Positions 1 through 64,000 of a stretch of DNA of 64,000 nt are shown piece after piece (the first letter of the stretch is position 1; every line of letters starts with the position of its first letter). Source of the DNA: Candidatus Omnitrophota bacterium (GTDB lineage: Bacteria; Omnitrophota; Gorgyraeia; Pluralincolimonadales; Pluralincolimonadaceae). The notes beneath the pieces are model-generated. The model ran no database searches and was not told the DNA's origin. It was given only the letters and a program-made list of their open reading frames with translations. A program made the position numbers and the translations under genes. The stretch covers positions 49,431 through 113,430 of the forward strand of contig JBAZJG010000002.1 of the NCBI GenBank assembly GCA_041651455.1, read 5' to 3'.

Positions 1-125
1 TCCGAAGTGTGCGCAGTTTTTTTGGCGAGAACGCCAAAAAAACAAGCGTTTACACGAGGAGAATGCTTTCACAAAATAGGAATTTACAGGCATGACAACC
101 ACTCATTACCGGTTCGTCACCATTG

Positions 126-158
126 ATACCTCACCCAATGTTTGGGTGAGGTATTTTA
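126..158 (+). terminator. Rho-independent terminator-like hairpin (12-bp stem atacctcaccca/tgggtgaggtat, 5-nt loop, then TTTT)
   Basis: Perfect inverted repeat read directly from the sequence, followed by a T-run. It lies immediately upstream of the AT-rich island. Confidence 0.6.
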
Positions 159-198
159 ATAAATTAGATAATTGCAGAAGTAAACGGAGGACCTAAAA

Positions 199-765
199 AT
201 GACAATTGATTGGTTAGCGGTTGCAACAATTGCAGCCCCAATTATTGCACTTTTTATCGGTGTCGCTATAGATCGATTTATCGAACAAAAACCAAAACTT
301 ATTGCATATTATACGCATGCTTCTGCTTTTAATACTGCCGGAAATAATCCAATAACTATTCATACTCATGGTATTATAATCAAGAATATTGGCAGAAAAT
401 CAGCAATGGATGTTCGAGTAAGGCATAATATTCTTCCTCAGAATTATAAAGTATATCCAATAGTTGATCATCATGTTCAAAATTTACCAGGCGGTGGATC
501 TGAAATTGTGTTTCCGATACTTGTTCAAAATGAGCAAGTATCGATATCTTATCTATATTTCCCGCCCCTAATATATAATCAAATTCACGCTGGTATTCGA
601 CACAGCGAGGGTTTTGCTTCTGAAGTCGCTGTTCTACCGACCCCACAATATCCAGATTGGATGAGAAGAGGGCTATATGTATTACTTATTTTGGGAAGCA
701 TCACATTCATATACATGTTTATTAAAGGGTGCTGTGTCGTAATAAAGTTACTAGCAAATATATAG
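199..765 (+). CDS. Hypothetical membrane protein (N- and C-terminal TM helices, beta-rich middle); island gene 1
   Basis: ORF with a GGAGG Shine-Dalgarno. Hydrophobic N-terminus (WLAVATIAAPIIALFIGVAI) and C-terminus (LYVLLILGSITFIYMFI). About 30% GC. Confidence 0.5.
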   Translation: MTIDWLAVATIAAPIIALFIGVAIDRFIEQKPKLIAYYTHASAFNTAGNNPITIHTHGIIIKNIGRKSAMDVRVRHNILPQNYKVYPIVDHHVQNLPGGGSEIVFPILVQNEQVSISYLYFPPLIYNQIHAGIRHSEGFASEVAVLPTPQYPDWMRRGLYVLLILGSITFIYMFIKGCCVVIKLLANI

Positions 766-806
766 GTACTAATAACGTAAGAAAATATAAAAATATCTAA
801 AATAAA

Positions 807-815
807 TGCTATAAT
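807..815 (+). promoter_or_regulatory. Extended -10 element TGcTATAAT upstream of island gene 2
   Basis: Exact TGnTATAAT match 23 nt upstream of the ATG at 838. Confidence 0.4.
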
Positions 816-837
816 ATAGAATATAAAAGAGGTAGTT

Positions 838-1221
838 ATGCAATCGCAATTCGCTTTTCTCTGCGACGCAGTAAATATAACACAAAATAATCTTTTTAAT
901 GTATTGGGAGGCGGAATTGAAAAATTTCATCTATCGCAGTTACCACAAAATAGACCAGTAGCTTTACTACTTAGAATTGAATATAATCCAATTACAGAGA
1001 ACGGAGATCATGTAATTGAAATAAGAATAATAGATTGTGATGGGCAAAATAAAATCTCTCCCGCCTTATTAAATGTTAGTTTTCCGCCGCAGGTAAGAAC
1101 ATTTAATATCGTAACCAACATGATTCCAAGGTTTGACAGATACGGAATGCATAGCGTTGAAGTGGCCGTAGACCGACATCATATAGTATCCATTCCTTTA
1201 AACGTTATAGAAAGAATCTAA
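838..1221 (+). CDS. Hypothetical protein (127 aa, beta-rich); island gene 2
   Basis: ORF with an AGAGG Shine-Dalgarno. AT-rich codon usage. No recognisable family. Confidence 0.5.
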   Translation: MQSQFAFLCDAVNITQNNLFNVLGGGIEKFHLSQLPQNRPVALLLRIEYNPITENGDHVIEIRIIDCDGQNKISPALLNVSFPPQVRTFNIVTNMIPRFDRYGMHSVEVAVDRHHIVSIPLNVIERI

Positions 1222-1276
1222 ATATTGCACATTTAAGGGCAATTACGTATTAATAAGAAGGGACAAGGAGGATTAG

Positions 1277-2041
1277 ATGGCTATAAAAGAGGTATTTATG
1301 AACCCAACCGTAAAAGAAGTAATATTTCAGATTCGATTTCCTAATTTGTTTTATATAGAAAATAAGATTGGCGAGATACAAACTAGAATTATGGAGAAAT
1401 TTCCAAAATCTGCACTCTTATTTAGAAGAAAATTACTTTTTGCTGATGTTGGCCCGGAAGGAAAAATCGAGGAAATTCCTTCAGTAGAAGGGCAGGGGAA
1501 GAAAATATGGAGGTTTAATTCAGATAATAATTTTCAGCTTAATATCTTAAGTGATTCATTGGACATTACTTCAAGCTATCACAAAACCTATAATCTTGGA
1601 GATGGCGACAAATTCAGAGATATCATAAAATATGTTATGGATAATTTTCTTGCCGTTGTGTCTTTACCTATAATTAATCGTATAGGATTACGATATGTTG
1701 ATGAATGTCCTGTGTTAGAAAAGACTAATTCAACATTTGCAAAATGGTATAACACCGCATTTCCATTAAGTAGATTTAGTATTGATAATGCAATAGAAAT
1801 GAGCTTTAATACAACCCTAAAACGATCAGAATATTGTATTCGTTATGTAGAGTCGTTAGCAAAGCATAAAAATAAGGAAGAATATAAATTAGTTCTTGAT
1901 TATGATGGATACGCGGTAAATATAAAGTCCAGCGAATATTTAAAAACTACGGATGAGCTTCATGATTTAATATCAAATGAATATGAAAACACCATTAAGG
2001 AGCCAGTGTACGAATATATGAGACATAAAAAGGAGGAATGA
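1277..2041 (+). CDS. Hypothetical protein, possibly TIGR04255-family-like (254 aa); island gene 3
   Basis: ORF with an AGGAGG Shine-Dalgarno. The N-terminal motif VKEVIFQIRFP recalls the (I/V)xEA(V/I)FE(L/I)RF start of TIGR04255 proteins, and the 250-260 aa length fits. This is from memory and was not checked against any database. Confidence 0.5.
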   Translation: MAIKEVFMNPTVKEVIFQIRFPNLFYIENKIGEIQTRIMEKFPKSALLFRRKLLFADVGPEGKIEEIPSVEGQGKKIWRFNSDNNFQLNILSDSLDITSSYHKTYNLGDGDKFRDIIKYVMDNFLAVVSLPIINRIGLRYVDECPVLEKTNSTFAKWYNTAFPLSRFSIDNAIEMSFNTTLKRSEYCIRYVESLAKHKNKEEYKLVLDYDGYAVNIKSSEYLKTTDELHDLISNEYENTIKEPVYEYMRHKKEE

Positions 2042-2044
2042 CAA

Positions 2045-2290
2045 ATGAATTATATAGATCAAGACATTGCGTATGGTATTAATGATAACGATGGAACTGG
2101 TAGTCATGACGACCAAATTGATTATAGGGTAGTATCCTATCCGTTTGATAGATATGAAATTAAAATTAAGATATCTAAGAATAATGAATTTTTAGGAATA
2201 GAGGAGGTTGGAATAAATAAAGAGTTCATGTCTTATCGGCAAAAATTATCTGTTAAGGGAGTGCACGATATTGATGAATTTTATAAGTAA
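2045..2290 (+). CDS. Hypothetical small acidic protein (81 aa); island gene 4
   Basis: ORF with an AGGAGG Shine-Dalgarno, starting 4 nt after the preceding stop (translationally coupled). Confidence 0.4.
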   Translation: MNYIDQDIAYGINDNDGTGSHDDQIDYRVVSYPFDRYEIKIKISKNNEFLGIEEVGINKEFMSYRQKLSVKGVHDIDEFYK

Positions 2291-2301
2291 TATGAAAAAC
2301 A

Positions 2302-2952
2302 ATGTTTTACTCAGATAAATGTGATAAAGAATTAAGATTCGGAGATGTATTAAAGGGCTTTATTTCAACAACGCCTTTCATTAAAGAGCCTATATTAAAG
2401 ATACCCCACAACGACTATAAAATAGATATTCAACTTCCAAGTTATTGTGTTGTATTGTCCCCCTGCTGCTCTATAAAAAAAAATAAAATTGATAAACAAA
2501 TATTGTTATCTCCGCTTATTCAAATTATCCCATCATTTTTTAATAACCAATATTTTATAGACGATTTAACGCGGATTAATCGAACAATGAATCCAGAGCA
2601 GACAGTAGCGAGGCATACATGGGAAGCATTGCCTACTGAGCAGAAACAGAAACGCTTAGAAAAAGGTGCAGGATATGCTTTTATAGAGTTATTTATATAT
2701 GAACCAAATGACTATTTCCCAAAGTATATTGTTAATAGGAAAGAGGGGAATATAGAGACAGGTTATTATATGATTGATTTTGGGAATACCTATAAAATTA
2801 ATTGTGAAGCATTGCAGGAAGGGCAGGAGGAAACCTTACTCGAGGCTAAATTGTGGCAACTATCCGTTAAGTCCAGACAAGAGCTGCGAGATAAAATTAC
2901 TTGTTATTATGGTAGAATTCCAGAAGAAGACAAAGCATTGATGGGAGACTAA
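2302..2952 (+). CDS. Hypothetical protein (216 aa); island gene 5
   Basis: ORF 12 nt after the previous stop, same strand, AT-rich. It carries Cys motifs (SPCCSIKK); no family recognised. Confidence 0.5.
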   Translation: MFYSDKCDKELRFGDVLKGFISTTPFIKEPILKIPHNDYKIDIQLPSYCVVLSPCCSIKKNKIDKQILLSPLIQIIPSFFNNQYFIDDLTRINRTMNPEQTVARHTWEALPTEQKQKRLEKGAGYAFIELFIYEPNDYFPKYIVNRKEGNIETGYYMIDFGNTYKINCEALQEGQEETLLEAKLWQLSVKSRQELRDKITCYYGRIPEEDKALMGD

Positions 2953-3141
2953 TTAGTATAATTATGTATATGATGGCGGATTCCCGCCATATGTACGCTC
3001 GCGCGGAGAGTTAAACGAAGTATTGTTATTCTCATCCGATTAATTCCATGCACCTTAAAACAAAGTCGCACTCTTGACTACACCAGTATCGGCATTGGCA
3101 AAGGTATAACTCACGAAATCTTAGACTAAGGAAGGCATAAA

Positions 3142-3555
3142 ATGAAAATAGTAAGAATACTCATCGCCGCAATAGCACTTTCGATCTTCGGCTTAATTAT
3201 CGGGGCAGTCACCTGCGGAGGCGTGTTCAATTGGGTATATAAGCTCGAGCCGACAAACGTCTGGAAGCCGATGGACGGCCCGCCGGGTATGGTATATCAC
3301 GTAGCCGGATTCATACTCAACGTAATACTCGCGGCTGTCTACGCTTTATTCCGTAAGGGCCTTCCCGGCAAGAACAGGCTGGTCAAGGGTCTTGTTTTCG
3401 GGTTATGCGTCTGGGCCGTCGGCATGCTGCCGGGAATGTTCGCGACATATTATTTCATGACGGTGGCTACCGAAGTCGTTATCTACTGGACTATACTGGG
3501 CCTGGTTGAATACCCCATCATGGGGCTGATAATCGCCGCCATATACGGCGAGTAG
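3142..3555 (+). CDS. Hypothetical integral membrane protein (4 predicted TM)
   Basis: ORF with GC-rich host-like codon usage and four hydrophobic segments. Confidence 0.5.
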   Translation: MKIVRILIAAIALSIFGLIIGAVTCGGVFNWVYKLEPTNVWKPMDGPPGMVYHVAGFILNVILAAVYALFRKGLPGKNRLVKGLVFGLCVWAVGMLPGMFATYYFMTVATEVVIYWTILGLVEYPIMGLIIAAIYGE

Positions 3556-3576
3556 GGAAAACCGAAAGGAGTACTA

Positions 3577-4146
3577 ATGTTCAGGAAAGCGGCATTATTT
3601 ATATTATTGGTAATGATGTTGGTCCCGATGTCGGTGCGCGCCGAGGAAAAACCCTTCCAGCTCGCGGTGGTAAATCCTCTCCAGCTCGTGCCGGAAGACC
3701 AGTCCATTAAAGGCGTAGGCCTCAACCTGCTCTACGGCTCCAATGAGAACTTCAGCGGCATAGACATCGGCCTCATAAACCACGTCAAGAGCCGCGCCAT
3801 CGGCCTGCAGTGGGGCGCCGCGAACGTGACGGAAGGCGATCTCAGCGGCATCCAGCTCGGTTTCGTGAACTGGACGACGGGCTACATGCACGGCGTGCAG
3901 CTTGGCGGACTGAACTTCTCGCAAGGCGACTCGCGCGGCATAGAGTGGGGCATAATGAACTACAGCAAGGACAGCTTCGGCGGGTTCCAGGGCGGTTTTT
4001 TCAACTACGCGGGTGAGATGCACGGCCTGCAGTTCGGCGTGATCAACGCGACGAAGAACCTCGACGGCCTCCAGATAGGCCTCGCGAACTACAACGGCAA
4101 CAAGAAGCCGATGGAGTTTATGGTATTGGTCAACTGGTCGTTCTAA
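3577..4146 (+). CDS. Secreted repeat protein (signal peptide plus about 8 tandem 15-aa xGxxxGxQxGxxNxx repeats)
   Basis: Signal peptide MFRKAALFILLVMMLVPMSVRA. Periodic G(I/V/L)Q(L/I/F)G...N(W/Y/F/A) units visible in the translation. Confidence 0.6.
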   Translation: MFRKAALFILLVMMLVPMSVRAEEKPFQLAVVNPLQLVPEDQSIKGVGLNLLYGSNENFSGIDIGLINHVKSRAIGLQWGAANVTEGDLSGIQLGFVNWTTGYMHGVQLGGLNFSQGDSRGIEWGIMNYSKDSFGGFQGGFFNYAGEMHGLQFGVINATKNLDGLQIGLANYNGNKKPMEFMVLVNWSF

Positions 4147-4158
4147 AAGGATGATACA

Positions 4159-4671
4159 ATGAAAAAGATCAAGGTTAAGATAGCAACGACCTTCGTATTT
4201 ATTGCGGTATTACTGATCTTGTGCTCAAATCTCCTTCGGGCAGAAGGCCTTGGGAGCCGCTTGGCAAACATTAAGACGCTTGAGGGTTATACGCTAAAGG
4301 CTGAATCCGACCGCGGGTGCTCGTATTACAATGAAAAGGAAGGAACTACGCTGATCATCGGGCTTGCCGGCGCTGACAAACAGGGATTCTCAAAACAGTT
4401 GCAGGATAAAAAGTTCGTAAAAGGGCTTATTGACGGCCAGGAGGACACTGGCAGGATAAAGATCGAAAGCCATAAGGTCATAGAGATTGAAAAGATCCCG
4501 ACTGTTGAATTTTCGGGAAAAATAGATGTTTCAGGGGGCGGGAGATGGTTGCCCGAAAGAAAGATCATATTTTCCAAAAGCGGACAGATATACAATATTT
4601 CCTTGATCGGGCCAAAAGAATATATAGAAAATCAAACGAACTTGTTAATCGAGATTGCGCAAAAGCTGTAG
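4159..4671 (+). CDS. Hypothetical secreted protein
   Basis: ORF with an N-terminal signal-like hydrophobic segment. Confidence 0.45.
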   Translation: MKKIKVKIATTFVFIAVLLILCSNLLRAEGLGSRLANIKTLEGYTLKAESDRGCSYYNEKEGTTLIIGLAGADKQGFSKQLQDKKFVKGLIDGQEDTGRIKIESHKVIEIEKIPTVEFSGKIDVSGGGRWLPERKIIFSKSGQIYNISLIGPKEYIENQTNLLIEIAQKL

Positions 4672-4683
4672 GGGGCGCATGCC

Positions 4684-4875
4684 GTGAAAAAAGCGGCCTT
4701 TGGAACACTATGGTTCATAATACTGCTTATCCTCGTTCCTCACCCTAACGTTGATGATTATGAGTATGCCAGGCTTGCAGGAAGGGTCGTAATAAACCTT
4801 GCTTTATTACCGGTGCTTATAGTGACGATAATGCTTGTTAAAAAGGGGAAATTGCCTGGAACAGGCTCAAAATAA
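4684..4875 (+). CDS. Small hypothetical membrane protein (63 aa)
   Basis: Short ORF with two hydrophobic segments; weak support. Confidence 0.3.
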   Translation: MKKAAFGTLWFIILLILVPHPNVDDYEYARLAGRVVINLALLPVLIVTIMLVKKGKLPGTGSK

Positions 4876-4958
4876 TAGTTATTGCAGTAGCCCCTAATTT
4901 GAGGTAAAATCTTTCCAATAGGGCGGCCGATCGTCGGCGCCTTAAAAAAGGAGGAAAC

Positions 4959-5129
4959 ATGGGGTACCAGGGTGGTGGCGGTGGTGGCGGATTCGGTGGG
5001 CCGAGGGAAATGCACAAGGCGACATGCGCGGACTGCAAAAAAGAATGCGAAGTCCCGTTCAAGCCGAGGGATGACCGTCCCGTGTATTGCAAGGACTGCT
5101 TCTCGAAGCGCAAGAACGAAGGACGTTAA
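4959..5129 (+). CDS. Small Gly-rich zinc-ribbon protein (56 aa; CxxC-x17-CxxC), missing from the ORF track
   Basis: ATG at 4959 with an AAGGAGG Shine-Dalgarno. Translation is MGYQGGGGGGGFGGPREMHKATCADCKKECEVPFKPRDDRPVYCKDCFSKRKNEGR, stop TAA at 5127-5129. A strong terminator follows. Confidence 0.6.
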   Translation: MGYQGGGGGGGFGGPREMHKATCADCKKECEVPFKPRDDRPVYCKDCFSKRKNEGR

Positions 5130-5160
5130 CGATACGCTGTTAATCAGCGAATAACAGGAT

Positions 5161-5196
5161 CCCCCTGCAATTAAAAGTTGCAGGGGGATTTTGTTT
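5161..5196 (+). terminator. Rho-independent terminator (10-bp GC-rich stem ccccctgcaa/ttgcaggggg, 7-nt loop, T-rich tail)
   Basis: Perfect hairpin read from the sequence, followed by ATTTTGTTTG. Confidence 0.8.
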
Positions 5197-5213
5197 GCGG
5201 TAAAATCAATACA

Positions 5214-6437
5214 ATGGAAAAAGGCAACGGTGTATCTTTTATCGACCGTATAACGGTCTCCCTGCTCGTGGTCGGAGGCATAATCGGCGCCGGGATACTC
5301 GCACTTCCCGTCAATACCGGCCTCGCGGGCTTCATCCCGTCACTGCTGAACCTGCTGCTCTTCGGCGCGGGCATGTTCTTTACCGCGAACGTGCTGGCGA
5401 GGGAAGCCGTGCTCGAGAAGACGGATAACTTCAACTACCCGAGCATGTACCGCAAATACCTCGGCGTGACCGGCAAGTGGGTGGCGACCGGCGCGAACCT
5501 CTTTTTGCTCTACGGACTGCTCGTCGCCTATATCACCGGCGGCTCCACGATAATATCGAACCTCTTCAATATCCCCGCGGAATACTACAGGCCGGTGACG
5601 ATAGGGTTCTTCTTCATCCTCGTGGGAATAATAGCGATGGGTTTGGGCGTTATCGTAAAGATAAACGCCGTATTCACGGTGCTGATGTTCACGACGTTCA
5701 TCGCGATAGTCGCGATGGGCATCCCGCACGTGAAGGCGCAGAACCTGACATACAAGGACCTGCAGTTCCTGCCGTGCACGGTGCCGATAATCGTGACCGC
5801 GTTCAATTTCCACAACGTGATACCTACCGTCTGCAAGTCGCTGAAATGGGACATCCTGCTTATCCTGAAGACGATACTCATCGGGATGGCCATCGGCTGC
5901 GCCATGTACGCGCTGTGGATGTTCGTCGGGATAGGCGCGTTGCCGGTGGAGGGAGGGGACGCGAGCCTTATCTTTGCCTTCGATAACAACCTGCCCGCTA
6001 CAATACCGCTGTCAAGGATGGTAGATAACGGGGCATTCCTCGTTATCGCGATGGTGTTTTCGCTGGTCGCGCTGAGCGCCTCATGCATAGCCAACAGCAC
6101 GGGCCTGCTCGCGTTCGTGGAAGACCTTATGTCGAATACGTTCGGCGTGCATAACAGGATGCTTTGCGTGGTCATCGCCTTTATCCCGCCGCTCATCATA
6201 TCGCTGATATTCCACGGCATCTTCCTTAAGGCGCTCAATATCGTCGGCGGCTTCGGCATAATCCTGCTGTTCGGCATACTGCCGAGCGTCATCGCGATAT
6301 CGAAGACGAAGGGCTGGCGGCGGGAGGTCGCGTTCCTGATAATGCTGGTCTTCCTCGCGTCATTCGTCTTCGAGATATTCCAGGAGACGGGGCTCTTGAG
6401 GATCAGGCCCGAGGTGGAGTACTACAAGGGCAATTGA
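5214..6437 (+). CDS. Amino acid permease (HAAAP/AAAP-type, about 11 TM)
   Basis: GIIGAGILALPVNTGLAGF motif and polytopic membrane profile. The ATG at 5214 is preferred over the track's TTG at 5178, which lies inside the terminator stem. Confidence 0.7.
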   Translation: MEKGNGVSFIDRITVSLLVVGGIIGAGILALPVNTGLAGFIPSLLNLLLFGAGMFFTANVLAREAVLEKTDNFNYPSMYRKYLGVTGKWVATGANLFLLYGLLVAYITGGSTIISNLFNIPAEYYRPVTIGFFFILVGIIAMGLGVIVKINAVFTVLMFTTFIAIVAMGIPHVKAQNLTYKDLQFLPCTVPIIVTAFNFHNVIPTVCKSLKWDILLILKTILIGMAIGCAMYALWMFVGIGALPVEGGDASLIFAFDNNLPATIPLSRMVDNGAFLVIAMVFSLVALSASCIANSTGLLAFVEDLMSNTFGVHNRMLCVVIAFIPPLIISLIFHGIFLKALNIVGGFGIILLFGILPSVIAISKTKGWRREVAFLIMLVFLASFVFEIFQETGLLRIRPEVEYYKGN

Positions 6438-6448
6438 GCGGCGAAGGC

Positions 6449-7750
6449 CTATGCGCGGCCGCTGCGCGAGGATTTTTCCTGCAGTATCTTTACTACCATC
6501 GGGTCCACCCCGAACATCCCCCTAAGCGAGACCATGCTGAGGTTGGCTATCGTCTCTTCCGGGGACTTGCCTAATACGCCGTCCTCCACGGATATCCCGT
6601 AACCAGCCAAAGCCATGAAAGCCGAGCGCATAGCCGTCTCGGCGCCGGTGACTATCTTCATCGAGCAGCCGGGCTTCGCGCCGTCGCAGATCATGCCGGT
6701 AAGGTCGCTGGCGACGTTATCCATCGCAAACGATATCTTCTTCATATCTATGCCGGCCTTCTGGTAGACGAGGGCTATCGCCGTAGAGATGCTGGCGGCT
6801 ATCGCGCAGCCGCAGATCACGGAGAGTTCGCCGAGGAAACATTTTATGTAGGAATTCACCGCGTGGCTTATCGCGATGCTCTCCTCGATGCGCGCCGGGT
6901 CGATCTTTTGGTCAGTCCCGACAAGGTAGGGGACTAATATCGTCAGCGCGCCCTGGTTGCCCGAACCGCCGGAAGTCATTACGGGTTCAGGCATGCCGCC
7001 CATTCGCGCGTCTACGGCGGCAGCGACGCGGATCTTGACCCTGTTAAAGAGATCGTTGCCAAGGAGGCCGCCCTTTACCATCTGCTCTATCTGGTAGCCG
7101 GTCCTCTTCATTCCGATGCCTTTTTCGGATATCGCCATGTTCATCTCGATGCCGCGGCGGATATGCGCGCGCATGCTTTCATCGAGTTTTACCGCCTCGC
7201 GCAGGACCTCCTCGAGCTTCATCTTCCTGAGGATGTCGTGGTGGTCCTTGGCTTTCTTGCCGGCGTGCGGGTGCGCGGCCAGGATCGACTTGCCCTCCTT
7301 TTCGAGGCAGGTAATGTTCGTGTGCCCTTCCGAGACGATGCAATGCACGCGGGAGCCGCCGCCTTCGGCGTATACCTCGACATGGAAGCTCTTTTCGTCC
7401 TCCTTGCAGGAATATTCTATAGCGCCTTTATTTATGAGTTCGCGCGCTTTTTTAAGCGTGTCGGGCGGGACCTCTTTAAGTATCTCGAGCCGCAGGGACG
7501 ATCTGGCGATGACCGCTCCGAGCGCCGCGGCTATCACATTGCCTTTCTCTCCGCCGCTGTTCGGGATAGTGACCGCCGCGCCGTTTTTGAACGTGCCGGC
7601 GTCTACGATGAGCTCGAGTTTTTCAACGGGCGCTTTCAGCTGCTCGACGGCCGCAGCCGCCGCGTAAGCGCAGGAGATCGGTTCGGTGCATCCGATGGCG
7701 GGGAAGACCTCGTTCGCGAATATCTCGTTGAGAAGATCTGTGTTTTTCAT
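6449..7750 (-). CDS. UPF0597/YhaM-family protein (serine dehydratase-like, L-cysteine desulfidase family)
   Basis: N-terminal EVFPAIGCTEPISCAYAAAAA and the overall length match the YhaM family. Confidence 0.75.
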   Translation of the reverse strand: MKNTDLLNEIFANEVFPAIGCTEPISCAYAAAAAVEQLKAPVEKLELIVDAGTFKNGAAVTIPNSGGEKGNVIAAALGAVIARSSLRLEILKEVPPDTLKKARELINKGAIEYSCKEDEKSFHVEVYAEGGGSRVHCIVSEGHTNITCLEKEGKSILAAHPHAGKKAKDHHDILRKMKLEEVLREAVKLDESMRAHIRRGIEMNMAISEKGIGMKRTGYQIEQMVKGGLLGNDLFNRVKIRVAAAVDARMGGMPEPVMTSGGSGNQGALTILVPYLVGTDQKIDPARIEESIAISHAVNSYIKCFLGELSVICGCAIAASISTAIALVYQKAGIDMKKISFAMDNVASDLTGMICDGAKPGCSMKIVTGAETAMRSAFMALAGYGISVEDGVLGKSPEETIANLSMVSLRGMFGVDPMVVKILQEKSSRSGRA

Positions 7751-7795
7751 GATTAAACTTTATCACGGGGAAAATTTTACGTCAAGGGAAGAAAG

Positions 7796-7804
7796 TGGTA
7801 TAAT
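7796..7804 (+). promoter_or_regulatory. Extended -10 promoter TGgTATAAT; near-leaderless start for the FMN reductase gene
   Basis: Exact TGnTATAAT match; the ATG at 7816 is only 11 nt downstream of the -10 hexamer. Confidence 0.5.
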
Positions 7805-7815
7805 CTGGAACTACG

Positions 7816-8388
7816 ATGGCAAAGAAAATACTCATCCTCAACGGAAGCCCAAAGAGGGGCGGGAATACCGAAATACTCGCCGGATGGTTCGCCGAAGGCG
7901 CGCGCTCAAAAAGCGAGGCGGTAGAGACCGTTCGCGTCGCGCCGCTGAAGTATAAAATCAGCGGATGCACGTCCTGCAGGAAGTGCCAGGAGATAAAAGA
8001 GTATGTATGCGTGATCAAGGACGACGCACGTCCCGTCCTGAGAAAAATGGCGAAAGCGGATGTTATAGTATTCGCGACGCCGCTTTATTTCTACGGGCCG
8101 AGCGCCCAGCTGAAAGTGCTGATAGACCGCATGTTCTCGCTCTATAAATGGGACAACGCGACCGACACTTACGAGTCACCTTTGAGGGGCAAGACGATGG
8201 TCCTGCTGTTGAGCGCGTATGAGGATGTCGGCCTGAAGAACGTGGAAGAGATGTTCAGGATAATAGCAGATTACAGCGAGATGAAGTTCTATTCCCTCCT
8301 CGTGCCGGATGCCCGCGAATCCGGTGATATCCTGAAGCTGAAAGGTGTCCGCGAAAAGGCCGCGGCCCTCGGGAAGAGAATGGCCTAA
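7816..8388 (+). CDS. NADPH-dependent FMN reductase / flavodoxin-like iron-sulfur flavoprotein
   Basis: KILILNGSPKRGGNTEIL and ADVIVFATPLYFYGPSAQLKVLIDR motifs, typical of FMN_red. Confidence 0.8.
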   Translation: MAKKILILNGSPKRGGNTEILAGWFAEGARSKSEAVETVRVAPLKYKISGCTSCRKCQEIKEYVCVIKDDARPVLRKMAKADVIVFATPLYFYGPSAQLKVLIDRMFSLYKWDNATDTYESPLRGKTMVLLLSAYEDVGLKNVEEMFRIIADYSEMKFYSLLVPDARESGDILKLKGVREKAAALGKRMA

Positions 8389-8400
8389 GCGCCTTACCAG

Positions 8401-9825
8401 ATGAAAAATAATAAAATTACGGCACATGAGAGGGGCAGCATAGGCGAGATGGTCGCCATCGCGCTGCCGATGGTCGTTTCGGCGTCCTGCGACACGATAA
8501 TGGTCTTTACCGACCGTCTTTTCCTGTCGCGGCTCGGGCCGGAGATGATGAACGCCGCTATGGGCGGCGGCCTGACGTCTTTTATGATGATGTCTTTCTT
8601 CCTCGGCCTTACGGGATATTCGACGGCGCTGGTTGCGCAATATCTCGGGGCAGGGAGGAAGAGGAACTGCGCGGGCGTCATATCGCAGGCGGCCATAATC
8701 TCGCTCGCGGCTTATCCTATAATACTGGCGCTCCGCCCTCTTGGACACATGCTGTTCGAGGCGGCGGGGACCGCGCCGTCCCAGCTTGTCCCGCAGAAAC
8801 TGTATTTCAATATACTGCTATGGGCGTCCGTAATAGGCCTGTTGAGGAACTCGATCAGCTCGTTCTTCTCCGGGACCGGGCGGACCGCCGTCGTGATGGC
8901 GTCTTCGCTGACCGCGATGGTCGTCAACGTCTGCCTGAATTATGTGCTGATATACGGCAAGTTCGGCGTGCCGGCCATGGGCATCCGCGGCGCGGCGTAC
9001 GGGACCGTCGCCGGAGGCCTCTGCGGCCTTGCCGTGCTCGCCGCTGTGTACTTCAGCAAGGAGAACCTCAAGGAGTTCCACATACCGGAAGCCCTGCGTT
9101 TCGACAGGGCAGTGATGAAAAAGCTCCTGCGCCTCGGGTCTTCGGTCGGCGCGGAGATGTTCCTGAATATCCTCGCGTTCAATACGATGGTCTTCATATT
9201 CTATTCGCGCGGCCCGGTGACAGCGACCGCCGCGACGGTCATGTTCAACTGGGATATGGTCTCGTTCGTCCCGCTTATCGGCGTGGAGATAGGGGTCACC
9301 AGTTTAGTCGGGCGCTGCATGGGCGCCGGCGACCCGGCTACCGCGCAGCGTTCGGTGCAATCGGGGCTGAAGCTCGGGCTGGCCTATTCGGCCGTCATCC
9401 TGGTGTTGTTCGCGGGGTTCCCCGGCATGCTCGTTAAGGTCTTCCGGCCCGAGGTCGCGGACAACATCTTCGCGGCCGCGGAGCCGACGGCCGTCTTCAT
9501 GGTGAGGCTCGCCTCGCTGTATGTGCTTGTCGAGGCCCTGCTCGTCGTGTATATCGGAGCGCTGAGGGGCGCGGGGGATACTCTATGGGCGATGGGGATG
9601 TCCGTGACGATGCATTGGGCGTCGGCAGGCGTCCTTGCGCTGATGTTGTCGACCGCAGGGGCCACGGCGGAAACCGCGTGGACGGTAATGGTGGCGATGT
9701 TCATACTTTTCTCAGGTATCGTCATCATGAGGTACAGGAGCGGCAAGTGGAAGTCGATAAAGGTCGTGCACCCGGAGCCGGTACTGATACCGGGCGAAAG
9801 TTTTCATGAAACGCCCGACATTTAA
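8401..9825 (+). CDS. MATE family multidrug efflux transporter
   Basis: 12-TM profile and MATE-like N-terminal motifs ([26 protein letters not shown]). Confidence 0.85.
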
Positions 9826-9860
9826 TGGTGTATAATAAGGAAAAAAGGAGAGCGGCTAAG

Positions 9861-10409
9861 ATGAAAAGGTCAATCGTTGCGGCGGCGATCATGGCGGCAT
9901 TTTTATTCATAAACACGAACGGAGGAGCGTTTGCTATGGAAGGAAAGACCGTAGTGCTGGAGACGACGCAGGGGAATATCGAGATAGAACTAATGCCCGG
10001 AATCGCGCCGAAAACATGCGAGAACTTCACGACGCTGGTCGAGAAGGGCTATTATAACGGCATAACATTCCACAGGGTAATAAAGGGCTTCATGATACAG
10101 GGCGGAGACCCGACGGGCACGGGAAGGGGCGGCGAGTCGTGCTGGGGCAAGCCGTTCGAGGACGAGGTAAGCAAGGACGTCGTCTTCGACAAGCCCGGGA
10201 TACTCGCGATGGCGAACGCCGGGCCGTGCACGAACGGAAGCCAGTTCTTTATCACGACGATTCCCACGCCGTGGCTTAACGGCAAGCACACGATATTCGG
10301 GAAGGTGACGGCCGGATACGACGTCGTACAGAAGATAGAGAACACGCCTACCGGCAAGTTCGACAAGCCGAAAACGGAACAGAAGATAATAAAGGCATAT
10401 ATTAAATGA
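9861..10409 (+). CDS. Peptidyl-prolyl cis-trans isomerase, cyclophilin type (secreted)
   Basis: Cyclophilin signature [23 protein letters not shown]. Signal peptide starts at the ATG at 9861, which has an AAGGAG Shine-Dalgarno; the track's start at 9825 adds 12 aa with no Shine-Dalgarno. Confidence 0.9.
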
Positions 10410-11296
10410 ATCCCGACGAGAGCAGCCAGTCGTACGCGGCGGGCGTATCGTTCTGGGGCTCTATAGCCCTTTTCGCCGTCTCGGCGGCGGCGGGCCTCGC
10501 GGTCGATTCCGTTACGCTACTGCTGGACGCTTCGGCAAGCCTCGTAATACTGGTCGTCGCGTTCATGATGAACTCGACGATAAAGAAGATACACAGCCCG
10601 CCCGATGAGATATTCAATTTCGGCTACGAGAAATACGAGCCGTTCACGGTCGTCATCCAGGGCGCACTGATAATCACCACCTGCGTAATAAGCATGAAGT
10701 TCGCCCTGCAGGACATACTGCACCATGAGGACATAAAGAATTACCAGATACCCCTGATCGCGTCCGGAATATCGGTGGTGGTGGGGACGTTCATAGCCGT
10801 ATTCATCGGGATCACCGCTAAAAGGACCCGTTCCTCGATGATGCATGCCGCGAGCATGCACTGGTTCATAGATACCGGGATGTCGGTAGGCATGTTAGGC
10901 GGTTTCTACCTGGGCTCTGTTCTGAAGCAGAGGGGTTATACCGAAATAACCCCGTTCATCGACCCCGCGATGGCGATAATGCTGGCGCTGGTCTTTATAC
11001 TGCCGCCTTTAAAGGCCATGAGGAGGAACCTTCTCGAGCTCCTCGACGCGGTCCCGTCCAGGGAGATAAGGGACAGGGTAAGGAAGGTGGTCGACGAATA
11101 CAAGCCGAAGATGTTCGGAGTCCACAGGGTCAGGACGAGGAAGGCGGGCGAGAAGGTTTTCGTTGAGGTGTGCTTCATAGTGAAGGAGAACATGACCCTG
11201 AATGAAGCCGAGGCGATCGCCTCGGCCTTCGAGAAGGACTTAAAGACCCACCTGCACCATATCGACGCAGTAGTCTACTTCAAGCCTACAAAATAG
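10406..11296 (+). CDS. Cation diffusion facilitator (CDF) family transporter
   Basis: Six TM segments plus a C-terminal cytoplasmic domain. Typical CDF layout ([14 protein letters not shown]...; [13 protein letters not shown]). Confidence 0.85.
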
Positions 11297-11309
11297 CAAA
11301 AATTCACCC

Positions 11310-11338
11310 TTGACGGAGCGTGCCTTAAGTGGTATATA
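11310..11338 (+). promoter_or_regulatory. Sigma70-type promoter: -35 TTGACG (11310-11315), 17-nt spacer, extended -10 TGgTATATA (11330-11338)
   Basis: Read from the sequence. The ATG at 11345 is 7 nt after the -10 box, implying a leaderless mRNA. Confidence 0.5.
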
Positions 11339-11344
11339 AAAGGT

Positions 11345-13810
11345 ATGCTCTGGTGCATACAGGTATATAACAGGAACAGGCGCGGCGCGGCCCTGATAAT
11401 GACGGTGGGGGTGCTCAGCATGCTCGTGCTCATAGGCGTCTCTTTCGCCGCCACCACGCAGGCCGTATACAGGCAGGCAAGGAATTACTCAAACTCCGTG
11501 AAGGCAAGATATCTCGCCGAAGCGGGTATAGCGAGGGCGGTGGCCGAGCTCCGCTGCGGAGCGGAAGGGGCGGTATCGGACGCGGTAGATACGCAGGCGG
11601 AGGGCTGGTATGCGGGATATTCCGCCGCTCTCGGCGGCGGCAGGTACCAGGTAAGCGGCACGGATTGCGCGGCGAGAATATATATAAACGATACCAACCC
11701 TAACCTCAGCGCCATGCTTGAAAACCTCACGGCGGCCCTCATATCCATGGGCGAGCCGCTTTCAGCCGGGGACGGCGCCGCGATAGTGTCGAACCGGCCG
11801 GCCGAAGGTTATATGAGCGAGCAGGAGGTGGAAGAGCCGTTCAGGCCCTACGTCACAGTCAGGGCGTTCCGGGATACGGCCGTCTATTCGAACGCTTCGC
11901 CTTTTCCGGCCGTACCGAGGGCGCCCGTAAACGTAAATACCGCTTCCAAGCCGGTGCTAAAGGCCGTCCTGTCCGGGATAGAAGCGACGCATACGTGCCC
12001 AAGGTGCGGAGGCGACGGGACGATATTCGCCGCAAGCGCGTGCCCGGATTGCGGAGGGACCGGCGGCCTCAGGATCACCCCCGCTGAAGCGGACGCGCTC
12101 GCGGACTACATAATCGCGAACCGCCCGTATTCGACATGGGGCCAATTCTACGGTTCGATAAAATCCTGCGCAAGTATGGGCGCGCAGGACGCGGACCTTG
12201 TGATGGCGAACGCGAACCCGAACGCGGGATTCGCGCCGGGGGCGCGCAATTACGGCTGGGCGTGCGGCGCGGGGCGTATCGGCAAGTATATAGACCCGGC
12301 GGACAACGGCCGCGGCCTTACAACCCACACGACGGAATTCTGTTTCAATTCGGGGGGATATTACGATATCGTCTCGACCGGGACGATAGAAGTGGGCGCG
12401 GGGACGGCCGCGGCTTCCAGGAGCATAAGGTCTGTCGTGAAGATATTCGATATATGGAGGCAGACCGCGCAGTCGGAATTCCAGTCGGGCGCCATGAGCG
12501 GCCTGCAGAGCTATCCGGAGCCGATAGGCGCGGGCATAGCGCCGGCGGCGTTCGACGGGCAGTTGATGCTCGCGACTAACGAGGACTCGTCCACCGCCAA
12601 TACGCTGCTGAGGGCAAGTTTCAACGACGGGCTCGACCTCGATTCGGCGGCGAATGCGAATATCGTCAGGGATCCCGCGAGCACCTGCTCCGTAGGGAGC
12701 GTCACTGATACGTCGGATCCGGGCAGTTTACTTCCGGACGGCGTATTCGTGAACAAAAAGTCCAACGATTACATATCGTTCATGGAGAGCTGGAGCGGCA
12801 CCTATAACATGGCGAAGGCGGACATGGGGACGCTTTCGCTCTGGGTCAAAGTCGTATCCGGCGGAGAGGTGTATTCGGGTATGAGCTTCTCCGGCTACGA
12901 GATAGATACGTACGGCAACGGCCACACGGACGGCGGCCCGCCGTGGGATTTTTCGCTGTTCGAGATACACCCGAGCGGCTTCATTCCCGGCTCTCCGTTC
13001 GGCGACTGGAACTGGTGGAGGCCCGGCTACGCGAACAGGACGGAGGTATGGTTCTACGAGCAGTGGGACGCGGCCCTGCCCGAGAGGCCTATCGGATTTA
13101 TCGGGTTCCAGGAGGTCGGAAGCGGCATCGGCGGAGGCAACGTCTCGCAGATAATGAGCACAGGCCGCGCGAGGAAGAACTGGGCGCCGGGCACGTGGCA
13201 CCATGTCGTCTTCACGTATGAATTGAGCAATCCAGCCGACCCGAACTGCATGACGGGGACGAAGAAGATATACATAGACGGCGCTGAGCCCCCGCATTAC
13301 GCCTATGATACGATATACCACCGGCTCAACGGGGACGTCCGCGACATTACCCTCGGCACGTCGGACATCAACAACAGCCATTCAGACGGCACCTATATAA
13401 TAGACGAGTTCAGGTCGGAGCACGCCTGCGCGACGGCCGCGCAGGTCATGGCGGAATTCGCTTCCGGCAGGTATTACGATAACAGCGACGCGGAATTCAC
13501 GTCGTCTGCGTTCAACGCGGGCACGGCGCGCATAGGCACGGTATCGTGGACGGAATACATGCCCGCGAGCGTCGCCGGAGGCGATATACAATTCGATATA
13601 GACAACGGCTCGGGGTGGCTCGGCGGGTATGCCGCGCGCAACAACCCCGCGGGATCCCCCGTTGGCGCGATGACCGCCGGGACGAACCTTATAAGGTACA
13701 AGGCGTATTTCGTGAATTCGGGCACGGGGCTTACCGATACCCCGGTCCTCGATGACGTGACCGTTACCTATTTAAAAAGGGCGGAAATACTGTACTCAAG
13801 GGAGGAATGA
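11345..13810 (+). CDS. GspK/PilX-like minor pseudopilin with a CxxC-x13-CxxC zinc-ribbon insert and a large concanavalin/LamG-like C-terminal region (821 aa)
   Basis: The N-terminus RRGAALIMTVGVLSMLVLIGVSFAA...ARYLAEAGIARAV resembles GspK. A helix-hairpin-helix PVNVNTASKPVLKAVLSGI as in GspK. Zinc-ribbon insert HTCPRCGGDG...CPDCGGTG. Confidence 0.6.
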   Translation: MLWCIQVYNRNRRGAALIMTVGVLSMLVLIGVSFAATTQAVYRQARNYSNSVKARYLAEAGIARAVAELRCGAEGAVSDAVDTQAEGWYAGYSAALGGGRYQVSGTDCAARIYINDTNPNLSAMLENLTAALISMGEPLSAGDGAAIVSNRPAEGYMSEQEVEEPFRPYVTVRAFRDTAVYSNASPFPAVPRAPVNVNTASKPVLKAVLSGIEATHTCPRCGGDGTIFAASACPDCGGTGGLRITPAEADALADYIIANRPYSTWGQFYGSIKSCASMGAQDADLVMANANPNAGFAPGARNYGWACGAGRIGKYIDPADNGRGLTTHTTEFCFNSGGYYDIVSTGTIEVGAGTAAASRSIRSVVKIFDIWRQTAQSEFQSGAMSGLQSYPEPIGAGIAPAAFDGQLMLATNEDSSTANTLLRASFNDGLDLDSAANANIVRDPASTCSVGSVTDTSDPGSLLPDGVFVNKKSNDYISFMESWSGTYNMAKADMGTLSLWVKVVSGGEVYSGMSFSGYEIDTYGNGHTDGGPPWDFSLFEIHPSGFIPGSPFGDWNWWRPGYANRTEVWFYEQWDAALPERPIGFIGFQEVGSGIGGGNVSQIMSTGRARKNWAPGTWHHVVFTYELSNPADPNCMTGTKKIYIDGAEPPHYAYDTIYHRLNGDVRDITLGTSDINNSHSDGTYIIDEFRSEHACATAAQVMAEFASGRYYDNSDAEFTSSAFNAGTARIGTVSWTEYMPASVAGGDIQFDIDNGSGWLGGYAARNNPAGSPVGAMTAGTNLIRYKAYFVNSGTGLTDTPVLDDVTVTYLKRAEILYSREE

Positions 13811-13813
13811 CAG

Positions 13814-14659
13814 ATGAGATACTGGATGATATCGATTGCGCTGGTGCTTATGGCCGTGAATACGGTATCGGCGGAGACGGGATCGGCTGTCGAGGGCTAT
13901 AGCCCCGCGGTTCCTCTGCCTTCAAAAATACCCGCGGAAGCCGGGATAAAGATATCGAAAGCCGCGATAGATTTTTCCGGCGGCGAATACCGCGTAAAAG
14001 TCAGCGGCAGCACCGGCCTTCCCGACAAGGCGAGGATATACGTCTTCCTGAAGAAGGGGGAGTTCCCGCTGGACTGCAAGATCGCGCGCGCGGAAGGAGG
14101 CAGGTTCTCGGCGGAGCTCGGGCCATTCCGGGTAAAACTTCCGATAGGCATATATATCGTGGAGGCGTCGCTGACGGCCGCGGAAACATCCGGCGCGAAA
14201 GACGTATATCGTCTCGTGGCCGGTAACCCCGAAGACGCGGTAAAAGAGGAAGAGTCCGGCAGGGCCGCGGTCTCGGCAAGCCTGGCTTCGGTCAGCGCGC
14301 TGTATGATGAACTCGAGCAGAAGCGCGCGCAATACAAGGACAGTTTCGACCCGGCTGAATGGAGGAGATGGTCGGAAGGGTGGGCTGTCCGCCTCAGGAA
14401 CGAACAGCAAACGGTCGATAACAACATAAAGCCGCTGTTGGCCGGCGATTATTCGGGCCCCGGACAGGCGCTTTCGCAGCTGATAAGGGACCTCGACCAG
14501 CTCGGAAGGGTGTATTCGTCCGAACTGGACGGTGGCGGCATCAAGGATGCCTACCCGTATGCCTTCAGGGACCCCGCGCAGCTCAGGGCGGTCATCAACG
14601 AAAGCCTTAAAAATAGCAAAAAAGTCGTATTGACAAACTGTGGCCTAAATGGTATATGA
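13814..14659 (+). CDS. Hypothetical secreted protein (281 aa), likely co-transcribed with the GspK-like gene
   Basis: Signal peptide MRYWMISIALVLMAVNTVSA; starts 4 nt after the previous stop. Confidence 0.45.
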   Translation: MRYWMISIALVLMAVNTVSAETGSAVEGYSPAVPLPSKIPAEAGIKISKAAIDFSGGEYRVKVSGSTGLPDKARIYVFLKKGEFPLDCKIARAEGGRFSAELGPFRVKLPIGIYIVEASLTAAETSGAKDVYRLVAGNPEDAVKEEESGRAAVSASLASVSALYDELEQKRAQYKDSFDPAEWRRWSEGWAVRLRNEQQTVDNNIKPLLAGDYSGPGQALSQLIRDLDQLGRVYSSELDGGGIKDAYPYAFRDPAQLRAVINESLKNSKKVVLTNCGLNGI

Positions 14660-14688
14660 ATGGTATACTAATGGTATTAATTGGTATA
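14650..14688 (+). promoter_or_regulatory. Four phased TGGTAT(A/T) boxes at 14650, 14661, 14672 and 14682 (10-11 bp period), ending in TGgTATAGTATAAT
   Basis: Direct repeats read from the sequence, sitting between the stop of the upstream gene and the PEP-CTERM gene. Confidence 0.5.
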
Positions 14689-14710
14689 GTATAATCCCAC
14701 ACGAAAGGAG

Positions 14711-15466
14711 GTGAAAAGATTGAAATATCTGATCGCATTGTTGGCATGCATGTTCGTATTCGCGGCTTCTCCCGAGGCCCACGCAGTCCTGAATTGGGCG
14801 GGAGAGGACACCGACGCGCCTTCTAACGCGCTGAACTGGAGCTACGGGTTCTCGCAGGGAGGCGACACGGTAGAGCTGGTCACGACGCCGGACGGCAACT
14901 GCGCGCCTTCGGTAACCACCGAAGCGCATTCGGGCGCCGAATCGGTCAAGTTCCACTGGACCCACACGAAGGACACGGTCAACTGGGGAACAAGGACAGC
15001 CCTGCAGGTTGGAAGCGACGGCAACGGCGGAGACAGCCTCGGCACCTCGATGATGTTCCACGATATCTCAACGGCGAGCAACCTGACCTTCTGGGTCAAG
15101 GGCGCGGTTGGCGGGGAACAGTTCAGGGTCGCCCTGAACAGCGGCTGGGAAGGATCGGCGTATCCGACCGACCAGACGAACCAGCTGCTCGTGAGCGGAG
15201 TGACAAGCTCATGGCAGCAGGTAGTGATGCCCCTGTCGGGATTCACGTACGATTTCCAGTACTCGGAGAATCCCGGCCCGATCGACCTGGCCCATTTGAC
15301 GGGCGTCAGGTTTGTCATAGAGTCGGGCGAGCCGACCGGCGAAGGGACGGTGTATATCGATGACATCTCGTTCGATACGCAGGCGGTCCCGGAACCCGCG
15401 AGCCTTCTTTTACTCGGCTCCGGCTTGAGCGGCATGTTGGTCTTTGTAAAGAAGCGTAAAGCATAA
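14711..15466 (+). CDS. Secreted CBM-like beta-sandwich domain protein with a C-terminal PEP-CTERM sorting signal
   Basis: Signal peptide. FWVKGAVGGEQFRVAL...IDDISF domain paralogous to those in the downstream glycoside hydrolase genes. C-terminus VPEPASLLLLGSGLSGMLVFVKKRKA. An alternative TTG start at 14720 has better Shine-Dalgarno spacing. Confidence 0.7.
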   Translation: MKRLKYLIALLACMFVFAASPEAHAVLNWAGEDTDAPSNALNWSYGFSQGGDTVELVTTPDGNCAPSVTTEAHSGAESVKFHWTHTKDTVNWGTRTALQVGSDGNGGDSLGTSMMFHDISTASNLTFWVKGAVGGEQFRVALNSGWEGSAYPTDQTNQLLVSGVTSSWQQVVMPLSGFTYDFQYSENPGPIDLAHLTGVRFVIESGEPTGEGTVYIDDISFDTQAVPEPASLLLLGSGLSGMLVFVKKRKA

Positions 15467-15521
15467 GCTCTCGTCCCCCAACGAGAAGGATCCGTCCGTC
15501 TCCCGAATCCTTTACGGCAGC

Positions 15522-15567
15522 TTGACAAATTCCCGCTATGTGGTATACATAAGGTATGGGTGGTATA
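15522..15567 (+). promoter_or_regulatory. Promoter for the regulator gene: -35 TTGACA (15522-15527), 16-nt spacer, TGgTATACA (15541-15549); second TGGTATATA box at 15561
   Basis: Read from the sequence. Confidence 0.45.
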
Positions 15568-15609
15568 TACCAATCCTAACCGAATATTGTATCTAAGAGG
15601 AGGCGGGAG

Positions 15610-16719
15610 ATGGACGGTAAGTTTGACAAGAAGAGGCCGATGCTCTTTTACCAGCAGTTCGCGGACATGATCAGGGACCAGATCAACAGGAACCGGTATA
15701 AACCGGGCGAATACATCCCTTCCGAAAGGCAGCTGAGCAAGGATTTCAAGCTCAACAGGATGACAGTCAGGAAGGGCATCGCGATGCTGGTGGAGGAAGG
15801 CCTGCTGCAGCCGTTCAGGGGGCGCGGGACTTTCGTTACGGGTTATCCCCAGCCCGGGAAGAAGACCCGGTCCAGGGATATCGGCTACGTCTTCATAAAG
15901 GATTTCAATTTTCCGCTTTCGAAGAATCCTTATTACACGGAGATCCTTGAAGGGGCGGAAGCCGAAGCTTCAAAACTGGATTATAAGTTCTTTCTAATGT
16001 CAGTAGATTACGATGAGAGCAAGCTCAGGGAGCTCGCGTCGCGCATAATCAGCGATAAGATAGGCGGGGCGGTCTTCGTAGGAAGGCTCGACGAGAAGGT
16101 CGAGGGGATAATAACCTCCCTCGCGAAACGCAAGATACCCGTCGTCGTCATAGACAGGTACGTGCCCTATAACGGCGTCAGCGCGGTGCTGACCGACAAC
16201 GCGAAGGGCGCGTATGACGCCGTGCAATACCTGGCTTCACTCGGCCACAGGGAAATAGGGTTCATAACGGGGCCGAAGTCGAACCAGGCGGTGCAGGAGA
16301 GGATCGGCGGATTCGAGAAAGCCGCCGGGGAACTCAAGCTCAAGGTGAAGGCGGAGCACACGGCCGAGAGCGACCTGCATATACACGGCGGATACCTCGC
16401 GATGAAGAAGATACTCGGGGCGCGCAAGTTCCCCACGGCGGTCTTCGCGATAAACGACGAGGCGGCGATAGGCGCGATGCGCGCGATACACGAGAAGGGG
16501 TTGAAAATCCCGAAGGACATATCGCTCGTAGGGTTCGACGACATCGAATGGGCCTCGCACACTATGCCCGGGCTTACTACCATCAAGATCTACAAAAAAG
16601 AGATCGGCGCCGCTGCCGTGAAGAAACTCACGGAGCAGATCGAGGATAAGGCCGCTCTACCGGTCAAGAACGTTATGCCGGTAAAGCTTGTCCTCAGGGA
16701 GAGCTGCGCCAATGCCTAA
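15610..16719 (+). CDS. Transcriptional regulator: GntR-type HTH N-terminus fused to a LacI/periplasmic-binding-protein-type sugar-binding domain
   Basis: HTH YIPSERQLSKDFKLNRMTVRKGIAMLVEEGLL. The C-terminal part has a LacI-like fold (VVVIDRY...AVFAINDEAAIGAMRAIHEKGLKIPKDISLVGFDD). Confidence 0.8.
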   Translation: MDGKFDKKRPMLFYQQFADMIRDQINRNRYKPGEYIPSERQLSKDFKLNRMTVRKGIAMLVEEGLLQPFRGRGTFVTGYPQPGKKTRSRDIGYVFIKDFNFPLSKNPYYTEILEGAEAEASKLDYKFFLMSVDYDESKLRELASRIISDKIGGAVFVGRLDEKVEGIITSLAKRKIPVVVIDRYVPYNGVSAVLTDNAKGAYDAVQYLASLGHREIGFITGPKSNQAVQERIGGFEKAAGELKLKVKAEHTAESDLHIHGGYLAMKKILGARKFPTAVFAINDEAAIGAMRAIHEKGLKIPKDISLVGFDDIEWASHTMPGLTTIKIYKKEIGAAAVKKLTEQIEDKAALPVKNVMPVKLVLRESCANA

Positions 16720-16737
16720 CATCTTGAGGAGATATAA

Positions 16738-19095
16738 ATGGGTAGTAAGCTGGATAAGTACGGTTATTTCGATAACGATAAGAAAGAATTCGTCATCACG
16801 AGGCCCGACACGCCTCTTCCGTGGATCAATTACCTCGGCTGCGAGCAGTATTGCGGCCTCATGTCGAACACCGCGGGCGGCTACAGCTTCTGGATAGACC
16901 CGCTCGAGAACAGGATACTGCGTTACAGGTATAATAATATCCCTTCCGACAGGGGCGGCAGGTACATCTACCTGAGGGACAACAAGTCCCGCGATTTCTG
17001 GTCCGCCTCGTGGCAGCCAGTCCTGAAAAGCCCCGATAAATACAAATACGAGTGCCGCCACGGCCTCGGGTATACCGTCATATCATCGGAATATTCCGGC
17101 ATAAAGACGAAGACATCATATTTCGTCCCGCTCGGGGAGAATCTCGAGATATGGATGATGGAGGTCGAGAACGCCTCGAAGAAAGACAGAGACCTTGACG
17201 TCATTTCTTTCGTGGAATTCTGCCTGCCGAACGCGCTCGAGGACATGACTAACTTCCAGGCGAACCTGAACACCGGCGAGACCGACTACGAGGACGGCAC
17301 CGTCTACAACATCAGCAAACACCGCGTTACGAAGGCGCATTTCTCGTTCTTTACCGTCGCCAACCAAAAGGTCAAGAGCTTCGACAGCAAACGCGACGAC
17401 TTCCTCGGGCCTTACGCCGACCTCAGCGCGCCGCGCGCCGTCGTGGAAGGCAAGGGCAAGAACGGCATCAGCTGCGGCTGGTCGCCGGTCGGGTCGCACA
17501 ATATAGGCCTTAAACTGAAGAAGGGCGAGTCGAAGACGGTGATATTCATCCTCGGCATCGCGCATTCGAGGAAAGAGGTCGACGGCTACAGGAAAAAATA
17601 TTCCACCAGGGCCAAAGTCCTCGACGCATTGAAAAACCTCAACGGGCACTGGGAGGAGAACCTCGACAAATTCAAGGTCGAGACGCCGGACGGCGACCTG
17701 GACCTGATGGCTAACATCTGGAACCAGTACCAGTGCCGCTCGACGTTCAACTGGTCGCGCTCGGCCTCGTACTATGAATCCGGCATCGGCCGCGGAATGG
17801 GTTTCCGCGATTCGAACCAGGACACGCTCGGTTTCGTGCATATGGTCCCGGAGAAGGTGAAGCAGAGGATAATCGACCTCGCCTCAACGCAGTTCGAGGA
17901 GGGCGACGCGCACCACCAGTATTCCCCGCTCACGAAGAAGGGCAGGGAGCGCGGATATTCCGACGACCACCTCTGGCTGATATATTCAGTCGCTGAATAT
18001 ATCAAGGAGACGGGAGATACCGGTTTTCTCTCCGAGACGATCCCTTACAATAATGATAAAAAAGGCACGCTGCTCGAACATCTCGAGAAGGCGATAGATT
18101 ATTCGGTCAAGAACACCGGGCCGCACGGCCTGCCGCTTTCCGGGTTCGCCGACTGGAACGACTGCCTTAACCTGCGCGGGCCTAACAACAAGGGCGAGTC
18201 GGTCCTGGTCGCGCAGATGCTCGTGCTGGCCGCGAAAGAGATGGCCGGCCTGCTGAAATTCGTGAAGGAGCCGAACAAGGCGGCGCGTTTCGACGAGATA
18301 GCGGAGCGCATGACGGAGAGGATAAACGAGGTTGCCTGGGACGGCGCGTGGTATGTCAGGGCTTACGACGACAACTCGAACGTGGTCGGCTCAAAAAAGA
18401 ACAAGGAAGGCAGGATATTCCTTGAGTCGCAGGGATGGGCCGTCATGTCGGGCGTGGCGCCGCAGGACAGGGCGATAAAGACGCTCGATTCGGTCGAAGA
18501 GCACCTTGCCACCGAGCACGGCGTCATCCTGCAGCAGCCGGCTTACAGCGATTACCATAAGAGTTTGGGCGACGTATCGTCATACCCGCCGGGGCTCAAG
18601 GAGAACGCCGGCATATTTTGCCATCCGAACCCGTGGGTCATGATAGCCGAATGCATCGCCGGGCGCGGCGACAGGGCGCTCTGGTATTACAAGGCGATAC
18701 TGCCGCCGTCTAAGGACCCGGATGTCCGCAGGGTAGAGCCGTATATCTATTGCCAGATGGTAGCCGGAAGGGACCATCCCGATTTCGGCGAGGGTAAGAA
18801 CTCGTGGCTTACCGGGACGTCGGCGTGGAATTTTGTCGCGGTCTCGAAGTATATAATCGGGATAAGGCCGGATTACGACGGACTTGTCGTAGACCCCTGC
18901 ATACCGGAAAAATGGGAGGGGTTCAGGGCGGCGAGGAAGTTCCGCAACGCCGTCTACGACATCTCGGTGGATAATCCCGGGCATGTCAGCAAGGGCGTAT
19001 CTTCGGTAAAGGTGGACGGGAAGTTCATAGAGGGGAACAAACTGCCCGTATTCAACGACGGCAAGAAGCATTCCGTCGAGATAACGATGGGCTAA
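16738..19095 (+). CDS. Cellobiose/cellodextrin phosphorylase (GH94)
   Basis: Near-collinear similarity to characterised cellobiose phosphorylases (FDNDKKEFVITRPDTPLPWINYLG, NTAGGYSF, IWNQYQC, SRSASYYESGIGRGMGFRDSNQD, GPHGLPL...ADWNDCLNL, NSWLTGTSAWNF, RPDYDGLVVDP). Confidence 0.9.
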   Translation: MGSKLDKYGYFDNDKKEFVITRPDTPLPWINYLGCEQYCGLMSNTAGGYSFWIDPLENRILRYRYNNIPSDRGGRYIYLRDNKSRDFWSASWQPVLKSPDKYKYECRHGLGYTVISSEYSGIKTKTSYFVPLGENLEIWMMEVENASKKDRDLDVISFVEFCLPNALEDMTNFQANLNTGETDYEDGTVYNISKHRVTKAHFSFFTVANQKVKSFDSKRDDFLGPYADLSAPRAVVEGKGKNGISCGWSPVGSHNIGLKLKKGESKTVIFILGIAHSRKEVDGYRKKYSTRAKVLDALKNLNGHWEENLDKFKVETPDGDLDLMANIWNQYQCRSTFNWSRSASYYESGIGRGMGFRDSNQDTLGFVHMVPEKVKQRIIDLASTQFEEGDAHHQYSPLTKKGRERGYSDDHLWLIYSVAEYIKETGDTGFLSETIPYNNDKKGTLLEHLEKAIDYSVKNTGPHGLPLSGFADWNDCLNLRGPNNKGESVLVAQMLVLAAKEMAGLLKFVKEPNKAARFDEIAERMTERINEVAWDGAWYVRAYDDNSNVVGSKKNKEGRIFLESQGWAVMSGVAPQDRAIKTLDSVEEHLATEHGVILQQPAYSDYHKSLGDVSSYPPGLKENAGIFCHPNPWVMIAECIAGRGDRALWYYKAILPPSKDPDVRRVEPYIYCQMVAGRDHPDFGEGKNSWLTGTSAWNFVAVSKYIIGIRPDYDGLVVDPCIPEKWEGFRAARKFRNAVYDISVDNPGHVSKGVSSVKVDGKFIEGNKLPVFNDGKKHSVEITMG

Positions 19096-19098
19096 CGC

Positions 19099-20223
19099 AT
19101 GAAGGAGACACAGATGAAGAAAGCGATGATCCTGGCAATGATACTGGCGGTACCGCGGTTGTGCATGGCCGCCGAATACGAGGCCGTATTCAAGGAGAAC
19201 ATGGGCAAGTACACATACGCGTACCCGTCCACGAGCACGATCGAGATAGCCGAGCAGGGCGCGAAGGACGGAAGGGCCTGCCTCATGCTTGTCCTCGACC
19301 ATAAGGAATACTCGGGCGGCGCTTTCGCGTTCAGCGACCCGATCGACGTTTCTTCGATAAAGGATACCGGCTCGCTCGAGTTCTGGATAAAGGGCGGCAA
19401 CGGCGGGGAGAGGCTTGAGGTCGCGCTCGTGAGCGAGCAGGCCGACGGCAAGAAGGCCGAGAGCGTGCTAAGCTTAAATTCCGTGAGCAGTGTCGACAAC
19501 AGGTGGAAGAAGGTAGAGATACCGCTGAAGCTCTTCCCGAAGAACGGCATCTACTGGGACGCGGATAAGGGCAAGGAGCTCCCGCTTGCGTTCGACTGGA
19601 AGAACGTGACCGAATTCAAGGTCCGGACGAGACCGACACAGGGCCAGGATGACATAAAGCTCTATTTCGACGACATCGTCTTCACGAAAGACGCGAAGCC
19701 GGGCGTCAACGCGCTTGTCGTGTTCGACGGGGCGTTCCCATCCTATACGTACGCGTATCCGGAGAGCGGAAGCAGGATAACCGTATCGGCCGGTGACGTA
19801 TTCGAGGGCAAGCCCTCGGCGAAGATATCGCTTAACGCGAAGGACTATTCGGGCGCCGCGTTCGCTTTCGGACCCGTTGACCTCAGCGGAATGCGCGAAG
19901 CGGGAGTCCTCGAGTTCATGATGAAGAGCGGCGCGGGCGGCGAGAAGGTGGAGATATGCCTCGTGCAGGCGGCAGAGCCGAAAGTCGAGACCGGCGTGAA
20001 CTTAAGCGGCATAAAACCGCTCACTACCGAATGGCAGAAATACGAGATACCGCTGAGCATGTTCCAGGACAGGGGCAAGTACTGGGACGAGGCCTCCAAG
20101 AAAGAGGTCGGCGCCGACGTGAAGAACTGGGACAAGATCGGCGAGATCAAGTTCAAGATAAGGAAGGACGAGAACAAAGAATGCTCCCTATACATAACGG
20201 ACGCAAAGTTCAGATTGCAGTAA
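19099..20223 (+). CDS. Secreted protein with two tandem CBM-like beta-sandwich domains
   Basis: Signal peptide; two copies of the LEFWIKGGNGGE...W.KVEIPL...YFDDIVF module. Confidence 0.6.
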   Translation: MKETQMKKAMILAMILAVPRLCMAAEYEAVFKENMGKYTYAYPSTSTIEIAEQGAKDGRACLMLVLDHKEYSGGAFAFSDPIDVSSIKDTGSLEFWIKGGNGGERLEVALVSEQADGKKAESVLSLNSVSSVDNRWKKVEIPLKLFPKNGIYWDADKGKELPLAFDWKNVTEFKVRTRPTQGQDDIKLYFDDIVFTKDAKPGVNALVVFDGAFPSYTYAYPESGSRITVSAGDVFEGKPSAKISLNAKDYSGAAFAFGPVDLSGMREAGVLEFMMKSGAGGEKVEICLVQAAEPKVETGVNLSGIKPLTTEWQKYEIPLSMFQDRGKYWDEASKKEVGADVKNWDKIGEIKFKIRKDENKECSLYITDAKFRLQ

Positions 20224-22478
20224 TAGCAGCGGCGGTATTGCTCTGTTCGTGCGCTAAGCAACCCGAGGTTGAATTCAAAGTGCGGGTTTTCGACGGTGAT
20301 ATGGCCGGCTGCCGCGATCATTGGGGCGACTCCTGGATAGGAAGCGGAAGCGGAAGCCGCGTCGACCGGGCCGACGACAAGATAAAACTGGCCGACCTTG
20401 GAAAAGAAGGGCCTGTCCCTGAGGGGCTTGCGCTCGATTTTTCCGGGGAGAACGTTAAGGGCGGCTGGTGGTCCGCTTGTCTGGCCCGGCCAATGTGGCA
20501 GGTGATGTCGCTCGATAATTACAGGGACAAGGGATACCTCGAGATCTGCGTGAAGGGCGCCTCCGGAGGGGAGGAGTTCATCATAGGGCTTGCCGACAAG
20601 AGCAAGCTTAAGAGGGAGGCGATGCTGCCTTCCTCCAGGTTCTTCGCGGTCACTACGCAATGGCAGCGCGTAAGGATACCCCTGTCGGAATTTGCCGCGG
20701 TAAAGCAAGCCCTCGATTTCGACAGGATATCGCACATCATAATCAGGAACGGGAACAAGCCGGGGAAATTCGCCTTTTACATTAAAGATGCGGCTTTCCG
20801 TTCGGAGCTCGTCGAGAAGTCCTACCCGCTCATCAAGGTGGACCAGGCGGGATACGCGCCGGCGGAAAAGAAGGTCGCCAAGGTATCCGGTATCGGGATA
20901 AAGGGCTACGGCGGCAGCAAATTCCGTTTGGTCGACGAGGATACGGGCAAGGAGGTCTTCTCCGGCAGGTTAAAGTACGTCTCGGGGCGCGATAGAGCGA
21001 CGGGCGACGCGGTTTTCGACGCGGATTTTACGGCGTTCGACAGGCCCGGGAGGTACAGGATAAGCGCAGGGAGCGCGGAGCTCAAGAGCCCCGTCTTTTG
21101 CATATCCGGTTCGGCATATGACACCGTGCTGCGCGATTCGCTGAGGATGTATTTTTACCAGAGGTGCGGCACGGCCCTTGAGGCCGGATGCGCCGGCAAA
21201 TGGACGCACGCCTCGTGCCATAACGACGACGCGTACCTGCTTTCCGACGAGACGAAAAAGATCGAGGCGGCGGGCGGCTGGCACGACGCGGGTGATTACG
21301 GGAAATATGTGGTCAACGGCGGCATAGCCGCGGGGACGCTGCTGGCGATATACGAGCTCCGTCCGGAGAACTTTTCCGACGGCCAGCTCGGGATACCGGA
21401 GAGCGGGAACTCCGTCCCCGATATCCTCGACGAGGCAAGATGGGAGATCGAGTGGTTCCTGAAGATGCAGAGGGAAGACGGCGCGGCCTGCCATAAGCTG
21501 GCCGGGGAATATGTCCCCGTCGACAGGTCGCCGGACCGGGACCAGGTAAAAAGGTTCATCATGGACATATCGACCCCTGCCACTGCGAACCTGGCCGCTG
21601 TCGCCGCTATAGCCTCGCGGACCTACGGCAAGCATGACCCGGTTTTTTCGAAGAGATGCCTGGATGCGGCCGAAAGGGCGTGGGCGTACCTGGAGTCCCA
21701 CCCTTCGAATTATCCGCCGAGGGGCTATTCCGATCCTGTTTTGGATAAGGGCGAAATTGACGGAGGCGATTACGGCGACGACCCGCAGGGAAAATGGACG
21801 CAGGGCGACAGGGACGAGAGGTTCTGGGCCGCCTGCGAGCTCTTCCGCGCGACGGGAAAAGACAGGTACCATGATTACATAAAAGCGAATTACGGGATAT
21901 TCAAGGCCGGCCACGCGATGAACTGGCAGCAGGTGCAGAACCTGGGCCTGTATTCATATTGCATGTCCGCGTCCGCCGATGCCTCGCTGAAGAAGGAGAT
22001 CATGAGGTCCCTCGGCAAATACGGCAAGGGCATATTGAAGGCCTCCCGCGCCAACGCTTACGGCAACGCGCTGCGCGGTTACGAGTATTACTGGGGCTCG
22101 AATACGGTAGCGCTGAATTACGGCGTCGACCTGATATACCTGTACGAGATGACCGGCGACCGCAGGTACAGGGACGCCGCGCTCGACCAGCTGCACTATA
22201 TACTCGGCAGGAACGTCTTCGGGCTGTCGATGGTAAGCGGCATCGGAGAGAAAAGTATAGAAAAATATTATCACACATGGTTTAATAATAGCGATTACGA
22301 CACATTGCCCCCGGGATTCATGGTCGGGGGGCCGAATGCCGATAATTTCAAGGTATCGCGGTATCCGGGGCGCTGCTACAAGAATGTCGGCTCCGATTTC
22401 ACCGTCGACGAGATAGCGGTAAATTACAATGCCCCGCTGGTCTTCGTATCGGGTTATTTCAAGGAGGATAAGAGATGA
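20181..22478 (+). CDS. GH9 endoglucanase (lipoprotein-like signal, N-terminal CBM-like domain, CelD_N Ig-like domain, GH9 catalytic domain)
   Basis: GH9 signatures GGWHDAGDYGKY and YYWGSN. The ATG at 20181 has a lipobox-like VLLCSC. The track's start at 19956 reads through the previous gene in another frame, and the real gene overlaps the upstream gene by 43 nt. Confidence 0.85.
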   Translation: MLPIHNGRKVQIAVIAAAVLLCSCAKQPEVEFKVRVFDGDMAGCRDHWGDSWIGSGSGSRVDRADDKIKLADLGKEGPVPEGLALDFSGENVKGGWWSACLARPMWQVMSLDNYRDKGYLEICVKGASGGEEFIIGLADKSKLKREAMLPSSRFFAVTTQWQRVRIPLSEFAAVKQALDFDRISHIIIRNGNKPGKFAFYIKDAAFRSELVEKSYPLIKVDQAGYAPAEKKVAKVSGIGIKGYGGSKFRLVDEDTGKEVFSGRLKYVSGRDRATGDAVFDADFTAFDRPGRYRISAGSAELKSPVFCISGSAYDTVLRDSLRMYFYQRCGTALEAGCAGKWTHASCHNDDAYLLSDETKKIEAAGGWHDAGDYGKYVVNGGIAAGTLLAIYELRPENFSDGQLGIPESGNSVPDILDEARWEIEWFLKMQREDGAACHKLAGEYVPVDRSPDRDQVKRFIMDISTPATANLAAVAAIASRTYGKHDPVFSKRCLDAAERAWAYLESHPSNYPPRGYSDPVLDKGEIDGGDYGDDPQGKWTQGDRDERFWAACELFRATGKDRYHDYIKANYGIFKAGHAMNWQQVQNLGLYSYCMSASADASLKKEIMRSLGKYGKGILKASRANAYGNALRGYEYYWGSNTVALNYGVDLIYLYEMTGDRRYRDAALDQLHYILGRNVFGLSMVSGIGEKSIEKYYHTWFNNSDYDTLPPGFMVGGPNADNFKVSRYPGRCYKNVGSDFTVDEIAVNYNAPLVFVSGYFKEDKR

Positions 22479-23071
22479 AAAAGGTCTTTTTGGCGGCCCT
22501 GATGCTGCTGCCGGCATCGGCCCTGTGCGCGGCGGTAGTTTACGGGATCTTCTCCGAGGAGATAGAGAAGGAAGGGACATATCATTATTCCTACCCGACG
22601 GACGGCACGAGCGAGATACGGACGACGAACATAGAGAAACATTCGGGGAATTATTCGATGAAGGTCACGCTTAACCCTTCCGGGTTTTCGGGCGCGGCTA
22701 TAGGTAATTACCCGCCGATGGACCTCGCGAAGTGCCGTGAAGCGGGCGCGCTGGAATTCTGGATAAAGGGCGAGAACGGCGGCGAAAAATGCGAGATACT
22801 GCTTCTCGACGACTCGAACAACGACGGCAACAAGACGGAAGCGGGAGTGGTCATAACGCCGAAGTATGTGACGATAACAAAAGATTGGCAGAAGGTCAGT
22901 ATCCCGCTGAAGGCGTTCCCGAACGACGGGCAGTACTGGGACGGCGGGAAGAACGTCAAGAATGCCGTCAATTGGAGCGAGATCGTGGAGTTCAAGGTCG
23001 CGAGCCGCCCCTATGACAAGAACGCCGGGTTCACGGTCTATATAGACGACGTGAACATAGTGATGCCATGA
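22475..23071 (+). CDS. Secreted single-domain CBM-like protein
   Basis: Signal peptide; LEFWIKGENGGEKCEILL...WQKVSIPL...YIDDVNI module. Confidence 0.6.
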   Translation: MKKVFLAALMLLPASALCAAVVYGIFSEEIEKEGTYHYSYPTDGTSEIRTTNIEKHSGNYSMKVTLNPSGFSGAAIGNYPPMDLAKCREAGALEFWIKGENGGEKCEILLLDDSNNDGNKTEAGVVITPKYVTITKDWQKVSIPLKAFPNDGQYWDGGKNVKNAVNWSEIVEFKVASRPYDKNAGFTVYIDDVNIVMP

Positions 23072-25950
23072 TAAAAAATATAAGATCTTTCCTCGCGATG
23101 GCCGTATGCGGCGCCTTCATGCTGCCGAACTCCGGGAACTGGTACACGAAGGACGATTCGCCGGACAAGGGCGCCTCCGTGATAAGCTTCAGGATCGACG
23201 AGAAGGCGGACGCAACAGGCGGCGACGGCTCGATAGCATTCGAATATTCCCTCGGGAAGGGCTTCCAGTGGCCGTATGTCCAGTTATTGTGCCCGCTTTC
23301 GCAGGATGGTGCCGCGGGCACCAAGGACCTCAGCGCGTATTCCGGCGTATCGCTCTGGATCAAGACCGAGGGGAAGACGCAGGTGAGGCTGGTAATATTC
23401 ACCGCTGAGGACGGCGTCACCGATATAAACAACAGCGGCACCTACAGGCACAACGAAGTATCAATAAAGACATCCGACAGGTTCGTCCAGTACAAGATAC
23501 CTTTCGAGCAGTTCAAGACCCCGCAGTGGTGGTTGAGCCAGCATGCCGGTGCGAAGAAACAGCCCGACTGGAGCAAATCGATAGAGTTCGCGGTAATGGA
23601 GGACGACAGCCTCTCCGCCGGCGCGGGCGAAAAGGGATGGATAGACGGGATAACCTTTTACAGGGGCCCGCTCGAGATAAGGGCCTCGTCGCCCGAGGAC
23701 AGGGAATCCGGGGTGAAAGCGGACGCGCCGGTCAAGATATCGTTCAATTTTCCCGTGACGACCGAAGAACTCCAAAAAAATTTCCGGCTCATAAAAGCGG
23801 ACCAGGGCGGCAAGCCCGTCGAGTGCGCGATAAACTTATCCGCTGACGGGCGGGAAGCGGTGTTTACTCCCGTGAAACCGCTCGATACCAAGAGCCGTTA
23901 TCTCTATAAGATATACAAGAGACTCGTGAACTTCACGACGGAATACGGCATCGGGAATATCTACGGCCGCGTGACCGGCGAGGACGGAAAGCCCGTCGCC
24001 GACGCGTCGGTAAGGACATATCCCGGCGATAAGAGGACGAGGACCGACAAGGACGGCAGGTACTATTTCGAGGGAGTGAACCTCGACAGGATATGCCTCT
24101 ACTGCGTGAAGGACGGCTATTATACGGGATTCGGCATGTTGCCGCTCGTGCCGAAGGAAGATTTCTACGTCGATTTCAGGCTTTCGGAAACCCCGAGGCG
24201 GGACGGGAAAGTCCAGCCGTACCTGTTCGGCGTGAATTTCAACGACTGGGAGACCGAAGGATATCTTCTGCCGGTAAAGGACAAGGTCAAGGCTGCGGGT
24301 TTCACGATAATGAGGTGGGGCGGCATCGGAAAGGACCTTATCGAGGTCGACGAGGCGAAGATAGACGAGTTCATCTCATACGCGAAAGCGGTAAGGGCGG
24401 AACCCGTCGTGCAGGTCAGGCTAATTAAGGGCAGCATCGAAGAGGCGGCCAAGGCGGTCAAATACTGCAATATAGCCAAGCGCTACAAGGTCAAATACTG
24501 GATAATCGGCAACGAGCCCGACTGGTATAACGAGAAGCAGTGGGGGCCTTACGGCGCGGAGGATTACTGCAGGGATTACCGCGCGTATTACAACGCGATG
24601 AAGGCCGTGGACCCGTCGATAAAGATAATGGGCCCCGAACTGACCGCGAAATACTACCTCGCCGCGCATGACAACTGGATAGAGCCGTTCCTCAGGGAAT
24701 GCGGCGATATAATAGATATCATCTCGATACACCTCTACCCGTACAGCGGCAAGCAGCCGCCCCAGCAGACGCTGATGGGCCTCGGCAATTACAGGCGCGT
24801 GATAGACAGCATCAGGCAGAAGACGCAGGAGATCGCCGGGCGCGAGATACCCATTGCGGTCACCGAGTATAACCTGACCTGGGACTGGCTCGCCGAAGGC
24901 GACGGCGCGAACAATTCGTTTTACGCGGGCCTCTACCTTGCCGACTTCCTCGGCGCGATGGCGGAGAAGCAGGTGTTCATCGCGAATTTCTGGGACATCA
25001 TGGAGAAGGGCACGATCGGGTTCCTCGAGCATGAGACGTTCAAGCCGTACCCGACCTATTACACGTTCATGATGTACAGGAATTTCCGCGGCGAGCTCAT
25101 AGATACCGCGACGGACAGGAAAGAGCTGAAGGTCTACGGCGCTAAGGACAAAAGCGGCAATGTGGTATTGATGGTCATCAATAAGAGCGGCAGCAGACAG
25201 GTCGAGGCGGAACTCGCCCCGGCGGCCCTGAAGAAAACGCAGGACAGGTATTTTTCATTCCCGCCGTATTCGCTTACATGCCTGAAGATAAGCTCCGGCG
25301 GCAGGTGCTCCGACGCGTGGCAGTATTCGAAGGAGATGTACGATAAGGACGAAGGCATGCTGTCGGGCAGGAAGCTTGTAAAAAAGACCGTGCTGAAAGA
25401 GCTTGTCCCTGCGGCCGTGCAGTCCGGGCCCGGGGCAGGCAAAGGCCTGATGGATGATTTCGAAAGCAGGGACTTCGTATCGCCGATGGGCGGCGCATGG
25501 ATACCGGAAGACGACTCGGTCAACGGCGGCGATTCGACTTCGAAGATATCGCTCTCCGAAGGCAACGGCAGCGCGTCCGGTCTGAGGTTCGAATACACGC
25601 TCGGCGAGAAGTTCAACAACAGGTATTCCATCTGCGCGGCGGTATTCGACGGTCCGGTGGACATCTCGAAGTACAAGAAGATGGTTTTTTGGGCCAAAGG
25701 GACGGAAAAGGCCTTCAAGATAAAGGTCTGCTCCGCCTCCGTAGGCGATTATGATTACCACGGCACTACCATCACTCCCTCCGAGGGCTGGAAAGAGTAT
25801 TCTATAGCCCTGTCATCCCTCAAACAGGAAGGCTGGGGCAGAAAAACAGGTATTGACCTCACGCAGGTAAACAAGATACAATTTGAGTCAGGCACGAAGA
25901 CCGCCGGTGACGAGGGTTTCATTGTCGTTGACGATATCCGTTTCAAATAA
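23068..25950 (+). CDS. Multidomain glycoside hydrolase, clan GH-A TIM barrel (GH5/30/39/44-like), with an N-terminal CBM-like domain, Ig-like and carboxypeptidase-regulatory-like domains and a C-terminal CBM-like domain
   Basis: MRWGG...WIIGNEPD (acid/base) and IAVTEYN (nucleophile) motifs. GRVTGEDGKPVADASV...DKDGRY CarbopepD_reg-like segment. The exact family cannot be resolved by eye. Confidence 0.65.
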   Translation: MIKNIRSFLAMAVCGAFMLPNSGNWYTKDDSPDKGASVISFRIDEKADATGGDGSIAFEYSLGKGFQWPYVQLLCPLSQDGAAGTKDLSAYSGVSLWIKTEGKTQVRLVIFTAEDGVTDINNSGTYRHNEVSIKTSDRFVQYKIPFEQFKTPQWWLSQHAGAKKQPDWSKSIEFAVMEDDSLSAGAGEKGWIDGITFYRGPLEIRASSPEDRESGVKADAPVKISFNFPVTTEELQKNFRLIKADQGGKPVECAINLSADGREAVFTPVKPLDTKSRYLYKIYKRLVNFTTEYGIGNIYGRVTGEDGKPVADASVRTYPGDKRTRTDKDGRYYFEGVNLDRICLYCVKDGYYTGFGMLPLVPKEDFYVDFRLSETPRRDGKVQPYLFGVNFNDWETEGYLLPVKDKVKAAGFTIMRWGGIGKDLIEVDEAKIDEFISYAKAVRAEPVVQVRLIKGSIEEAAKAVKYCNIAKRYKVKYWIIGNEPDWYNEKQWGPYGAEDYCRDYRAYYNAMKAVDPSIKIMGPELTAKYYLAAHDNWIEPFLRECGDIIDIISIHLYPYSGKQPPQQTLMGLGNYRRVIDSIRQKTQEIAGREIPIAVTEYNLTWDWLAEGDGANNSFYAGLYLADFLGAMAEKQVFIANFWDIMEKGTIGFLEHETFKPYPTYYTFMMYRNFRGELIDTATDRKELKVYGAKDKSGNVVLMVINKSGSRQVEAELAPAALKKTQDRYFSFPPYSLTCLKISSGGRCSDAWQYSKEMYDKDEGMLSGRKLVKKTVLKELVPAAVQSGPGAGKGLMDDFESRDFVSPMGGAWIPEDDSVNGGDSTSKISLSEGNGSASGLRFEYTLGEKFNNRYSICAAVFDGPVDISKYKKMVFWAKGTEKAFKIKVCSASVGDYDYHGTTITPSEGWKEYSIALSSLKQEGWGRKTGIDLTQVNKIQFESGTKTAGDEGFIVVDDIRFK

Positions 25951-25979
25951 CGGAACTTTCCAGGTCGAAAACTGTCTAA

Positions 25980-26522
25980 ATGGGTGAAGAGAGCATAAAT
26001 TTCGATGAGCTGGTCCTTGAGCATAAGGACAAGGTCTTCAATTTGTGCTACCGTTTCCTCGGCAATTACGAGGAAGCCGACGATTGCGCGCAGGAGACCT
26101 TCGTAAAAGTATACCGCTCTTTGAAGGACTTCAGACGGGAGTCGTCCGTCTCGACGTGGATCTACAGGATAGCGGTAAATACCTGCAAGAACAGGGTCGC
26201 GTCGGCGCAGTACCGCCGCAGCAGGAACATGGTCCGGCTCGACGAGCCGAAAGAGACCGACGACGGCGCCAGGCCTGTGGAGATAGGCGACGAGAAGCTC
26301 TCCCCGGCGACGGAGGCCGACAGGAAGGAAAAGGGAGAGCTGATACAGGAAGCGATAGATTCCCTGCCGCGCGACCAGAAGTCGGTGGTCATATTGCGCG
26401 ATATCGAGGGGCTCTCTTATGAGGCAGTCGCCGAAGCGACGGGCCTGAACCTCGGGACCGTGAAGTCGAAGCTGGCGAGAGCCAGGCAGGAATTAAGGGA
26501 AAAACTGAAGGGGCTGGTATAG
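25980..26522 (+). CDS. RNA polymerase sigma-70 factor, ECF subfamily
   Basis: Region 2 (ETFVKVYRSLKDF...WIYRIAVNTCKN) and region 4 (SYEAVAEATGLNLGTVKSKLARAR) motifs. Confidence 0.85.
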   Translation: MGEESINFDELVLEHKDKVFNLCYRFLGNYEEADDCAQETFVKVYRSLKDFRRESSVSTWIYRIAVNTCKNRVASAQYRRSRNMVRLDEPKETDDGARPVEIGDEKLSPATEADRKEKGELIQEAIDSLPRDQKSVVILRDIEGLSYEAVAEATGLNLGTVKSKLARARQELREKLKGLV

Positions 26523-27272
26523 ATGGATAACAAAGACAAGAGGGATATGCTGCCGGAGGACGAATACCTGAAGCGGATGAGTTCCCTGCCGAAGGTAAAG
26601 GCCCCGGATGATTTCCTGCAGAAGGTGCGCGCGCGGATCGAAAAGCGCCCGCTCCGCGAAAGGATAATAGACGCCCTTTTTGTCCCGTTCAGGATAAAGA
26701 TACCGCTCGAGGTAGCGGCCGTGACGGCGATGCTGTTGCTCGTGATGTCCAGCCTCGATGTGGTCAAGCCGTCGAAGCAGCTTGCGTCCGTGCCGAAGTC
26801 GGATGTAGAGACGGCGGTCGTCGGGAAGGCGGACGATTATAAATATCAGGAATATGCGGATAAGGTCGAATCCGGCGCCGCGCCCGCGGAAAAACCTGCG
26901 GCAACAGAAGCCCTTAAAATGAAGAAGGTTGAATTCAAAGAATCCCGGTTGTGCGAGGGGGAGTCCTCCTCTGTGTGCGCGGATTCGGCGGAGCCGGCGC
27001 CCAGATCATCCAAAGGATTTTTCCGCGCGGACGTCATGCCCGCCATAACCGGATATATCAAGTCATCTCAGGGCGCCATTACCCATATAGAGACCGACAA
27101 GAACACCGGCCTGCCGCTGTATATAGACGCCGAGATACCCGCCGCTAACTATGAATCGTTCAAGAAGAAGCTGGAAGACCCCGCCATATCCCGCAATATT
27201 AAGATAGAGCCCATCCTGAAGGAAGCCCCGCAGGGAATCAATATAATCCAAATCCGCATTTTTATGATATAA
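26523..27272 (+). CDS. Putative anti-sigma factor (single TM)
   Basis: Adjacent to and coupled with the ECF sigma gene; short cytoplasmic N-terminus, one TM (PLEVAAVTAMLLLVMSSL), periplasmic C-terminus. Confidence 0.5.
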   Translation: MDNKDKRDMLPEDEYLKRMSSLPKVKAPDDFLQKVRARIEKRPLRERIIDALFVPFRIKIPLEVAAVTAMLLLVMSSLDVVKPSKQLASVPKSDVETAVVGKADDYKYQEYADKVESGAAPAEKPAATEALKMKKVEFKESRLCEGESSSVCADSAEPAPRSSKGFFRADVMPAITGYIKSSQGAITHIETDKNTGLPLYIDAEIPAANYESFKKKLEDPAISRNIKIEPILKEAPQGINIIQIRIFMI

Positions 27273-27292
27273 TCTATAAAACGGAGGTCTGC

Positions 27293-27874
27293 ATGAAAAA
27301 GCTGGCATTCGCGCTTTTAGCGCTGGCGGTATGTTCTTTCGCGTCGGACGCGTTTTCGCAGGAGTTCGAGGCGGATATGGTAAACACCACCCGGGGCGGC
27401 GTTTATAACGCCCATATCAACGTGGGCAAGGACAAGATGCGGATGCAGACCGACGATAATATCGTCATATCGAGGATGGATAAGGGCGTAGCCTGGATGC
27501 TCGTCCCGGCGCAAAAGATATATATGGAAGAGACGATAGACCCGAAGAACATGCAGGTCACTTCCGAGAAGGTCAACGGCGAGGTCAACAGGGAGCGCCT
27601 CGGCGCCGAGACGATAAACGGGGTAAAAGCCGACAAATATAAGGTCACCTATGATGTAAACGGCATGGAAGGCACGATGTACCAGTGGATAGCGCCGTCG
27701 TTGAACATGCCGGTAAGAAGCGAAGCCGGCGACGGGAGCTGGACGGTCGAATATACCAACATCAAAACGGGCCCGCAGGACGCGTCGCTCTTCGAGATCC
27801 CCGCGGGTTACAATAAAATGGATGCGTATAACATGGGCGACCTAATGAAAGGGATGACAAATGAAGAAGAATAA
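27293..27874 (+). CDS. Hypothetical secreted protein (193 aa)
   Basis: Signal peptide MKKLAFALLALAVCSFA; overlaps the GH3 start by 14 nt, so probably in the same transcript. Confidence 0.5.
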   Translation: MKKLAFALLALAVCSFASDAFSQEFEADMVNTTRGGVYNAHINVGKDKMRMQTDDNIVISRMDKGVAWMLVPAQKIYMEETIDPKNMQVTSEKVNGEVNRERLGAETINGVKADKYKVTYDVNGMEGTMYQWIAPSLNMPVRSEAGDGSWTVEYTNIKTGPQDASLFEIPAGYNKMDAYNMGDLMKGMTNEEE

Positions 27875-30383
27875 CCCGCTCGTTTATTTTCTCGCTTTTG
27901 CGTTAGCGGCATCTTCCGCCGCATGCAGTGCTGCCCCCGCGGGTAGCGTCGATGCCGCGACCGAAAAGAATATAGACGGCATTATCAGCAAGATGACTAT
28001 ACAGGAGAAAGTAAAGCTTATCGCCGGCAACGAGATGGAGACCTACGCGATAAACAGGGCCGGGATACCGCAGCTGAAGATGTGCGACGGCCCGCTCGGC
28101 GTCCGCCACGGGCAGGCGACCGCGTTCCCGTCATCCGTATCGCTTGCCGCGGCATGGAACCCCGAGACGGCCTACGAGGTGTCCTCGGCGCTGGCCGACG
28201 AGGCGAAAGCCAGGGGAAGGAACATGTCTCTCGCACCGTGCATAAACATACACAGGGTGCCGATGGGCGGAAGGAATTTCGAGAGTTTCGGGGAAGACCC
28301 TTACCTTACCTCGCGTATGGCAGTCGCGTACATAAAAGGACTCCAGGACAAGAATGTCGTCGCGACGGTAAAGCATTACGCCTGCAATAACCAGGAATGG
28401 GAGCGCGGCACGATAGATACGATAGTCGACGAACGGGCGCTGCGCGAGATATACCTGCCAGGGTTCGAGGCCGCTATCAAAGAGGGCGGTTCGTGGTCGA
28501 TAATGGCCGCCTATAACAAGGTCAACGGCTGGCATTGCACCGAGAACGATTACCTCATCAACCAGATACTGAAGAAAGAGTGGGGCTTCAAGGGTTTCCT
28601 TGTCTCGGACTGGAACGCCACGCACAGCACGGTAAACTGCGCGAATAACGGCATGGACCTCGAGATGCCGAAAGGGGATTTCTTCAACGATAAGCTCGTC
28701 GATGCCGTGAAGAAGGGCGAGGTCAAGGAGTCCGTCATAGACGATAAAGTGCGCAGGCTCCTGAGGGTCATGTACTGGCTCGGGCTGTTCGACACAGGCA
28801 GACCGGAAGATAAAGGGTCCATAGACACGCCCCGGCACAGGCAGATAGTCCGCGAAGCCGGGCGCGAAGGTATAGTGCTGCTGAAGAACGAAGGCGGGAT
28901 ACTTCCTATCGACATCACCAAGGTCAAGTCGATAGCCGTGATAGGGCCGAACGCGGCCGTCTGCAGGTTCGGCGGCGGCGGAAGTTCGGAGATGAGCCCG
29001 TTCTATTCGGTAAGCCCTCTTGACGGGCTGAAGAAGAAGACCGAAGGGAAAGTCACGATAAATTACGCGCTCGGATGCAAATTCGACGGCGAGATGTCGC
29101 CGATCGACCCGAAATATGTCTACACGATGTATAACGGCAAGAAAGAGAACGGTTTCCTCGGGGAATATTTCAATAACAGGGACCTGAACGGGACCCCCGC
29201 GGTCAGGAGGATCGACAAGCAGATAAACTTCACCTGGGGCGGGTCCGCGCCCGACGGCAAACTGCCCGCGGACAATTTTTCCGTAAGGTGGACGGCGAAG
29301 ATCGTCCCGCCGAAGACCGCCAAATACGACATAAGCTTGATGAGCGACGACGGCTCGCGGCTCTTCCTGGACGGGAAAGAGATCATAAGTAACTGGCGCG
29401 ACCACGGCGAAGAGACGAAGACCGCCTCGGTCATGTTCGAAGCGGGAAAGGAATACGACCTGAGGGTGGAATTTTACGAGAACGGCGGGATGGCCTCCGC
29501 AAGGATAGGATGGGATACGCAGGAAGAGATGATGAACGAAGCCGTGGAGGCCGCGAAGAAGTCCGATATAGCGATAGTATTCGCAGGACTGTCGAAGCAT
29601 TACGAAGGCGAAGGATGGGACAGGCCTTCGATGCAGCTTCCGGCCGGCCAGGATGATTTGATAAGCAAGATCGCCGACACCAACAAGAACACGATAGTGG
29701 TACTGAACTCGGGCGCTGCGGTGCTTGTCAGGGGCTGGATAGACAAGGTCCCCGCGCTGGTCGAGGCGTGGTATCCCGGCCAGGAGGGCGGCAATTCCAT
29801 CGCTGATGTGCTTACCGGCGATTACAACCCGTCCGGCAAGCTGCCTACGTCGTTCCCGAAACGCTGGGAGGATTGTTCCGCATACCCGACGTATCCCGGC
29901 AAGAACGGCAAGACGTTCTACTCGGACGGGATATTCGTCGGATACAGGCATTTCGAGAAGGAAGGCAAGGAGGCCGAGTTCCCGTTCGGCCACGGCCTTT
30001 CGTATACGACGTTCGAATATTCTAACATGAAGGTGTCGCCCGAGAGGATATCCGACGGGAATATCAGCGCGGAGGTCAGTTTTGACCTGAAGAACACCGG
30101 CCCGCGCGCGGGAGCGGAAGTGGCGCAGATGTATATAAGGGACGTGGAAGCAAGCGTCGAGAGGCCCGTCAAGGAGCTTAAGGGTTTCAGGAGGGTGTTC
30201 CTCGAGCCCGGCGAGACCGTGCGCGTCACTTTCAAGATTGACAAGAGGTCGCTCGCTTTTTATGACGTGAAAGGCAAGGACTGGCTCGCCGAACCGGGCG
30301 AATTCGAGGTGCTCGTGGGCAGCTCGTCGCGCGACATAAAGCTCAAGAAATCCATTGAGCTGCAGAAGGGCAAGCTCATCTGA
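27861..30383 (+). CDS. GH3 beta-glucosidase with an inserted PA14 domain
   Basis: GH3 N- and C-terminal domain motifs (GFKGFLVSDW, SGAAVLV...VEAWYPGQEGG). PA14 segment GEYFNNRDLNGTPAVRRIDKQINFTWGG...FSVRWT. Confidence 0.9.
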   Translation: MKKNNPLVYFLAFALAASSAACSAAPAGSVDAATEKNIDGIISKMTIQEKVKLIAGNEMETYAINRAGIPQLKMCDGPLGVRHGQATAFPSSVSLAAAWNPETAYEVSSALADEAKARGRNMSLAPCINIHRVPMGGRNFESFGEDPYLTSRMAVAYIKGLQDKNVVATVKHYACNNQEWERGTIDTIVDERALREIYLPGFEAAIKEGGSWSIMAAYNKVNGWHCTENDYLINQILKKEWGFKGFLVSDWNATHSTVNCANNGMDLEMPKGDFFNDKLVDAVKKGEVKESVIDDKVRRLLRVMYWLGLFDTGRPEDKGSIDTPRHRQIVREAGREGIVLLKNEGGILPIDITKVKSIAVIGPNAAVCRFGGGGSSEMSPFYSVSPLDGLKKKTEGKVTINYALGCKFDGEMSPIDPKYVYTMYNGKKENGFLGEYFNNRDLNGTPAVRRIDKQINFTWGGSAPDGKLPADNFSVRWTAKIVPPKTAKYDISLMSDDGSRLFLDGKEIISNWRDHGEETKTASVMFEAGKEYDLRVEFYENGGMASARIGWDTQEEMMNEAVEAAKKSDIAIVFAGLSKHYEGEGWDRPSMQLPAGQDDLISKIADTNKNTIVVLNSGAAVLVRGWIDKVPALVEAWYPGQEGGNSIADVLTGDYNPSGKLPTSFPKRWEDCSAYPTYPGKNGKTFYSDGIFVGYRHFEKEGKEAEFPFGHGLSYTTFEYSNMKVSPERISDGNISAEVSFDLKNTGPRAGAEVAQMYIRDVEASVERPVKELKGFRRVFLEPGETVRVTFKIDKRSLAFYDVKGKDWLAEPGEFEVLVGSSSRDIKLKKSIELQKGKLI

Positions 30384-31339
30384 TGTTGATACGCGAATAC
30401 GTATCGCTTACGCTGTTCCTTTGCGTAGTGCTTGCCGTATATATCAAAGAAGCGTCGCTTATACTGAAGCTTATATTCCATAAGCTGGGCAGGCGGCAGG
30501 GGCCTTCCGGGTTCCTGTCCAAGCCGGCCGTTGCGGTGCACATCGTATCCCTCATAGGCATATTATGCATACTGTATGCCATGTTCATAGAGCCGCAATG
30601 GATAGAAGTCAAGAGGGTGGAACTGACCACGCCCAAACTGTCCAAAGCGCATATCAGGATAATCCAGATATCCGATATGCATTGCGATCCAGGCGACAGC
30701 AGGGACATGAAGGCCGCCGCGACCATCAATTCCCTTAAGCCCGACGTGGTCGTCTTTACGGGCGATGCCCTGAATACTGAGAAGGCGATGCCGGTTTTCA
30801 AGGCCGCGATGAAGGCGATAAAGGCCCCGTGGAAATTCGCCGTCACGGGAAATTTCGATTATTGGTTCATGCGCGGCAAGGACCTCTTCGGCGGCACGGG
30901 TTTCAAGGCCCTGGACAGGGAGACCGTGAAGCTGACGAAAGACGGAGAGTCGGTATACATCACCGGGCTTGATTTCGGGGAATGGAGGAGATGGCCGGAA
31001 GTCCTCAGCAAGGTCCCGCGCGGCAAATACAGCATATTCCTGTACCATAAGCCCGATCTCATCGAGGATATAAAGGGAAAAGTGAACGTCGACCTCTACC
31101 TTTGCGGGCATACACACGGCGGGCAGATCGCGCTCCCTGTCTACGGCGCGATAATCACGTTCGCGAAATACGGGAAGAGGTATGAGGCGGGGGAGTATAA
31201 GGTCGGCGGTACGGTCCTCTACGTGAACAGGGGGCTCGGGCTGGAAGGCAAGGCGCCGATCAAGGCGAGGTTCTTCGCCCGCCCGGAGATAACCGTGTTC
31301 GATATCAAGCCGGAGTCCAGGCCGGAGGCCAAGGAATGA
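30383..31339 (+). CDS. Membrane-anchored metallophosphoesterase (calcineurin-like, YkuE-type)
   Basis: ISDMHCD, VVFTGDALN and LCGHTHGGQIALP motifs. Confidence 0.8.
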   Translation: MLIREYVSLTLFLCVVLAVYIKEASLILKLIFHKLGRRQGPSGFLSKPAVAVHIVSLIGILCILYAMFIEPQWIEVKRVELTTPKLSKAHIRIIQISDMHCDPGDSRDMKAAATINSLKPDVVVFTGDALNTEKAMPVFKAAMKAIKAPWKFAVTGNFDYWFMRGKDLFGGTGFKALDRETVKLTKDGESVYITGLDFGEWRRWPEVLSKVPRGKYSIFLYHKPDLIEDIKGKVNVDLYLCGHTHGGQIALPVYGAIITFAKYGKRYEAGEYKVGGTVLYVNRGLGLEGKAPIKARFFARPEITVFDIKPESRPEAKE

Positions 31340-32115
31340 AAGCCGTCAAGTTCATGCTGAGGACCGCGTTGATCTTCGGTATCATGTTGTTCGCGGCCTC
31401 GTTCGTACTGAAAGACGAACTGCCCCCGAAGGATATGATATTGAAGGAGCTTCTGAGGAAGCCGGTACAGTCCGAAACAGACGCCGGGACATTCGACAAG
31501 AAAATGGGGGATTATACCTATACGATCAAGCCGAAGTACGATTATGAGCTTTACGGCCTGATTGTGTCGTACCACCACAGCTCGGTCTTCTGGGACATGG
31601 AGCATAAGGAGTGGCAGGACTACCTGAACAATAAGGATATAGGTGTCGTCTGGGGGGACAACATAAGCACCGGCGTATACCGCGATATGAAATTTACGAG
31701 CGGAAGCTGGACGCTGTATTGGGACGTAAAGTTCGGGACTATGCCGACGAAACAGCAGGATATATATACGAATTTCAACGCGTCAAGCATATCGAATAAC
31801 CATGTCCTCGCTGCGAACGACAAAATAGCGGCACTGATAATGAGCGCCGGTAAAGGCGACCAGATATGGATGAAGGGCTATCTCGTCGATTATACCACCC
31901 CGAGCTGGCAGGGCTCCTGGCGCGAATCGAGCGTTTCGAGGGATGATACCGGCTCGCATGCGTGCGAGGTCGTATACGTGACGGATTTCAAGATACTCAG
32001 GAAGGCGGACCAGGGCTGGCGCGCGGCATATGAGATGTCGAAATTATTGATGTTATCATCGCTGGTTTTATATATAATAGCGTTCAGCATAGAAGCGTTC
32101 ATGACGGGCAGGTAA
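31336..32115 (+). CDS. Hypothetical membrane-anchored protein (N- and C-terminal TM)
   Basis: ORF overlapping the phosphoesterase stop by 4 nt; no recognised family. Confidence 0.45.
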
Positions 32116-32134
32116 ACCAAAAGGAGATAATAAG

Positions 32135-32713
32135 ATGGGGAAATCACTGAAAGGCACACAGACGGAAAAGAACTTATTGGCAGCTTTCGCGGGGGAATCG
32201 CAGGCGAGGAACAGATACACGTATTTCGCGAGCGCCGCCAAGAAGGAAGGGTACGAGCAGATATCCGCGATATTCCTCGAGACCGCCGAGAACGAAAAAG
32301 AGCACGCGAAGGTTTTCTTCAAGTACCTCGAGGGAGGGGACGTCGAGATAACGGCGTCATATCCCGCGGGCATGATCAAGGACACGAAAGCGAACCTCGA
32401 GCACGCCGCCGCCGGCGAGAACCTTGAATGGACGACACTCTACGCCGATTTCGGGAAGACGGCCGCTCAGGAAGGGTTCCCGGAGGTCGCGCGTTCCTTC
32501 GAGCATATCTCGAAGGTCGAGCGTTTCCATGAGGCGAGATACAGGAAGCTCGCAAGCAATATAGCCAACGGCGAGGTCTTCAAGAAGAAGGCGCCGGTCA
32601 AATGGCACTGCAGGAACTGCGGCTATGTGGTCGAGGGAGCCGAAGCACCGAAGGAATGCCCGGCCTGCAAACATCCGCAGCCGTATTACGAGGTCCTGGC
32701 CGAAAACCTCTAA
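32135..32713 (+). CDS. rbr: Rubrerythrin
   Basis: Ferritin-like diiron motifs ([10 protein letters not shown]) plus a C-terminal rubredoxin-like CRNCGY...CPACKHP. Confidence 0.9.
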
Positions 32714-33543
32714 AATTTATAGCAGCTCTTTATCTGGAAGTACTGCCCCTTGGGCGAGTTCCCGGTGTAGGCGTCATAAAGGTACGTGAACGAGAAACTC
32801 ATCCCCCTGATGCGCGTGTAGATATCCCCTCCGACGGAAAGCGTCCTGCGCTCGCTGCCGGCGGCCTTTATGCCGTTGCGCCTCTGCTCCCGGCTCATCA
32901 TCCAGTTGACCGACGGACCGAGTTTCAGGTTTTTCATCACGTTATAGCCGAGAAGGTATTGCAGGTGCAGTTCGTCGCCCGGGGCGATATCCTTGTCATT
33001 CTCAAGCCGGAAGTAATATTTTACCGCGGCATCCATGCTGAAATCGTTTATCGTCTTGCTGAAGAATACCACGGGCCTTATATCGACCTGGTGCGTCCCG
33101 TAATTCGTGCTCTTGTCCGAGGCGTATTCGCCGGTCGGCAGCTTAATGAAGAGCATCGGAAGGACATCGGCCTCCTTTATGGGAAGGAAATATCCGGCGC
33201 CCGCCGTAGCGTCGCCGAGGCCCCATGAATTCTTGTCTGTCGAGTCGACCCGCAGGCCGCCGGCGGGAAGCAGCGCCGTAACGACGAAGTCCGGGGAATA
33301 ATAACAGAAACGCAGGAGCTCCTCGGCTTTCAACAGCCCGTAACCTTTCTTTATAGCGCGGCCGTCTGAGCCGGTGACCTTGTCTGCCGTATAGACAGAG
33401 GAGTAGGTCAGGAAGTAAAGGCCCTTCGGCGCGCGGGCGCCGTCATAGAAGTTTACGGCGTGGGAGATATCTGGTATCATAATAATACAGGCGGCAGCTG
33501 TCAGGGCATACGCTACGGCGTAAGCCGGGGCATTATTACGCAT
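32710..33543 (-). CDS. Outer-membrane beta-barrel channel, MetA-pathway/phenol-degradation-like transporter family
   Basis: Signal peptide at [19 protein letters not shown]; beta-strand-rich; C-terminal F; family resemblance. Start trimmed to the ATG at 33543, which has a GGAGG Shine-Dalgarno. Confidence 0.55.
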
Positions 33544-33574
33544 TGTAAACCTCCTATATATTAATAGGTTTACA
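33544..33574. promoter_or_regulatory. 9-bp perfect inverted repeat TGTAAACCT-N13-AGGTTTACA in the divergent promoter region
   Basis: Read from the sequence, between the minus-strand outer-membrane channel gene and hemW. Confidence 0.35.
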
Positions 33575-33597
33575 ATTATATTACAACCGGGTGAAAT

Positions 33598-34725
33598 ATG
33601 CAAAAAATATCGCTGTATGTCCACATCCCCTTCTGCGCGAGGAAGTGCGCTTATTGCGACTTCTACAGCGTCGTATATGATGAAACGGCCGCGGACGCCT
33701 ACATCAGCGTACTTTGCGCGCAGATAAGCAAGATAGACAGGCCCGTATCAACCATATTCATCGGCGGGGGGACGCCGACGGTGCTCGGGATCCCGGCAAT
33801 GAAAAAACTGCTTCGCTGCCTCATGAAGCTTCCGGCGGAAGGCGCGGAGTTCACGGTTGAGGCGAACCCGGAGAGCCTGACCGCCGATAAGATAAAAATG
33901 TTCCTTGATGAAGGCGTAAACAGGATCAGTATCGGCGTGCAGTCGTTCCGCGACGATAAGCTCAGGAAACTCGGACGCATACATGATTCGAGGAAGGCCA
34001 GGAACTCGGTCCTCGCGGCCGCGAAGAGGGGCTTCAGGAACATAAACGCGGACCTGATCTTCGGGGCGCCCGGCGAGACCTTCGATGAGTGCGCCGAGGA
34101 ATTCGACGAAGCGGCGGGGCTGCCCGTGACCCATATATCGTGCTATTGCCTCTCGTATGAGAAGGGCACGCCGTTGTACGAAGCCAGGAAGAAGGGCGAC
34201 GTTGCCCCGGTTGAGGATGAATACGCGGCGCAGATGTATTCCTACGCAATGGATTTCCTCCCTAAGAGGGGTTTCGGGCATTACGAGGTCTCGAATTTCG
34301 CGAAGAAAGGGTATGCCTGCAGGCATAATATCAACTACTGGGAGAACAACGAATATATCGGGCTCGGCGCGTCGGCGGTGACTTATTGCGGCGGCGACAG
34401 GATGAGGTATATCCCGGATGTAAAAGAGTATATAGAGAAGGTCTCTTCGGGCGGACGGGCGTTCGTCTCGTCGGAGCGCCTTATCGGCGAGCGTAAGGCG
34501 AGGGAGACCGCGGCCGTGAAGATCAGGACCGCGGAAGGGATAAATTTCCGCCGGTTCAGGGAGAAGACCGGATGCGACCTAATGAAGCTCGAACCGGGTG
34601 CTATACGCAAGCTCTGCGAGGCGGGGCTCGTGAGGTTCACGAAGTCAAAAGGCAGGAAGACGGGCATCGCGCTGACGAAGAGGGGCTTTCTCTTCTGCGA
34701 TACCGTATCGAGCGAGCTGTTGTAG
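33598..34725 (+). CDS. hemW: Radical SAM heme chaperone HemW (coproporphyrinogen III oxidase-like)
   Basis: LYVHIPFCARKCAYCDF radical-SAM motif and HemN_C-like C-terminus. Confidence 0.85.
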   Translation: MQKISLYVHIPFCARKCAYCDFYSVVYDETAADAYISVLCAQISKIDRPVSTIFIGGGTPTVLGIPAMKKLLRCLMKLPAEGAEFTVEANPESLTADKIKMFLDEGVNRISIGVQSFRDDKLRKLGRIHDSRKARNSVLAAAKRGFRNINADLIFGAPGETFDECAEEFDEAAGLPVTHISCYCLSYEKGTPLYEARKKGDVAPVEDEYAAQMYSYAMDFLPKRGFGHYEVSNFAKKGYACRHNINYWENNEYIGLGASAVTYCGGDRMRYIPDVKEYIEKVSSGGRAFVSSERLIGERKARETAAVKIRTAEGINFRRFREKTGCDLMKLEPGAIRKLCEAGLVRFTKSKGRKTGIALTKRGFLFCDTVSSELL

Positions 34726-34790
34726 GGGGCATTGAATCTGCCGGTCTCCTGTGATATAATCGTAAACACTTAAAATAACGGAGGTAGACA

Positions 34791-35414
34791 ATGCATTCCA
34801 TCGCCATGAGCGAAAGGTTCTTGAAGGCAAGGCACGGCATATTCAGCTGGAGGTACCACCTCGCGACCGCGGAAAAGCTCGCACTGTCGTTCGCGATGGC
34901 GTGCGCTATCGCGCTGCTCGCGCAGGTCAGGATACCTCTGGCGTGGACGCCCGTGCCTATAACCGGGTCTACGCTCGGAGCGGTCTTTGCGGGCGTGCTG
35001 CTCGGGAACGTCTGGGGCGGGATAAGCATGCTCGTGTACCTTACGCTCGGCGCCGCGGGGCTCCCGGTATTCACGGGGTTCAAGGGAGGCACGGAGGTAT
35101 TCCTCGGTCCGACCGCGGGCTACCTGCTCGGGTTCGTCATCACCGCGTTCGCGATGGGGTATATTACCGATAATTTTACGAAGGCGAGGAAGTTCCTGCC
35201 GATGCTGATGATCATGCTCGCGTTCAACGCGCTGATACTCGCGCTCGGTTCGTTATATCTGGGCATTTGGGTGCACGCGGCAACGGGCCGCGCCGCGGGC
35301 GTTTCAGAGGCGCTCTGGATGGGGGCGATACCCTTCATACCGGGCGACGTGGTAAAATCCTTCGCCGCGGCCGCCATAGCGGGATTGATAACCCCCAAGG
35401 AGTCATATAAATAA
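34791..35414 (+). CDS. bioY: Biotin transporter BioY
   Basis: BioY family profile (PVPITGSTLGAVFAGVLLG...GPTAGYLLGF). Preceded by a TGaTATAAT extended -10 at 34762-34770. Confidence 0.8.
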   Translation: MHSIAMSERFLKARHGIFSWRYHLATAEKLALSFAMACAIALLAQVRIPLAWTPVPITGSTLGAVFAGVLLGNVWGGISMLVYLTLGAAGLPVFTGFKGGTEVFLGPTAGYLLGFVITAFAMGYITDNFTKARKFLPMLMIMLAFNALILALGSLYLGIWVHAATGRAAGVSEALWMGAIPFIPGDVVKSFAAAAIAGLITPKESYK

Positions 35415-35419
35415 TAAAG

Positions 35420-36772
35420 ATGCAGAAGAACGCCATACTTAAAGCCATAGAGGGTTTCTTTAAGTTTGGGGAGAACAGGACAGATCTCAAGACAGAGGCC
35501 ATCGCCGGGATAACGACGTTCATGACGATGGCCTATATTATTTTCGTCAACCCGGCGATGATATCGCAGGCCGGGATGGATTTCGGTTCCGCGATGACGG
35601 CGACCTGCGCGGCCGCGGCCTTCGCGACGATAATGATGGGCCTTTACGCGAATTATCCCATTGCGCTGGCCCCGGGGATGGGCGAGAACGCGTTCTTCAC
35701 TTATACGGTCTGCATCACGATGGGCATACCCTGGCAGGTGGCCCTCGGGTGCGTCTTCATCACCGGCGTCCTGTTCATCATACTTACGCTTACGAACATC
35801 AGGCAGATGCTCATCGAGGCGATCCCGGCTGCGATAAGGTCGTCGATCGCGTGCGGCATAGGCCTGCTGATAGCTTTTGTGGGGCTCAAGGACGCGGGGA
35901 TCATCGTCGCGCAACCCGCTACATTCGTGACGCTCGGCGACCTCGTGAGCAAACCGACCGCCCTCGCGGTGTTCGGGCTCATACTTACGAGCGTGATGCT
36001 CGTAAAGAAGGTAAGGGGAGCGATGCTGTGGGGGATCCTCGTGACCGCCGTCGTCGGCATACCGCTCGAGATCGTCAAATACCAGGGCTTCATGTCGCCG
36101 CCGCCGTCGATGGCGCCGACCTTCATGCAGATGGACGTGTTAGGCGCGCTGAAGATGGGCCTGTTGACGGTCATCTTCATATTCCTGTTCATGGATATCT
36201 TCGATACGGTCGGGACGCTCGCCGGCGTCGCGGAGCTCGGCGGTTTCATGAAGAACGGCAAGATGCCCCGCGTCGGCAGGGCGATGCTCTCCGATGCCGC
36301 CGGCACATGCGTCGGCGCGGCATTCGGCACCCCGACGGTCACGAGCTATATCGAGAGCGCCTCCGGCATAAGCAGCGGCGGGCGGACCGGGTTTACGAGC
36401 GTCGTGACCGCCATGTTTTTCATCGCGGCGATGTTCTTCTCGCCGCTCGTCAGGATGGTCGGCGGCGGGGTGGAGGTCTCCAAGGGCGTTTTCCTTTATC
36501 CCGTGACGGCGCCCGCGCTCATAATCGTCGGCTGCATGATGATGCAATCCATTACGAAGATCGACTGGAAAGATTACACCGAAGCCATACCCGCGTTCCT
36601 CGTAATGATAATGATGCCCTTGACCTTCAGCATCGCCTCGGGCGTCGCGATCGGCTTCATAAGCTTTGCCGCCATCAAATTCTTCAGCGGCAAGGGCCGG
36701 GACGTCTCCTGGCTCGTTTACATCCTCGCCGCGCTCTTCGTTCTCCGCTTCATCTACCTCCAAGCCAAGTAG
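35420..36772 (+). CDS. NCS2/AzgA-family purine (adenine/guanine/hypoxanthine) permease
   Basis: AzgA/PbuG-like N-terminus (TEAIAGITTFMTMAYIIFVNP) and about 13 TM. Confidence 0.8.
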   Translation: MQKNAILKAIEGFFKFGENRTDLKTEAIAGITTFMTMAYIIFVNPAMISQAGMDFGSAMTATCAAAAFATIMMGLYANYPIALAPGMGENAFFTYTVCITMGIPWQVALGCVFITGVLFIILTLTNIRQMLIEAIPAAIRSSIACGIGLLIAFVGLKDAGIIVAQPATFVTLGDLVSKPTALAVFGLILTSVMLVKKVRGAMLWGILVTAVVGIPLEIVKYQGFMSPPPSMAPTFMQMDVLGALKMGLLTVIFIFLFMDIFDTVGTLAGVAELGGFMKNGKMPRVGRAMLSDAAGTCVGAAFGTPTVTSYIESASGISSGGRTGFTSVVTAMFFIAAMFFSPLVRMVGGGVEVSKGVFLYPVTAPALIIVGCMMMQSITKIDWKDYTEAIPAFLVMIMMPLTFSIASGVAIGFISFAAIKFFSGKGRDVSWLVYILAALFVLRFIYLQAK

Positions 36773-36867
36773 GGAGCCATCCTCCGGGGGGACACCCTCG
36801 CAAAACAATTTGAAAGAAAACCATCTCCTTTTTCGTCTATTACGTATAAACAGAAAGGAGATTTGCC

Positions 36868-37452
36868 ATGCCAAGAAAACCCAGATGCCTGGTTGATGGC
36901 GGTTACTATCACATTATGAGCAGGGGACATAATAAATGTAAGTTATTCCATACCAGGAAGGATTATGAAAAATACAAGAGTTTGATAATTGAGCATAAAC
37001 GGACATTCCCCTGCGATATATACCATTATTGCCTGATGCCAAACCATGTCCATATCTTACTGAAAATTATGAATGGACGTAACTTGCCGGAACTCATGCA
37101 GCATATAAATCAGGAGTATGCAAGATATAGCAAAAGAAAACATGAAACTGTCGGCAATCTTTTTCAAGGGCGATACAAAGGTCTAATAATAGAAACAGAA
37201 GGATATCTTCTCGAATGCGGCAGGTATATTGAAAGGAATCCATTAAAAGCGGGACTTGAGACAGACCCGTCGCGATATATGTTTTCCAGCTATAGGTTCT
37301 ACGCGAAAGGGGAGGAGGATGATATGTTAACTCCCAATCCTCTTTTTGCGGAATTGTCTAGGTCCGAAGAAGAAAGGAGGAGAATCTACTCGGAATATGT
37401 GCTTAAAGAGAGGATGGAAGAGCATGTCAGAGACAGCAACTCTGGACCATAA
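36868..37452 (+). CDS. REP-associated tyrosine transposase (Y1 HuH, TnpA_REP)
   Basis: YHIMSRGH...YCLMPNHVHILL (HuH motif)...GRYIERNPLKAGL...Y motifs typical of IS200-like REP-associated transposases. Confidence 0.85.
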   Translation: MPRKPRCLVDGGYYHIMSRGHNKCKLFHTRKDYEKYKSLIIEHKRTFPCDIYHYCLMPNHVHILLKIMNGRNLPELMQHINQEYARYSKRKHETVGNLFQGRYKGLIIETEGYLLECGRYIERNPLKAGLETDPSRYMFSSYRFYAKGEEDDMLTPNPLFAELSRSEEERRRIYSEYVLKERMEEHVRDSNSGP

Positions 37453-37467
37453 GGAGCAAATGGAGGC

Positions 37468-37495
37468 CGAGGGTGTCCCCCCGGAGGATGGCTCC
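37468..37495 (-). repeat. REP element (inverted copy of 36773-36800)
   Basis: Exact reverse complement of the upstream 28-mer. Confidence 0.8.
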
Positions 37496-37507
37496 TTCTC
37501 TTTTTTC

Positions 37508-37540
37508 TTGACAAGTTATTGTGATTATGATAACTATAAT
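37508..37540 (+). promoter_or_regulatory. MerR-type-like promoter: -35 TTGACA (37508-37513), long 21-nt spacer containing the palindrome AGTTAT-N10-ATAACT (37514-37535), -10 TATAAT (37535-37540)
   Basis: Read from the sequence. A second identical-arm palindrome lies at 37568-37589 in the 5' leader of the downstream MerR-like gene. Confidence 0.45.
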
Positions 37541-37567
37541 ACAAAATATATGAATCATAAGAATAGC

Positions 37568-37589
37568 AGTTATGGTAATTACAATAACT
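37568..37589 (+). promoter_or_regulatory. Second AGTTAT-N10-ATAACT operator-like palindrome
   Basis: Arms identical to those of the palindrome at 37514-37535. Confidence 0.4.
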
Positions 37590-37613
37590 CTGTGAGGGAA
37601 GAAGCTCTATAAT

Positions 37614-37883
37614 ATGGGCCTAAAGCAGAAGCTTATATCCGCGCAGGAGATCATCAAGAAGTACGGCATAACCTACCAGACCGTAAACCACTATACGAAT
37701 TTCGGGCTCATCAACGTAATCACGAAAAAATCGAACGTCAGGCTCTACGACGAGGAAGAGGTGGACCGCCGCCTCACGAAGATAATCCAGCTCGCCGGGG
37801 CGGGCTTCCCGCTGCGGCTTATAAGGAAGACGTTAAACGACGAGCTCGCGGTGAAGGTCAACACCGGGACGGGTGGAGCATGA
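37614..37883 (+). CDS. Small MerR-family-like HTH protein (89 aa)
   Basis: ISAQEIIKKYGITYQTVNHYTNFGLI matches the MerR N-terminal HTH pattern (IxEvaxxxGvsxxTlRyYexxGLl). Confidence 0.55.
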   Translation: MGLKQKLISAQEIIKKYGITYQTVNHYTNFGLINVITKKSNVRLYDEEEVDRRLTKIIQLAGAGFPLRLIRKTLNDELAVKVNTGTGGA

Positions 37884-38749
37884 GCTACTTCAAGATACTG
37901 GGATTGGAGAAAGAGCCGTTCTCGACAAGCCCCGACCCTGAGTTCTTCTACCAGTCGCCGGAGCATAAGTCGGCGCTCTACCGGCTGCGCATCGCGATAG
38001 AGCTCAGAAGGGGCCTAAGCCTTGTGCTCGGAGATGTCGGGACCGGCAAGACGACATTGAGCAGGAAGCTCTCGCAACTCCTGTCCGAAGACCCGGGCCT
38101 CGTTATGGCGATGGTCCTTAATCCCGTATATGAATCTGAAAAGCAATTCTTGGCAGACCTTTCGGAGCGCTTCCATATTGTGGTGGATTCGGGGAATGGG
38201 AGCGCTCCAACGTTATTGGACTACATGAAGTCGTTCGAGAAGTTCCTGTTCGAGCAGGGGGTCCAGCAGGACAAGACGGTAGTCCTGCTCATCGACGAAT
38301 CCCAGAAGCTCAGCGACCCGTGCATGGAGATCCTGCGCGCGCTGCTGAACTACGAGACGAACGAATACAAGATCCTGCAGCTCGTGCTTATGGGGCAGAT
38401 GGAGCTGCTGCCCCGGATAAGCAGGATAAACAACATCTGGGACAGGATAGCGGTCAAGTATTTCATTAATCCGCTAGAGGAGGACGAGGTACGGGAGCTC
38501 ATAAACTTCCGCCTGCGGATGGCCGGGTACGTCTCGAGGCAGCCGCTCTTTGACGACGCGGCCATAAGGGCGGTCTTTAACCATACGCAGGGATATCCTC
38601 GCAAGATCGCGATGCTCTGCCACGACGCGCTCGAATACACGGTGATGTACAACAGGCACTGCGTCGACAGGCAGGTCATACATGACCTTATTCAACGCGA
38701 GATGAAAGCGGTGCAGGCGTTCCGCTATGTCTCGCAGGCGGCGGGCTGA
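37880..38749 (+). CDS. ExeA/GspA/MshM-like AAA+ ATPase (secretion/pilus assembly)
   Basis: Walker A LGDVGTGKTTL and Walker B VVLLIDESQ; ExeA-like length and layout. Confidence 0.8.
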   Translation: MSYFKILGLEKEPFSTSPDPEFFYQSPEHKSALYRLRIAIELRRGLSLVLGDVGTGKTTLSRKLSQLLSEDPGLVMAMVLNPVYESEKQFLADLSERFHIVVDSGNGSAPTLLDYMKSFEKFLFEQGVQQDKTVVLLIDESQKLSDPCMEILRALLNYETNEYKILQLVLMGQMELLPRISRINNIWDRIAVKYFINPLEEDEVRELINFRLRMAGYVSRQPLFDDAAIRAVFNHTQGYPRKIAMLCHDALEYTVMYNRHCVDRQVIHDLIQREMKAVQAFRYVSQAAG

Positions 38750-38750
38750 T

Positions 38751-39425
38751 ATGGCCGATACCGTATCTCCCGAAGAGAAGCTCTTTAATATAATCAAGGA
38801 AGGGAAGGATTCCGGCTCCGGCGGTGGAGTTTCAAAACCGAAGAATTCCTCGGCAATACTCGGGGGGATAAAGAAATTCTTCGGATCTTTGAAACTTCAC
38901 CCCGGCGCTAATAAGCAGGACGCTGCGGCGGCATCCGCGGCGCCCCGGATCGACATAGACCCGGGATCGGTAAACAGGGTGCTGTCGATAGTCCTGCTGG
39001 CGGTCGCGAGCTTCTTCGTATATTACCTTTTCAGCACGCGGCCCGATGCGGATAAGATAATAAAGTCCGTCCCGAAAACGGATACGGCCCTGAAGGCCGA
39101 GGTCGAGAGATTCGCTCCGCTGGAATCGTACCTCGCGGAGGCCAGGAGGAGGAACATCTTCAAACCGGTCCCGAAGGACGAGGGCAAAGCGACTCCGACA
39201 TCGAGAGAGGCGATGGAAAAACTGAAAGAAGCCGCCCGTGACCTGAAGGTCGTCGGGATCTCCTGGGGAGAGACCCCGAAAGCGCTGCTCCGCAGCGAAA
39301 AGGACAAGACGACATATTTCCTGAAACAGGGCCAGCAGGTCGGGACGATGGACGTGGATATAAGGACGATAACTAAGCAGAAAGTAACGATAGGATACAA
39401 GGCGGAAGAGTATGAGCTGCCTTAA
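38751..39425 (+). CDS. Bitopic membrane protein, candidate GspB/PilP-like partner of the ExeA-like ATPase
   Basis: Single TM (VLSIVLLAVASFFVYYLF) with a beta-rich periplasmic C-terminus; placed between exeA-like and secretin genes. Start trimmed to M9 to avoid overlap. Confidence 0.4.
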   Translation: MADTVSPEEKLFNIIKEGKDSGSGGGVSKPKNSSAILGGIKKFFGSLKLHPGANKQDAAAASAAPRIDIDPGSVNRVLSIVLLAVASFFVYYLFSTRPDADKIIKSVPKTDTALKAEVERFAPLESYLAEARRRNIFKPVPKDEGKATPTSREAMEKLKEAARDLKVVGISWGETPKALLRSEKDKTTYFLKQGQQVGTMDVDIRTITKQKVTIGYKAEEYELP

Positions 39426-39438
39426 AGGAGAAGCAAAT

Positions 39439-41043
39439 ATGAAAAGATTCGCAGGGTACGCGTTAATGGCCGCGGCGTTGCTGGTCGCCGCCGCGGCGGC
39501 ATGCCAATGGCCGCTCCCGCTTTCGGCGCAGAGCATTTCGGGCGAGCCGCGGAAGACGCTTTCGCAGTATGATTTCGAGGGGCTCTCGAAGAAGGTCTCC
39601 CTCGACCTGCGCGCGATGGACATGGTCGACGTCCTGAAGTTCCTCGCTATAGAGGGCAACCTGAATATCGTCGCCGGCAAGGAGGTCACCGGTCCGGTCA
39701 GCCTGCTGATAAATGATGTGGCCATAGGCGACGCGCTCGAGATGATACTCGCGCTGAACAATTTCGCGTATGAGGTGCAGGGCGGCATAATCAAGATAAT
39801 GCCTGCGAAGGACTACAAAGCGCTTTACGGCGTCGACTTCTACGACCAGAAGAAGACCGTGATACGCCGGCTGAAATACGCGTCCGCGAAGAACGTGGCG
39901 ACGATGATGGGAAGCGTCAAGAGCGACATCGGCAAGATAATCTACGACGATTCGACCGGGACTATAGTCATGATAGACACGCCCGCGAAGATCGCGGAGA
40001 TGGAGGAGATAATTAACGCGTCCGAGATGCCGACCGTCACGAGGATCCTGCCTACCGAGACGAAGGTCTTCGAGCTCAAGTACGCGCTCGCGGACAATAT
40101 TAAGGAGGAGGTCTCTAAGTCGCTGACCACGGATATCGGGACGATGCGCCTCGACAAGAGGACCAACACTATAGTAGTGACCGACCTGCCGCACCAGATG
40201 AAGAAGATAGAGACGGTCATAAACGCGTTCGACAGGAAGACGAGGGAGGTCTTTATCGAGGCGAAGATCGTAGAGGTCACGCTCTCCGACATGTTCCAGT
40301 GGGGAATCGACTGGAGCTATATATCGCAGTATACGCGCAAGATAAACGGGGAGAACAGGAGCTACCGAATAACTCCCGAGGCGAACCTTCCCATCGGGCT
40401 GACCGGCACATACGGCCAGCTGACGCTCGCCTCGATAAACACGGCGAACCTCGCGATGACCCTGCAGGCGCTTGATACCGTCGGCGAGACGAAGATACTT
40501 TCGAACCCGCACCTGACCGTCGAGGAGAACAGGGAAGCGACTATCAAGGTCATAGAGAAGCAGCCATACCAGCTCGAGACGACGACCACCGCTTCCGGAG
40601 GCACCACGACGACCTCGAAGAACTACGAGTTCGTGGACGTCGGCGTCACGCTCAATGTCAAGCCGCTTATAAACGAGGACGGTTTCATCAGCATGGTCAT
40701 AAAGCCCGAGGTCAGCTCGATATCGACCTGGTACGGCGGGGCCGCGCAGGCGGCGGGCTCGGTCCCTGTAGTCAAGTCCGCGAACGCCGAGACGACGGTC
40801 ACGATAAAGGACGGCGTCAGCATAATCATCGCCGGCCTTATCAAGGATAACAAGACGAAGACGGTCAACAAGCTGCCGGTCCTCGGCGACCTGCCGCTCG
40901 TGGGGCTGCTCTTCAAGAACATCAGCGATGACATCCGCAGGACGGAGACGGTCGTATTCCTAACGCCTAGGATAGTGCACGGCGACCAGCCGTTCCTGAT
41001 GGAGAGGGACACTGCGAAACCGACAAAGGGAATAAGAGAATAA
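39439..41043 (+). CDS. Secretin (GspD/PilQ/MshL family)
   Basis: Signal peptide from the ATG at 39439, which has an AAAGGAG Shine-Dalgarno. C-terminal secretin motif VNKLPVLGDLPLVGLLFKN...TETVVFLTPRIV. Confidence 0.85.
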   Translation: MKRFAGYALMAAALLVAAAAACQWPLPLSAQSISGEPRKTLSQYDFEGLSKKVSLDLRAMDMVDVLKFLAIEGNLNIVAGKEVTGPVSLLINDVAIGDALEMILALNNFAYEVQGGIIKIMPAKDYKALYGVDFYDQKKTVIRRLKYASAKNVATMMGSVKSDIGKIIYDDSTGTIVMIDTPAKIAEMEEIINASEMPTVTRILPTETKVFELKYALADNIKEEVSKSLTTDIGTMRLDKRTNTIVVTDLPHQMKKIETVINAFDRKTREVFIEAKIVEVTLSDMFQWGIDWSYISQYTRKINGENRSYRITPEANLPIGLTGTYGQLTLASINTANLAMTLQALDTVGETKILSNPHLTVEENREATIKVIEKQPYQLETTTTASGGTTTTSKNYEFVDVGVTLNVKPLINEDGFISMVIKPEVSSISTWYGGAAQAAGSVPVVKSANAETTVTIKDGVSIIIAGLIKDNKTKTVNKLPVLGDLPLVGLLFKNISDDIRRTETVVFLTPRIVHGDQPFLMERDTAKPTKGIRE

Positions 41044-41062
41044 GGTGAAGGAGGTGTTGAAT

Positions 41063-42094
41063 ATGAGGAAGGATTTCGCGCTTTTGCTGCTGTGTTTCAT
41101 GCTTACAGCGCATGCCGCGGGTGCCGACGACATCGATGACGTCATAAACAGGAACCTCACGATGCGGCAGCAGGTAGACGCGCTCGAGACAAAATGTTCG
41201 TCGCTCGAGAACGAGAGGGACGTGCTGATCTCGAGGGTAAAGGAGCTGCAGAGGAAGAACGACCTCCTCGCAAGAGGCGAGGCCGCCAAGGGCATAACGG
41301 TGACCCCGGCGGAGCTAAATGAGCTCAAGAAGAAGCTCGACGACGCCTCGAAGAAACTCTCCTCGGTCATGAAGGAGAGGGAAGCGATGCAGAAGGACCT
41401 CGATAAGGCCCAGAAGCAGCTCTCCGACATGGATAAGAAGATCGCCGCCGAGGTCCAGAAGAGGATCAAGGACATAAAGGCCGTGCCGGCGGGTTCCGAC
41501 AGGTCCGAGGCGATAAGGGCGCTTCAGCAGGAGAACGCCGCGCTGCAGGACGAGATAAACAGGCTGAAGGACGCGCTTAAAAAACAGGGGCAGCCGGCTG
41601 CCGGGCCGGGCAGCGACGTGAAGCCGGTGAAGACAAGGCAGCCGCAGGCGGACGCGGGGGATATCTCACAGGCCGAGGTCCTAAAGGTGCAGCTCGACAA
41701 GCTCGAGTCAGACCTGAAGAACGCGCAGAAGAACGCGGACGACGCGAAGAAGGAGAAGCAGGCCGCGGCGGCGCAGGCGAAGAAGATGAAGATAAAAACG
41801 GACAAGGAGAGGCTCGACATGCATTTCAACCTTGCGGTCGTCTATGAGAAGAACGGCATGTATGCCGACGCAGAACGGGAGTATTACAAGTGCCTCCAGA
41901 TAGACCCGAACGACGCGGAAGTCCATTACAACCTCGGCATTCTCTATGACGACAGGATGAACAAAACGAGCGCCGCGCTCGTGCATTACAAGAGGTACCT
42001 CGAGCTGAGGCCGAAGGGAGAGAGCTCGGAGGAAGTAAGGCAGTGGATATTCAACGCCGAACAGGAGGCGAGGTTGGGAGTGGAAGCGAGATAG
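41063..42094 (+). CDS. Secreted coiled-coil plus TPR protein (MshN/PilF-like pilus-assembly candidate)
   Basis: Signal peptide, long coiled coil, and C-terminal TPR repeats (AEREYYKCLQIDPNDAEVHYNLGILY). Confidence 0.55.
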   Translation: MRKDFALLLLCFMLTAHAAGADDIDDVINRNLTMRQQVDALETKCSSLENERDVLISRVKELQRKNDLLARGEAAKGITVTPAELNELKKKLDDASKKLSSVMKEREAMQKDLDKAQKQLSDMDKKIAAEVQKRIKDIKAVPAGSDRSEAIRALQQENAALQDEINRLKDALKKQGQPAAGPGSDVKPVKTRQPQADAGDISQAEVLKVQLDKLESDLKNAQKNADDAKKEKQAAAAQAKKMKIKTDKERLDMHFNLAVVYEKNGMYADAEREYYKCLQIDPNDAEVHYNLGILYDDRMNKTSAALVHYKRYLELRPKGESSEEVRQWIFNAEQEARLGVEAR

Positions 42095-43282
42095 ATGAAG
42101 ACAAGCTTCGCGGTATTATACGCCTTGGTCATAATAATCCCGACGGCGCTGCTTGCGTATTTCGGGCTGCTGGCGGTGCGAAGCGAGAAGTCGATCGTCG
42201 AGAGGAACATGATGCAGAAGTACGAGGCGATGGCAGGCCTCGTGGAAGGCGAGTTCAATAAAGCGCTTTCGGAGGCGCAGAAGGACCTTCTCGATAACCC
42301 GAAATACGTCGAGCATATGATCATAGAGCAGTCGGCGATATTCAAGGAAGACGTCGCGATACTCGACATGAACGGTAAGTCGCTCAGCGACGAAAGGGGA
42401 TCGGGACCGGTCTTCGTAAAGCAGGTAAAGGGATTTCCGTACCAGATAGCGGTATACGAGCGTTACCCGGTGGTCCTCAGCAAGATAAACGAAAGGCGGC
42501 AGAACCTATCCTTATATATCGGCATCATATATATATCCGCGTTCATGATATTGAGCGGGGCATTCGTGACGCTCTGGGCATTGTCGAGGCAGTGGAACCT
42601 GGCGCACATGAAGAACGAGTTCGTCTCGCACCTCGCGCATGACCTGCGCAGGCCGCTTACTTCGATACGCATGTTCTCCGAGATGCTGAAGACCGGGCGT
42701 GTCGCGGACGACGGGAAAAGAGCGGAATATTACGGCATAATATCGAACGAAAGCGAGAAACTCACGTTGCTCGCGAACAATATACTCGATTTTTCGCGCA
42801 TAGAGATGGGGCGCAAGAATTACAGGATAAAGAAGGAAGACATCGCGCGCATAGTCAACGAGACGGTGGACAGGTTCAGGTCGTATATGGTCGACGTCCC
42901 GCGCCAGGTCTCCGTGGACATCGAGGAAGGCCTTCCGCCGGTAAACGCCGACGAGAGCGCGATATCGCAGGTCGTGATGAACCTGCTCACGAATGCGGCG
43001 AAATATTCCTCGCAGGACAGCATCATCAGCGTTAAAGTCGCGCGGACGGACAGGAGCGTCGCGGTCAGCGTCGTCGACCACGGCATAGGCGTCCCGAAGG
43101 GCGAGTTGAAGAGGATATTCAGGAAGTATTACCGCGTCGAGCAGGACAAGGTCTCATCCACCGAGGGAAGCGGCCTCGGGCTCACGCTCGTAAAGTATAT
43201 CGCGGAAGCCCACGGCGGGCAGATACGCGCGGAGAGCGAAGAAGGAAAGGGCAGCAGGTTCACGCTGATATTACCGGTATGA
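42095..43282 (+). CDS. Sensor histidine kinase (2 TM, HisKA plus HATPase_c)
   Basis: H-box FVSHLAHDLRRPLTSI; N, G1 and G2 boxes (NLLTNAAKY, DHGIGVP, GSGLGL). Confidence 0.85.
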   Translation: MKTSFAVLYALVIIIPTALLAYFGLLAVRSEKSIVERNMMQKYEAMAGLVEGEFNKALSEAQKDLLDNPKYVEHMIIEQSAIFKEDVAILDMNGKSLSDERGSGPVFVKQVKGFPYQIAVYERYPVVLSKINERRQNLSLYIGIIYISAFMILSGAFVTLWALSRQWNLAHMKNEFVSHLAHDLRRPLTSIRMFSEMLKTGRVADDGKRAEYYGIISNESEKLTLLANNILDFSRIEMGRKNYRIKKEDIARIVNETVDRFRSYMVDVPRQVSVDIEEGLPPVNADESAISQVVMNLLTNAAKYSSQDSIISVKVARTDRSVAVSVVDHGIGVPKGELKRIFRKYYRVEQDKVSSTEGSGLGLTLVKYIAEAHGGQIRAESEEGKGSRFTLILPV

Positions 43283-43306
43283 GGGTGTCCCCCTTGAGGA
43301 TGGCTC
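43281..43306 (+). repeat. REP-like element copy (gagggtgtcccccttgaggatggctc)
   Basis: Differs at two positions from the 37469-37494 copy; sits at the stop of the kinase gene. Confidence 0.6.
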
Positions 43307-43312
43307 TGAAGA

Positions 43313-43987
43313 ATGCATAAGATACTGGTAGTCGAAGATGACAGGAACATACTGAAGGGGCTCGTCGACAACCTTGAGATGGAGGGCTATAAGGTCGTGA
43401 CGGCTCCGGACGGCGAGGCCGCGCTCAGGAAGGCGAAAGAGGCCGCGCCTGACCTGGTCATACTCGATATCATGATGCCGAAGATGAACGGTTTCGACGT
43501 ATGCCGGCAGCTTAAGGCGAAAGGCAGCACATTGCCTATAATAATACTCAGCGCGAAGGCGCAGGAAGCCGATAAAGTGCTCGGCCTCGAACTCGGAGCC
43601 GACGATTATGTTACTAAGCCCTTCAGCCCCAGGGAACTGCTTGTCAGGATAAAGGCGGTGTTGAGGAGGGCCGGCGCCCCGGCAAAGGTCAAGGACGTCT
43701 ATGATCTTGGCGGCATCAGGATAGATTTCAGCAAATACCTTATATATAAGGAAGGTAAAGAGGAGAAGCTCACCGCCGCGGAATATAAGATACTGAAACT
43801 GCTTATTGCCAACGAGGGTGAGCCGGTCAGCAGGCACACGATACTGGCGGAGATCTGGGGCGAGGACGTCACATCCCGCACGGTCGATACCCATATCTGG
43901 AGCCTGAGGGAGAAGATGGAGGAGGATCCGGGGAAGCCGAAGCACATCATCACGGTGCACAGGATAGGGTATAAGTTCGTGGAATAA
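43313..43987 (+). CDS. Response regulator, OmpR/PhoB family
   Basis: Receiver motifs (DLVILDIMMP) plus a winged-helix Trans_reg_C (TVDTHIWSLREKM). Confidence 0.9.
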   Translation: MHKILVVEDDRNILKGLVDNLEMEGYKVVTAPDGEAALRKAKEAAPDLVILDIMMPKMNGFDVCRQLKAKGSTLPIIILSAKAQEADKVLGLELGADDYVTKPFSPRELLVRIKAVLRRAGAPAKVKDVYDLGGIRIDFSKYLIYKEGKEEKLTAAEYKILKLLIANEGEPVSRHTILAEIWGEDVTSRTVDTHIWSLREKMEEDPGKPKHIITVHRIGYKFVE

Positions 43988-44007
43988 TAGATTATTACGG
44001 AGGATGC

Positions 44008-44880
44008 ATGAGGCGGATACTATTTTTTATTATGATGTTTATTGCTTTAGGGTGGCTCCGAGCGGGATGGTCCCTTCCGGGGGACGCTGCGCAGCCCCAG
44101 GATTATGTCGTGGCGACGGTCGGGAATGAGAAGATAATGTTCTCAGAGATACAAAAAGCGGCGGAGGGGCTGAACAGGTTCCTGAAAGAGAACTTTAGCG
44201 GGTACAGGGAATACAGGCTGGATTTTATCAGGCAGTATGTGGCCAGGTATGCCTTGGCAAAGAAGGCGCTCAGGGAAGGCCTGGACAAAGATAAGGATGT
44301 CCAATACTCCATCGAGCAATCGAGGAGGACGATACTATCCGATAAGCTGATTTCGGAACGGTTAAATAAAGTGGAATTCACGCAGGAAGACGTAAAAAAA
44401 TATTATGAAGAGAACAAGGAGCGTTACAAAACCCCCGAAAAAGTGAAATTGAGCTATATAAAGAAGAGCGGCAAGGCTGAAGCGGAGAAGATATCCGCGC
44501 GGCTGAATAAAGGGGAGAGCTTCGAAAAGGTCGGCCGTAAGGAGATCGTCAAGCTGGACAAGTGGATATCCGCAGGTTCGCTGCCGGAAGTGCCGGACCT
44601 GCTGAATATCGACCAGGCCTCGCTTAACCGGGTGGTATCGCTCGGCGTAGGAGGGTGCAGCCAGGTCATAACGATACCGGAAGGCCTTGCCCGGAAGGAG
44701 ATGTACTTCATATTCCGCGTTGACGCAAAAGAGGCGGCGAAGGATAGGCCGCTCGAGGAAATCAGGGGACAGGCCGAACTCGAATATGCGGGTATGTTAA
44801 GGAACAAGATCGTGAACGAAGTCATTATGGAAACCTTTAAGGAAGAGAAGGTCTCCATAAACGAAAAGGAAATAAAATAA
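44008..44880 (+). CDS. Periplasmic peptidyl-prolyl isomerase/chaperone, SurA/PpiC (parvulin)-like
   Basis: Signal peptide, SurA_N-like helical region and a parvulin-like segment; moderate resemblance only. Confidence 0.5.
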   Translation: MRRILFFIMMFIALGWLRAGWSLPGDAAQPQDYVVATVGNEKIMFSEIQKAAEGLNRFLKENFSGYREYRLDFIRQYVARYALAKKALREGLDKDKDVQYSIEQSRRTILSDKLISERLNKVEFTQEDVKKYYEENKERYKTPEKVKLSYIKKSGKAEAEKISARLNKGESFEKVGRKEIVKLDKWISAGSLPEVPDLLNIDQASLNRVVSLGVGGCSQVITIPEGLARKEMYFIFRVDAKEAAKDRPLEEIRGQAELEYAGMLRNKIVNEVIMETFKEEKVSINEKEIK

Positions 44881-44905
44881 AGGTGTCCCCCGGGTGCATG
44901 GCCCC
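44881..44905 (+). repeat. REP-like element copy (aggtgtcccccgggtgcatggcccc)
   Basis: Shares the GGTGTCCCCC core with the other REP copies; immediately follows the stop codon. Confidence 0.5.
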
Positions 44906-44911
44906 GAAAAC

Positions 44912-44933
44912 CTTGACAGTTTCTTGACAGTTT
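44912..44933 (+). repeat. Tandem duplication of an 11-bp -35-like box (CTTGACAGTTT x2) upstream of the giant gene
   Basis: Read from the sequence. Confidence 0.5.
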
Positions 44934-45000
44934 ATTGAGATGGGGATGACAACAAAATACGAAGGATATGGCATGCTTGTAGCAGACAAAGGAGCTTACA

Positions 45001-48000
45001 ATGAATAAGCCGAAAACAGGGCAAGGTTACCGGTTTACTACAGTTGTATTGAGCTCGATACTTCTGCTGCTGAGCAGCGCCTATCTTTATATGGTATGGG
45101 CGGTAGAGACGAAGGCATGGGATTTCGCGACCGCTTCGGATTATACCGTGTACAAAGGAGACGGCAGCGAGGATACCGATAACGACTATATAATTGTCGA
45201 CGAAGGCGTCGCGAAGCTAGTCGCGCAGCTCGAGACGGAAAGCGACGACAGCCTTTCCGAATACGCGCAGGGCACGAAGTCATCCACGGTGACCGGCCCG
45301 GACACGAGCCTTGTCCTTACAAAGTCAGGCGGGGTGTATAATTCCACCGGCGAATACACATCGCGGGTTTTTGACGGCGGGGCAGGCGGGAACGTATGGA
45401 CGGCAGTAAAATCCTCTACATTTAACACGAATAACCGGGGCGGAGTTAGATGGGCTTTCGAGAACGGCCCGCTTACCGGATATGCCGTACTTTTGAACCG
45501 CGGAACGCAGTTCGATGCTAGTGCTATTTATTCCCCGTCCGTCATCAAAGACGGCGAGACATATAAGATGTGGTACACAGGAAATGTAAATAGCGTCTAT
45601 CGTATTGGTTATGCCACGTCCACCGACGGTTTGAACTGGACAAGGGTCGATGGGCCTCAGCAATATCTCTCCGTAATTAATATTTCGACAGACAGATTTG
45701 ATAAAAACCACGCAGGTTTTCCGTCCGTCATCAAAGACGGCGAGACATATAAGATGTGGTATTCGGGCTATAACGGCGAGTTCTGGCGCGTAGGCTACGC
45801 GACCTCCCCGGACGGGATAAACTGGACCAAATACGACGGCCCGGAAGCCGATTTGTCGGTACTGGACGTGAGTCTAGGCAGGTTCGACAGCGCCCATGCC
45901 TATGCCCCTACCGTCATAAAAGACGGTTCCGTTTACAGAATGTGGTATATGGGATTTGACGGAGACATCTATCGCATAGGCTACGCGACATCCCCTGACG
46001 GGATAAACTGGACCAAGGTTAACGGATATATGAGCGGCGGGGCGGTACTTGAGCCGGGACTCGACTTCGAATCGGGAGTCGTATATTATCCGTGCGTAAT
46101 AAAAGACGGATCATTTTATAAGATGTGGTATTACCAGACAGGGGTGATCAATTATGCCTTTTCCCCGGATGGGATAACATGGACAAAGGTAAACGGCCTA
46201 GCAAGAGTAGGAGGCGTCCTGGAGTACTATAGCCCTTACCAATTCTGCTCTAACTACTGCTCCTATCCGTGCGTAATAAAAGACGGTTCCACCTACAAGA
46301 TGTGGCCAGGCGGTAACGGCGTGGCTTTTGGCTATGCGACCAGCACGGAAGATACGATAGATACGACCTGGACGTATTTCCAGGTTCGATCCGGAACGAC
46401 GGCGAATCTGACCGATGGTTTTGTCGGGCCGGACGGCACGAGTGCCACTTACTATCCCGGCAATTACCACAAACTGGTTTCTGCGGGAAATTTTAACACT
46501 TCCCATCGCTACGCGCAGTTCAAGTTGTATATGTATACTTCAGGCGGCGGGCTCAATACCCCGGTCGTGGATTGGGCGGGTTTTACGGGCACTAAGGTAA
46601 ACCGTATAGACGATACGCTTTCGGATTTCAGTTCCGGGAGCTTTACGTCAAACACGACCACCCTTCCGGTCTCGGTCCAGACGCCTTTTGTCGGGTTGGC
46701 GCAAAAGGATAACGGCGAATACAACGCGGTCGGGTCATATACCAGCCGCGTATTCGACGGAGGGGACGGGGCCGTGTGGAACTCCATCGCGTGGACGAAA
46801 GGCATGAGCGCCATAGACCCGTCGGAAGAGACCGGGCTTGTGGGGTTGTATCACTTTGACAGCAGTGCCGCCGACTCGTCGGGACACGGGAACGACGGGA
46901 CGTGGACCGGTGCGCCCGCATATGATACTACGAACCAAAGGTTCGGCACGGGATGTTTTAAAAATAATGGCGGGGCTAATTATATAACGCTCCCGCTGTC
47001 CGATACCCTGAAGAGGATGGACGCTTTCACGTTTTCTTACTGGACCATGTATGATTTCGGCGAGAACAGTGCATTTTCGGTGGGGCTTTATGATAGCAGG
47101 AACACAAGCAAACAGGATATTTCCATTCAATCCTATGTAAACAGTGCGTATTTGTACGCCAGGGACAGGCAGCTTAACGCATTTGTCCACCTGACTAGCA
47201 GCTATCAATTATCATACTGGCTCTCGTACTATAAGGAATGGCAGCATATCGCCGTGACGTGGGACGGCGGGCCTGTTCCCCAGTCATTTGCCGTATATGT
47301 AAACGGCATCCAGCTCAACGTTGACTCCAAATATATTACCGATTCCTACAGCGCTTTCTACAAAATAAGGGAACTGCTATATCCTATCGAAATAGGCCAT
47401 TGCTATACTCCGAGCGCAGACAGGTATTTTTCGGGCTATGCGGACGAGATTGCGATATATAACAGGGCGCTCTCGGCCGATGAGATACTGAGGTTATACC
47501 AGAAGGGTGCCGGCATAAAGTTCCAGTGCCGCTCGTCTGCGACAAACCCTCCGACCGGGAATTTCGTAGGCCCGGACGGGACCGCGAACACGTATTACAG
47601 TACGGCGGCAGGTTCGAATTTCGGCGCCGAGATACCAGCCAACAGGTATTTCCAGTACAAGGCATATTTCGAGGGCTGCAATAGCAATACACCCGCGCTC
47701 GAGAGCGTGAAGGTGACGTATAACACTTCTTCGGATTTCACGGATGACAGCCGCAGCGAATTTGACGAAGGAAGCTACGACAACTCAAAGACGAAGTGCC
47801 ATTTGCCGGGAGTCTCCATCGAGAATACATATAAGGCAGGCGTGCTCCCGACGCCGGACGACGATCCGGGGCTTATAGCGCTCTATCATTTTGACGGGGA
47901 TCTCGTTGACGCGTCGGGTAACGGCCACAACGGCACGCTATATGACCCGAATAATTACATGCTATTCTTACCCAACTCGAAGGTAGGTTCATACGCATTT

Positions 48001-51000
48001 TATCATGGAAGCCAAAGCTATACGTATTATGCCAATCTCGGAACGATCGATACACCCGCGGATATGTCGATATCTTTCTGGTATAGGCCGGTTGGGACAG
48101 CGAGCGGTCCGCGCATACTCAGTGATTACAGTTCGGTAACAGGAAAATTCCAGAAGGATATAAGCTTCAACGCCGGAGACAGGCTCTGCTTTTCCCAATA
48201 TCATTCCGACGGTTCAGCCGTAAACGTTTATGCGGATTATGTAAGTATGAACAAATCTTTCCGCTGGCAGCATGTCGCTATCATAAGGGATGATACCGCG
48301 AAATCCATCAGGCTTTATGCCGATGGAAAGCTTGTCGGCACGTCCTATTATCCGGGAAAGACGGTCCTGCCGATCTCGGACGCCGGGGACCTGTATATAG
48401 GGCAGTACGGCAATCTTGTATCAAATTCTTACCAGTATATTTGCAGTATCGATGAGCTTGCCATATACAACCGTGTCTTGACCGAAGAAGAGATAATGAG
48501 TAAAGCGGGCATGCAGTATGTGCCGGGGGAAGGCAAGACATTTGCTTCAAGGACAATGGATGCCGGCCTTGCTGTCGACTGGAGCCGGGTCCTTTGGGGC
48601 GAGAATACATCCGGCTACGGCAACGGCCTGAACGGGACGCCGGTAACGGGCCAGGAGATCCAGGCCGACGAAAAGGGCCTTGTAGGATTATGGCACTTGA
48701 ACGGAGATTGGATCGATGTCATGGGCAGGAGGAACGGCACCCGTTATGGCACTACGGCCTTTGATTCGACGGGACAGAAGCTTGGTTCTGCGTGCGACAC
48801 GTTTGACGGAAGCACTCAGAGCGTGCTTTTCGGGAATATCGGGAGCACTATAAGGACGGTAGAATTTTGGCTTAATTCTACAAGTTATAATTGCTCGGTC
48901 ATGGAACTCAAGGATAACGATAACTATATAGGTATAGGGTATGTATCCTACTCTGATACGCGATATATAAAATTGACCGGCACGCCGTTGAGCTCGGGAA
49001 CCATCTATGTAAACGGGGATGTATACGGGCAGGCGAAGATAAATCCCGGCTGGAACCATGTCGTTATCGTTACGACCTCAGACATACCGGCCTCATCTAT
49101 GAGGCTCGGTGAAGCAGCCAACGTCTATTATAACGGCAAGCTCGATGAAGTTGCCGTATACAACCGTATTCTTTCACAAAGCGAGGCGAGGCAGCATTAT
49201 TTCGACCAGACCGGCGACGGCGGGCTGGTAGCCTTGTGGCATATGGACAACGACTGGACTGATGCCACCGGCAAGGGCCATGACGGTACCGCTTACAACG
49301 GAGCAACCTTTACCTCTGATTCAAAATTCGGAGCGGCGGCTGGAAGCTTTGACGGGACGGACGATTACGTAGTATTCAATGATGCCGATTTCCCGAAATA
49401 TTCCGGCGTGATGACCATCGAGGGATGGTTCAAGACTACCGCGGCGGCCAACCAGGCGATATTTTCCTATGGGACACCTGCGAATTCATTCAGCGTCCTT
49501 CTCTATATAGACGGCTCCAACACTCTCAGCAGTTACGCTTACTGCGTGCAGAGTCCGACCTTAGGGACCAGTTACACTAATATCCAGGCTAACGATGGGC
49601 AATGGCACCATTTTGCGGATGTCATGAGGTTCTACGACAGGCAAACCTCGGGCACGAGGATGTACCATTTCTTATATTTCGACGGGGAATACAGGAGTCA
49701 GTCTATTTGCTATACCTTGAGGGATACCGGAAGCGGCATATGGGTCGGTGCCCGCCCGGACGGGACGATGCCGTTTAACGGAAGCCTGGATGAGATAGCC
49801 GTATACAGCAGGTATTTGCATGGGCAGGAGATTGCGGACCACTACCTGCGCGGTGTGAACGATATAAAGATGCAGGTCTCGACTGACGGAGGAACTACCT
49901 GGAAAGACAACGAGGGCAGCGCCGGTAGCTATATAACCGAGACGCCCGCGTCGCTTAGCCTCGGCGGTCCTTCGCAGACCATAAAGTACCGCGCGACGCT
50001 ATCAACAACCGATTACAGGTACAGCCCGTTACTGAGGGGCGTAGATTTCAGCAAAGCGAGCTACCCGACCGACGACCCGTACGTGATACCCGATGCCGGG
50101 CAGGAGTATATAGGCTACCTGACATCGTTCACGCAGACGGTAGGCTCGAGGAACCTGGGCACGATCAAATACCTGCTTTCGAACGACGACGGTTCGACCT
50201 GGTACCGCTGGGACGGCTCCAACTGGGTCTCGACGACGTCAGGTTATGTCGCCGCAAATACGGCATCCGATATCAACACGAATATAGGGCAGTTCTACGA
50301 AGACGTCGGCGCCGGGACTCTCAACTTCAAGGCGTTCCTGCATTCAGACGGCATACAGCCCGTAGAGCTCGATAACGTGAGCCTCGGATATGCCCCGGGC
50401 AAGATAACGGTCACGACGCCGAACGGCGGCGAAACACTGCTGTCGGGCGGTTACGCCGATATCAAATGGACCGCCGCGGGTACCATAGCAAGCGATACGT
50501 GGGACCTCGCATATTCCACGGACGGCGGCTCGAATTGGACTCCTATAGCCGCCAACCAGTCAATAGCGGCCGTGGAAGGTGTATATACGTACAACTGGAG
50601 CAGCATACCTAATGTCCAATCGGTTACCACAAAGGTCAAGGTCACTAACAACGCGGAGAACAGCATACACGATGCTTCTAATGCCAACTTCACGCTGGCG
50701 CTCGGTTTCCAGGTGACCGCGCCGAACGGCGGGGAGAAATGGTATGTAGGCTCGAGCGGTAATAATATCCAGTGGAAGTCCTCGAGCGGCATGGGCACGA
50801 CGGTGCGACTGTATTACACGCTCAACGGCACCGATTATACCGCTATAACGACAAGCACGTCTAACCAGTATTCGGGCGTCAACACATACGCGTGGACGAT
50901 AGGTTCTTCGGCCTCGGACGACGGCCTTTATTCGGAAACCGCGAAGATAAAGGTGACGAACCAGAGCGGGCAGAATGAGGACGCCTCCGACGCCGTATTC

Positions 51001-54000
51001 ACCATGGCGGGCATGAAGCTTATCCAGCCGAACGGGAGCGAGCAGATAAAGAGGGGCGGAAGCTATGAGATACAGTGGAAGTCTGCCGGCGCCGGCAGTA
51101 CGGTAAAGCTGGAATATTCCACCGACAGCGGCGAGACCTGGAACACGATCACCGAGAGCGAATCCAATTCCGCCGGCACAGACAGCTATGAATGGAACGT
51201 TCCGGCCGGTTGCGAACTCTCCTCAGAGGCGAAAGTAAGGATAACTTCAAACAGCGACGCGAACCTGACGGACGCCTCGGACGGGATCTTCACGATCGCC
51301 GACCTTATTGTAAACTCCCCGAACGGCGGAGAGATATGGCAGGCGGGCAGTACGTCGAACCCGGTAACATGGGTTTTTGTCGGCTCTGCCGGCGTCGGAA
51401 AGGTTACGGTATCCTACTCTACCGACAGCGGCTCGACGTGGACGGTATACAATAATAATGTCGATAACCAGCAGGGGCCGAACAGCTACAACTGGACAGT
51501 CCCGTTCGCCCCGTCGGACAATATCAGGGTCAAGGTTGTGGACAATACGTCCGGCTCGACGATGGCGGACAGCTCCGACGGCAATTTCAGCATAGCGGGC
51601 GTTAAGGTGACGCTGCCGAACGGCTCAGAGACATACGGCATCGACAGCGCGAACTTCATCAGGTGGTCCGCAAATAACGCGAGCGATACCGGTGCGATCT
51701 ATTATTCGGTGGACGGCGGTTCTACTTGGAGCGCATCCCCGATAGTAGGAGCCGAAGAGGTATTGCTGAGCCAGGGCGCTACCGGTTTCAGCTGGACGCC
51801 TTCGAACGATCCGGGAACGGTTCCGACGGTCCAGGCGAGGGTCAAGGTTGTCGCGTTGACGCCGGCATCCGATGCGAATCCTCCGGTGCCGTTGACGCTG
51901 CCGATGGAAGACAGCTCTGACGCGAACTTTACTATACGGGGCCTGAGGGTCACGGCGCCGGCATTGAACGCCAGCTGGCTGCTGGGAAGCTCGCATGATA
52001 TCCAGTGGACCTCTGCAGGCACGACCGCCGAGACCGCCACATTGTACTATTCCGTCATCGGCGATTTCTCGGACCAGGTAGCCATAACGGCGACGCCTGT
52101 CACTAATAATGAGATATATCCCGGCAATAACAGCTATACATGGAATATTGGAGCGTCGGTCACCCCGTCGGCGACAGCGAAGATAAAGGTGACGGCGGGC
52201 GCTTATAACGCCCTGTCCCCGGCCTTCACATTGAAGGGCATAAAGGTCACTGCGCCGGCATCGGGCGCGACCGTGACACAGAACGTCGCTTCCTCGGTGA
52301 TATGGAGTTCGGCAGGGATTGACGGCAACGTCAACATATATTACAGCAGCGACAACGGCTCCACCTATTCAGAGACGCCTATAAACGCATCGCCGATAAA
52401 CATCACAGCCGGCACATATTCCTGGACGCCGAACACGGCGATACTGACTCCTTCAACGTCCGCGAAACTCAAGATACAGGTTGTCTCCGGTTCTGATTCG
52501 GGGCTTTTCGCGGAATCGGCGCAATTCACCCTGAAAGGCATAAAGATAAGCGCGCCTGCGGCCGGGACGACATGGGAACTGGGCCAGACCCAGAGCATAA
52601 CATGGACCGCGGCGGGGGTGGGCTCCACATGCAATATATATTACGCGGCTGACGGGACGAATTTCACAAGTACCGTCAATAGCTCGGCCGTACTGCTCTC
52701 CGCCGGGACATATTCCTGGACTATCCCGGCGTCGATTACGCCGTCGAACGGCACCGCGAAGATCAGGATAACCTCTGATACGAACGTTTCCTCGAGTTCC
52801 GGAGCGTTCACGATAAAAGGTATCAAGGTTACGAACCCTACCGCCACCACGATATGGGAAGTCGGGGAATCCGTGACGATATCGCACGCGGTTGTCGGAG
52901 CATTGAGCGCCCTTAATGTATATTACGTGAAAGACGGGATCGAGACCCAGATAGGCACGGTTATGCCTAACAGCAGTTTCCCCTGGGTCGTCACTGCCGA
53001 CGCGGAGGGGCCCGGTATCATAATCAGATTGAAGAGCTTCATGCCGAATTATACCGGCGACTCCCCGGCGTTTCAGATAGTCGGCGAGGCGTCTCTGGCC
53101 GTCAGCGAGCCGTCAGCAGCGTCCTCGTGGAAGGTCTCGGAGACGAATACCATAACCTGGACGAGGAGCGGCAGCACCGAAAGGACGTTTACCGTGGAGT
53201 ATGACGATAACGCGGCTTTCACCTCGCCCACGCCGATAACCGGCACGCCGGCGTATGACGGCGCGGGGCTATACAGCTTGGATTGGGCTGTCCCGGATAA
53301 CGTAGGTACGTGCTACATAAAGGTCACCGATACCGGAAATTCCAATATTACGGATATCTCCGAGGCGTTTAAGATAATACCGAAGTTCAGGGTCAATATA
53401 CCCAACGGCGGCGAGACGCTCTACGCGCTCAAGCCCGGTACGACCGTCAACTGGGGAACGACCGGAAGCGCGGGCACAGTGGACCTGTATTATTCGACGG
53501 ATACGCCCCTGTACGAGACATGGACAAAGATCAATTCCACGGCTATCCCCGATAACGGGACTGGGACCGTGGAGAGGATAACCAGCTACTCCTGGACCGT
53601 TCCGAATATCCAGAGTACTGTTGTCAAGATAAAGGTCCAGGCGAGCAGCGCGGGCCTGTCCGGGGCCTACGATGTCTCGGACGACGTGTTTACAATCAAG
53701 TATTATAAGGTTACATGGAACGTGAAGAGCGCGACGACCGGGGATCATCTCGACAAGCTCTTCGTCATAGATTCATCCGGTTGGTCGGAAGCAGACCTCA
53801 CTTCGCCGATCGAGCGTTATTACCCGTACGGCGATTCATACAACACGAACTGGTCGAGGGCGGACTATTTCGATAAGGCCGAACGCGGATGGGAGACCGA
53901 CCAGGACAACAAAGTGATCAATATAACGATGAGCGAGTCCTCGCTGGCGCCCGAATACCATGTCATGAGCAACTTCTCGTATAACGCCTCGCAGGACAAG

Positions 54001-55644
54001 TTCCTTATCAACTCCTGGGTCGAGAGGGGCGGCGTAATACTGGCAAAGCCCTCGTCGTGCGTAGTCCATATTTATGACGCGTCGGGCGGCCCGATACAGC
54101 AGCTTACGGCGACAACGTATGACGCGAACGGCGTCTTCTGGCAGGAATGGCCGACGACGAACCTTGACCAGAACGCGATGTATTTCGCGAAGGTCGACAT
54201 CGTCTACTCGGGAGAGACATATTCGTCGGGTTTGAGCTATTCGCTTAACATACCGAAGGCGATAGCGGGCCTCGGCACGACAGTCGCCCAGCAGCTCACG
54301 GACCTGCAGACGGCGATAGGCACGGACCTCGCCACACAGACGACCGCGATAGGCGCGAAGATAGACACGCTCGAGACATCCATAGGAACGAACCTCGACG
54401 CGAAGATCAGCACCGTCAAGACGGATATCGCGGCGGTCAAGACGGTCGTTGACAAGATATCGGAGGATGTAGGCGCGATCGGAGGCGACCTCGCCACGCC
54501 GATATCCGAAGCGGTCGCCGAAGACCTCGCAGCGCAGCTTGCGAAAGGCATCCAGGCCGAGATACTCACGAGGCCGACATCCGCGGGATTCGGCACTGCT
54601 ACAGATATCAGGTTCAGGACCGCGACCGGCATGTCGCCGACCATAACAGTTTACGACGCTAATAATGTCGCGAGGATCGCGGCGGCGGCGATGGTAGAGG
54701 TCGGCACCACCGGTATCTATGAATACGCGCTGACGCCTCAGAGCGCATGGGGCGCGGGCGAATATACGGTGGTCTGCGAAGAGCCCACTAAGAACGCGAT
54801 AGACAGCATGGTGCTCAGCGTCTCCGAGAGCGTTGGGGCGGGCGCAGGCACCGACGAAGGCATGGTCAACTCGATCAACGCGACGGTCACGACGATAGAT
54901 TCGAACGTGAAGACGATGCTTTCCAAGGTCAACACCCTTCCGGATGACACGACCGACGTAGGCACGTCCGTTTCGAGCCTGCTCGCTACGGTCGGCAAGA
55001 CCACCGATGCGGCCGGCACCAATACGCTGTTCGGGAAGATAGCTTCGGCGCAGGGCGATATAACTGCCTTTAAGGCCGATATAACCAATTATGTCGACGG
55101 GGTCGAAACGACGCTCGGCACGACGGCCGATGCCGCCGGGACGAATACGGTCTACGGCAAGATAAGGTCGCTCGAACAGACGCTCAGCGCTTTGGGCCCG
55201 GACGGGGCAAAGGCTAACAAGGAGCTCCTTGCGGCGAAGGACCAGGCCGCGGCGGCCTCCAAGGCGGCTGAGGACATAAAGAAGATGATAGCGGCGGGCG
55301 GCAAGAATGCCGAAGCTTACGGAGCACTGCAGAAACTTGCCGGAGACCTCGCGAAACTGCAGGCCGCAAACTCCAGGATAGGCAGCTCGGTGACCGCTGA
55401 TTCTATCACCGATTTTATCAGGGACACAAGGGCGAAACTCGCGCAGGTCGCGATGAAGGAGGGCTACGATAACCTCGTCCCCGAGACCGGCGAAGTCGGC
55501 CAGGTCAACCTTACAGAGGAAGCCGATGTCGAAGACCTCAGGAACAACATGACCGAACTCAAGGCCCTGCTGTCGCAGGTCAGGAGCCTGCTCGACAAAC
55601 AGGTCAACGCGCCTGTCGTCAAGAGCTGGATAGAAGGCAAATAA
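45001..55644 (+). CDS. Giant (3547 aa) membrane-anchored surface protein. Five-bladed propeller-like repeats, about four LamG/concanavalin-like domains, about 14 Ig-like PNGGE...W repeats (Kre9/KNH-like), and a C-terminal coiled-coil/fibre-like region
   Basis: N-terminal TM. Five P(S/T/C)VIKDG.(T/S)YKMWY...IGYATSPDGINWTK blades. G(L/V)(V/I)(G/A)L(Y/W)H(F/L/M)(D/N)(G/D/S)...(G/D)...GHNGT LamG-like starts repeated four times. Repeated (V/I)TAPNGGE.W..G....I.W...G and LYYS.DGG.TW modules. Ala/Thr-rich heptad-like C-terminus. Confidence 0.8.
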   Translation: MNKPKTGQGYRFTTVVLSSILLLLSSAYLYMVWAVETKAWDFATASDYTVYKGDGSEDTDNDYIIVDEGVAKLVAQLETESDDSLSEYAQGTKSSTVTGPDTSLVLTKSGGVYNSTGEYTSRVFDGGAGGNVWTAVKSSTFNTNNRGGVRWAFENGPLTGYAVLLNRGTQFDASAIYSPSVIKDGETYKMWYTGNVNSVYRIGYATSTDGLNWTRVDGPQQYLSVINISTDRFDKNHAGFPSVIKDGETYKMWYSGYNGEFWRVGYATSPDGINWTKYDGPEADLSVLDVSLGRFDSAHAYAPTVIKDGSVYRMWYMGFDGDIYRIGYATSPDGINWTKVNGYMSGGAVLEPGLDFESGVVYYPCVIKDGSFYKMWYYQTGVINYAFSPDGITWTKVNGLARVGGVLEYYSPYQFCSNYCSYPCVIKDGSTYKMWPGGNGVAFGYATSTEDTIDTTWTYFQVRSGTTANLTDGFVGPDGTSATYYPGNYHKLVSAGNFNTSHRYAQFKLYMYTSGGGLNTPVVDWAGFTGTKVNRIDDTLSDFSSGSFTSNTTTLPVSVQTPFVGLAQKDNGEYNAVGSYTSRVFDGGDGAVWNSIAWTKGMSAIDPSEETGLVGLYHFDSSAADSSGHGNDGTWTGAPAYDTTNQRFGTGCFKNNGGANYITLPLSDTLKRMDAFTFSYWTMYDFGENSAFSVGLYDSRNTSKQDISIQSYVNSAYLYARDRQLNAFVHLTSSYQLSYWLSYYKEWQHIAVTWDGGPVPQSFAVYVNGIQLNVDSKYITDSYSAFYKIRELLYPIEIGHCYTPSADRYFSGYADEIAIYNRALSADEILRLYQKGAGIKFQCRSSATNPPTGNFVGPDGTANTYYSTAAGSNFGAEIPANRYFQYKAYFEGCNSNTPALESVKVTYNTSSDFTDDSRSEFDEGSYDNSKTKCHLPGVSIENTYKAGVLPTPDDDPGLIALYHFDGDLVDASGNGHNGTLYDPNNYMLFLPNSKVGSYAFYHGSQSYTYYANLGTIDTPADMSISFWYRPVGTASGPRILSDYSSVTGKFQKDISFNAGDRLCFSQYHSDGSAVNVYADYVSMNKSFRWQHVAIIRDDTAKSIRLYADGKLVGTSYYPGKTVLPISDAGDLYIGQYGNLVSNSYQYICSIDELAIYNRVLTEEEIMSKAGMQYVPGEGKTFASRTMDAGLAVDWSRVLWGENTSGYGNGLNGTPVTGQEIQADEKGLVGLWHLNGDWIDVMGRRNGTRYGTTAFDSTGQKLGSACDTFDGSTQSVLFGNIGSTIRTVEFWLNSTSYNCSVMELKDNDNYIGIGYVSYSDTRYIKLTGTPLSSGTIYVNGDVYGQAKINPGWNHVVIVTTSDIPASSMRLGEAANVYYNGKLDEVAVYNRILSQSEARQHYFDQTGDGGLVALWHMDNDWTDATGKGHDGTAYNGATFTSDSKFGAAAGSFDGTDDYVVFNDADFPKYSGVMTIEGWFKTTAAANQAIFSYGTPANSFSVLLYIDGSNTLSSYAYCVQSPTLGTSYTNIQANDGQWHHFADVMRFYDRQTSGTRMYHFLYFDGEYRSQSICYTLRDTGSGIWVGARPDGTMPFNGSLDEIAVYSRYLHGQEIADHYLRGVNDIKMQVSTDGGTTWKDNEGSAGSYITETPASLSLGGPSQTIKYRATLSTTDYRYSPLLRGVDFSKASYPTDDPYVIPDAGQEYIGYLTSFTQTVGSRNLGTIKYLLSNDDGSTWYRWDGSNWVSTTSGYVAANTASDINTNIGQFYEDVGAGTLNFKAFLHSDGIQPVELDNVSLGYAPGKITVTTPNGGETLLSGGYADIKWTAAGTIASDTWDLAYSTDGGSNWTPIAANQSIAAVEGVYTYNWSSIPNVQSVTTKVKVTNNAENSIHDASNANFTLALGFQVTAPNGGEKWYVGSSGNNIQWKSSSGMGTTVRLYYTLNGTDYTAITTSTSNQYSGVNTYAWTIGSSASDDGLYSETAKIKVTNQSGQNEDASDAVFTMAGMKLIQPNGSEQIKRGGSYEIQWKSAGAGSTVKLEYSTDSGETWNTITESESNSAGTDSYEWNVPAGCELSSEAKVRITSNSDANLTDASDGIFTIADLIVNSPNGGEIWQAGSTSNPVTWVFVGSAGVGKVTVSYSTDSGSTWTVYNNNVDNQQGPNSYNWTVPFAPSDNIRVKVVDNTSGSTMADSSDGNFSIAGVKVTLPNGSETYGIDSANFIRWSANNASDTGAIYYSVDGGSTWSASPIVGAEEVLLSQGATGFSWTPSNDPGTVPTVQARVKVVALTPASDANPPVPLTLPMEDSSDANFTIRGLRVTAPALNASWLLGSSHDIQWTSAGTTAETATLYYSVIGDFSDQVAITATPVTNNEIYPGNNSYTWNIGASVTPSATAKIKVTAGAYNALSPAFTLKGIKVTAPASGATVTQNVASSVIWSSAGIDGNVNIYYSSDNGSTYSETPINASPINITAGTYSWTPNTAILTPSTSAKLKIQVVSGSDSGLFAESAQFTLKGIKISAPAAGTTWELGQTQSITWTAAGVGSTCNIYYAADGTNFTSTVNSSAVLLSAGTYSWTIPASITPSNGTAKIRITSDTNVSSSSGAFTIKGIKVTNPTATTIWEVGESVTISHAVVGALSALNVYYVKDGIETQIGTVMPNSSFPWVVTADAEGPGIIIRLKSFMPNYTGDSPAFQIVGEASLAVSEPSAASSWKVSETNTITWTRSGSTERTFTVEYDDNAAFTSPTPITGTPAYDGAGLYSLDWAVPDNVGTCYIKVTDTGNSNITDISEAFKIIPKFRVNIPNGGETLYALKPGTTVNWGTTGSAGTVDLYYSTDTPLYETWTKINSTAIPDNGTGTVERITSYSWTVPNIQSTVVKIKVQASSAGLSGAYDVSDDVFTIKYYKVTWNVKSATTGDHLDKLFVIDSSGWSEADLTSPIERYYPYGDSYNTNWSRADYFDKAERGWETDQDNKVINITMSESSLAPEYHVMSNFSYNASQDKFLINSWVERGGVILAKPSSCVVHIYDASGGPIQQLTATTYDANGVFWQEWPTTNLDQNAMYFAKVDIVYSGETYSSGLSYSLNIPKAIAGLGTTVAQQLTDLQTAIGTDLATQTTAIGAKIDTLETSIGTNLDAKISTVKTDIAAVKTVVDKISEDVGAIGGDLATPISEAVAEDLAAQLAKGIQAEILTRPTSAGFGTATDIRFRTATGMSPTITVYDANNVARIAAAAMVEVGTTGIYEYALTPQSAWGAGEYTVVCEEPTKNAIDSMVLSVSESVGAGAGTDEGMVNSINATVTTIDSNVKTMLSKVNTLPDDTTDVGTSVSSLLATVGKTTDAAGTNTLFGKIASAQGDITAFKADITNYVDGVETTLGTTADAAGTNTVYGKIRSLEQTLSALGPDGAKANKELLAAKDQAAAASKAAEDIKKMIAAGGKNAEAYGALQKLAGDLAKLQAANSRIGSSVTADSITDFIRDTRAKLAQVAMKEGYDNLVPETGEVGQVNLTEEADVEDLRNNMTELKALLSQVRSLLDKQVNAPVVKSWIEGK
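45535..45575 (+). repeat. 41-bp exact direct repeat (second copy at 45721-45761) inside the propeller region of the giant gene
   Basis: ccgtccgtcatcaaagacggcgagacatataagatgtggta occurs twice, 186 bp apart. Confidence 0.8.
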
Positions 55645-55650
55645 AGCAAT

Positions 55651-55679
55651 GGGGACACCCTGTCTCTCAGGATGTCCCC
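55651..55679 (+). repeat. Palindromic REP-like element (GGGGACACCCT-N7-AGGATGTCCCC) just after the giant gene's stop
   Basis: Imperfect 11-bp hairpin with arms related to both halves of the REP copies that flank the transposase. Confidence 0.6.
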
Positions 55680-55695
55680 GATAACGGAGGATGAA

Positions 55696-56265
55696 ATGCG
55701 TAAAATTTTTTTAACCACTTTCTCATTTCTTTTAATAATGACGGTAGTTTCTTCCGCGGCGGCCGCGGAGGTAGTGCTGAAGATACGCGCGGTAAACCCG
55801 CTGGAGAAGCCGGCGGAGACGGTCGTCAAGGAATACCTGCCGAAGGGCGTTACGGCAAAGGACGTCATAAACAAGGGTAAGTTTAAGATAGAATACGACA
55901 AGGCGAAAGACCTGTATTATGCCGAGCAGAAAGTCACACTAAAGCCCAAGGAGGTCCTTGTCCTGCAGGTCGAGGTGAAGGACGTATGGGTCGTGCCGGC
56001 GAAGAAGATCGACGCGCTGAGGGCGGAAGCGAAAAAGGCATACGCATCCAAGCCCGCAGACGCAAAGGGCTCAAAGACCGCGGATGACCTTTTCGCCGAG
56101 ATAAACAAGACGCTCGACAAAGTGGAAGCGCGCCAGCCGCAGAACACGATAGCGAAGGCGGGCGCGGAAGCGCATATGGAAGAATACTGGAAGGACGTCG
56201 AATCGATAAAACAGGCGGAGTCGGACATTAAACTCGTGAAGCTCCTGAATGAAAAAAAGAAATAG
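55696..56265 (+). CDS. Secreted protein carrying one copy of an uncharacterised roughly 150-aa periplasmic domain (paralogous to the sensor domains of the downstream diguanylate cyclase)
   Basis: Start moved to the ATG at 55696, which has a GGAGG Shine-Dalgarno. Signal peptide. VVLKIRAVNP...YLPKGV...D.W.V core shared with 56249..58132. Confidence 0.5.
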   Translation: MRKIFLTTFSFLLIMTVVSSAAAAEVVLKIRAVNPLEKPAETVVKEYLPKGVTAKDVINKGKFKIEYDKAKDLYYAEQKVTLKPKEVLVLQVEVKDVWVVPAKKIDALRAEAKKAYASKPADAKGSKTADDLFAEINKTLDKVEARQPQNTIAKAGAEAHMEEYWKDVESIKQAESDIKLVKLLNEKKK

Positions 56266-58132
56266 CTTACTGATCATAGCGCTTATGATGTGGGCTTCGG
56301 CGGCTCAGGCGGGCGTCGTCCTGAAGATGACCGCCGAGAACCCTTCCCAGTACGAATCGCGCGATGTCTCGGTAAGGTCGTTCCTGCCTTCGGGTGTGAA
56401 ACCGGAGAATATAATAAATAACGGCGGGCTTGAGGTCGCCTATGACGTCAAGCAGGGGAAATATTATGTCTTCAAGGACGTAAAGCTCGGCCCGGAAGAG
56501 AGCGTGACCTACGAAATAGAGGTCGAGGACATATGGAGGGTAGATGAGGCGTATCTCGCCTCGCTGACCGCGCATGCGAGGGACCTCTCCGAAAAGCTCA
56601 GGAGGACGGAATATTCTGCGGTCGCCTCAAAGCTTAATGAGATAGTGGCTTCCGATGCCGCCGCGATACTGAAAAAACAGGATGCGTCGGGCACCGATAA
56701 GGTCGCGCCGGTCGAGCATATAAACGCCTACGAGGCGAATAAGGCCCTGCTCGACAAGATGCGCAAGGATATAGGGACGATGGAGAACCTCGTGATAGGG
56801 CTCGGGAAGGACGCCGGAAAGATAATGGGCGAAAGCTCAACGGGTTCGCGTTCGCTCGATGAGGTTTCCGCCGAGGCGGGCAGGAGCATAGAGTCCTCCG
56901 GCCTTGTCGGACAATCATCGCCGGGTACCGGAAAGCCAAAGACAATAACGCTCAAGATAGAGGTAACCAACCCGTCGAGAACGGAAGCCCGCAGGATCCC
57001 GGTTAATTATTACCTTCCTCCCGAGATCCGCAAAGATGATATAGTCGACGCGAAAGAACTCGAGCCGCGCCTTGATATCGAGAGGTCGGTATATTATATG
57101 CACCATCCCGGCGTGGAGCTCGGTCCAGGCGAGAGCAGGGTCTTCGAGATAACGGTGAAGGACAAATGGTCGGTAAGCGAACAGGTCCTACAAGCGCTCA
57201 AGAAGCAGGCGGAGGCCCTTACGGAGCTTGCCTCCTCGACGAAGGCCGATCCTGCGGTGGAAGCCCTTGCGAAGGAAGTGACGGAAAAGATAGACGCCAT
57301 ACTCGGGAAACAGGCGTCGCTGTCCGACACGTCGGAATATTACTCGCAGCAGCAGCAGGTCGCCGAGATACAGAGGTCGATAGGGAAGATGGAAGGGCTT
57401 TTGAAACAGGCCGGCGTCAGCGAAGAGCGCCTCAAGAAGATCCAGGATATTATGATAAAGGGCAGGTCCGATTACGGCACGGGCCCCGACCCTAAGGGCG
57501 TAAAGATGCTCGCGGGCACGATATTCAAGGGCAAGGCGCCGTCCACCGCCACGACCTGGAAGATAATATATATTATCCTCATATGTCTCGGCGTCATGAG
57601 CGCGGTATTCTACTTCTCGCAGGTAGAGCAGAGGCAGATGACGCTCTTCGACCAGCTGACAGGCGCATTCTCGAGGAAATACATAAACGAGAAGATAAGG
57701 GAGGAGGTAAAAGTCGCGAAAGCCGCAGGGATCGAATGTTCGCTGCTGCTGATAGACGTCGATAAGTTCAAGAACATCAACGACACTTACGGGCACGCGG
57801 TCGGCGACGTCATACTAAAGGAGTTCGTCATCGCGCTCAGGAAAAGCATACGCGCCACAGACCCCGTCGGAAGGTTCGGCGGCGATGAGTTCCTCGTCGT
57901 GCTCCCGACGGCGAACAAGGTAAAGGCGGCTGATATTGCCGAGAGCATTCGGAAAACCATCGAGGGTCACATAATAAAGATGGAGGACAAGGCCTACAGC
58001 GTCACCTCGAGCATCGGCGTCGCGACATATCCCGGCGACGCGGGTACGGCTGACGACCTCTTCAATAAGGCGGACAAGGCGATGTACGATTCGAAGGCGA
58101 AAGGCGGGAACGCGGTGACCGCGAATGTTTAA
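56249..58132 (+). CDS. Diguanylate cyclase (GGDEF) with a periplasmic sensor region built from two copies of the same uncharacterised domain, then one TM
   Basis: Signal peptide; VVLKMTAENP... and TLKIEVTNP... repeats; TM IIYIILICLGVMSAVFYF; GGDEF domain with GGDEF motif (RFGGDEFLVV). Confidence 0.85.
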   Translation: MKKRNSLLIIALMMWASAAQAGVVLKMTAENPSQYESRDVSVRSFLPSGVKPENIINNGGLEVAYDVKQGKYYVFKDVKLGPEESVTYEIEVEDIWRVDEAYLASLTAHARDLSEKLRRTEYSAVASKLNEIVASDAAAILKKQDASGTDKVAPVEHINAYEANKALLDKMRKDIGTMENLVIGLGKDAGKIMGESSTGSRSLDEVSAEAGRSIESSGLVGQSSPGTGKPKTITLKIEVTNPSRTEARRIPVNYYLPPEIRKDDIVDAKELEPRLDIERSVYYMHHPGVELGPGESRVFEITVKDKWSVSEQVLQALKKQAEALTELASSTKADPAVEALAKEVTEKIDAILGKQASLSDTSEYYSQQQQVAEIQRSIGKMEGLLKQAGVSEERLKKIQDIMIKGRSDYGTGPDPKGVKMLAGTIFKGKAPSTATTWKIIYIILICLGVMSAVFYFSQVEQRQMTLFDQLTGAFSRKYINEKIREEVKVAKAAGIECSLLLIDVDKFKNINDTYGHAVGDVILKEFVIALRKSIRATDPVGRFGGDEFLVVLPTANKVKAADIAESIRKTIEGHIIKMEDKAYSVTSSIGVATYPGDAGTADDLFNKADKAMYDSKAKGGNAVTANV

Positions 58133-58352
58133 CGTCTCCGTAATGGACCACGCCCAGGTGATATTCGAGGGCAAGGCCGCGAGCGTGATCCTTCCGGGAG
58201 ATTACGGCGAGTTCGAGATCCTTGATTTCCACAGGCCCATATTGAGTCTCCTCAAAAGAGGCATAATAATGATAGACGGGGTAAGTTTCCCGGTGGCAAA
58301 GGGTATCGCAAGGTTCCATAAGAACGAATTGGTAGCATTAGTGGAGCTCTGA
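58125..58352 (+). CDS. atpC: F-type ATP synthase epsilon subunit (N-terminal beta-sandwich domain only, 75 aa)
   Basis: Pattern VIFEGKAASVILPGDYGEFEILDFHRPILSLLKRGII matches the epsilon N-terminal domain. Confidence 0.65.
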   Translation: MFNVSVMDHAQVIFEGKAASVILPGDYGEFEILDFHRPILSLLKRGIIMIDGVSFPVAKGIARFHKNELVALVEL

Positions 58353-58353
58353 C

Positions 58354-58566
58354 ATGCGCAATTTCATAATAATACTCGTTATGTTCGTCGTGATACTCGG
58401 CCCTTCCGCCGTGATAGCGGCAATAGGGTTCGCCGCGATACGCGCGCTCGGGCGCAACCCGTCGGCCGCGCCGAAGATACTACCCGCGATGATAATTGCG
58501 CTGCTTTTCGCTGAAGCGATAGCGGTCATAGCGATGCTGATAATGTTCCAACTGTTCGGAAAATAG
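58354..58566 (+). CDS. atpE: F-type ATP synthase c subunit (70 aa, 2 TM, conserved carboxylate in FAEAIA)
   Basis: Two-helix hairpin with an RNPSAAPK loop and an E in helix 2. Confidence 0.65.
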   Translation: MRNFIIILVMFVVILGPSAVIAAIGFAAIRALGRNPSAAPKILPAMIIALLFAEAIAVIAMLIMFQLFGK

Positions 58567-58578
58567 CCGGAGGACTGG

Positions 58579-59292
58579 ATGGAGATACTTATCCCTATGA
58601 TAATATTGCAGGTCGTGACGTTCGCCGCGCTCGTCTTCGTCCTGCGTAAGCTTATGTATTCCGCTTCGGCCGAAGAGGCGAAACGGCTCAAGCAGATGGA
58701 AGAGGAGTACCTGAGGCGCACGCAGGACCTCGCCGCCAAGATGGAATCGGTGGACAAGGAATACAAGGCCAAGGTCACGATAGCCGAAGAGGAGGCTCGC
58801 CGCCTGAGGGAAGAGGCGAAGGTGGAGGCCGAGAAGATAAAGGAAGAATCGCTTACCAAGGCGCGCGACGAGAGCGAGCGAATAGTCAACCAGGCGGTAA
58901 ATACCCGCAGCAAGATAAAGCAGGAGATAGAATCGCAGGTGCAGTCGAAGGTGCTCGACACCTCGCGCAAGCTTGTCGCGAAGGTGCTCTCTTCAAAACA
59001 GCTGAAGCTGATGCACGAAGGCCTTATCGAGGAGCTTATTTCCGAGCTCGAGAAGGCCGACGGGAGGAAACTCACCGAAGCCCCGGACAGGGGCGAAGTA
59101 TCTGTCCCGTATGAGATGGGCAAGGAATGGGTCGATAAGATAGCCGCCGCGGTCTCGAAGAAGGCGGGCAGGAAGGTCTCGCTCTCCGAAAAGACCGACA
59201 AAGACGTCGTGGCCGGCGCGGTCATAAAACTCGGGAGCATAATCATAGACGGGAGCATCACCGGAAGATTAAAGGATGCCTATACAGACTGA
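58579..59292 (+). CDS. atpF: F-type ATP synthase b subunit with a delta-like C-terminal segment
   Basis: N-terminal TM plus a long charged coiled coil. C-terminus VVAGAVIKLGSIIIDGSITGRL resembles the C-terminus of delta/OSCP. Confidence 0.6.
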   Translation: MEILIPMIILQVVTFAALVFVLRKLMYSASAEEAKRLKQMEEEYLRRTQDLAAKMESVDKEYKAKVTIAEEEARRLREEAKVEAEKIKEESLTKARDESERIVNQAVNTRSKIKQEIESQVQSKVLDTSRKLVAKVLSSKQLKLMHEGLIEELISELEKADGRKLTEAPDRGEVSVPYEMGKEWVDKIAAAVSKKAGRKVSLSEKTDKDVVAGAVIKLGSIIIDGSITGRLKDAYTD

Positions 59293-60742
59293 AGCGATCA
59301 AGATACGCGAGGTCGGGCAGATACGCGAGATAAAGAAGGATATCGCGAAGGTGACCGGCCTTGAAAACTGCATGAACGGGCAGCTCGTCGACATAACGGA
59401 GAACTCAAAGGGCATGGTAATGGGTTTCGTCAACGACGAGGTACCCGTCCTGCTGCTCGGCAAGACCGACGAGGTGCGTGTAGGCGACAACGTATACAGC
59501 AGGATGGAGCCGTTCAAGATACCCGTCGGGGAAAATTTCATCGGGCGGGCGGTCAACGCGCTCGCGGAGCCGATGGACGGCAGGGGCCCGATAGAGCCGG
59601 GCGGGCATTATTCAGTGTTCAGGGACGCGCCGTCCGTGCTCGAGAGGGTGCCGATAACCGAGACGTTCGAGACAGGCGTGCTTATAATCGATTCGACGAT
59701 ACCGATCGGCAGGGGCCAGAGGGAGCTCATCATCGGCGACAGGATGACCGGCAAGACCGCAATATGCACCGACGCGATAATAAACCAGAAGGGCAAGGAT
59801 ATTATCTGCATATACTGCTGCGTCGGCCGCGCCTATTCGACGCTCGAGAGGATAGCCGAGACACTTAAAAATTCCGGTGCGATGGATTACACGATGATCG
59901 TCGCCGCGACGGCATCGTGCTCCGCCGGAGAACAGTACCTTGCCCCGTATACCGCCTGCGCGCTCGGCGAGTATTTCATGGACAAGGGAAAGCACGTCTT
60001 TGTCGTCTTCGACGATCTCACGAAGCATGCATGGATATACAGGCAGATATCGCTGCTGCTGGAGCGCCCGCCCGGACGCGAGGCGTATCCCGGCGACGTC
60101 TTCTATCTGCATTCCCAGCTCATGGAGCGCGCCGGAAAGCTTAGCCCCGAATGCGGCGGCGGGTCGATGACGTTCTTTCCCATAGTCGAGACCCTGCAGG
60201 GCGACGTGACCGGATATATATCCTCCAACCTCGTCTCGATGACGGACGGCCAGGTATATCTTAATACCCAGCTTTTCAACGAGGGGTTCAAGCCCGCCGT
60301 GGACGTCGGGCTTTCGGTATCCAGGATCGGCAACAAGGCGCAAAGCCCCGCGATGAGGGAGTTGTCCGCGATGCTGCGGCTCGAATACATACAATACAAC
60401 GAACTGCTGAAGATCACGCGCTTCAAGACCGGCACCTCCGACGAAGTAAACGTGCGCCTTAAGCACGGCGAGGCGCTGACACACCTGTTCGCGCAGAACA
60501 GGAACGACCCCTATCCCGCCGTAAAGGAGCTCGTGCTGCTCTATGCGCTCAGGCGCAACGTCCTAGACGTATTGTCAAAGGCGGAGATAACGGATTTCAA
60601 GGACAGGATACTGGGTTTCGCTCAGAAAGAGTACCCGTCGCTGGTTGGGGAGATAGCGGAGAAGAAAGAGCTTACGCCGGAGATAAAGAAGGCCCTAAAC
60701 GACTGTATCGTCGCTTTCTTCAAAGGGAAGGGCGGGAAATAG
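59276..60742 (+). CDS. atpA: F-type ATP synthase alpha subunit
   Basis: Walker A GDRMTGKT and alpha-subunit motifs (REAYPGDVFYLHSQLLERA). Confidence 0.9.
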   Translation: MPIQTEAIKIREVGQIREIKKDIAKVTGLENCMNGQLVDITENSKGMVMGFVNDEVPVLLLGKTDEVRVGDNVYSRMEPFKIPVGENFIGRAVNALAEPMDGRGPIEPGGHYSVFRDAPSVLERVPITETFETGVLIIDSTIPIGRGQRELIIGDRMTGKTAICTDAIINQKGKDIICIYCCVGRAYSTLERIAETLKNSGAMDYTMIVAATASCSAGEQYLAPYTACALGEYFMDKGKHVFVVFDDLTKHAWIYRQISLLLERPPGREAYPGDVFYLHSQLMERAGKLSPECGGGSMTFFPIVETLQGDVTGYISSNLVSMTDGQVYLNTQLFNEGFKPAVDVGLSVSRIGNKAQSPAMRELSAMLRLEYIQYNELLKITRFKTGTSDEVNVRLKHGEALTHLFAQNRNDPYPAVKELVLLYALRRNVLDVLSKAEITDFKDRILGFAQKEYPSLVGEIAEKKELTPEIKKALNDCIVAFFKGKGGK

Positions 60743-62982
<2,240 letters not shown>

Positions 62983-62983
62983 A

Positions 62984-64000
62984 ATGGCGTTAAGGCTCGG
63001 CGATATACTTGTGGAAAAGAAGATCATAACCGCCTATGAGCTCGAGCAGGCGGTAAAGGAGCAGCAGAAGACGAAGGAGCCCCTCGGCTCCGTGCTCGTC
63101 AGGATGGGCTTCATATCCGAAAGGCAGCTGCTGCAGATACTCGCCGAACAGCAGGGGATATCCTTCGTCGAGTTCAAGGACATCAGGATAGACGAGAATG
63201 CCGTCAAGAGCGTGCCCGCGAAGTTCGCGGTGCACTACAAGGTCATGCCGATAGCGATAGACGGGCACCTTCTAACGATCGCGACGTCGAACCCGTTCGA
63301 CATGTGGCCGGTAGACGACCTCGAGACGAACCTCGGTTTCCGCGTCGAGCGCGTGCTCTCGTCGTCGTCGGATATCCTCGAGATGATACGCAAATATTAC
63401 GGCGTCGGCGCCGACACGATCGAGAAGATACTCGCCGAGGAGTCCAAGGAGAGCAGGGCCGAAGAGGCGCAGCCGGAGAAGGTCGAGGACCTCACGAAGA
63501 TGGCGACGGACGCGTCGGTCATCAAGCTCGTGAACCAGATACTCCAGCAGGCGATAAACGACAGGGCGACCGACATCCATATCGAGAGGTTCAGGGAAGA
63601 CCTGCGCCTCAGGTACAGGATAGACGGTATTCTATACGATACGCAGATAGCGGGGGAGATCAGGTACCTCTATAACGCGATAATATCGAGGATAAAGATC
63701 ATGTCGGGGCTCAATATTATCGAGCGCCGCATCCCGCAGGACGGCCGCGCGAAGGTCAAGATCGGCAGCGAGGAATACGACCTGCGCATCTCGATACTCC
63801 CGACGCTCTACGGCGAGAATATCGTTATAAGGATACTGCCGACGACGATGCTCTTTAACATATCGCAATTGGGCCTCTCGAAGCAGTACCGGGAGATATT
63901 CGAACAGCTGCTGAAGAAGCCGCACGGCATCATCTTCCTGACCGGCCCGACGGGAAGCGGCAAGACGACGACCCTCTACGCGTGCCTCAGCATGCTCAAC
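62984..64000 (+). CDS. Type II secretion / type IV pilus assembly ATPase (GspE/PilB/MshE family), 3' partial; N-terminal T2SSE_N domain with an MshEN-like RLGxxLVxxxIIT motif
   Basis: ATG at 62984. T2SSE_N-like N-terminus; Walker A GPTGSGKTTT near the window end. The gene is not in the ORF track because it runs off the window. Confidence 0.85.
   Translation, partial: MALRLGDILVEKKIITAYELEQAVKEQQKTKEPLGSVLVRMGFISERQLLQILAEQQGISFVEFKDIRIDENAVKSVPAKFAVHYKVMPIAIDGHLLTIATSNPFDMWPVDDLETNLGFRVERVLSSSSDILEMIRKYYGVGADTIEKILAEESKESRAEEAQPEKVEDLTKMATDASVIKLVNQILQQAINDRATDIHIERFREDLRLRYRIDGILYDTQIAGEIRYLYNAIISRIKIMSGLNIIERRIPQDGRAKVKIGSEEYDLRISILPTLYGENIVIRILPTTMLFNISQLGLSKQYREIFEQLLKKPHGIIFLTGPTGSGKTTTLYACLSMLN

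What the first reader, a model, noticed from the sequence alone, without database searches (positions are those of the whole stretch)
55696..58132. Uncharacterised roughly 150-aa periplasmic domain present three times: once as a standalone secreted protein and twice as the sensor of a diguanylate cyclase
The secreted protein at 55696..56265 and the two periplasmic halves of the GGDEF protein share the core (V/I).LK(I/M).(A/V).NP...10-15 aa...(Y/F)LP......(D/E).I.......(I/V).Y.......Y......V.L.P.E...(L/Y).(V/I).V.D.W.V, followed by a helical segment. I do not recognise it as a named sensor family (not PAS, Cache, CHASE or 4HB). A sensor domain that is also produced as a free secreted paralogue next door suggests a ligand-binding or decoy pair feeding c-di-GMP synthesis. 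The gene pair sits directly downstream of the giant surface protein and upstream of the ATPase with the MshEN-like motif.
Basis: seen in the sequence. Interest (0 to 1): 0.55.

Follow-up and report, generated by a model that had tools for sequence, protein, structure and literature searches.

The report
Giant-adhesin docking module fused to cyclase
The thrice-repeated domain is real and unannotated, but it looks like the membrane-side docking module for the neighbouring giant surface protein of an Omnitrophota bacterium rather than a small-molecule sensor; in this lineage it has gained a c-di-GMP-making enzyme.

Summary

The "sensor" reading is only partly supported. A profile search finds 930 clusters. 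Of the 169 family proteins examined, most are signal peptide, two units, one conserved TM helix and a ~15-residue tail, with no output domain. GGDEF is a minority add-on.

In 14 of 15 related loci with downstream DNA the gene lies next to the known Omnitrophota "symbiotic" F-type-like ATPase and MshE pilus genes, and after a giant or large upstream gene wherever upstream DNA is held. In 12 relatives the units and TM helix are fused to the giant protein's C-terminus. Split giants end at the fusion point (…PVVxxWxE), and mature A and B start with the next strand.

Best reading: the units dock or anchor the giant protein's C-terminus. Here that state may drive c-di-GMP synthesis, read by the MshEN ATPase downstream. 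The mechanism is inferred, not shown. It is a new domain family in a partly described system.

The parts
55696..56265 (+). Protein A: signal peptide (55696-55767), then one unit (55768-56262), secreted to the periplasm with no TM helix. It is closest to the unit-1 type.
   Evidence: ORF and Shine-Dalgarno. Unit profile hit at 2e-57. AlphaFold2 model pLDDT 93. Mean identity to other proteins' unit 1 is 26-30%, versus 22-25% to unit 2.
56249..58132 (+). Protein B: signal peptide, unit 1, linker, unit 2, conserved juxtamembrane segment and TM helix, then a GGDEF diguanylate cyclase domain.
56309..56809 (+). B unit 1 (aa 21-187). The mature N-terminus after AQA|G is the first beta strand.
   Evidence: Unit profile hit at 1.6e-62. 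Signal peptide read from the sequence.
56939..57418 (+). B unit 2 (aa 231-390).
   Evidence: Unit profile hit at 4.8e-54.
57512..57625 (+). Conserved juxtamembrane motif and the single TM helix (AGTIFKGKAPSTATTWKIIYIILICLGVMSAVFYFSQV). This is the best-conserved stretch of the family.
   Evidence: Invariant columns F406 to I423 in alignment A2. Position frequencies in 86 members: P 94%, TT 94/90%, W 100%, II 79/97%, F 92%, L 80%, S 74%, F 88%. Hydropathy.
57644..58111 (+). GGDEF domain. The I-site RATD and active-site GGDEF lie at 57851-57892.
   Evidence: Pfam PF00990 2.4e-41; TIGR00254 2.7e-49. Motifs.
45001..55644 (+). Giant secreted surface protein of 3547 aa: 4 Laminin_G_3 domains, Ig-like repeats and a C-terminal helical region. 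Its last 12 residues NAPVVKSWIEGK (55606-55641) are the proposed docking strand.
   Evidence: Pfam. Residues 2187-3545 align to P0041 273-1588, E 1.7e-149, directly abutting P0041's unit 1. The C-terminal motif is conserved in all 10 split-type giants examined.
58125..62982 (+). F-type-like ATPase operon: epsilon 58125-58352, c 58354-58566, b/delta fusion 58579-59292, alpha 59276-60742, gamma 60743-61594, beta 61591-62982. There is no subunit a. The epsilon start overlaps B's stop.
   Evidence: Pfam. Overlap. Synteny in 14 of 15 relatives.
62984..64000 (+). MshE-type T2SS/T4P assembly ATPase, cut by the window end, with an N-terminal MshEN domain. It is the candidate c-di-GMP reader.
   Evidence: Pfam MshEN 2e-18 and T2SSE 4.8e-52. 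Tandem motif compared with the published consensus.
37880..44880 (+). Upstream part of the same pilus/T2SS-like locus: AAA_22 (MshM/ExeA-like) 37880-38749, unknown 38727-39425, secretin 39412-41043, TPR 41045-42094, histidine kinase 42095-43282, OmpR-type response regulator 43313-43987, Rotamase_2 PPIase 44008-44880.
   Evidence: Pfam. A T2SS-like locus with a Rotamase_2 PPIase upstream of Omnitrophota giant genes is described in 10.1101/2023.11.21.568195.

Best explanation
The unit is a beta-sandwich plus three-helix bundle of about 165 aa. It is the periplasmic, membrane-proximal docking and anchoring module for the C-terminus of the giant surface protein encoded just upstream.

The ancestral, common form of the family is signal peptide, unit, unit, one conserved TM helix and a very short cytoplasmic tail. 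It is encoded between a giant-protein gene and the Omnitrophota F-type-like ATPase and MshE-type pilus/T2SS genes. In some lineages it is covalently the end of the giant protein. Where the genes are split, as here, the giant protein ends with a conserved strand (PVVKSWIEG). That strand most likely pairs with the exposed first strand of a unit by strand addition, on B unit 1 or on the soluble paralogue A.

In the window's lineage the anchor has gained a catalytically competent GGDEF domain a few residues after the TM helix. GGDEF domains work as dimers. Occupancy, oligomeric state or tension at the base of the giant protein would therefore set c-di-GMP synthesis. The nearest plausible reader is the MshEN domain of the pilus/T2SS ATPase 5 kb downstream, which would couple giant-protein status (assembly or prey contact) to pilus or pseudopilus activity. 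A would act as an adaptor or a competitor for the same tail.

Shown here: the repeat, the fold class, the family architectures, the fusion/fission with the giant protein, the synteny, and the intact GGDEF motifs.
For: 1. The repeat is real.
2. The unit model has pLDDT 93 and shows six strands plus three helices. No known sensor fold or family matches.
3. The profile search finds 930 clusters at E<=1e-3. Among the 169 family proteins examined (its best 150 plus the close relatives of A and B), 115 are two-unit without output, 17 (plus B) are two-unit with GGDEF, 24 are single-unit and 12 are fused to a large N-terminal region. The median tail of non-GGDEF members is 15.5 aa.
4. Fusion evidence: giant residues 2187-3545 of 3547 align to P0041 273-1588 (E 1.7e-149), with P0041's unit 1 starting at 1591. 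Other fused proteins also match.
5. All 10 split-type giants examined end 2-4 residues after ...P(V/I)(V/I)x(G/S/T)W(F/L/I)E. Mature A and B begin exactly at the next strand.
6. In the model of the natural fusion, the junction PVIKTWF forms a strand (E92-98) just before unit strand 1 (E102-109), with block pLDDT 74-82.
7. Unit gene then epsilon of the F-like ATPase is seen in 14 of 15 related loci with downstream DNA, usually followed by MshE, T2SSF and pseudopilins. A giant or large gene lies upstream wherever upstream DNA is held. This includes members only ~25-30% identical.
8. B has GGDEF and the RxxD I-site. 16 of 18 fused homologues keep GG[DE]EF.
9. The downstream ATPase has a Pfam MshEN domain and a largely intact tandem c-di-GMP motif.
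Against: - No direct evidence of binding between the giant tail and A or B. No multimer prediction could be run, and the fusion model is only moderately confident (mean pLDDT 75.5, pTM 0.36). I saw secondary structure, not contacts.
- The one fused-type locus recovered (L014) is not followed by epsilon.
- Only the best 150 of 930 family clusters could be inspected, so other architectures may exist.
- MshEN motif 1 has K where the consensus requires G/A/S, and motif 2 starts with P rather than R, so c-di-GMP binding is unproven. The MshEN motif is equally conserved in loci without a GGDEF fusion, so there is no correlation to support the link.
- How an inner-membrane-docked 3547-aa protein reaches the cell surface is unexplained.
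Confidence: 0.5

Rival explanations
1. The unit is a periplasmic small-ligand sensor that controls the diguanylate cyclase. A is a free ligand-binding or decoy paralogue.
For: - The units are periplasmic and sit directly N-terminal to a TM helix and an active-looking GGDEF domain.
- A is secreted and adjacent, and the pair is conserved in several relatives.
- The arrangement resembles the YfiN/YfiR logic (my own knowledge).
Against: - About 87% of the TM-anchored members examined have no output domain at all.
- The units occur as the C-terminal end of giant proteins.
- A also occurs with a GGDEF-less two-unit protein.
- The fold is a beta-sandwich plus three-helix bundle, with no match to known ligand-sensor folds.
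- The strongest conservation is in the TM and juxtamembrane segment, not in an obvious pocket.
Confidence: 0.12
2. The two-unit TM protein is a membrane subunit of the F-type-like ATPase, which lacks subunit a. It would be a stator or coupling element whose conserved TM helix packs against the c-ring or the b/delta subunit. Its periplasmic units would hold the giant protein, so that ATP-driven motion is passed to the surface protein. This is compatible with the docking model. The GGDEF domain would be a lineage-specific add-on.
For: - The unit gene lies immediately upstream of the ATPase genes in 14 of 15 loci. Its stop overlaps the epsilon start in the window, L001 and L002.
- No subunit-a gene is present in the window or in any related locus examined.
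- The TM helix has an unusually conserved face.
- Seymour et al. 2023 place the alpha subunit of these ATPases with the Mycoplasma type 2/3 F1-like ATPases, which drive gliding through giant surface leg proteins.
Against: - Adjacency alone does not show a complex.
- The residue after the invariant Trp is not a conserved Arg or Lys (K 30%, R 15%, L 15%, I 13%), so it does not mimic the subunit-a arginine.
- L015 keeps the unit protein and epsilon but has PilMN/PilO in place of alpha and beta.
- The fused member in L014 is not followed by ATPase genes.
Confidence: 0.2
3. The units are a substrate receptor or holding site of the T2SS-like machine. They hold the giant protein's C-terminus in the periplasm until it is pushed out through the secretin. 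The cyclase reports 'substrate loaded' to the MshE ATPase.
For: - The locus encodes a secretin, a GspE/MshE-type ATPase, GspF, and G- and K-type pseudopilins.
- The giant proteins have N-terminal Sec signal peptides.
- The docking motif sits at the extreme C-terminus.
Against: - Covalently fused versions with a C-terminal TM anchor cannot be released without proteolysis.
- No protease is encoded in the conserved core.
- Nothing distinguishes transient from permanent docking.
Confidence: 0.1

Closest known systems
Omnitrophota 'symbiotic' type-2/3-like F-type ATPase / type-4a pilus loci (Seymour et al. 2023, PMC10066038), and the T2SS-like + Rotamase_2 PPIase loci next to giant genes (West-Roberts et al. 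2023, bioRxiv 10.1101/2023.11.21.568195)
   Same: The gene neighbourhood is the same: a non-respiratory F-type ATPase homologue next to MshE/T4aP genes, a secretin and a Rotamase_2 PPIase upstream of a very large surface-protein gene, in Omnitrophota.
   Different: In the text I searched, these papers do not describe the two-unit TM protein, the secreted paralogue, its fusion with giant proteins or its GGDEF variant. Seymour et al. contains no occurrence of 'GGDEF' or 'di-GMP'. West-Roberts et al. mention PilZ genes downstream of giants and GGDEF domains inside giants, not this family. The window's giant is 3547 aa, far below their 'giant' threshold.
Membrane diguanylate cyclases with a periplasmic input domain and an adjacent periplasmic partner, e.g. 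YfiN(DgcN)/YfiR (my own knowledge; NCBIfam DgcN model hit on the GGDEF part only)
   Same: Both have a signal or TM segment, a periplasmic domain, a TM helix and a GGDEF domain with an I-site. Both have a small secreted protein encoded next door.
   Different: The periplasmic domain here is a duplicated beta-sandwich plus three-helix bundle, not PAS, Cache, CHASE or 4HB. The secreted partner is a paralogue of the input domain. Most family members have no cyclase at all.
LapD/LapG/LapA control of a giant adhesin by c-di-GMP in Pseudomonas (my own knowledge; NCBIfam LapD model hits the GGDEF region at 5e-09, far below its cutoff)
   Same: An inner-membrane GGDEF-family protein with a periplasmic domain is functionally tied to surface retention of a giant adhesin.
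   Different: LapD is a c-di-GMP receptor with degenerate GGDEF-EAL that signals inside-out through the protease LapG, and LapA is a T1SS substrate. Here the GGDEF looks active (outside-in signalling is proposed). No EAL, LapG-type protease or T1SS was found, and the periplasmic fold is different.
Vibrio cholerae MSHA pilus: c-di-GMP binding to the MshEN domain of MshE (PMC5013675, PMC7096442)
   Same: The downstream ATPase has Pfam MshEN plus T2SSE and a tandem 24-residue motif with a 5-residue spacer. The locus has MshM-like (AAA_22), secretin and MshN-like (TPR) genes.
   Different: Motif 1 has K at the conserved Gly turn and motif 2 begins with P. Binding is untested. A giant protein, the unit proteins and an F-like ATPase are inserted between the TPR gene and mshE.
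Mycoplasma mobile gliding machinery: F1-like ATPase plus giant surface leg proteins (PMC8406192, PMC11864180)
   Same: A non-respiratory F1-like ATPase is encoded with very large surface proteins in a tiny, host-dependent bacterium. Seymour et al. place the Omnitrophota alpha subunit with these type 2/3 ATPases.
   Different: The Omnitrophota operon keeps the c, b/delta, gamma and epsilon subunits. The organism is taken here to be diderm and has a secretin and pilus genes. No homology between the unit protein and any Gli protein was tested or seen.
Ig-like / Fn3-like beta-sandwich accessory domains (DUF11/CARDB-type; Fn3-like domains of GH3 and alpha-mannosidase), and Fap1-NR (three-helix bundle plus beta-sandwich adhesin region)
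   Different: All matches are below family thresholds. No structure matches sandwich and bundle together, and Foldseek returns no hit at E<=1e-3.

Membership tests
GGDEF diguanylate cyclase (PF00990 / TIGR00254), for the C-terminal domain of B | Profile match above the curated cutoff | tested here: met
   PF00990 141.6 bits (cutoff 23.8). TIGR00254 167.1 bits (cutoff 37.4).
GGDEF diguanylate cyclase (PF00990 / TIGR00254), for the C-terminal domain of B | Intact GG(D/E)EF active-site motif, with the RxxD inhibitory site five residues upstream | tested here: met
   RATDPVGRFGGDEF at aa 535-548.
GGDEF diguanylate cyclase (PF00990 / TIGR00254), for the C-terminal domain of B | c-di-GMP synthesis from GTP | not testable with these tools
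   Needs an enzyme assay.
Named periplasmic sensor domains (PAS, Cache/dCache, CHASE, 4HB_MCP and similar) | Significant profile match to a curated sensor family | tested here: not met
   Pfam and NCBIfam give no hit for the units at E<=1e-3 above cutoff. The best PDB-sequence profile search result is E 0.25.
Named periplasmic sensor domains (PAS, Cache/dCache, CHASE, 4HB_MCP and similar) | Characteristic fold (alpha/beta PAS-like or four-helix bundle) | tested here: not met
Named periplasmic sensor domains (PAS, Cache/dCache, CHASE, 4HB_MCP and similar) | Recurrent fusion to diverse signalling outputs (HK, MCP, GGDEF, EAL and others) | tested here: not met
   Only GGDEF was seen (18 proteins). 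124 TM-anchored members have tails of ~15 aa. Caveat: only the top 150 of 930 clusters were inspected.
DUF11 / CARDB-like Ig-fold repeats | Pfam match above the gathering score | tested here: not met
   PF01345 18.2 bits against a cutoff of 24.6, with no stretch passing on its own.
Omnitrophota 'symbiotic' F-type ATPase/T4aP locus (Seymour et al. 2023) | F-type alpha, beta, gamma and epsilon homologues co-located within 10 kb of type-4a pilus genes in an Omnitrophota genome | tested here: met
   Epsilon, c, b/delta, alpha, gamma and beta lie at 58125-62982, directly followed by MshE. A secretin is at 39412. Relatives are labelled Omnitrophota.
Omnitrophota 'symbiotic' F-type ATPase/T4aP locus (Seymour et al. 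2023) | The alpha subunit falls in the type-2/3 clade rather than the respiratory clade | not tested
   No phylogeny with reference sequences was run. Absence of a subunit-a gene in all loci examined is consistent with a non-respiratory complex.
MshEN c-di-GMP receptor domain (for the neighbouring ATPase, 62984-64000) | Pfam MshEN domain above cutoff | tested here: met
   PF05157 66.6 bits (cutoff 23.1).
MshEN c-di-GMP receptor domain (for the neighbouring ATPase, 62984-64000) | [quoted passage not shown] | tested here: inconclusive
   Motif 1 is RLGDILVEKKIITAYELEQAVKEQ, with K at the Gly position, so it fails even the relaxed pattern. The spacer is QKTKE. Motif 2 is PLGSVLVRMGFISERQLLQILAEQ, which fits the relaxed pattern.

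The most novel reading that the evidence does not exclude
The two-unit TM protein is the missing membrane partner of an F-type-like rotary ATPase that has no subunit a. It physically links that motor to a giant surface adhesin by strand-addition docking. Omnitrophota would then have an ATP-driven, envelope-spanning adhesin and pilus machine analogous in logic to the Mycoplasma mobile gliding motor. In the window's lineage the linker also makes c-di-GMP, so mechanical or occupancy state at the adhesin base would feed back on the MshE pilus ATPase.
Probability: 0.15. Interest if true: 0.85.

Novelty: new variant of a known kind. Interest (0 to 1): 0.55.

Why it matters
Omnitrophota are uncultured, ultra-small, probably predatory or parasitic bacteria. 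Their giant surface proteins, odd F-type ATPases and pili have each been noted, but not connected mechanistically. This family supplies a concrete link. It is a conserved, unannotated module that is either part of the giant protein or encoded right after it, and it always sits at the head of the ATPase and pilus genes.

It gives a testable docking motif, the giant protein's C-terminal PVVxxWxE strand paired with a unit's first strand. In the GGDEF-bearing lineage it also gives a testable signalling route, from giant-protein status to c-di-GMP to the MshEN ATPase.

For annotation, it defines a new domain family: at least 930 clusters at 50% identity, currently all 'hypothetical protein'. It also shows that 'novel periplasmic domain on a GGDEF protein' should not be read as 'ligand sensor' by default.

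Tried and rejected
- Word-indexed homologue searches with A, the B ectodomain and the unit profile found only 12-14 close relatives each and no new architectures. The exhaustive profile search was needed to see the family.
- `search for related loci` with the unit alignment failed because no 7-10 column block was conserved enough. An alignment including the TM motif worked, but its narrow pattern returned only 8 loci.
- The afdb50 fold library was unavailable.
- A neighbour-joining tree of concatenated units did not resolve whether GGDEF was gained once or several times. The GGDEF-bearing proteins fall in one broad region interleaved with others, some of which may be truncated ORFs, so I make no claim on this.
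- I considered whether the conserved TM helix mimics the subunit-a arginine. The position after the invariant Trp is variable, so I rejected the idea.
- I considered that the giant protein might be a pilin-like T4P substrate. Its N-terminus lacks the G|F..E prepilin signature and looks like a Sec signal (read). This was not pursued.
- I considered a PilZ identity for A, because West-Roberts et al. report PilZ genes after giant genes. A has no PilZ hit and is periplasmic.
- The alternative upstream start of A (55672) was rejected in favour of 55696.
Full report
**Observation**

The region holds two co-directional, overlapping genes.

- A runs 55696-56265.
- B runs 56249-58132. It overlaps A's last 17 nt, and its stop overlaps the start of the next gene by 8 nt.
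- A has a cleavable signal peptide (…SSAAAA|E) and no other hydrophobic segment.
- B has a signal peptide (…SAAQA|G), one TM helix at about aa 436-458, and a C-terminal GGDEF domain. The domain scores Pfam 2.4e-41 and TIGR00254 2.7e-49, with RATD-x5-GGDEF intact.

The three copies are significantly similar.

| Pair | BLASTP E-value |
|---|---|
| A vs B unit 1 | 2e-19 |
| A vs B unit 2 | 9e-11 |
| B unit 1 vs unit 2 | 3e-21 |

Scores lie 13-30 SD above shuffles. The similarity covers the beta-rich ~85 residues and also the following ~80 helical residues, so the unit is ~165 aa.

**Fold and family membership**

- An AlphaFold2 model of the unit, built from a 21-row alignment of units, has mean pLDDT 93. 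It shows six strands (a sandwich) followed by a three-helix bundle.
- Pfam and NCBIfam give nothing significant for the units. The best is DUF11 at 18 bits, below its cutoff.
- A unit profile against all PDB sequences gives nothing better than E=0.25.

The refutation criterion 'confident match to a known sensor family' is not met.

**How big the family is and what it looks like**

Word-indexed searches suggested a tiny family of 12-14 hits, one of them named Candidatus Omnitrophica. The exhaustive profile search changed the picture: 930 clusters (50% identity) at E<=1e-3, and 821 at <=1e-10.

I examined 169 proteins: the best 150 from that search plus the close relatives.

| Architecture | Count |
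|---|---|
| Two units, no output domain | 115 |
| Two units plus GGDEF (B itself in addition) | 17 |
| Single unit | 24 |
| Units after a large N-terminal region | 12 |
| Three units | 1 |

- For the 124 non-GGDEF members with a TM helix after the last unit, the median cytoplasmic tail is 15.5 residues.
- No other signalling output was seen.
- 16 of 18 GGDEF domains keep GG[DE]EF and 14 keep RxxD.
- Unit 1 and unit 2 are each closer to their counterparts in other proteins than to each other, so the duplication is old. A is closest to the unit-1 type.
- The best-conserved part of the whole protein is the juxtamembrane and TM segment: P-xxx-T-T-W-x-I-I-(Y/F/W)-x-I-L-x-F-L…S..F-F..W.

**Link to the giant protein**

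The large N-terminal regions of the fused members are homologues of the window's 3547-aa protein (45001-55644).

- Its residues 2187-3545 align to P0041 residues 273-1588 (E 1.7e-149), and P0041's unit 1 begins at residue 1591.
- P0044, P0052, P0158, P0165, P0168, P0169 and P0156 behave likewise.
- The window's giant ends …DKQVNAPVVKSWIEGK*. Fused proteins read …EEPVIKTWFESG|SVVLKMVVVNPS….
- In all ten split-type loci examined, the giant stops 2-4 residues after the same P(V/I)(V/I)x(G/S/T)W(F/L/I)E motif.
- Mature A (E|VVLKIRAVNP) and mature B (G|VVLKMTAENPS) begin exactly with the next strand.
- In an AlphaFold2 model of the natural fusion (P0041 C-terminal 539 aa; mean pLDDT 75.5), the junction segment PVIKTWF is a beta strand (E92-98) immediately preceding unit strand 1 (E102-109).

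This is a clean fusion/fission ('Rosetta stone') case with a precisely conserved break point. It argues that the giant protein's C-terminal strand and a unit form one structural module, assembled non-covalently where the genes are split. I could not inspect contacts or run a multimer prediction, so the docking itself is inferred.

**Genomic context**

- Upstream of the giant gene lie an AAA_22 ATPase, an unknown gene, a secretin, a TPR protein, a histidine kinase, an OmpR-type regulator and a Rotamase_2 PPIase.
- Downstream of B lie epsilon, c, a b/delta fusion, alpha, gamma and beta of an F-type-like ATPase, with no subunit a. Next comes an MshE-type ATPase with Pfam MshEN and T2SSE domains, cut by the window end.
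- The unit gene is directly followed by epsilon, or by the ATPase operon, in 14 of 15 related loci with downstream DNA. A giant or large gene lies upstream wherever upstream DNA is held. The ATPase genes are usually followed by MshE, T2SSF and pseudopilins. This includes members only 25-30% identical and a one-unit-plus-TM variant.
- GGDEF is present in the window, L003, L004, L006 and L013. It is absent in L001/L002, L008-L012, L015 and L016.
- An A-like gene is present in the window, L003, L004, L006 and L015.
- L015 has A plus a two-unit protein 44% identical to B but lacking GGDEF. The triplication therefore does not depend on the cyclase.
- The single fused-type locus recovered (L014) is not followed by epsilon.
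- All named relatives are Omnitrophica/Omnitrophota, apart from one record labelled Planctomycetia that is 96-98% identical to the window.

**What is already known**

- Seymour et al. [quoted passage not shown] They describe giant ORFs separately. Their text contains no 'GGDEF' or 'di-GMP'.
- West-Roberts et al. 2023 describe a conserved T2SS-like locus with a Rotamase_2 PPIase upstream of giant genes, PilZ genes downstream, and GGDEF domains inside some giants.
- A 2026 preprint surveys long proteins and their secretion and pilus flanks.

None of the text I searched mentions the unit family. The neighbourhood is therefore known in outline, while the module and its relation to the giant protein appear undescribed. 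This holds within the limits of an open-access full-text search.

**Mechanism**

My best reading has confidence ~0.5. The units are the membrane-proximal docking and anchoring module for the giant protein's C-terminus. B is that anchor with an added active cyclase.

- GGDEF domains act as dimers, and here the domain starts about 8 residues after the TM helix. The state of the ectodomain (tail docked or not, oligomeric state, tension) is thus well placed to set c-di-GMP output.
- The nearest plausible reader is the MshEN domain of the ATPase 5 kb downstream. It has the tandem 24-residue motif with a 5-residue spacer. Motif 2 fits the published relaxed pattern. Motif 1 fits except for K at the Gly turn. 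Binding is therefore plausible but unproven, and the motif is equally conserved in loci without GGDEF.
- A exposes the same N-terminal edge strand as B unit 1. It could cap the giant's tail as an adaptor or compete with B for it.

Rival readings:

- A classical small-ligand sensor (~0.12). This is weakened by the output-less majority and by the fusions.
- A subunit of the a-less F-like ATPase that couples it to the giant protein (~0.2, and compatible with docking).
- A T2SS substrate-holding site (~0.1).

**Verdict**

The finding is best filed as a new domain family and a new variant of a membrane diguanylate cyclase, embedded in a partly described Omnitrophota adhesin, ATPase and pilus locus. 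Interest is moderate (0.55). It would be high only if the motor-coupling reading proves true.

Noticed in passing
window 58125-62982; also L001, L004, L006-L013, L016, L017: The F-type-like ATPase operon (epsilon, c, b/delta fusion, alpha, gamma, beta) has no subunit-a gene in the window or in any related locus. Gene order varies (L016: alpha, alpha', epsilon, c, b/delta, gamma, beta). L008 and L010 carry two alpha paralogues. The c subunit keeps a Glu in TM2 (…LLFAEAIAV…). It corresponds to the 'symbiotic' ATPase of Seymour et al. 2023.
   Followed up: partly
L015 12323-14666: In one relative the unit protein is followed by the epsilon gene alone and then by PilM/PilN and PilO-like genes instead of the other ATPase subunits. 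This may mean epsilon has a role tied to the unit protein rather than to the F1 head.
   Followed up: no
L001 9613-9966; L002 2381-2734; L015 9654-9956: A 100-117-aa bAvd / 23S_rRNA_IVP-like four-helix-bundle gene sits between the giant gene and the unit gene in three relatives. bAvd proteins accompany diversity-generating retroelements, so the giant protein could be a diversification target. No reverse transcriptase was looked for.
   Followed up: no
window 36868-37452; L003 5880-6554: An IS200-like Y1 transposase lies just upstream of the pilus locus in the window. A gene of the same family is inserted between the giant gene and the A-like gene in L003.
   Followed up: no
window 1-4000: A low-GC stretch (0.34-0.43, against ~0.56 elsewhere) carries several ORFs without any Pfam match. 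It may be foreign DNA.
   Followed up: no
window 15610-30383: A cellulose/cellodextrin utilisation cluster: a GntR/LacI-type regulator, GH94 cellobiose-phosphorylase-like, three CBM30 proteins, GH9, a 960-aa Big_5/GH39-like protein, an ECF sigma factor, and GH3 with a PA14 insert. This fits the polysaccharide-degrading lifestyle proposed for Omnitrophota.
   Followed up: no
window 11345-13810 and 14711-15466: An 821-aa protein with a T2SSK-like N-terminal piece and a Laminin_G_3 domain (possibly a lectin-tipped minor pseudopilin), and a PEP-CTERM protein nearby.
   Followed up: no
window 42095-43987: A histidine kinase and OmpR-type response regulator pair is embedded between the TPR (MshN-like) gene and the PPIase/giant genes. 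This is a second possible regulatory input to the locus.
   Followed up: no
L006 (CAZYUB010000007.1) vs P0015: The contig 96-98% identical to the window is deposited as 'uncultured Planctomycetia bacterium'. The 91%-identical protein P0015 and all other relatives are labelled Omnitrophica/Omnitrophota. The Planctomycetia label is probably a taxonomic mislabel.
   Followed up: partly
L005 1914-3974 (P0026): A distant single unit (E 9e-5 to B) sits inside a 686-aa protein with a C-terminal SH3_3 domain, in an unrelated small-gene context. This was the only hint of the unit outside the giant/ATPase locus.
   Followed up: partly
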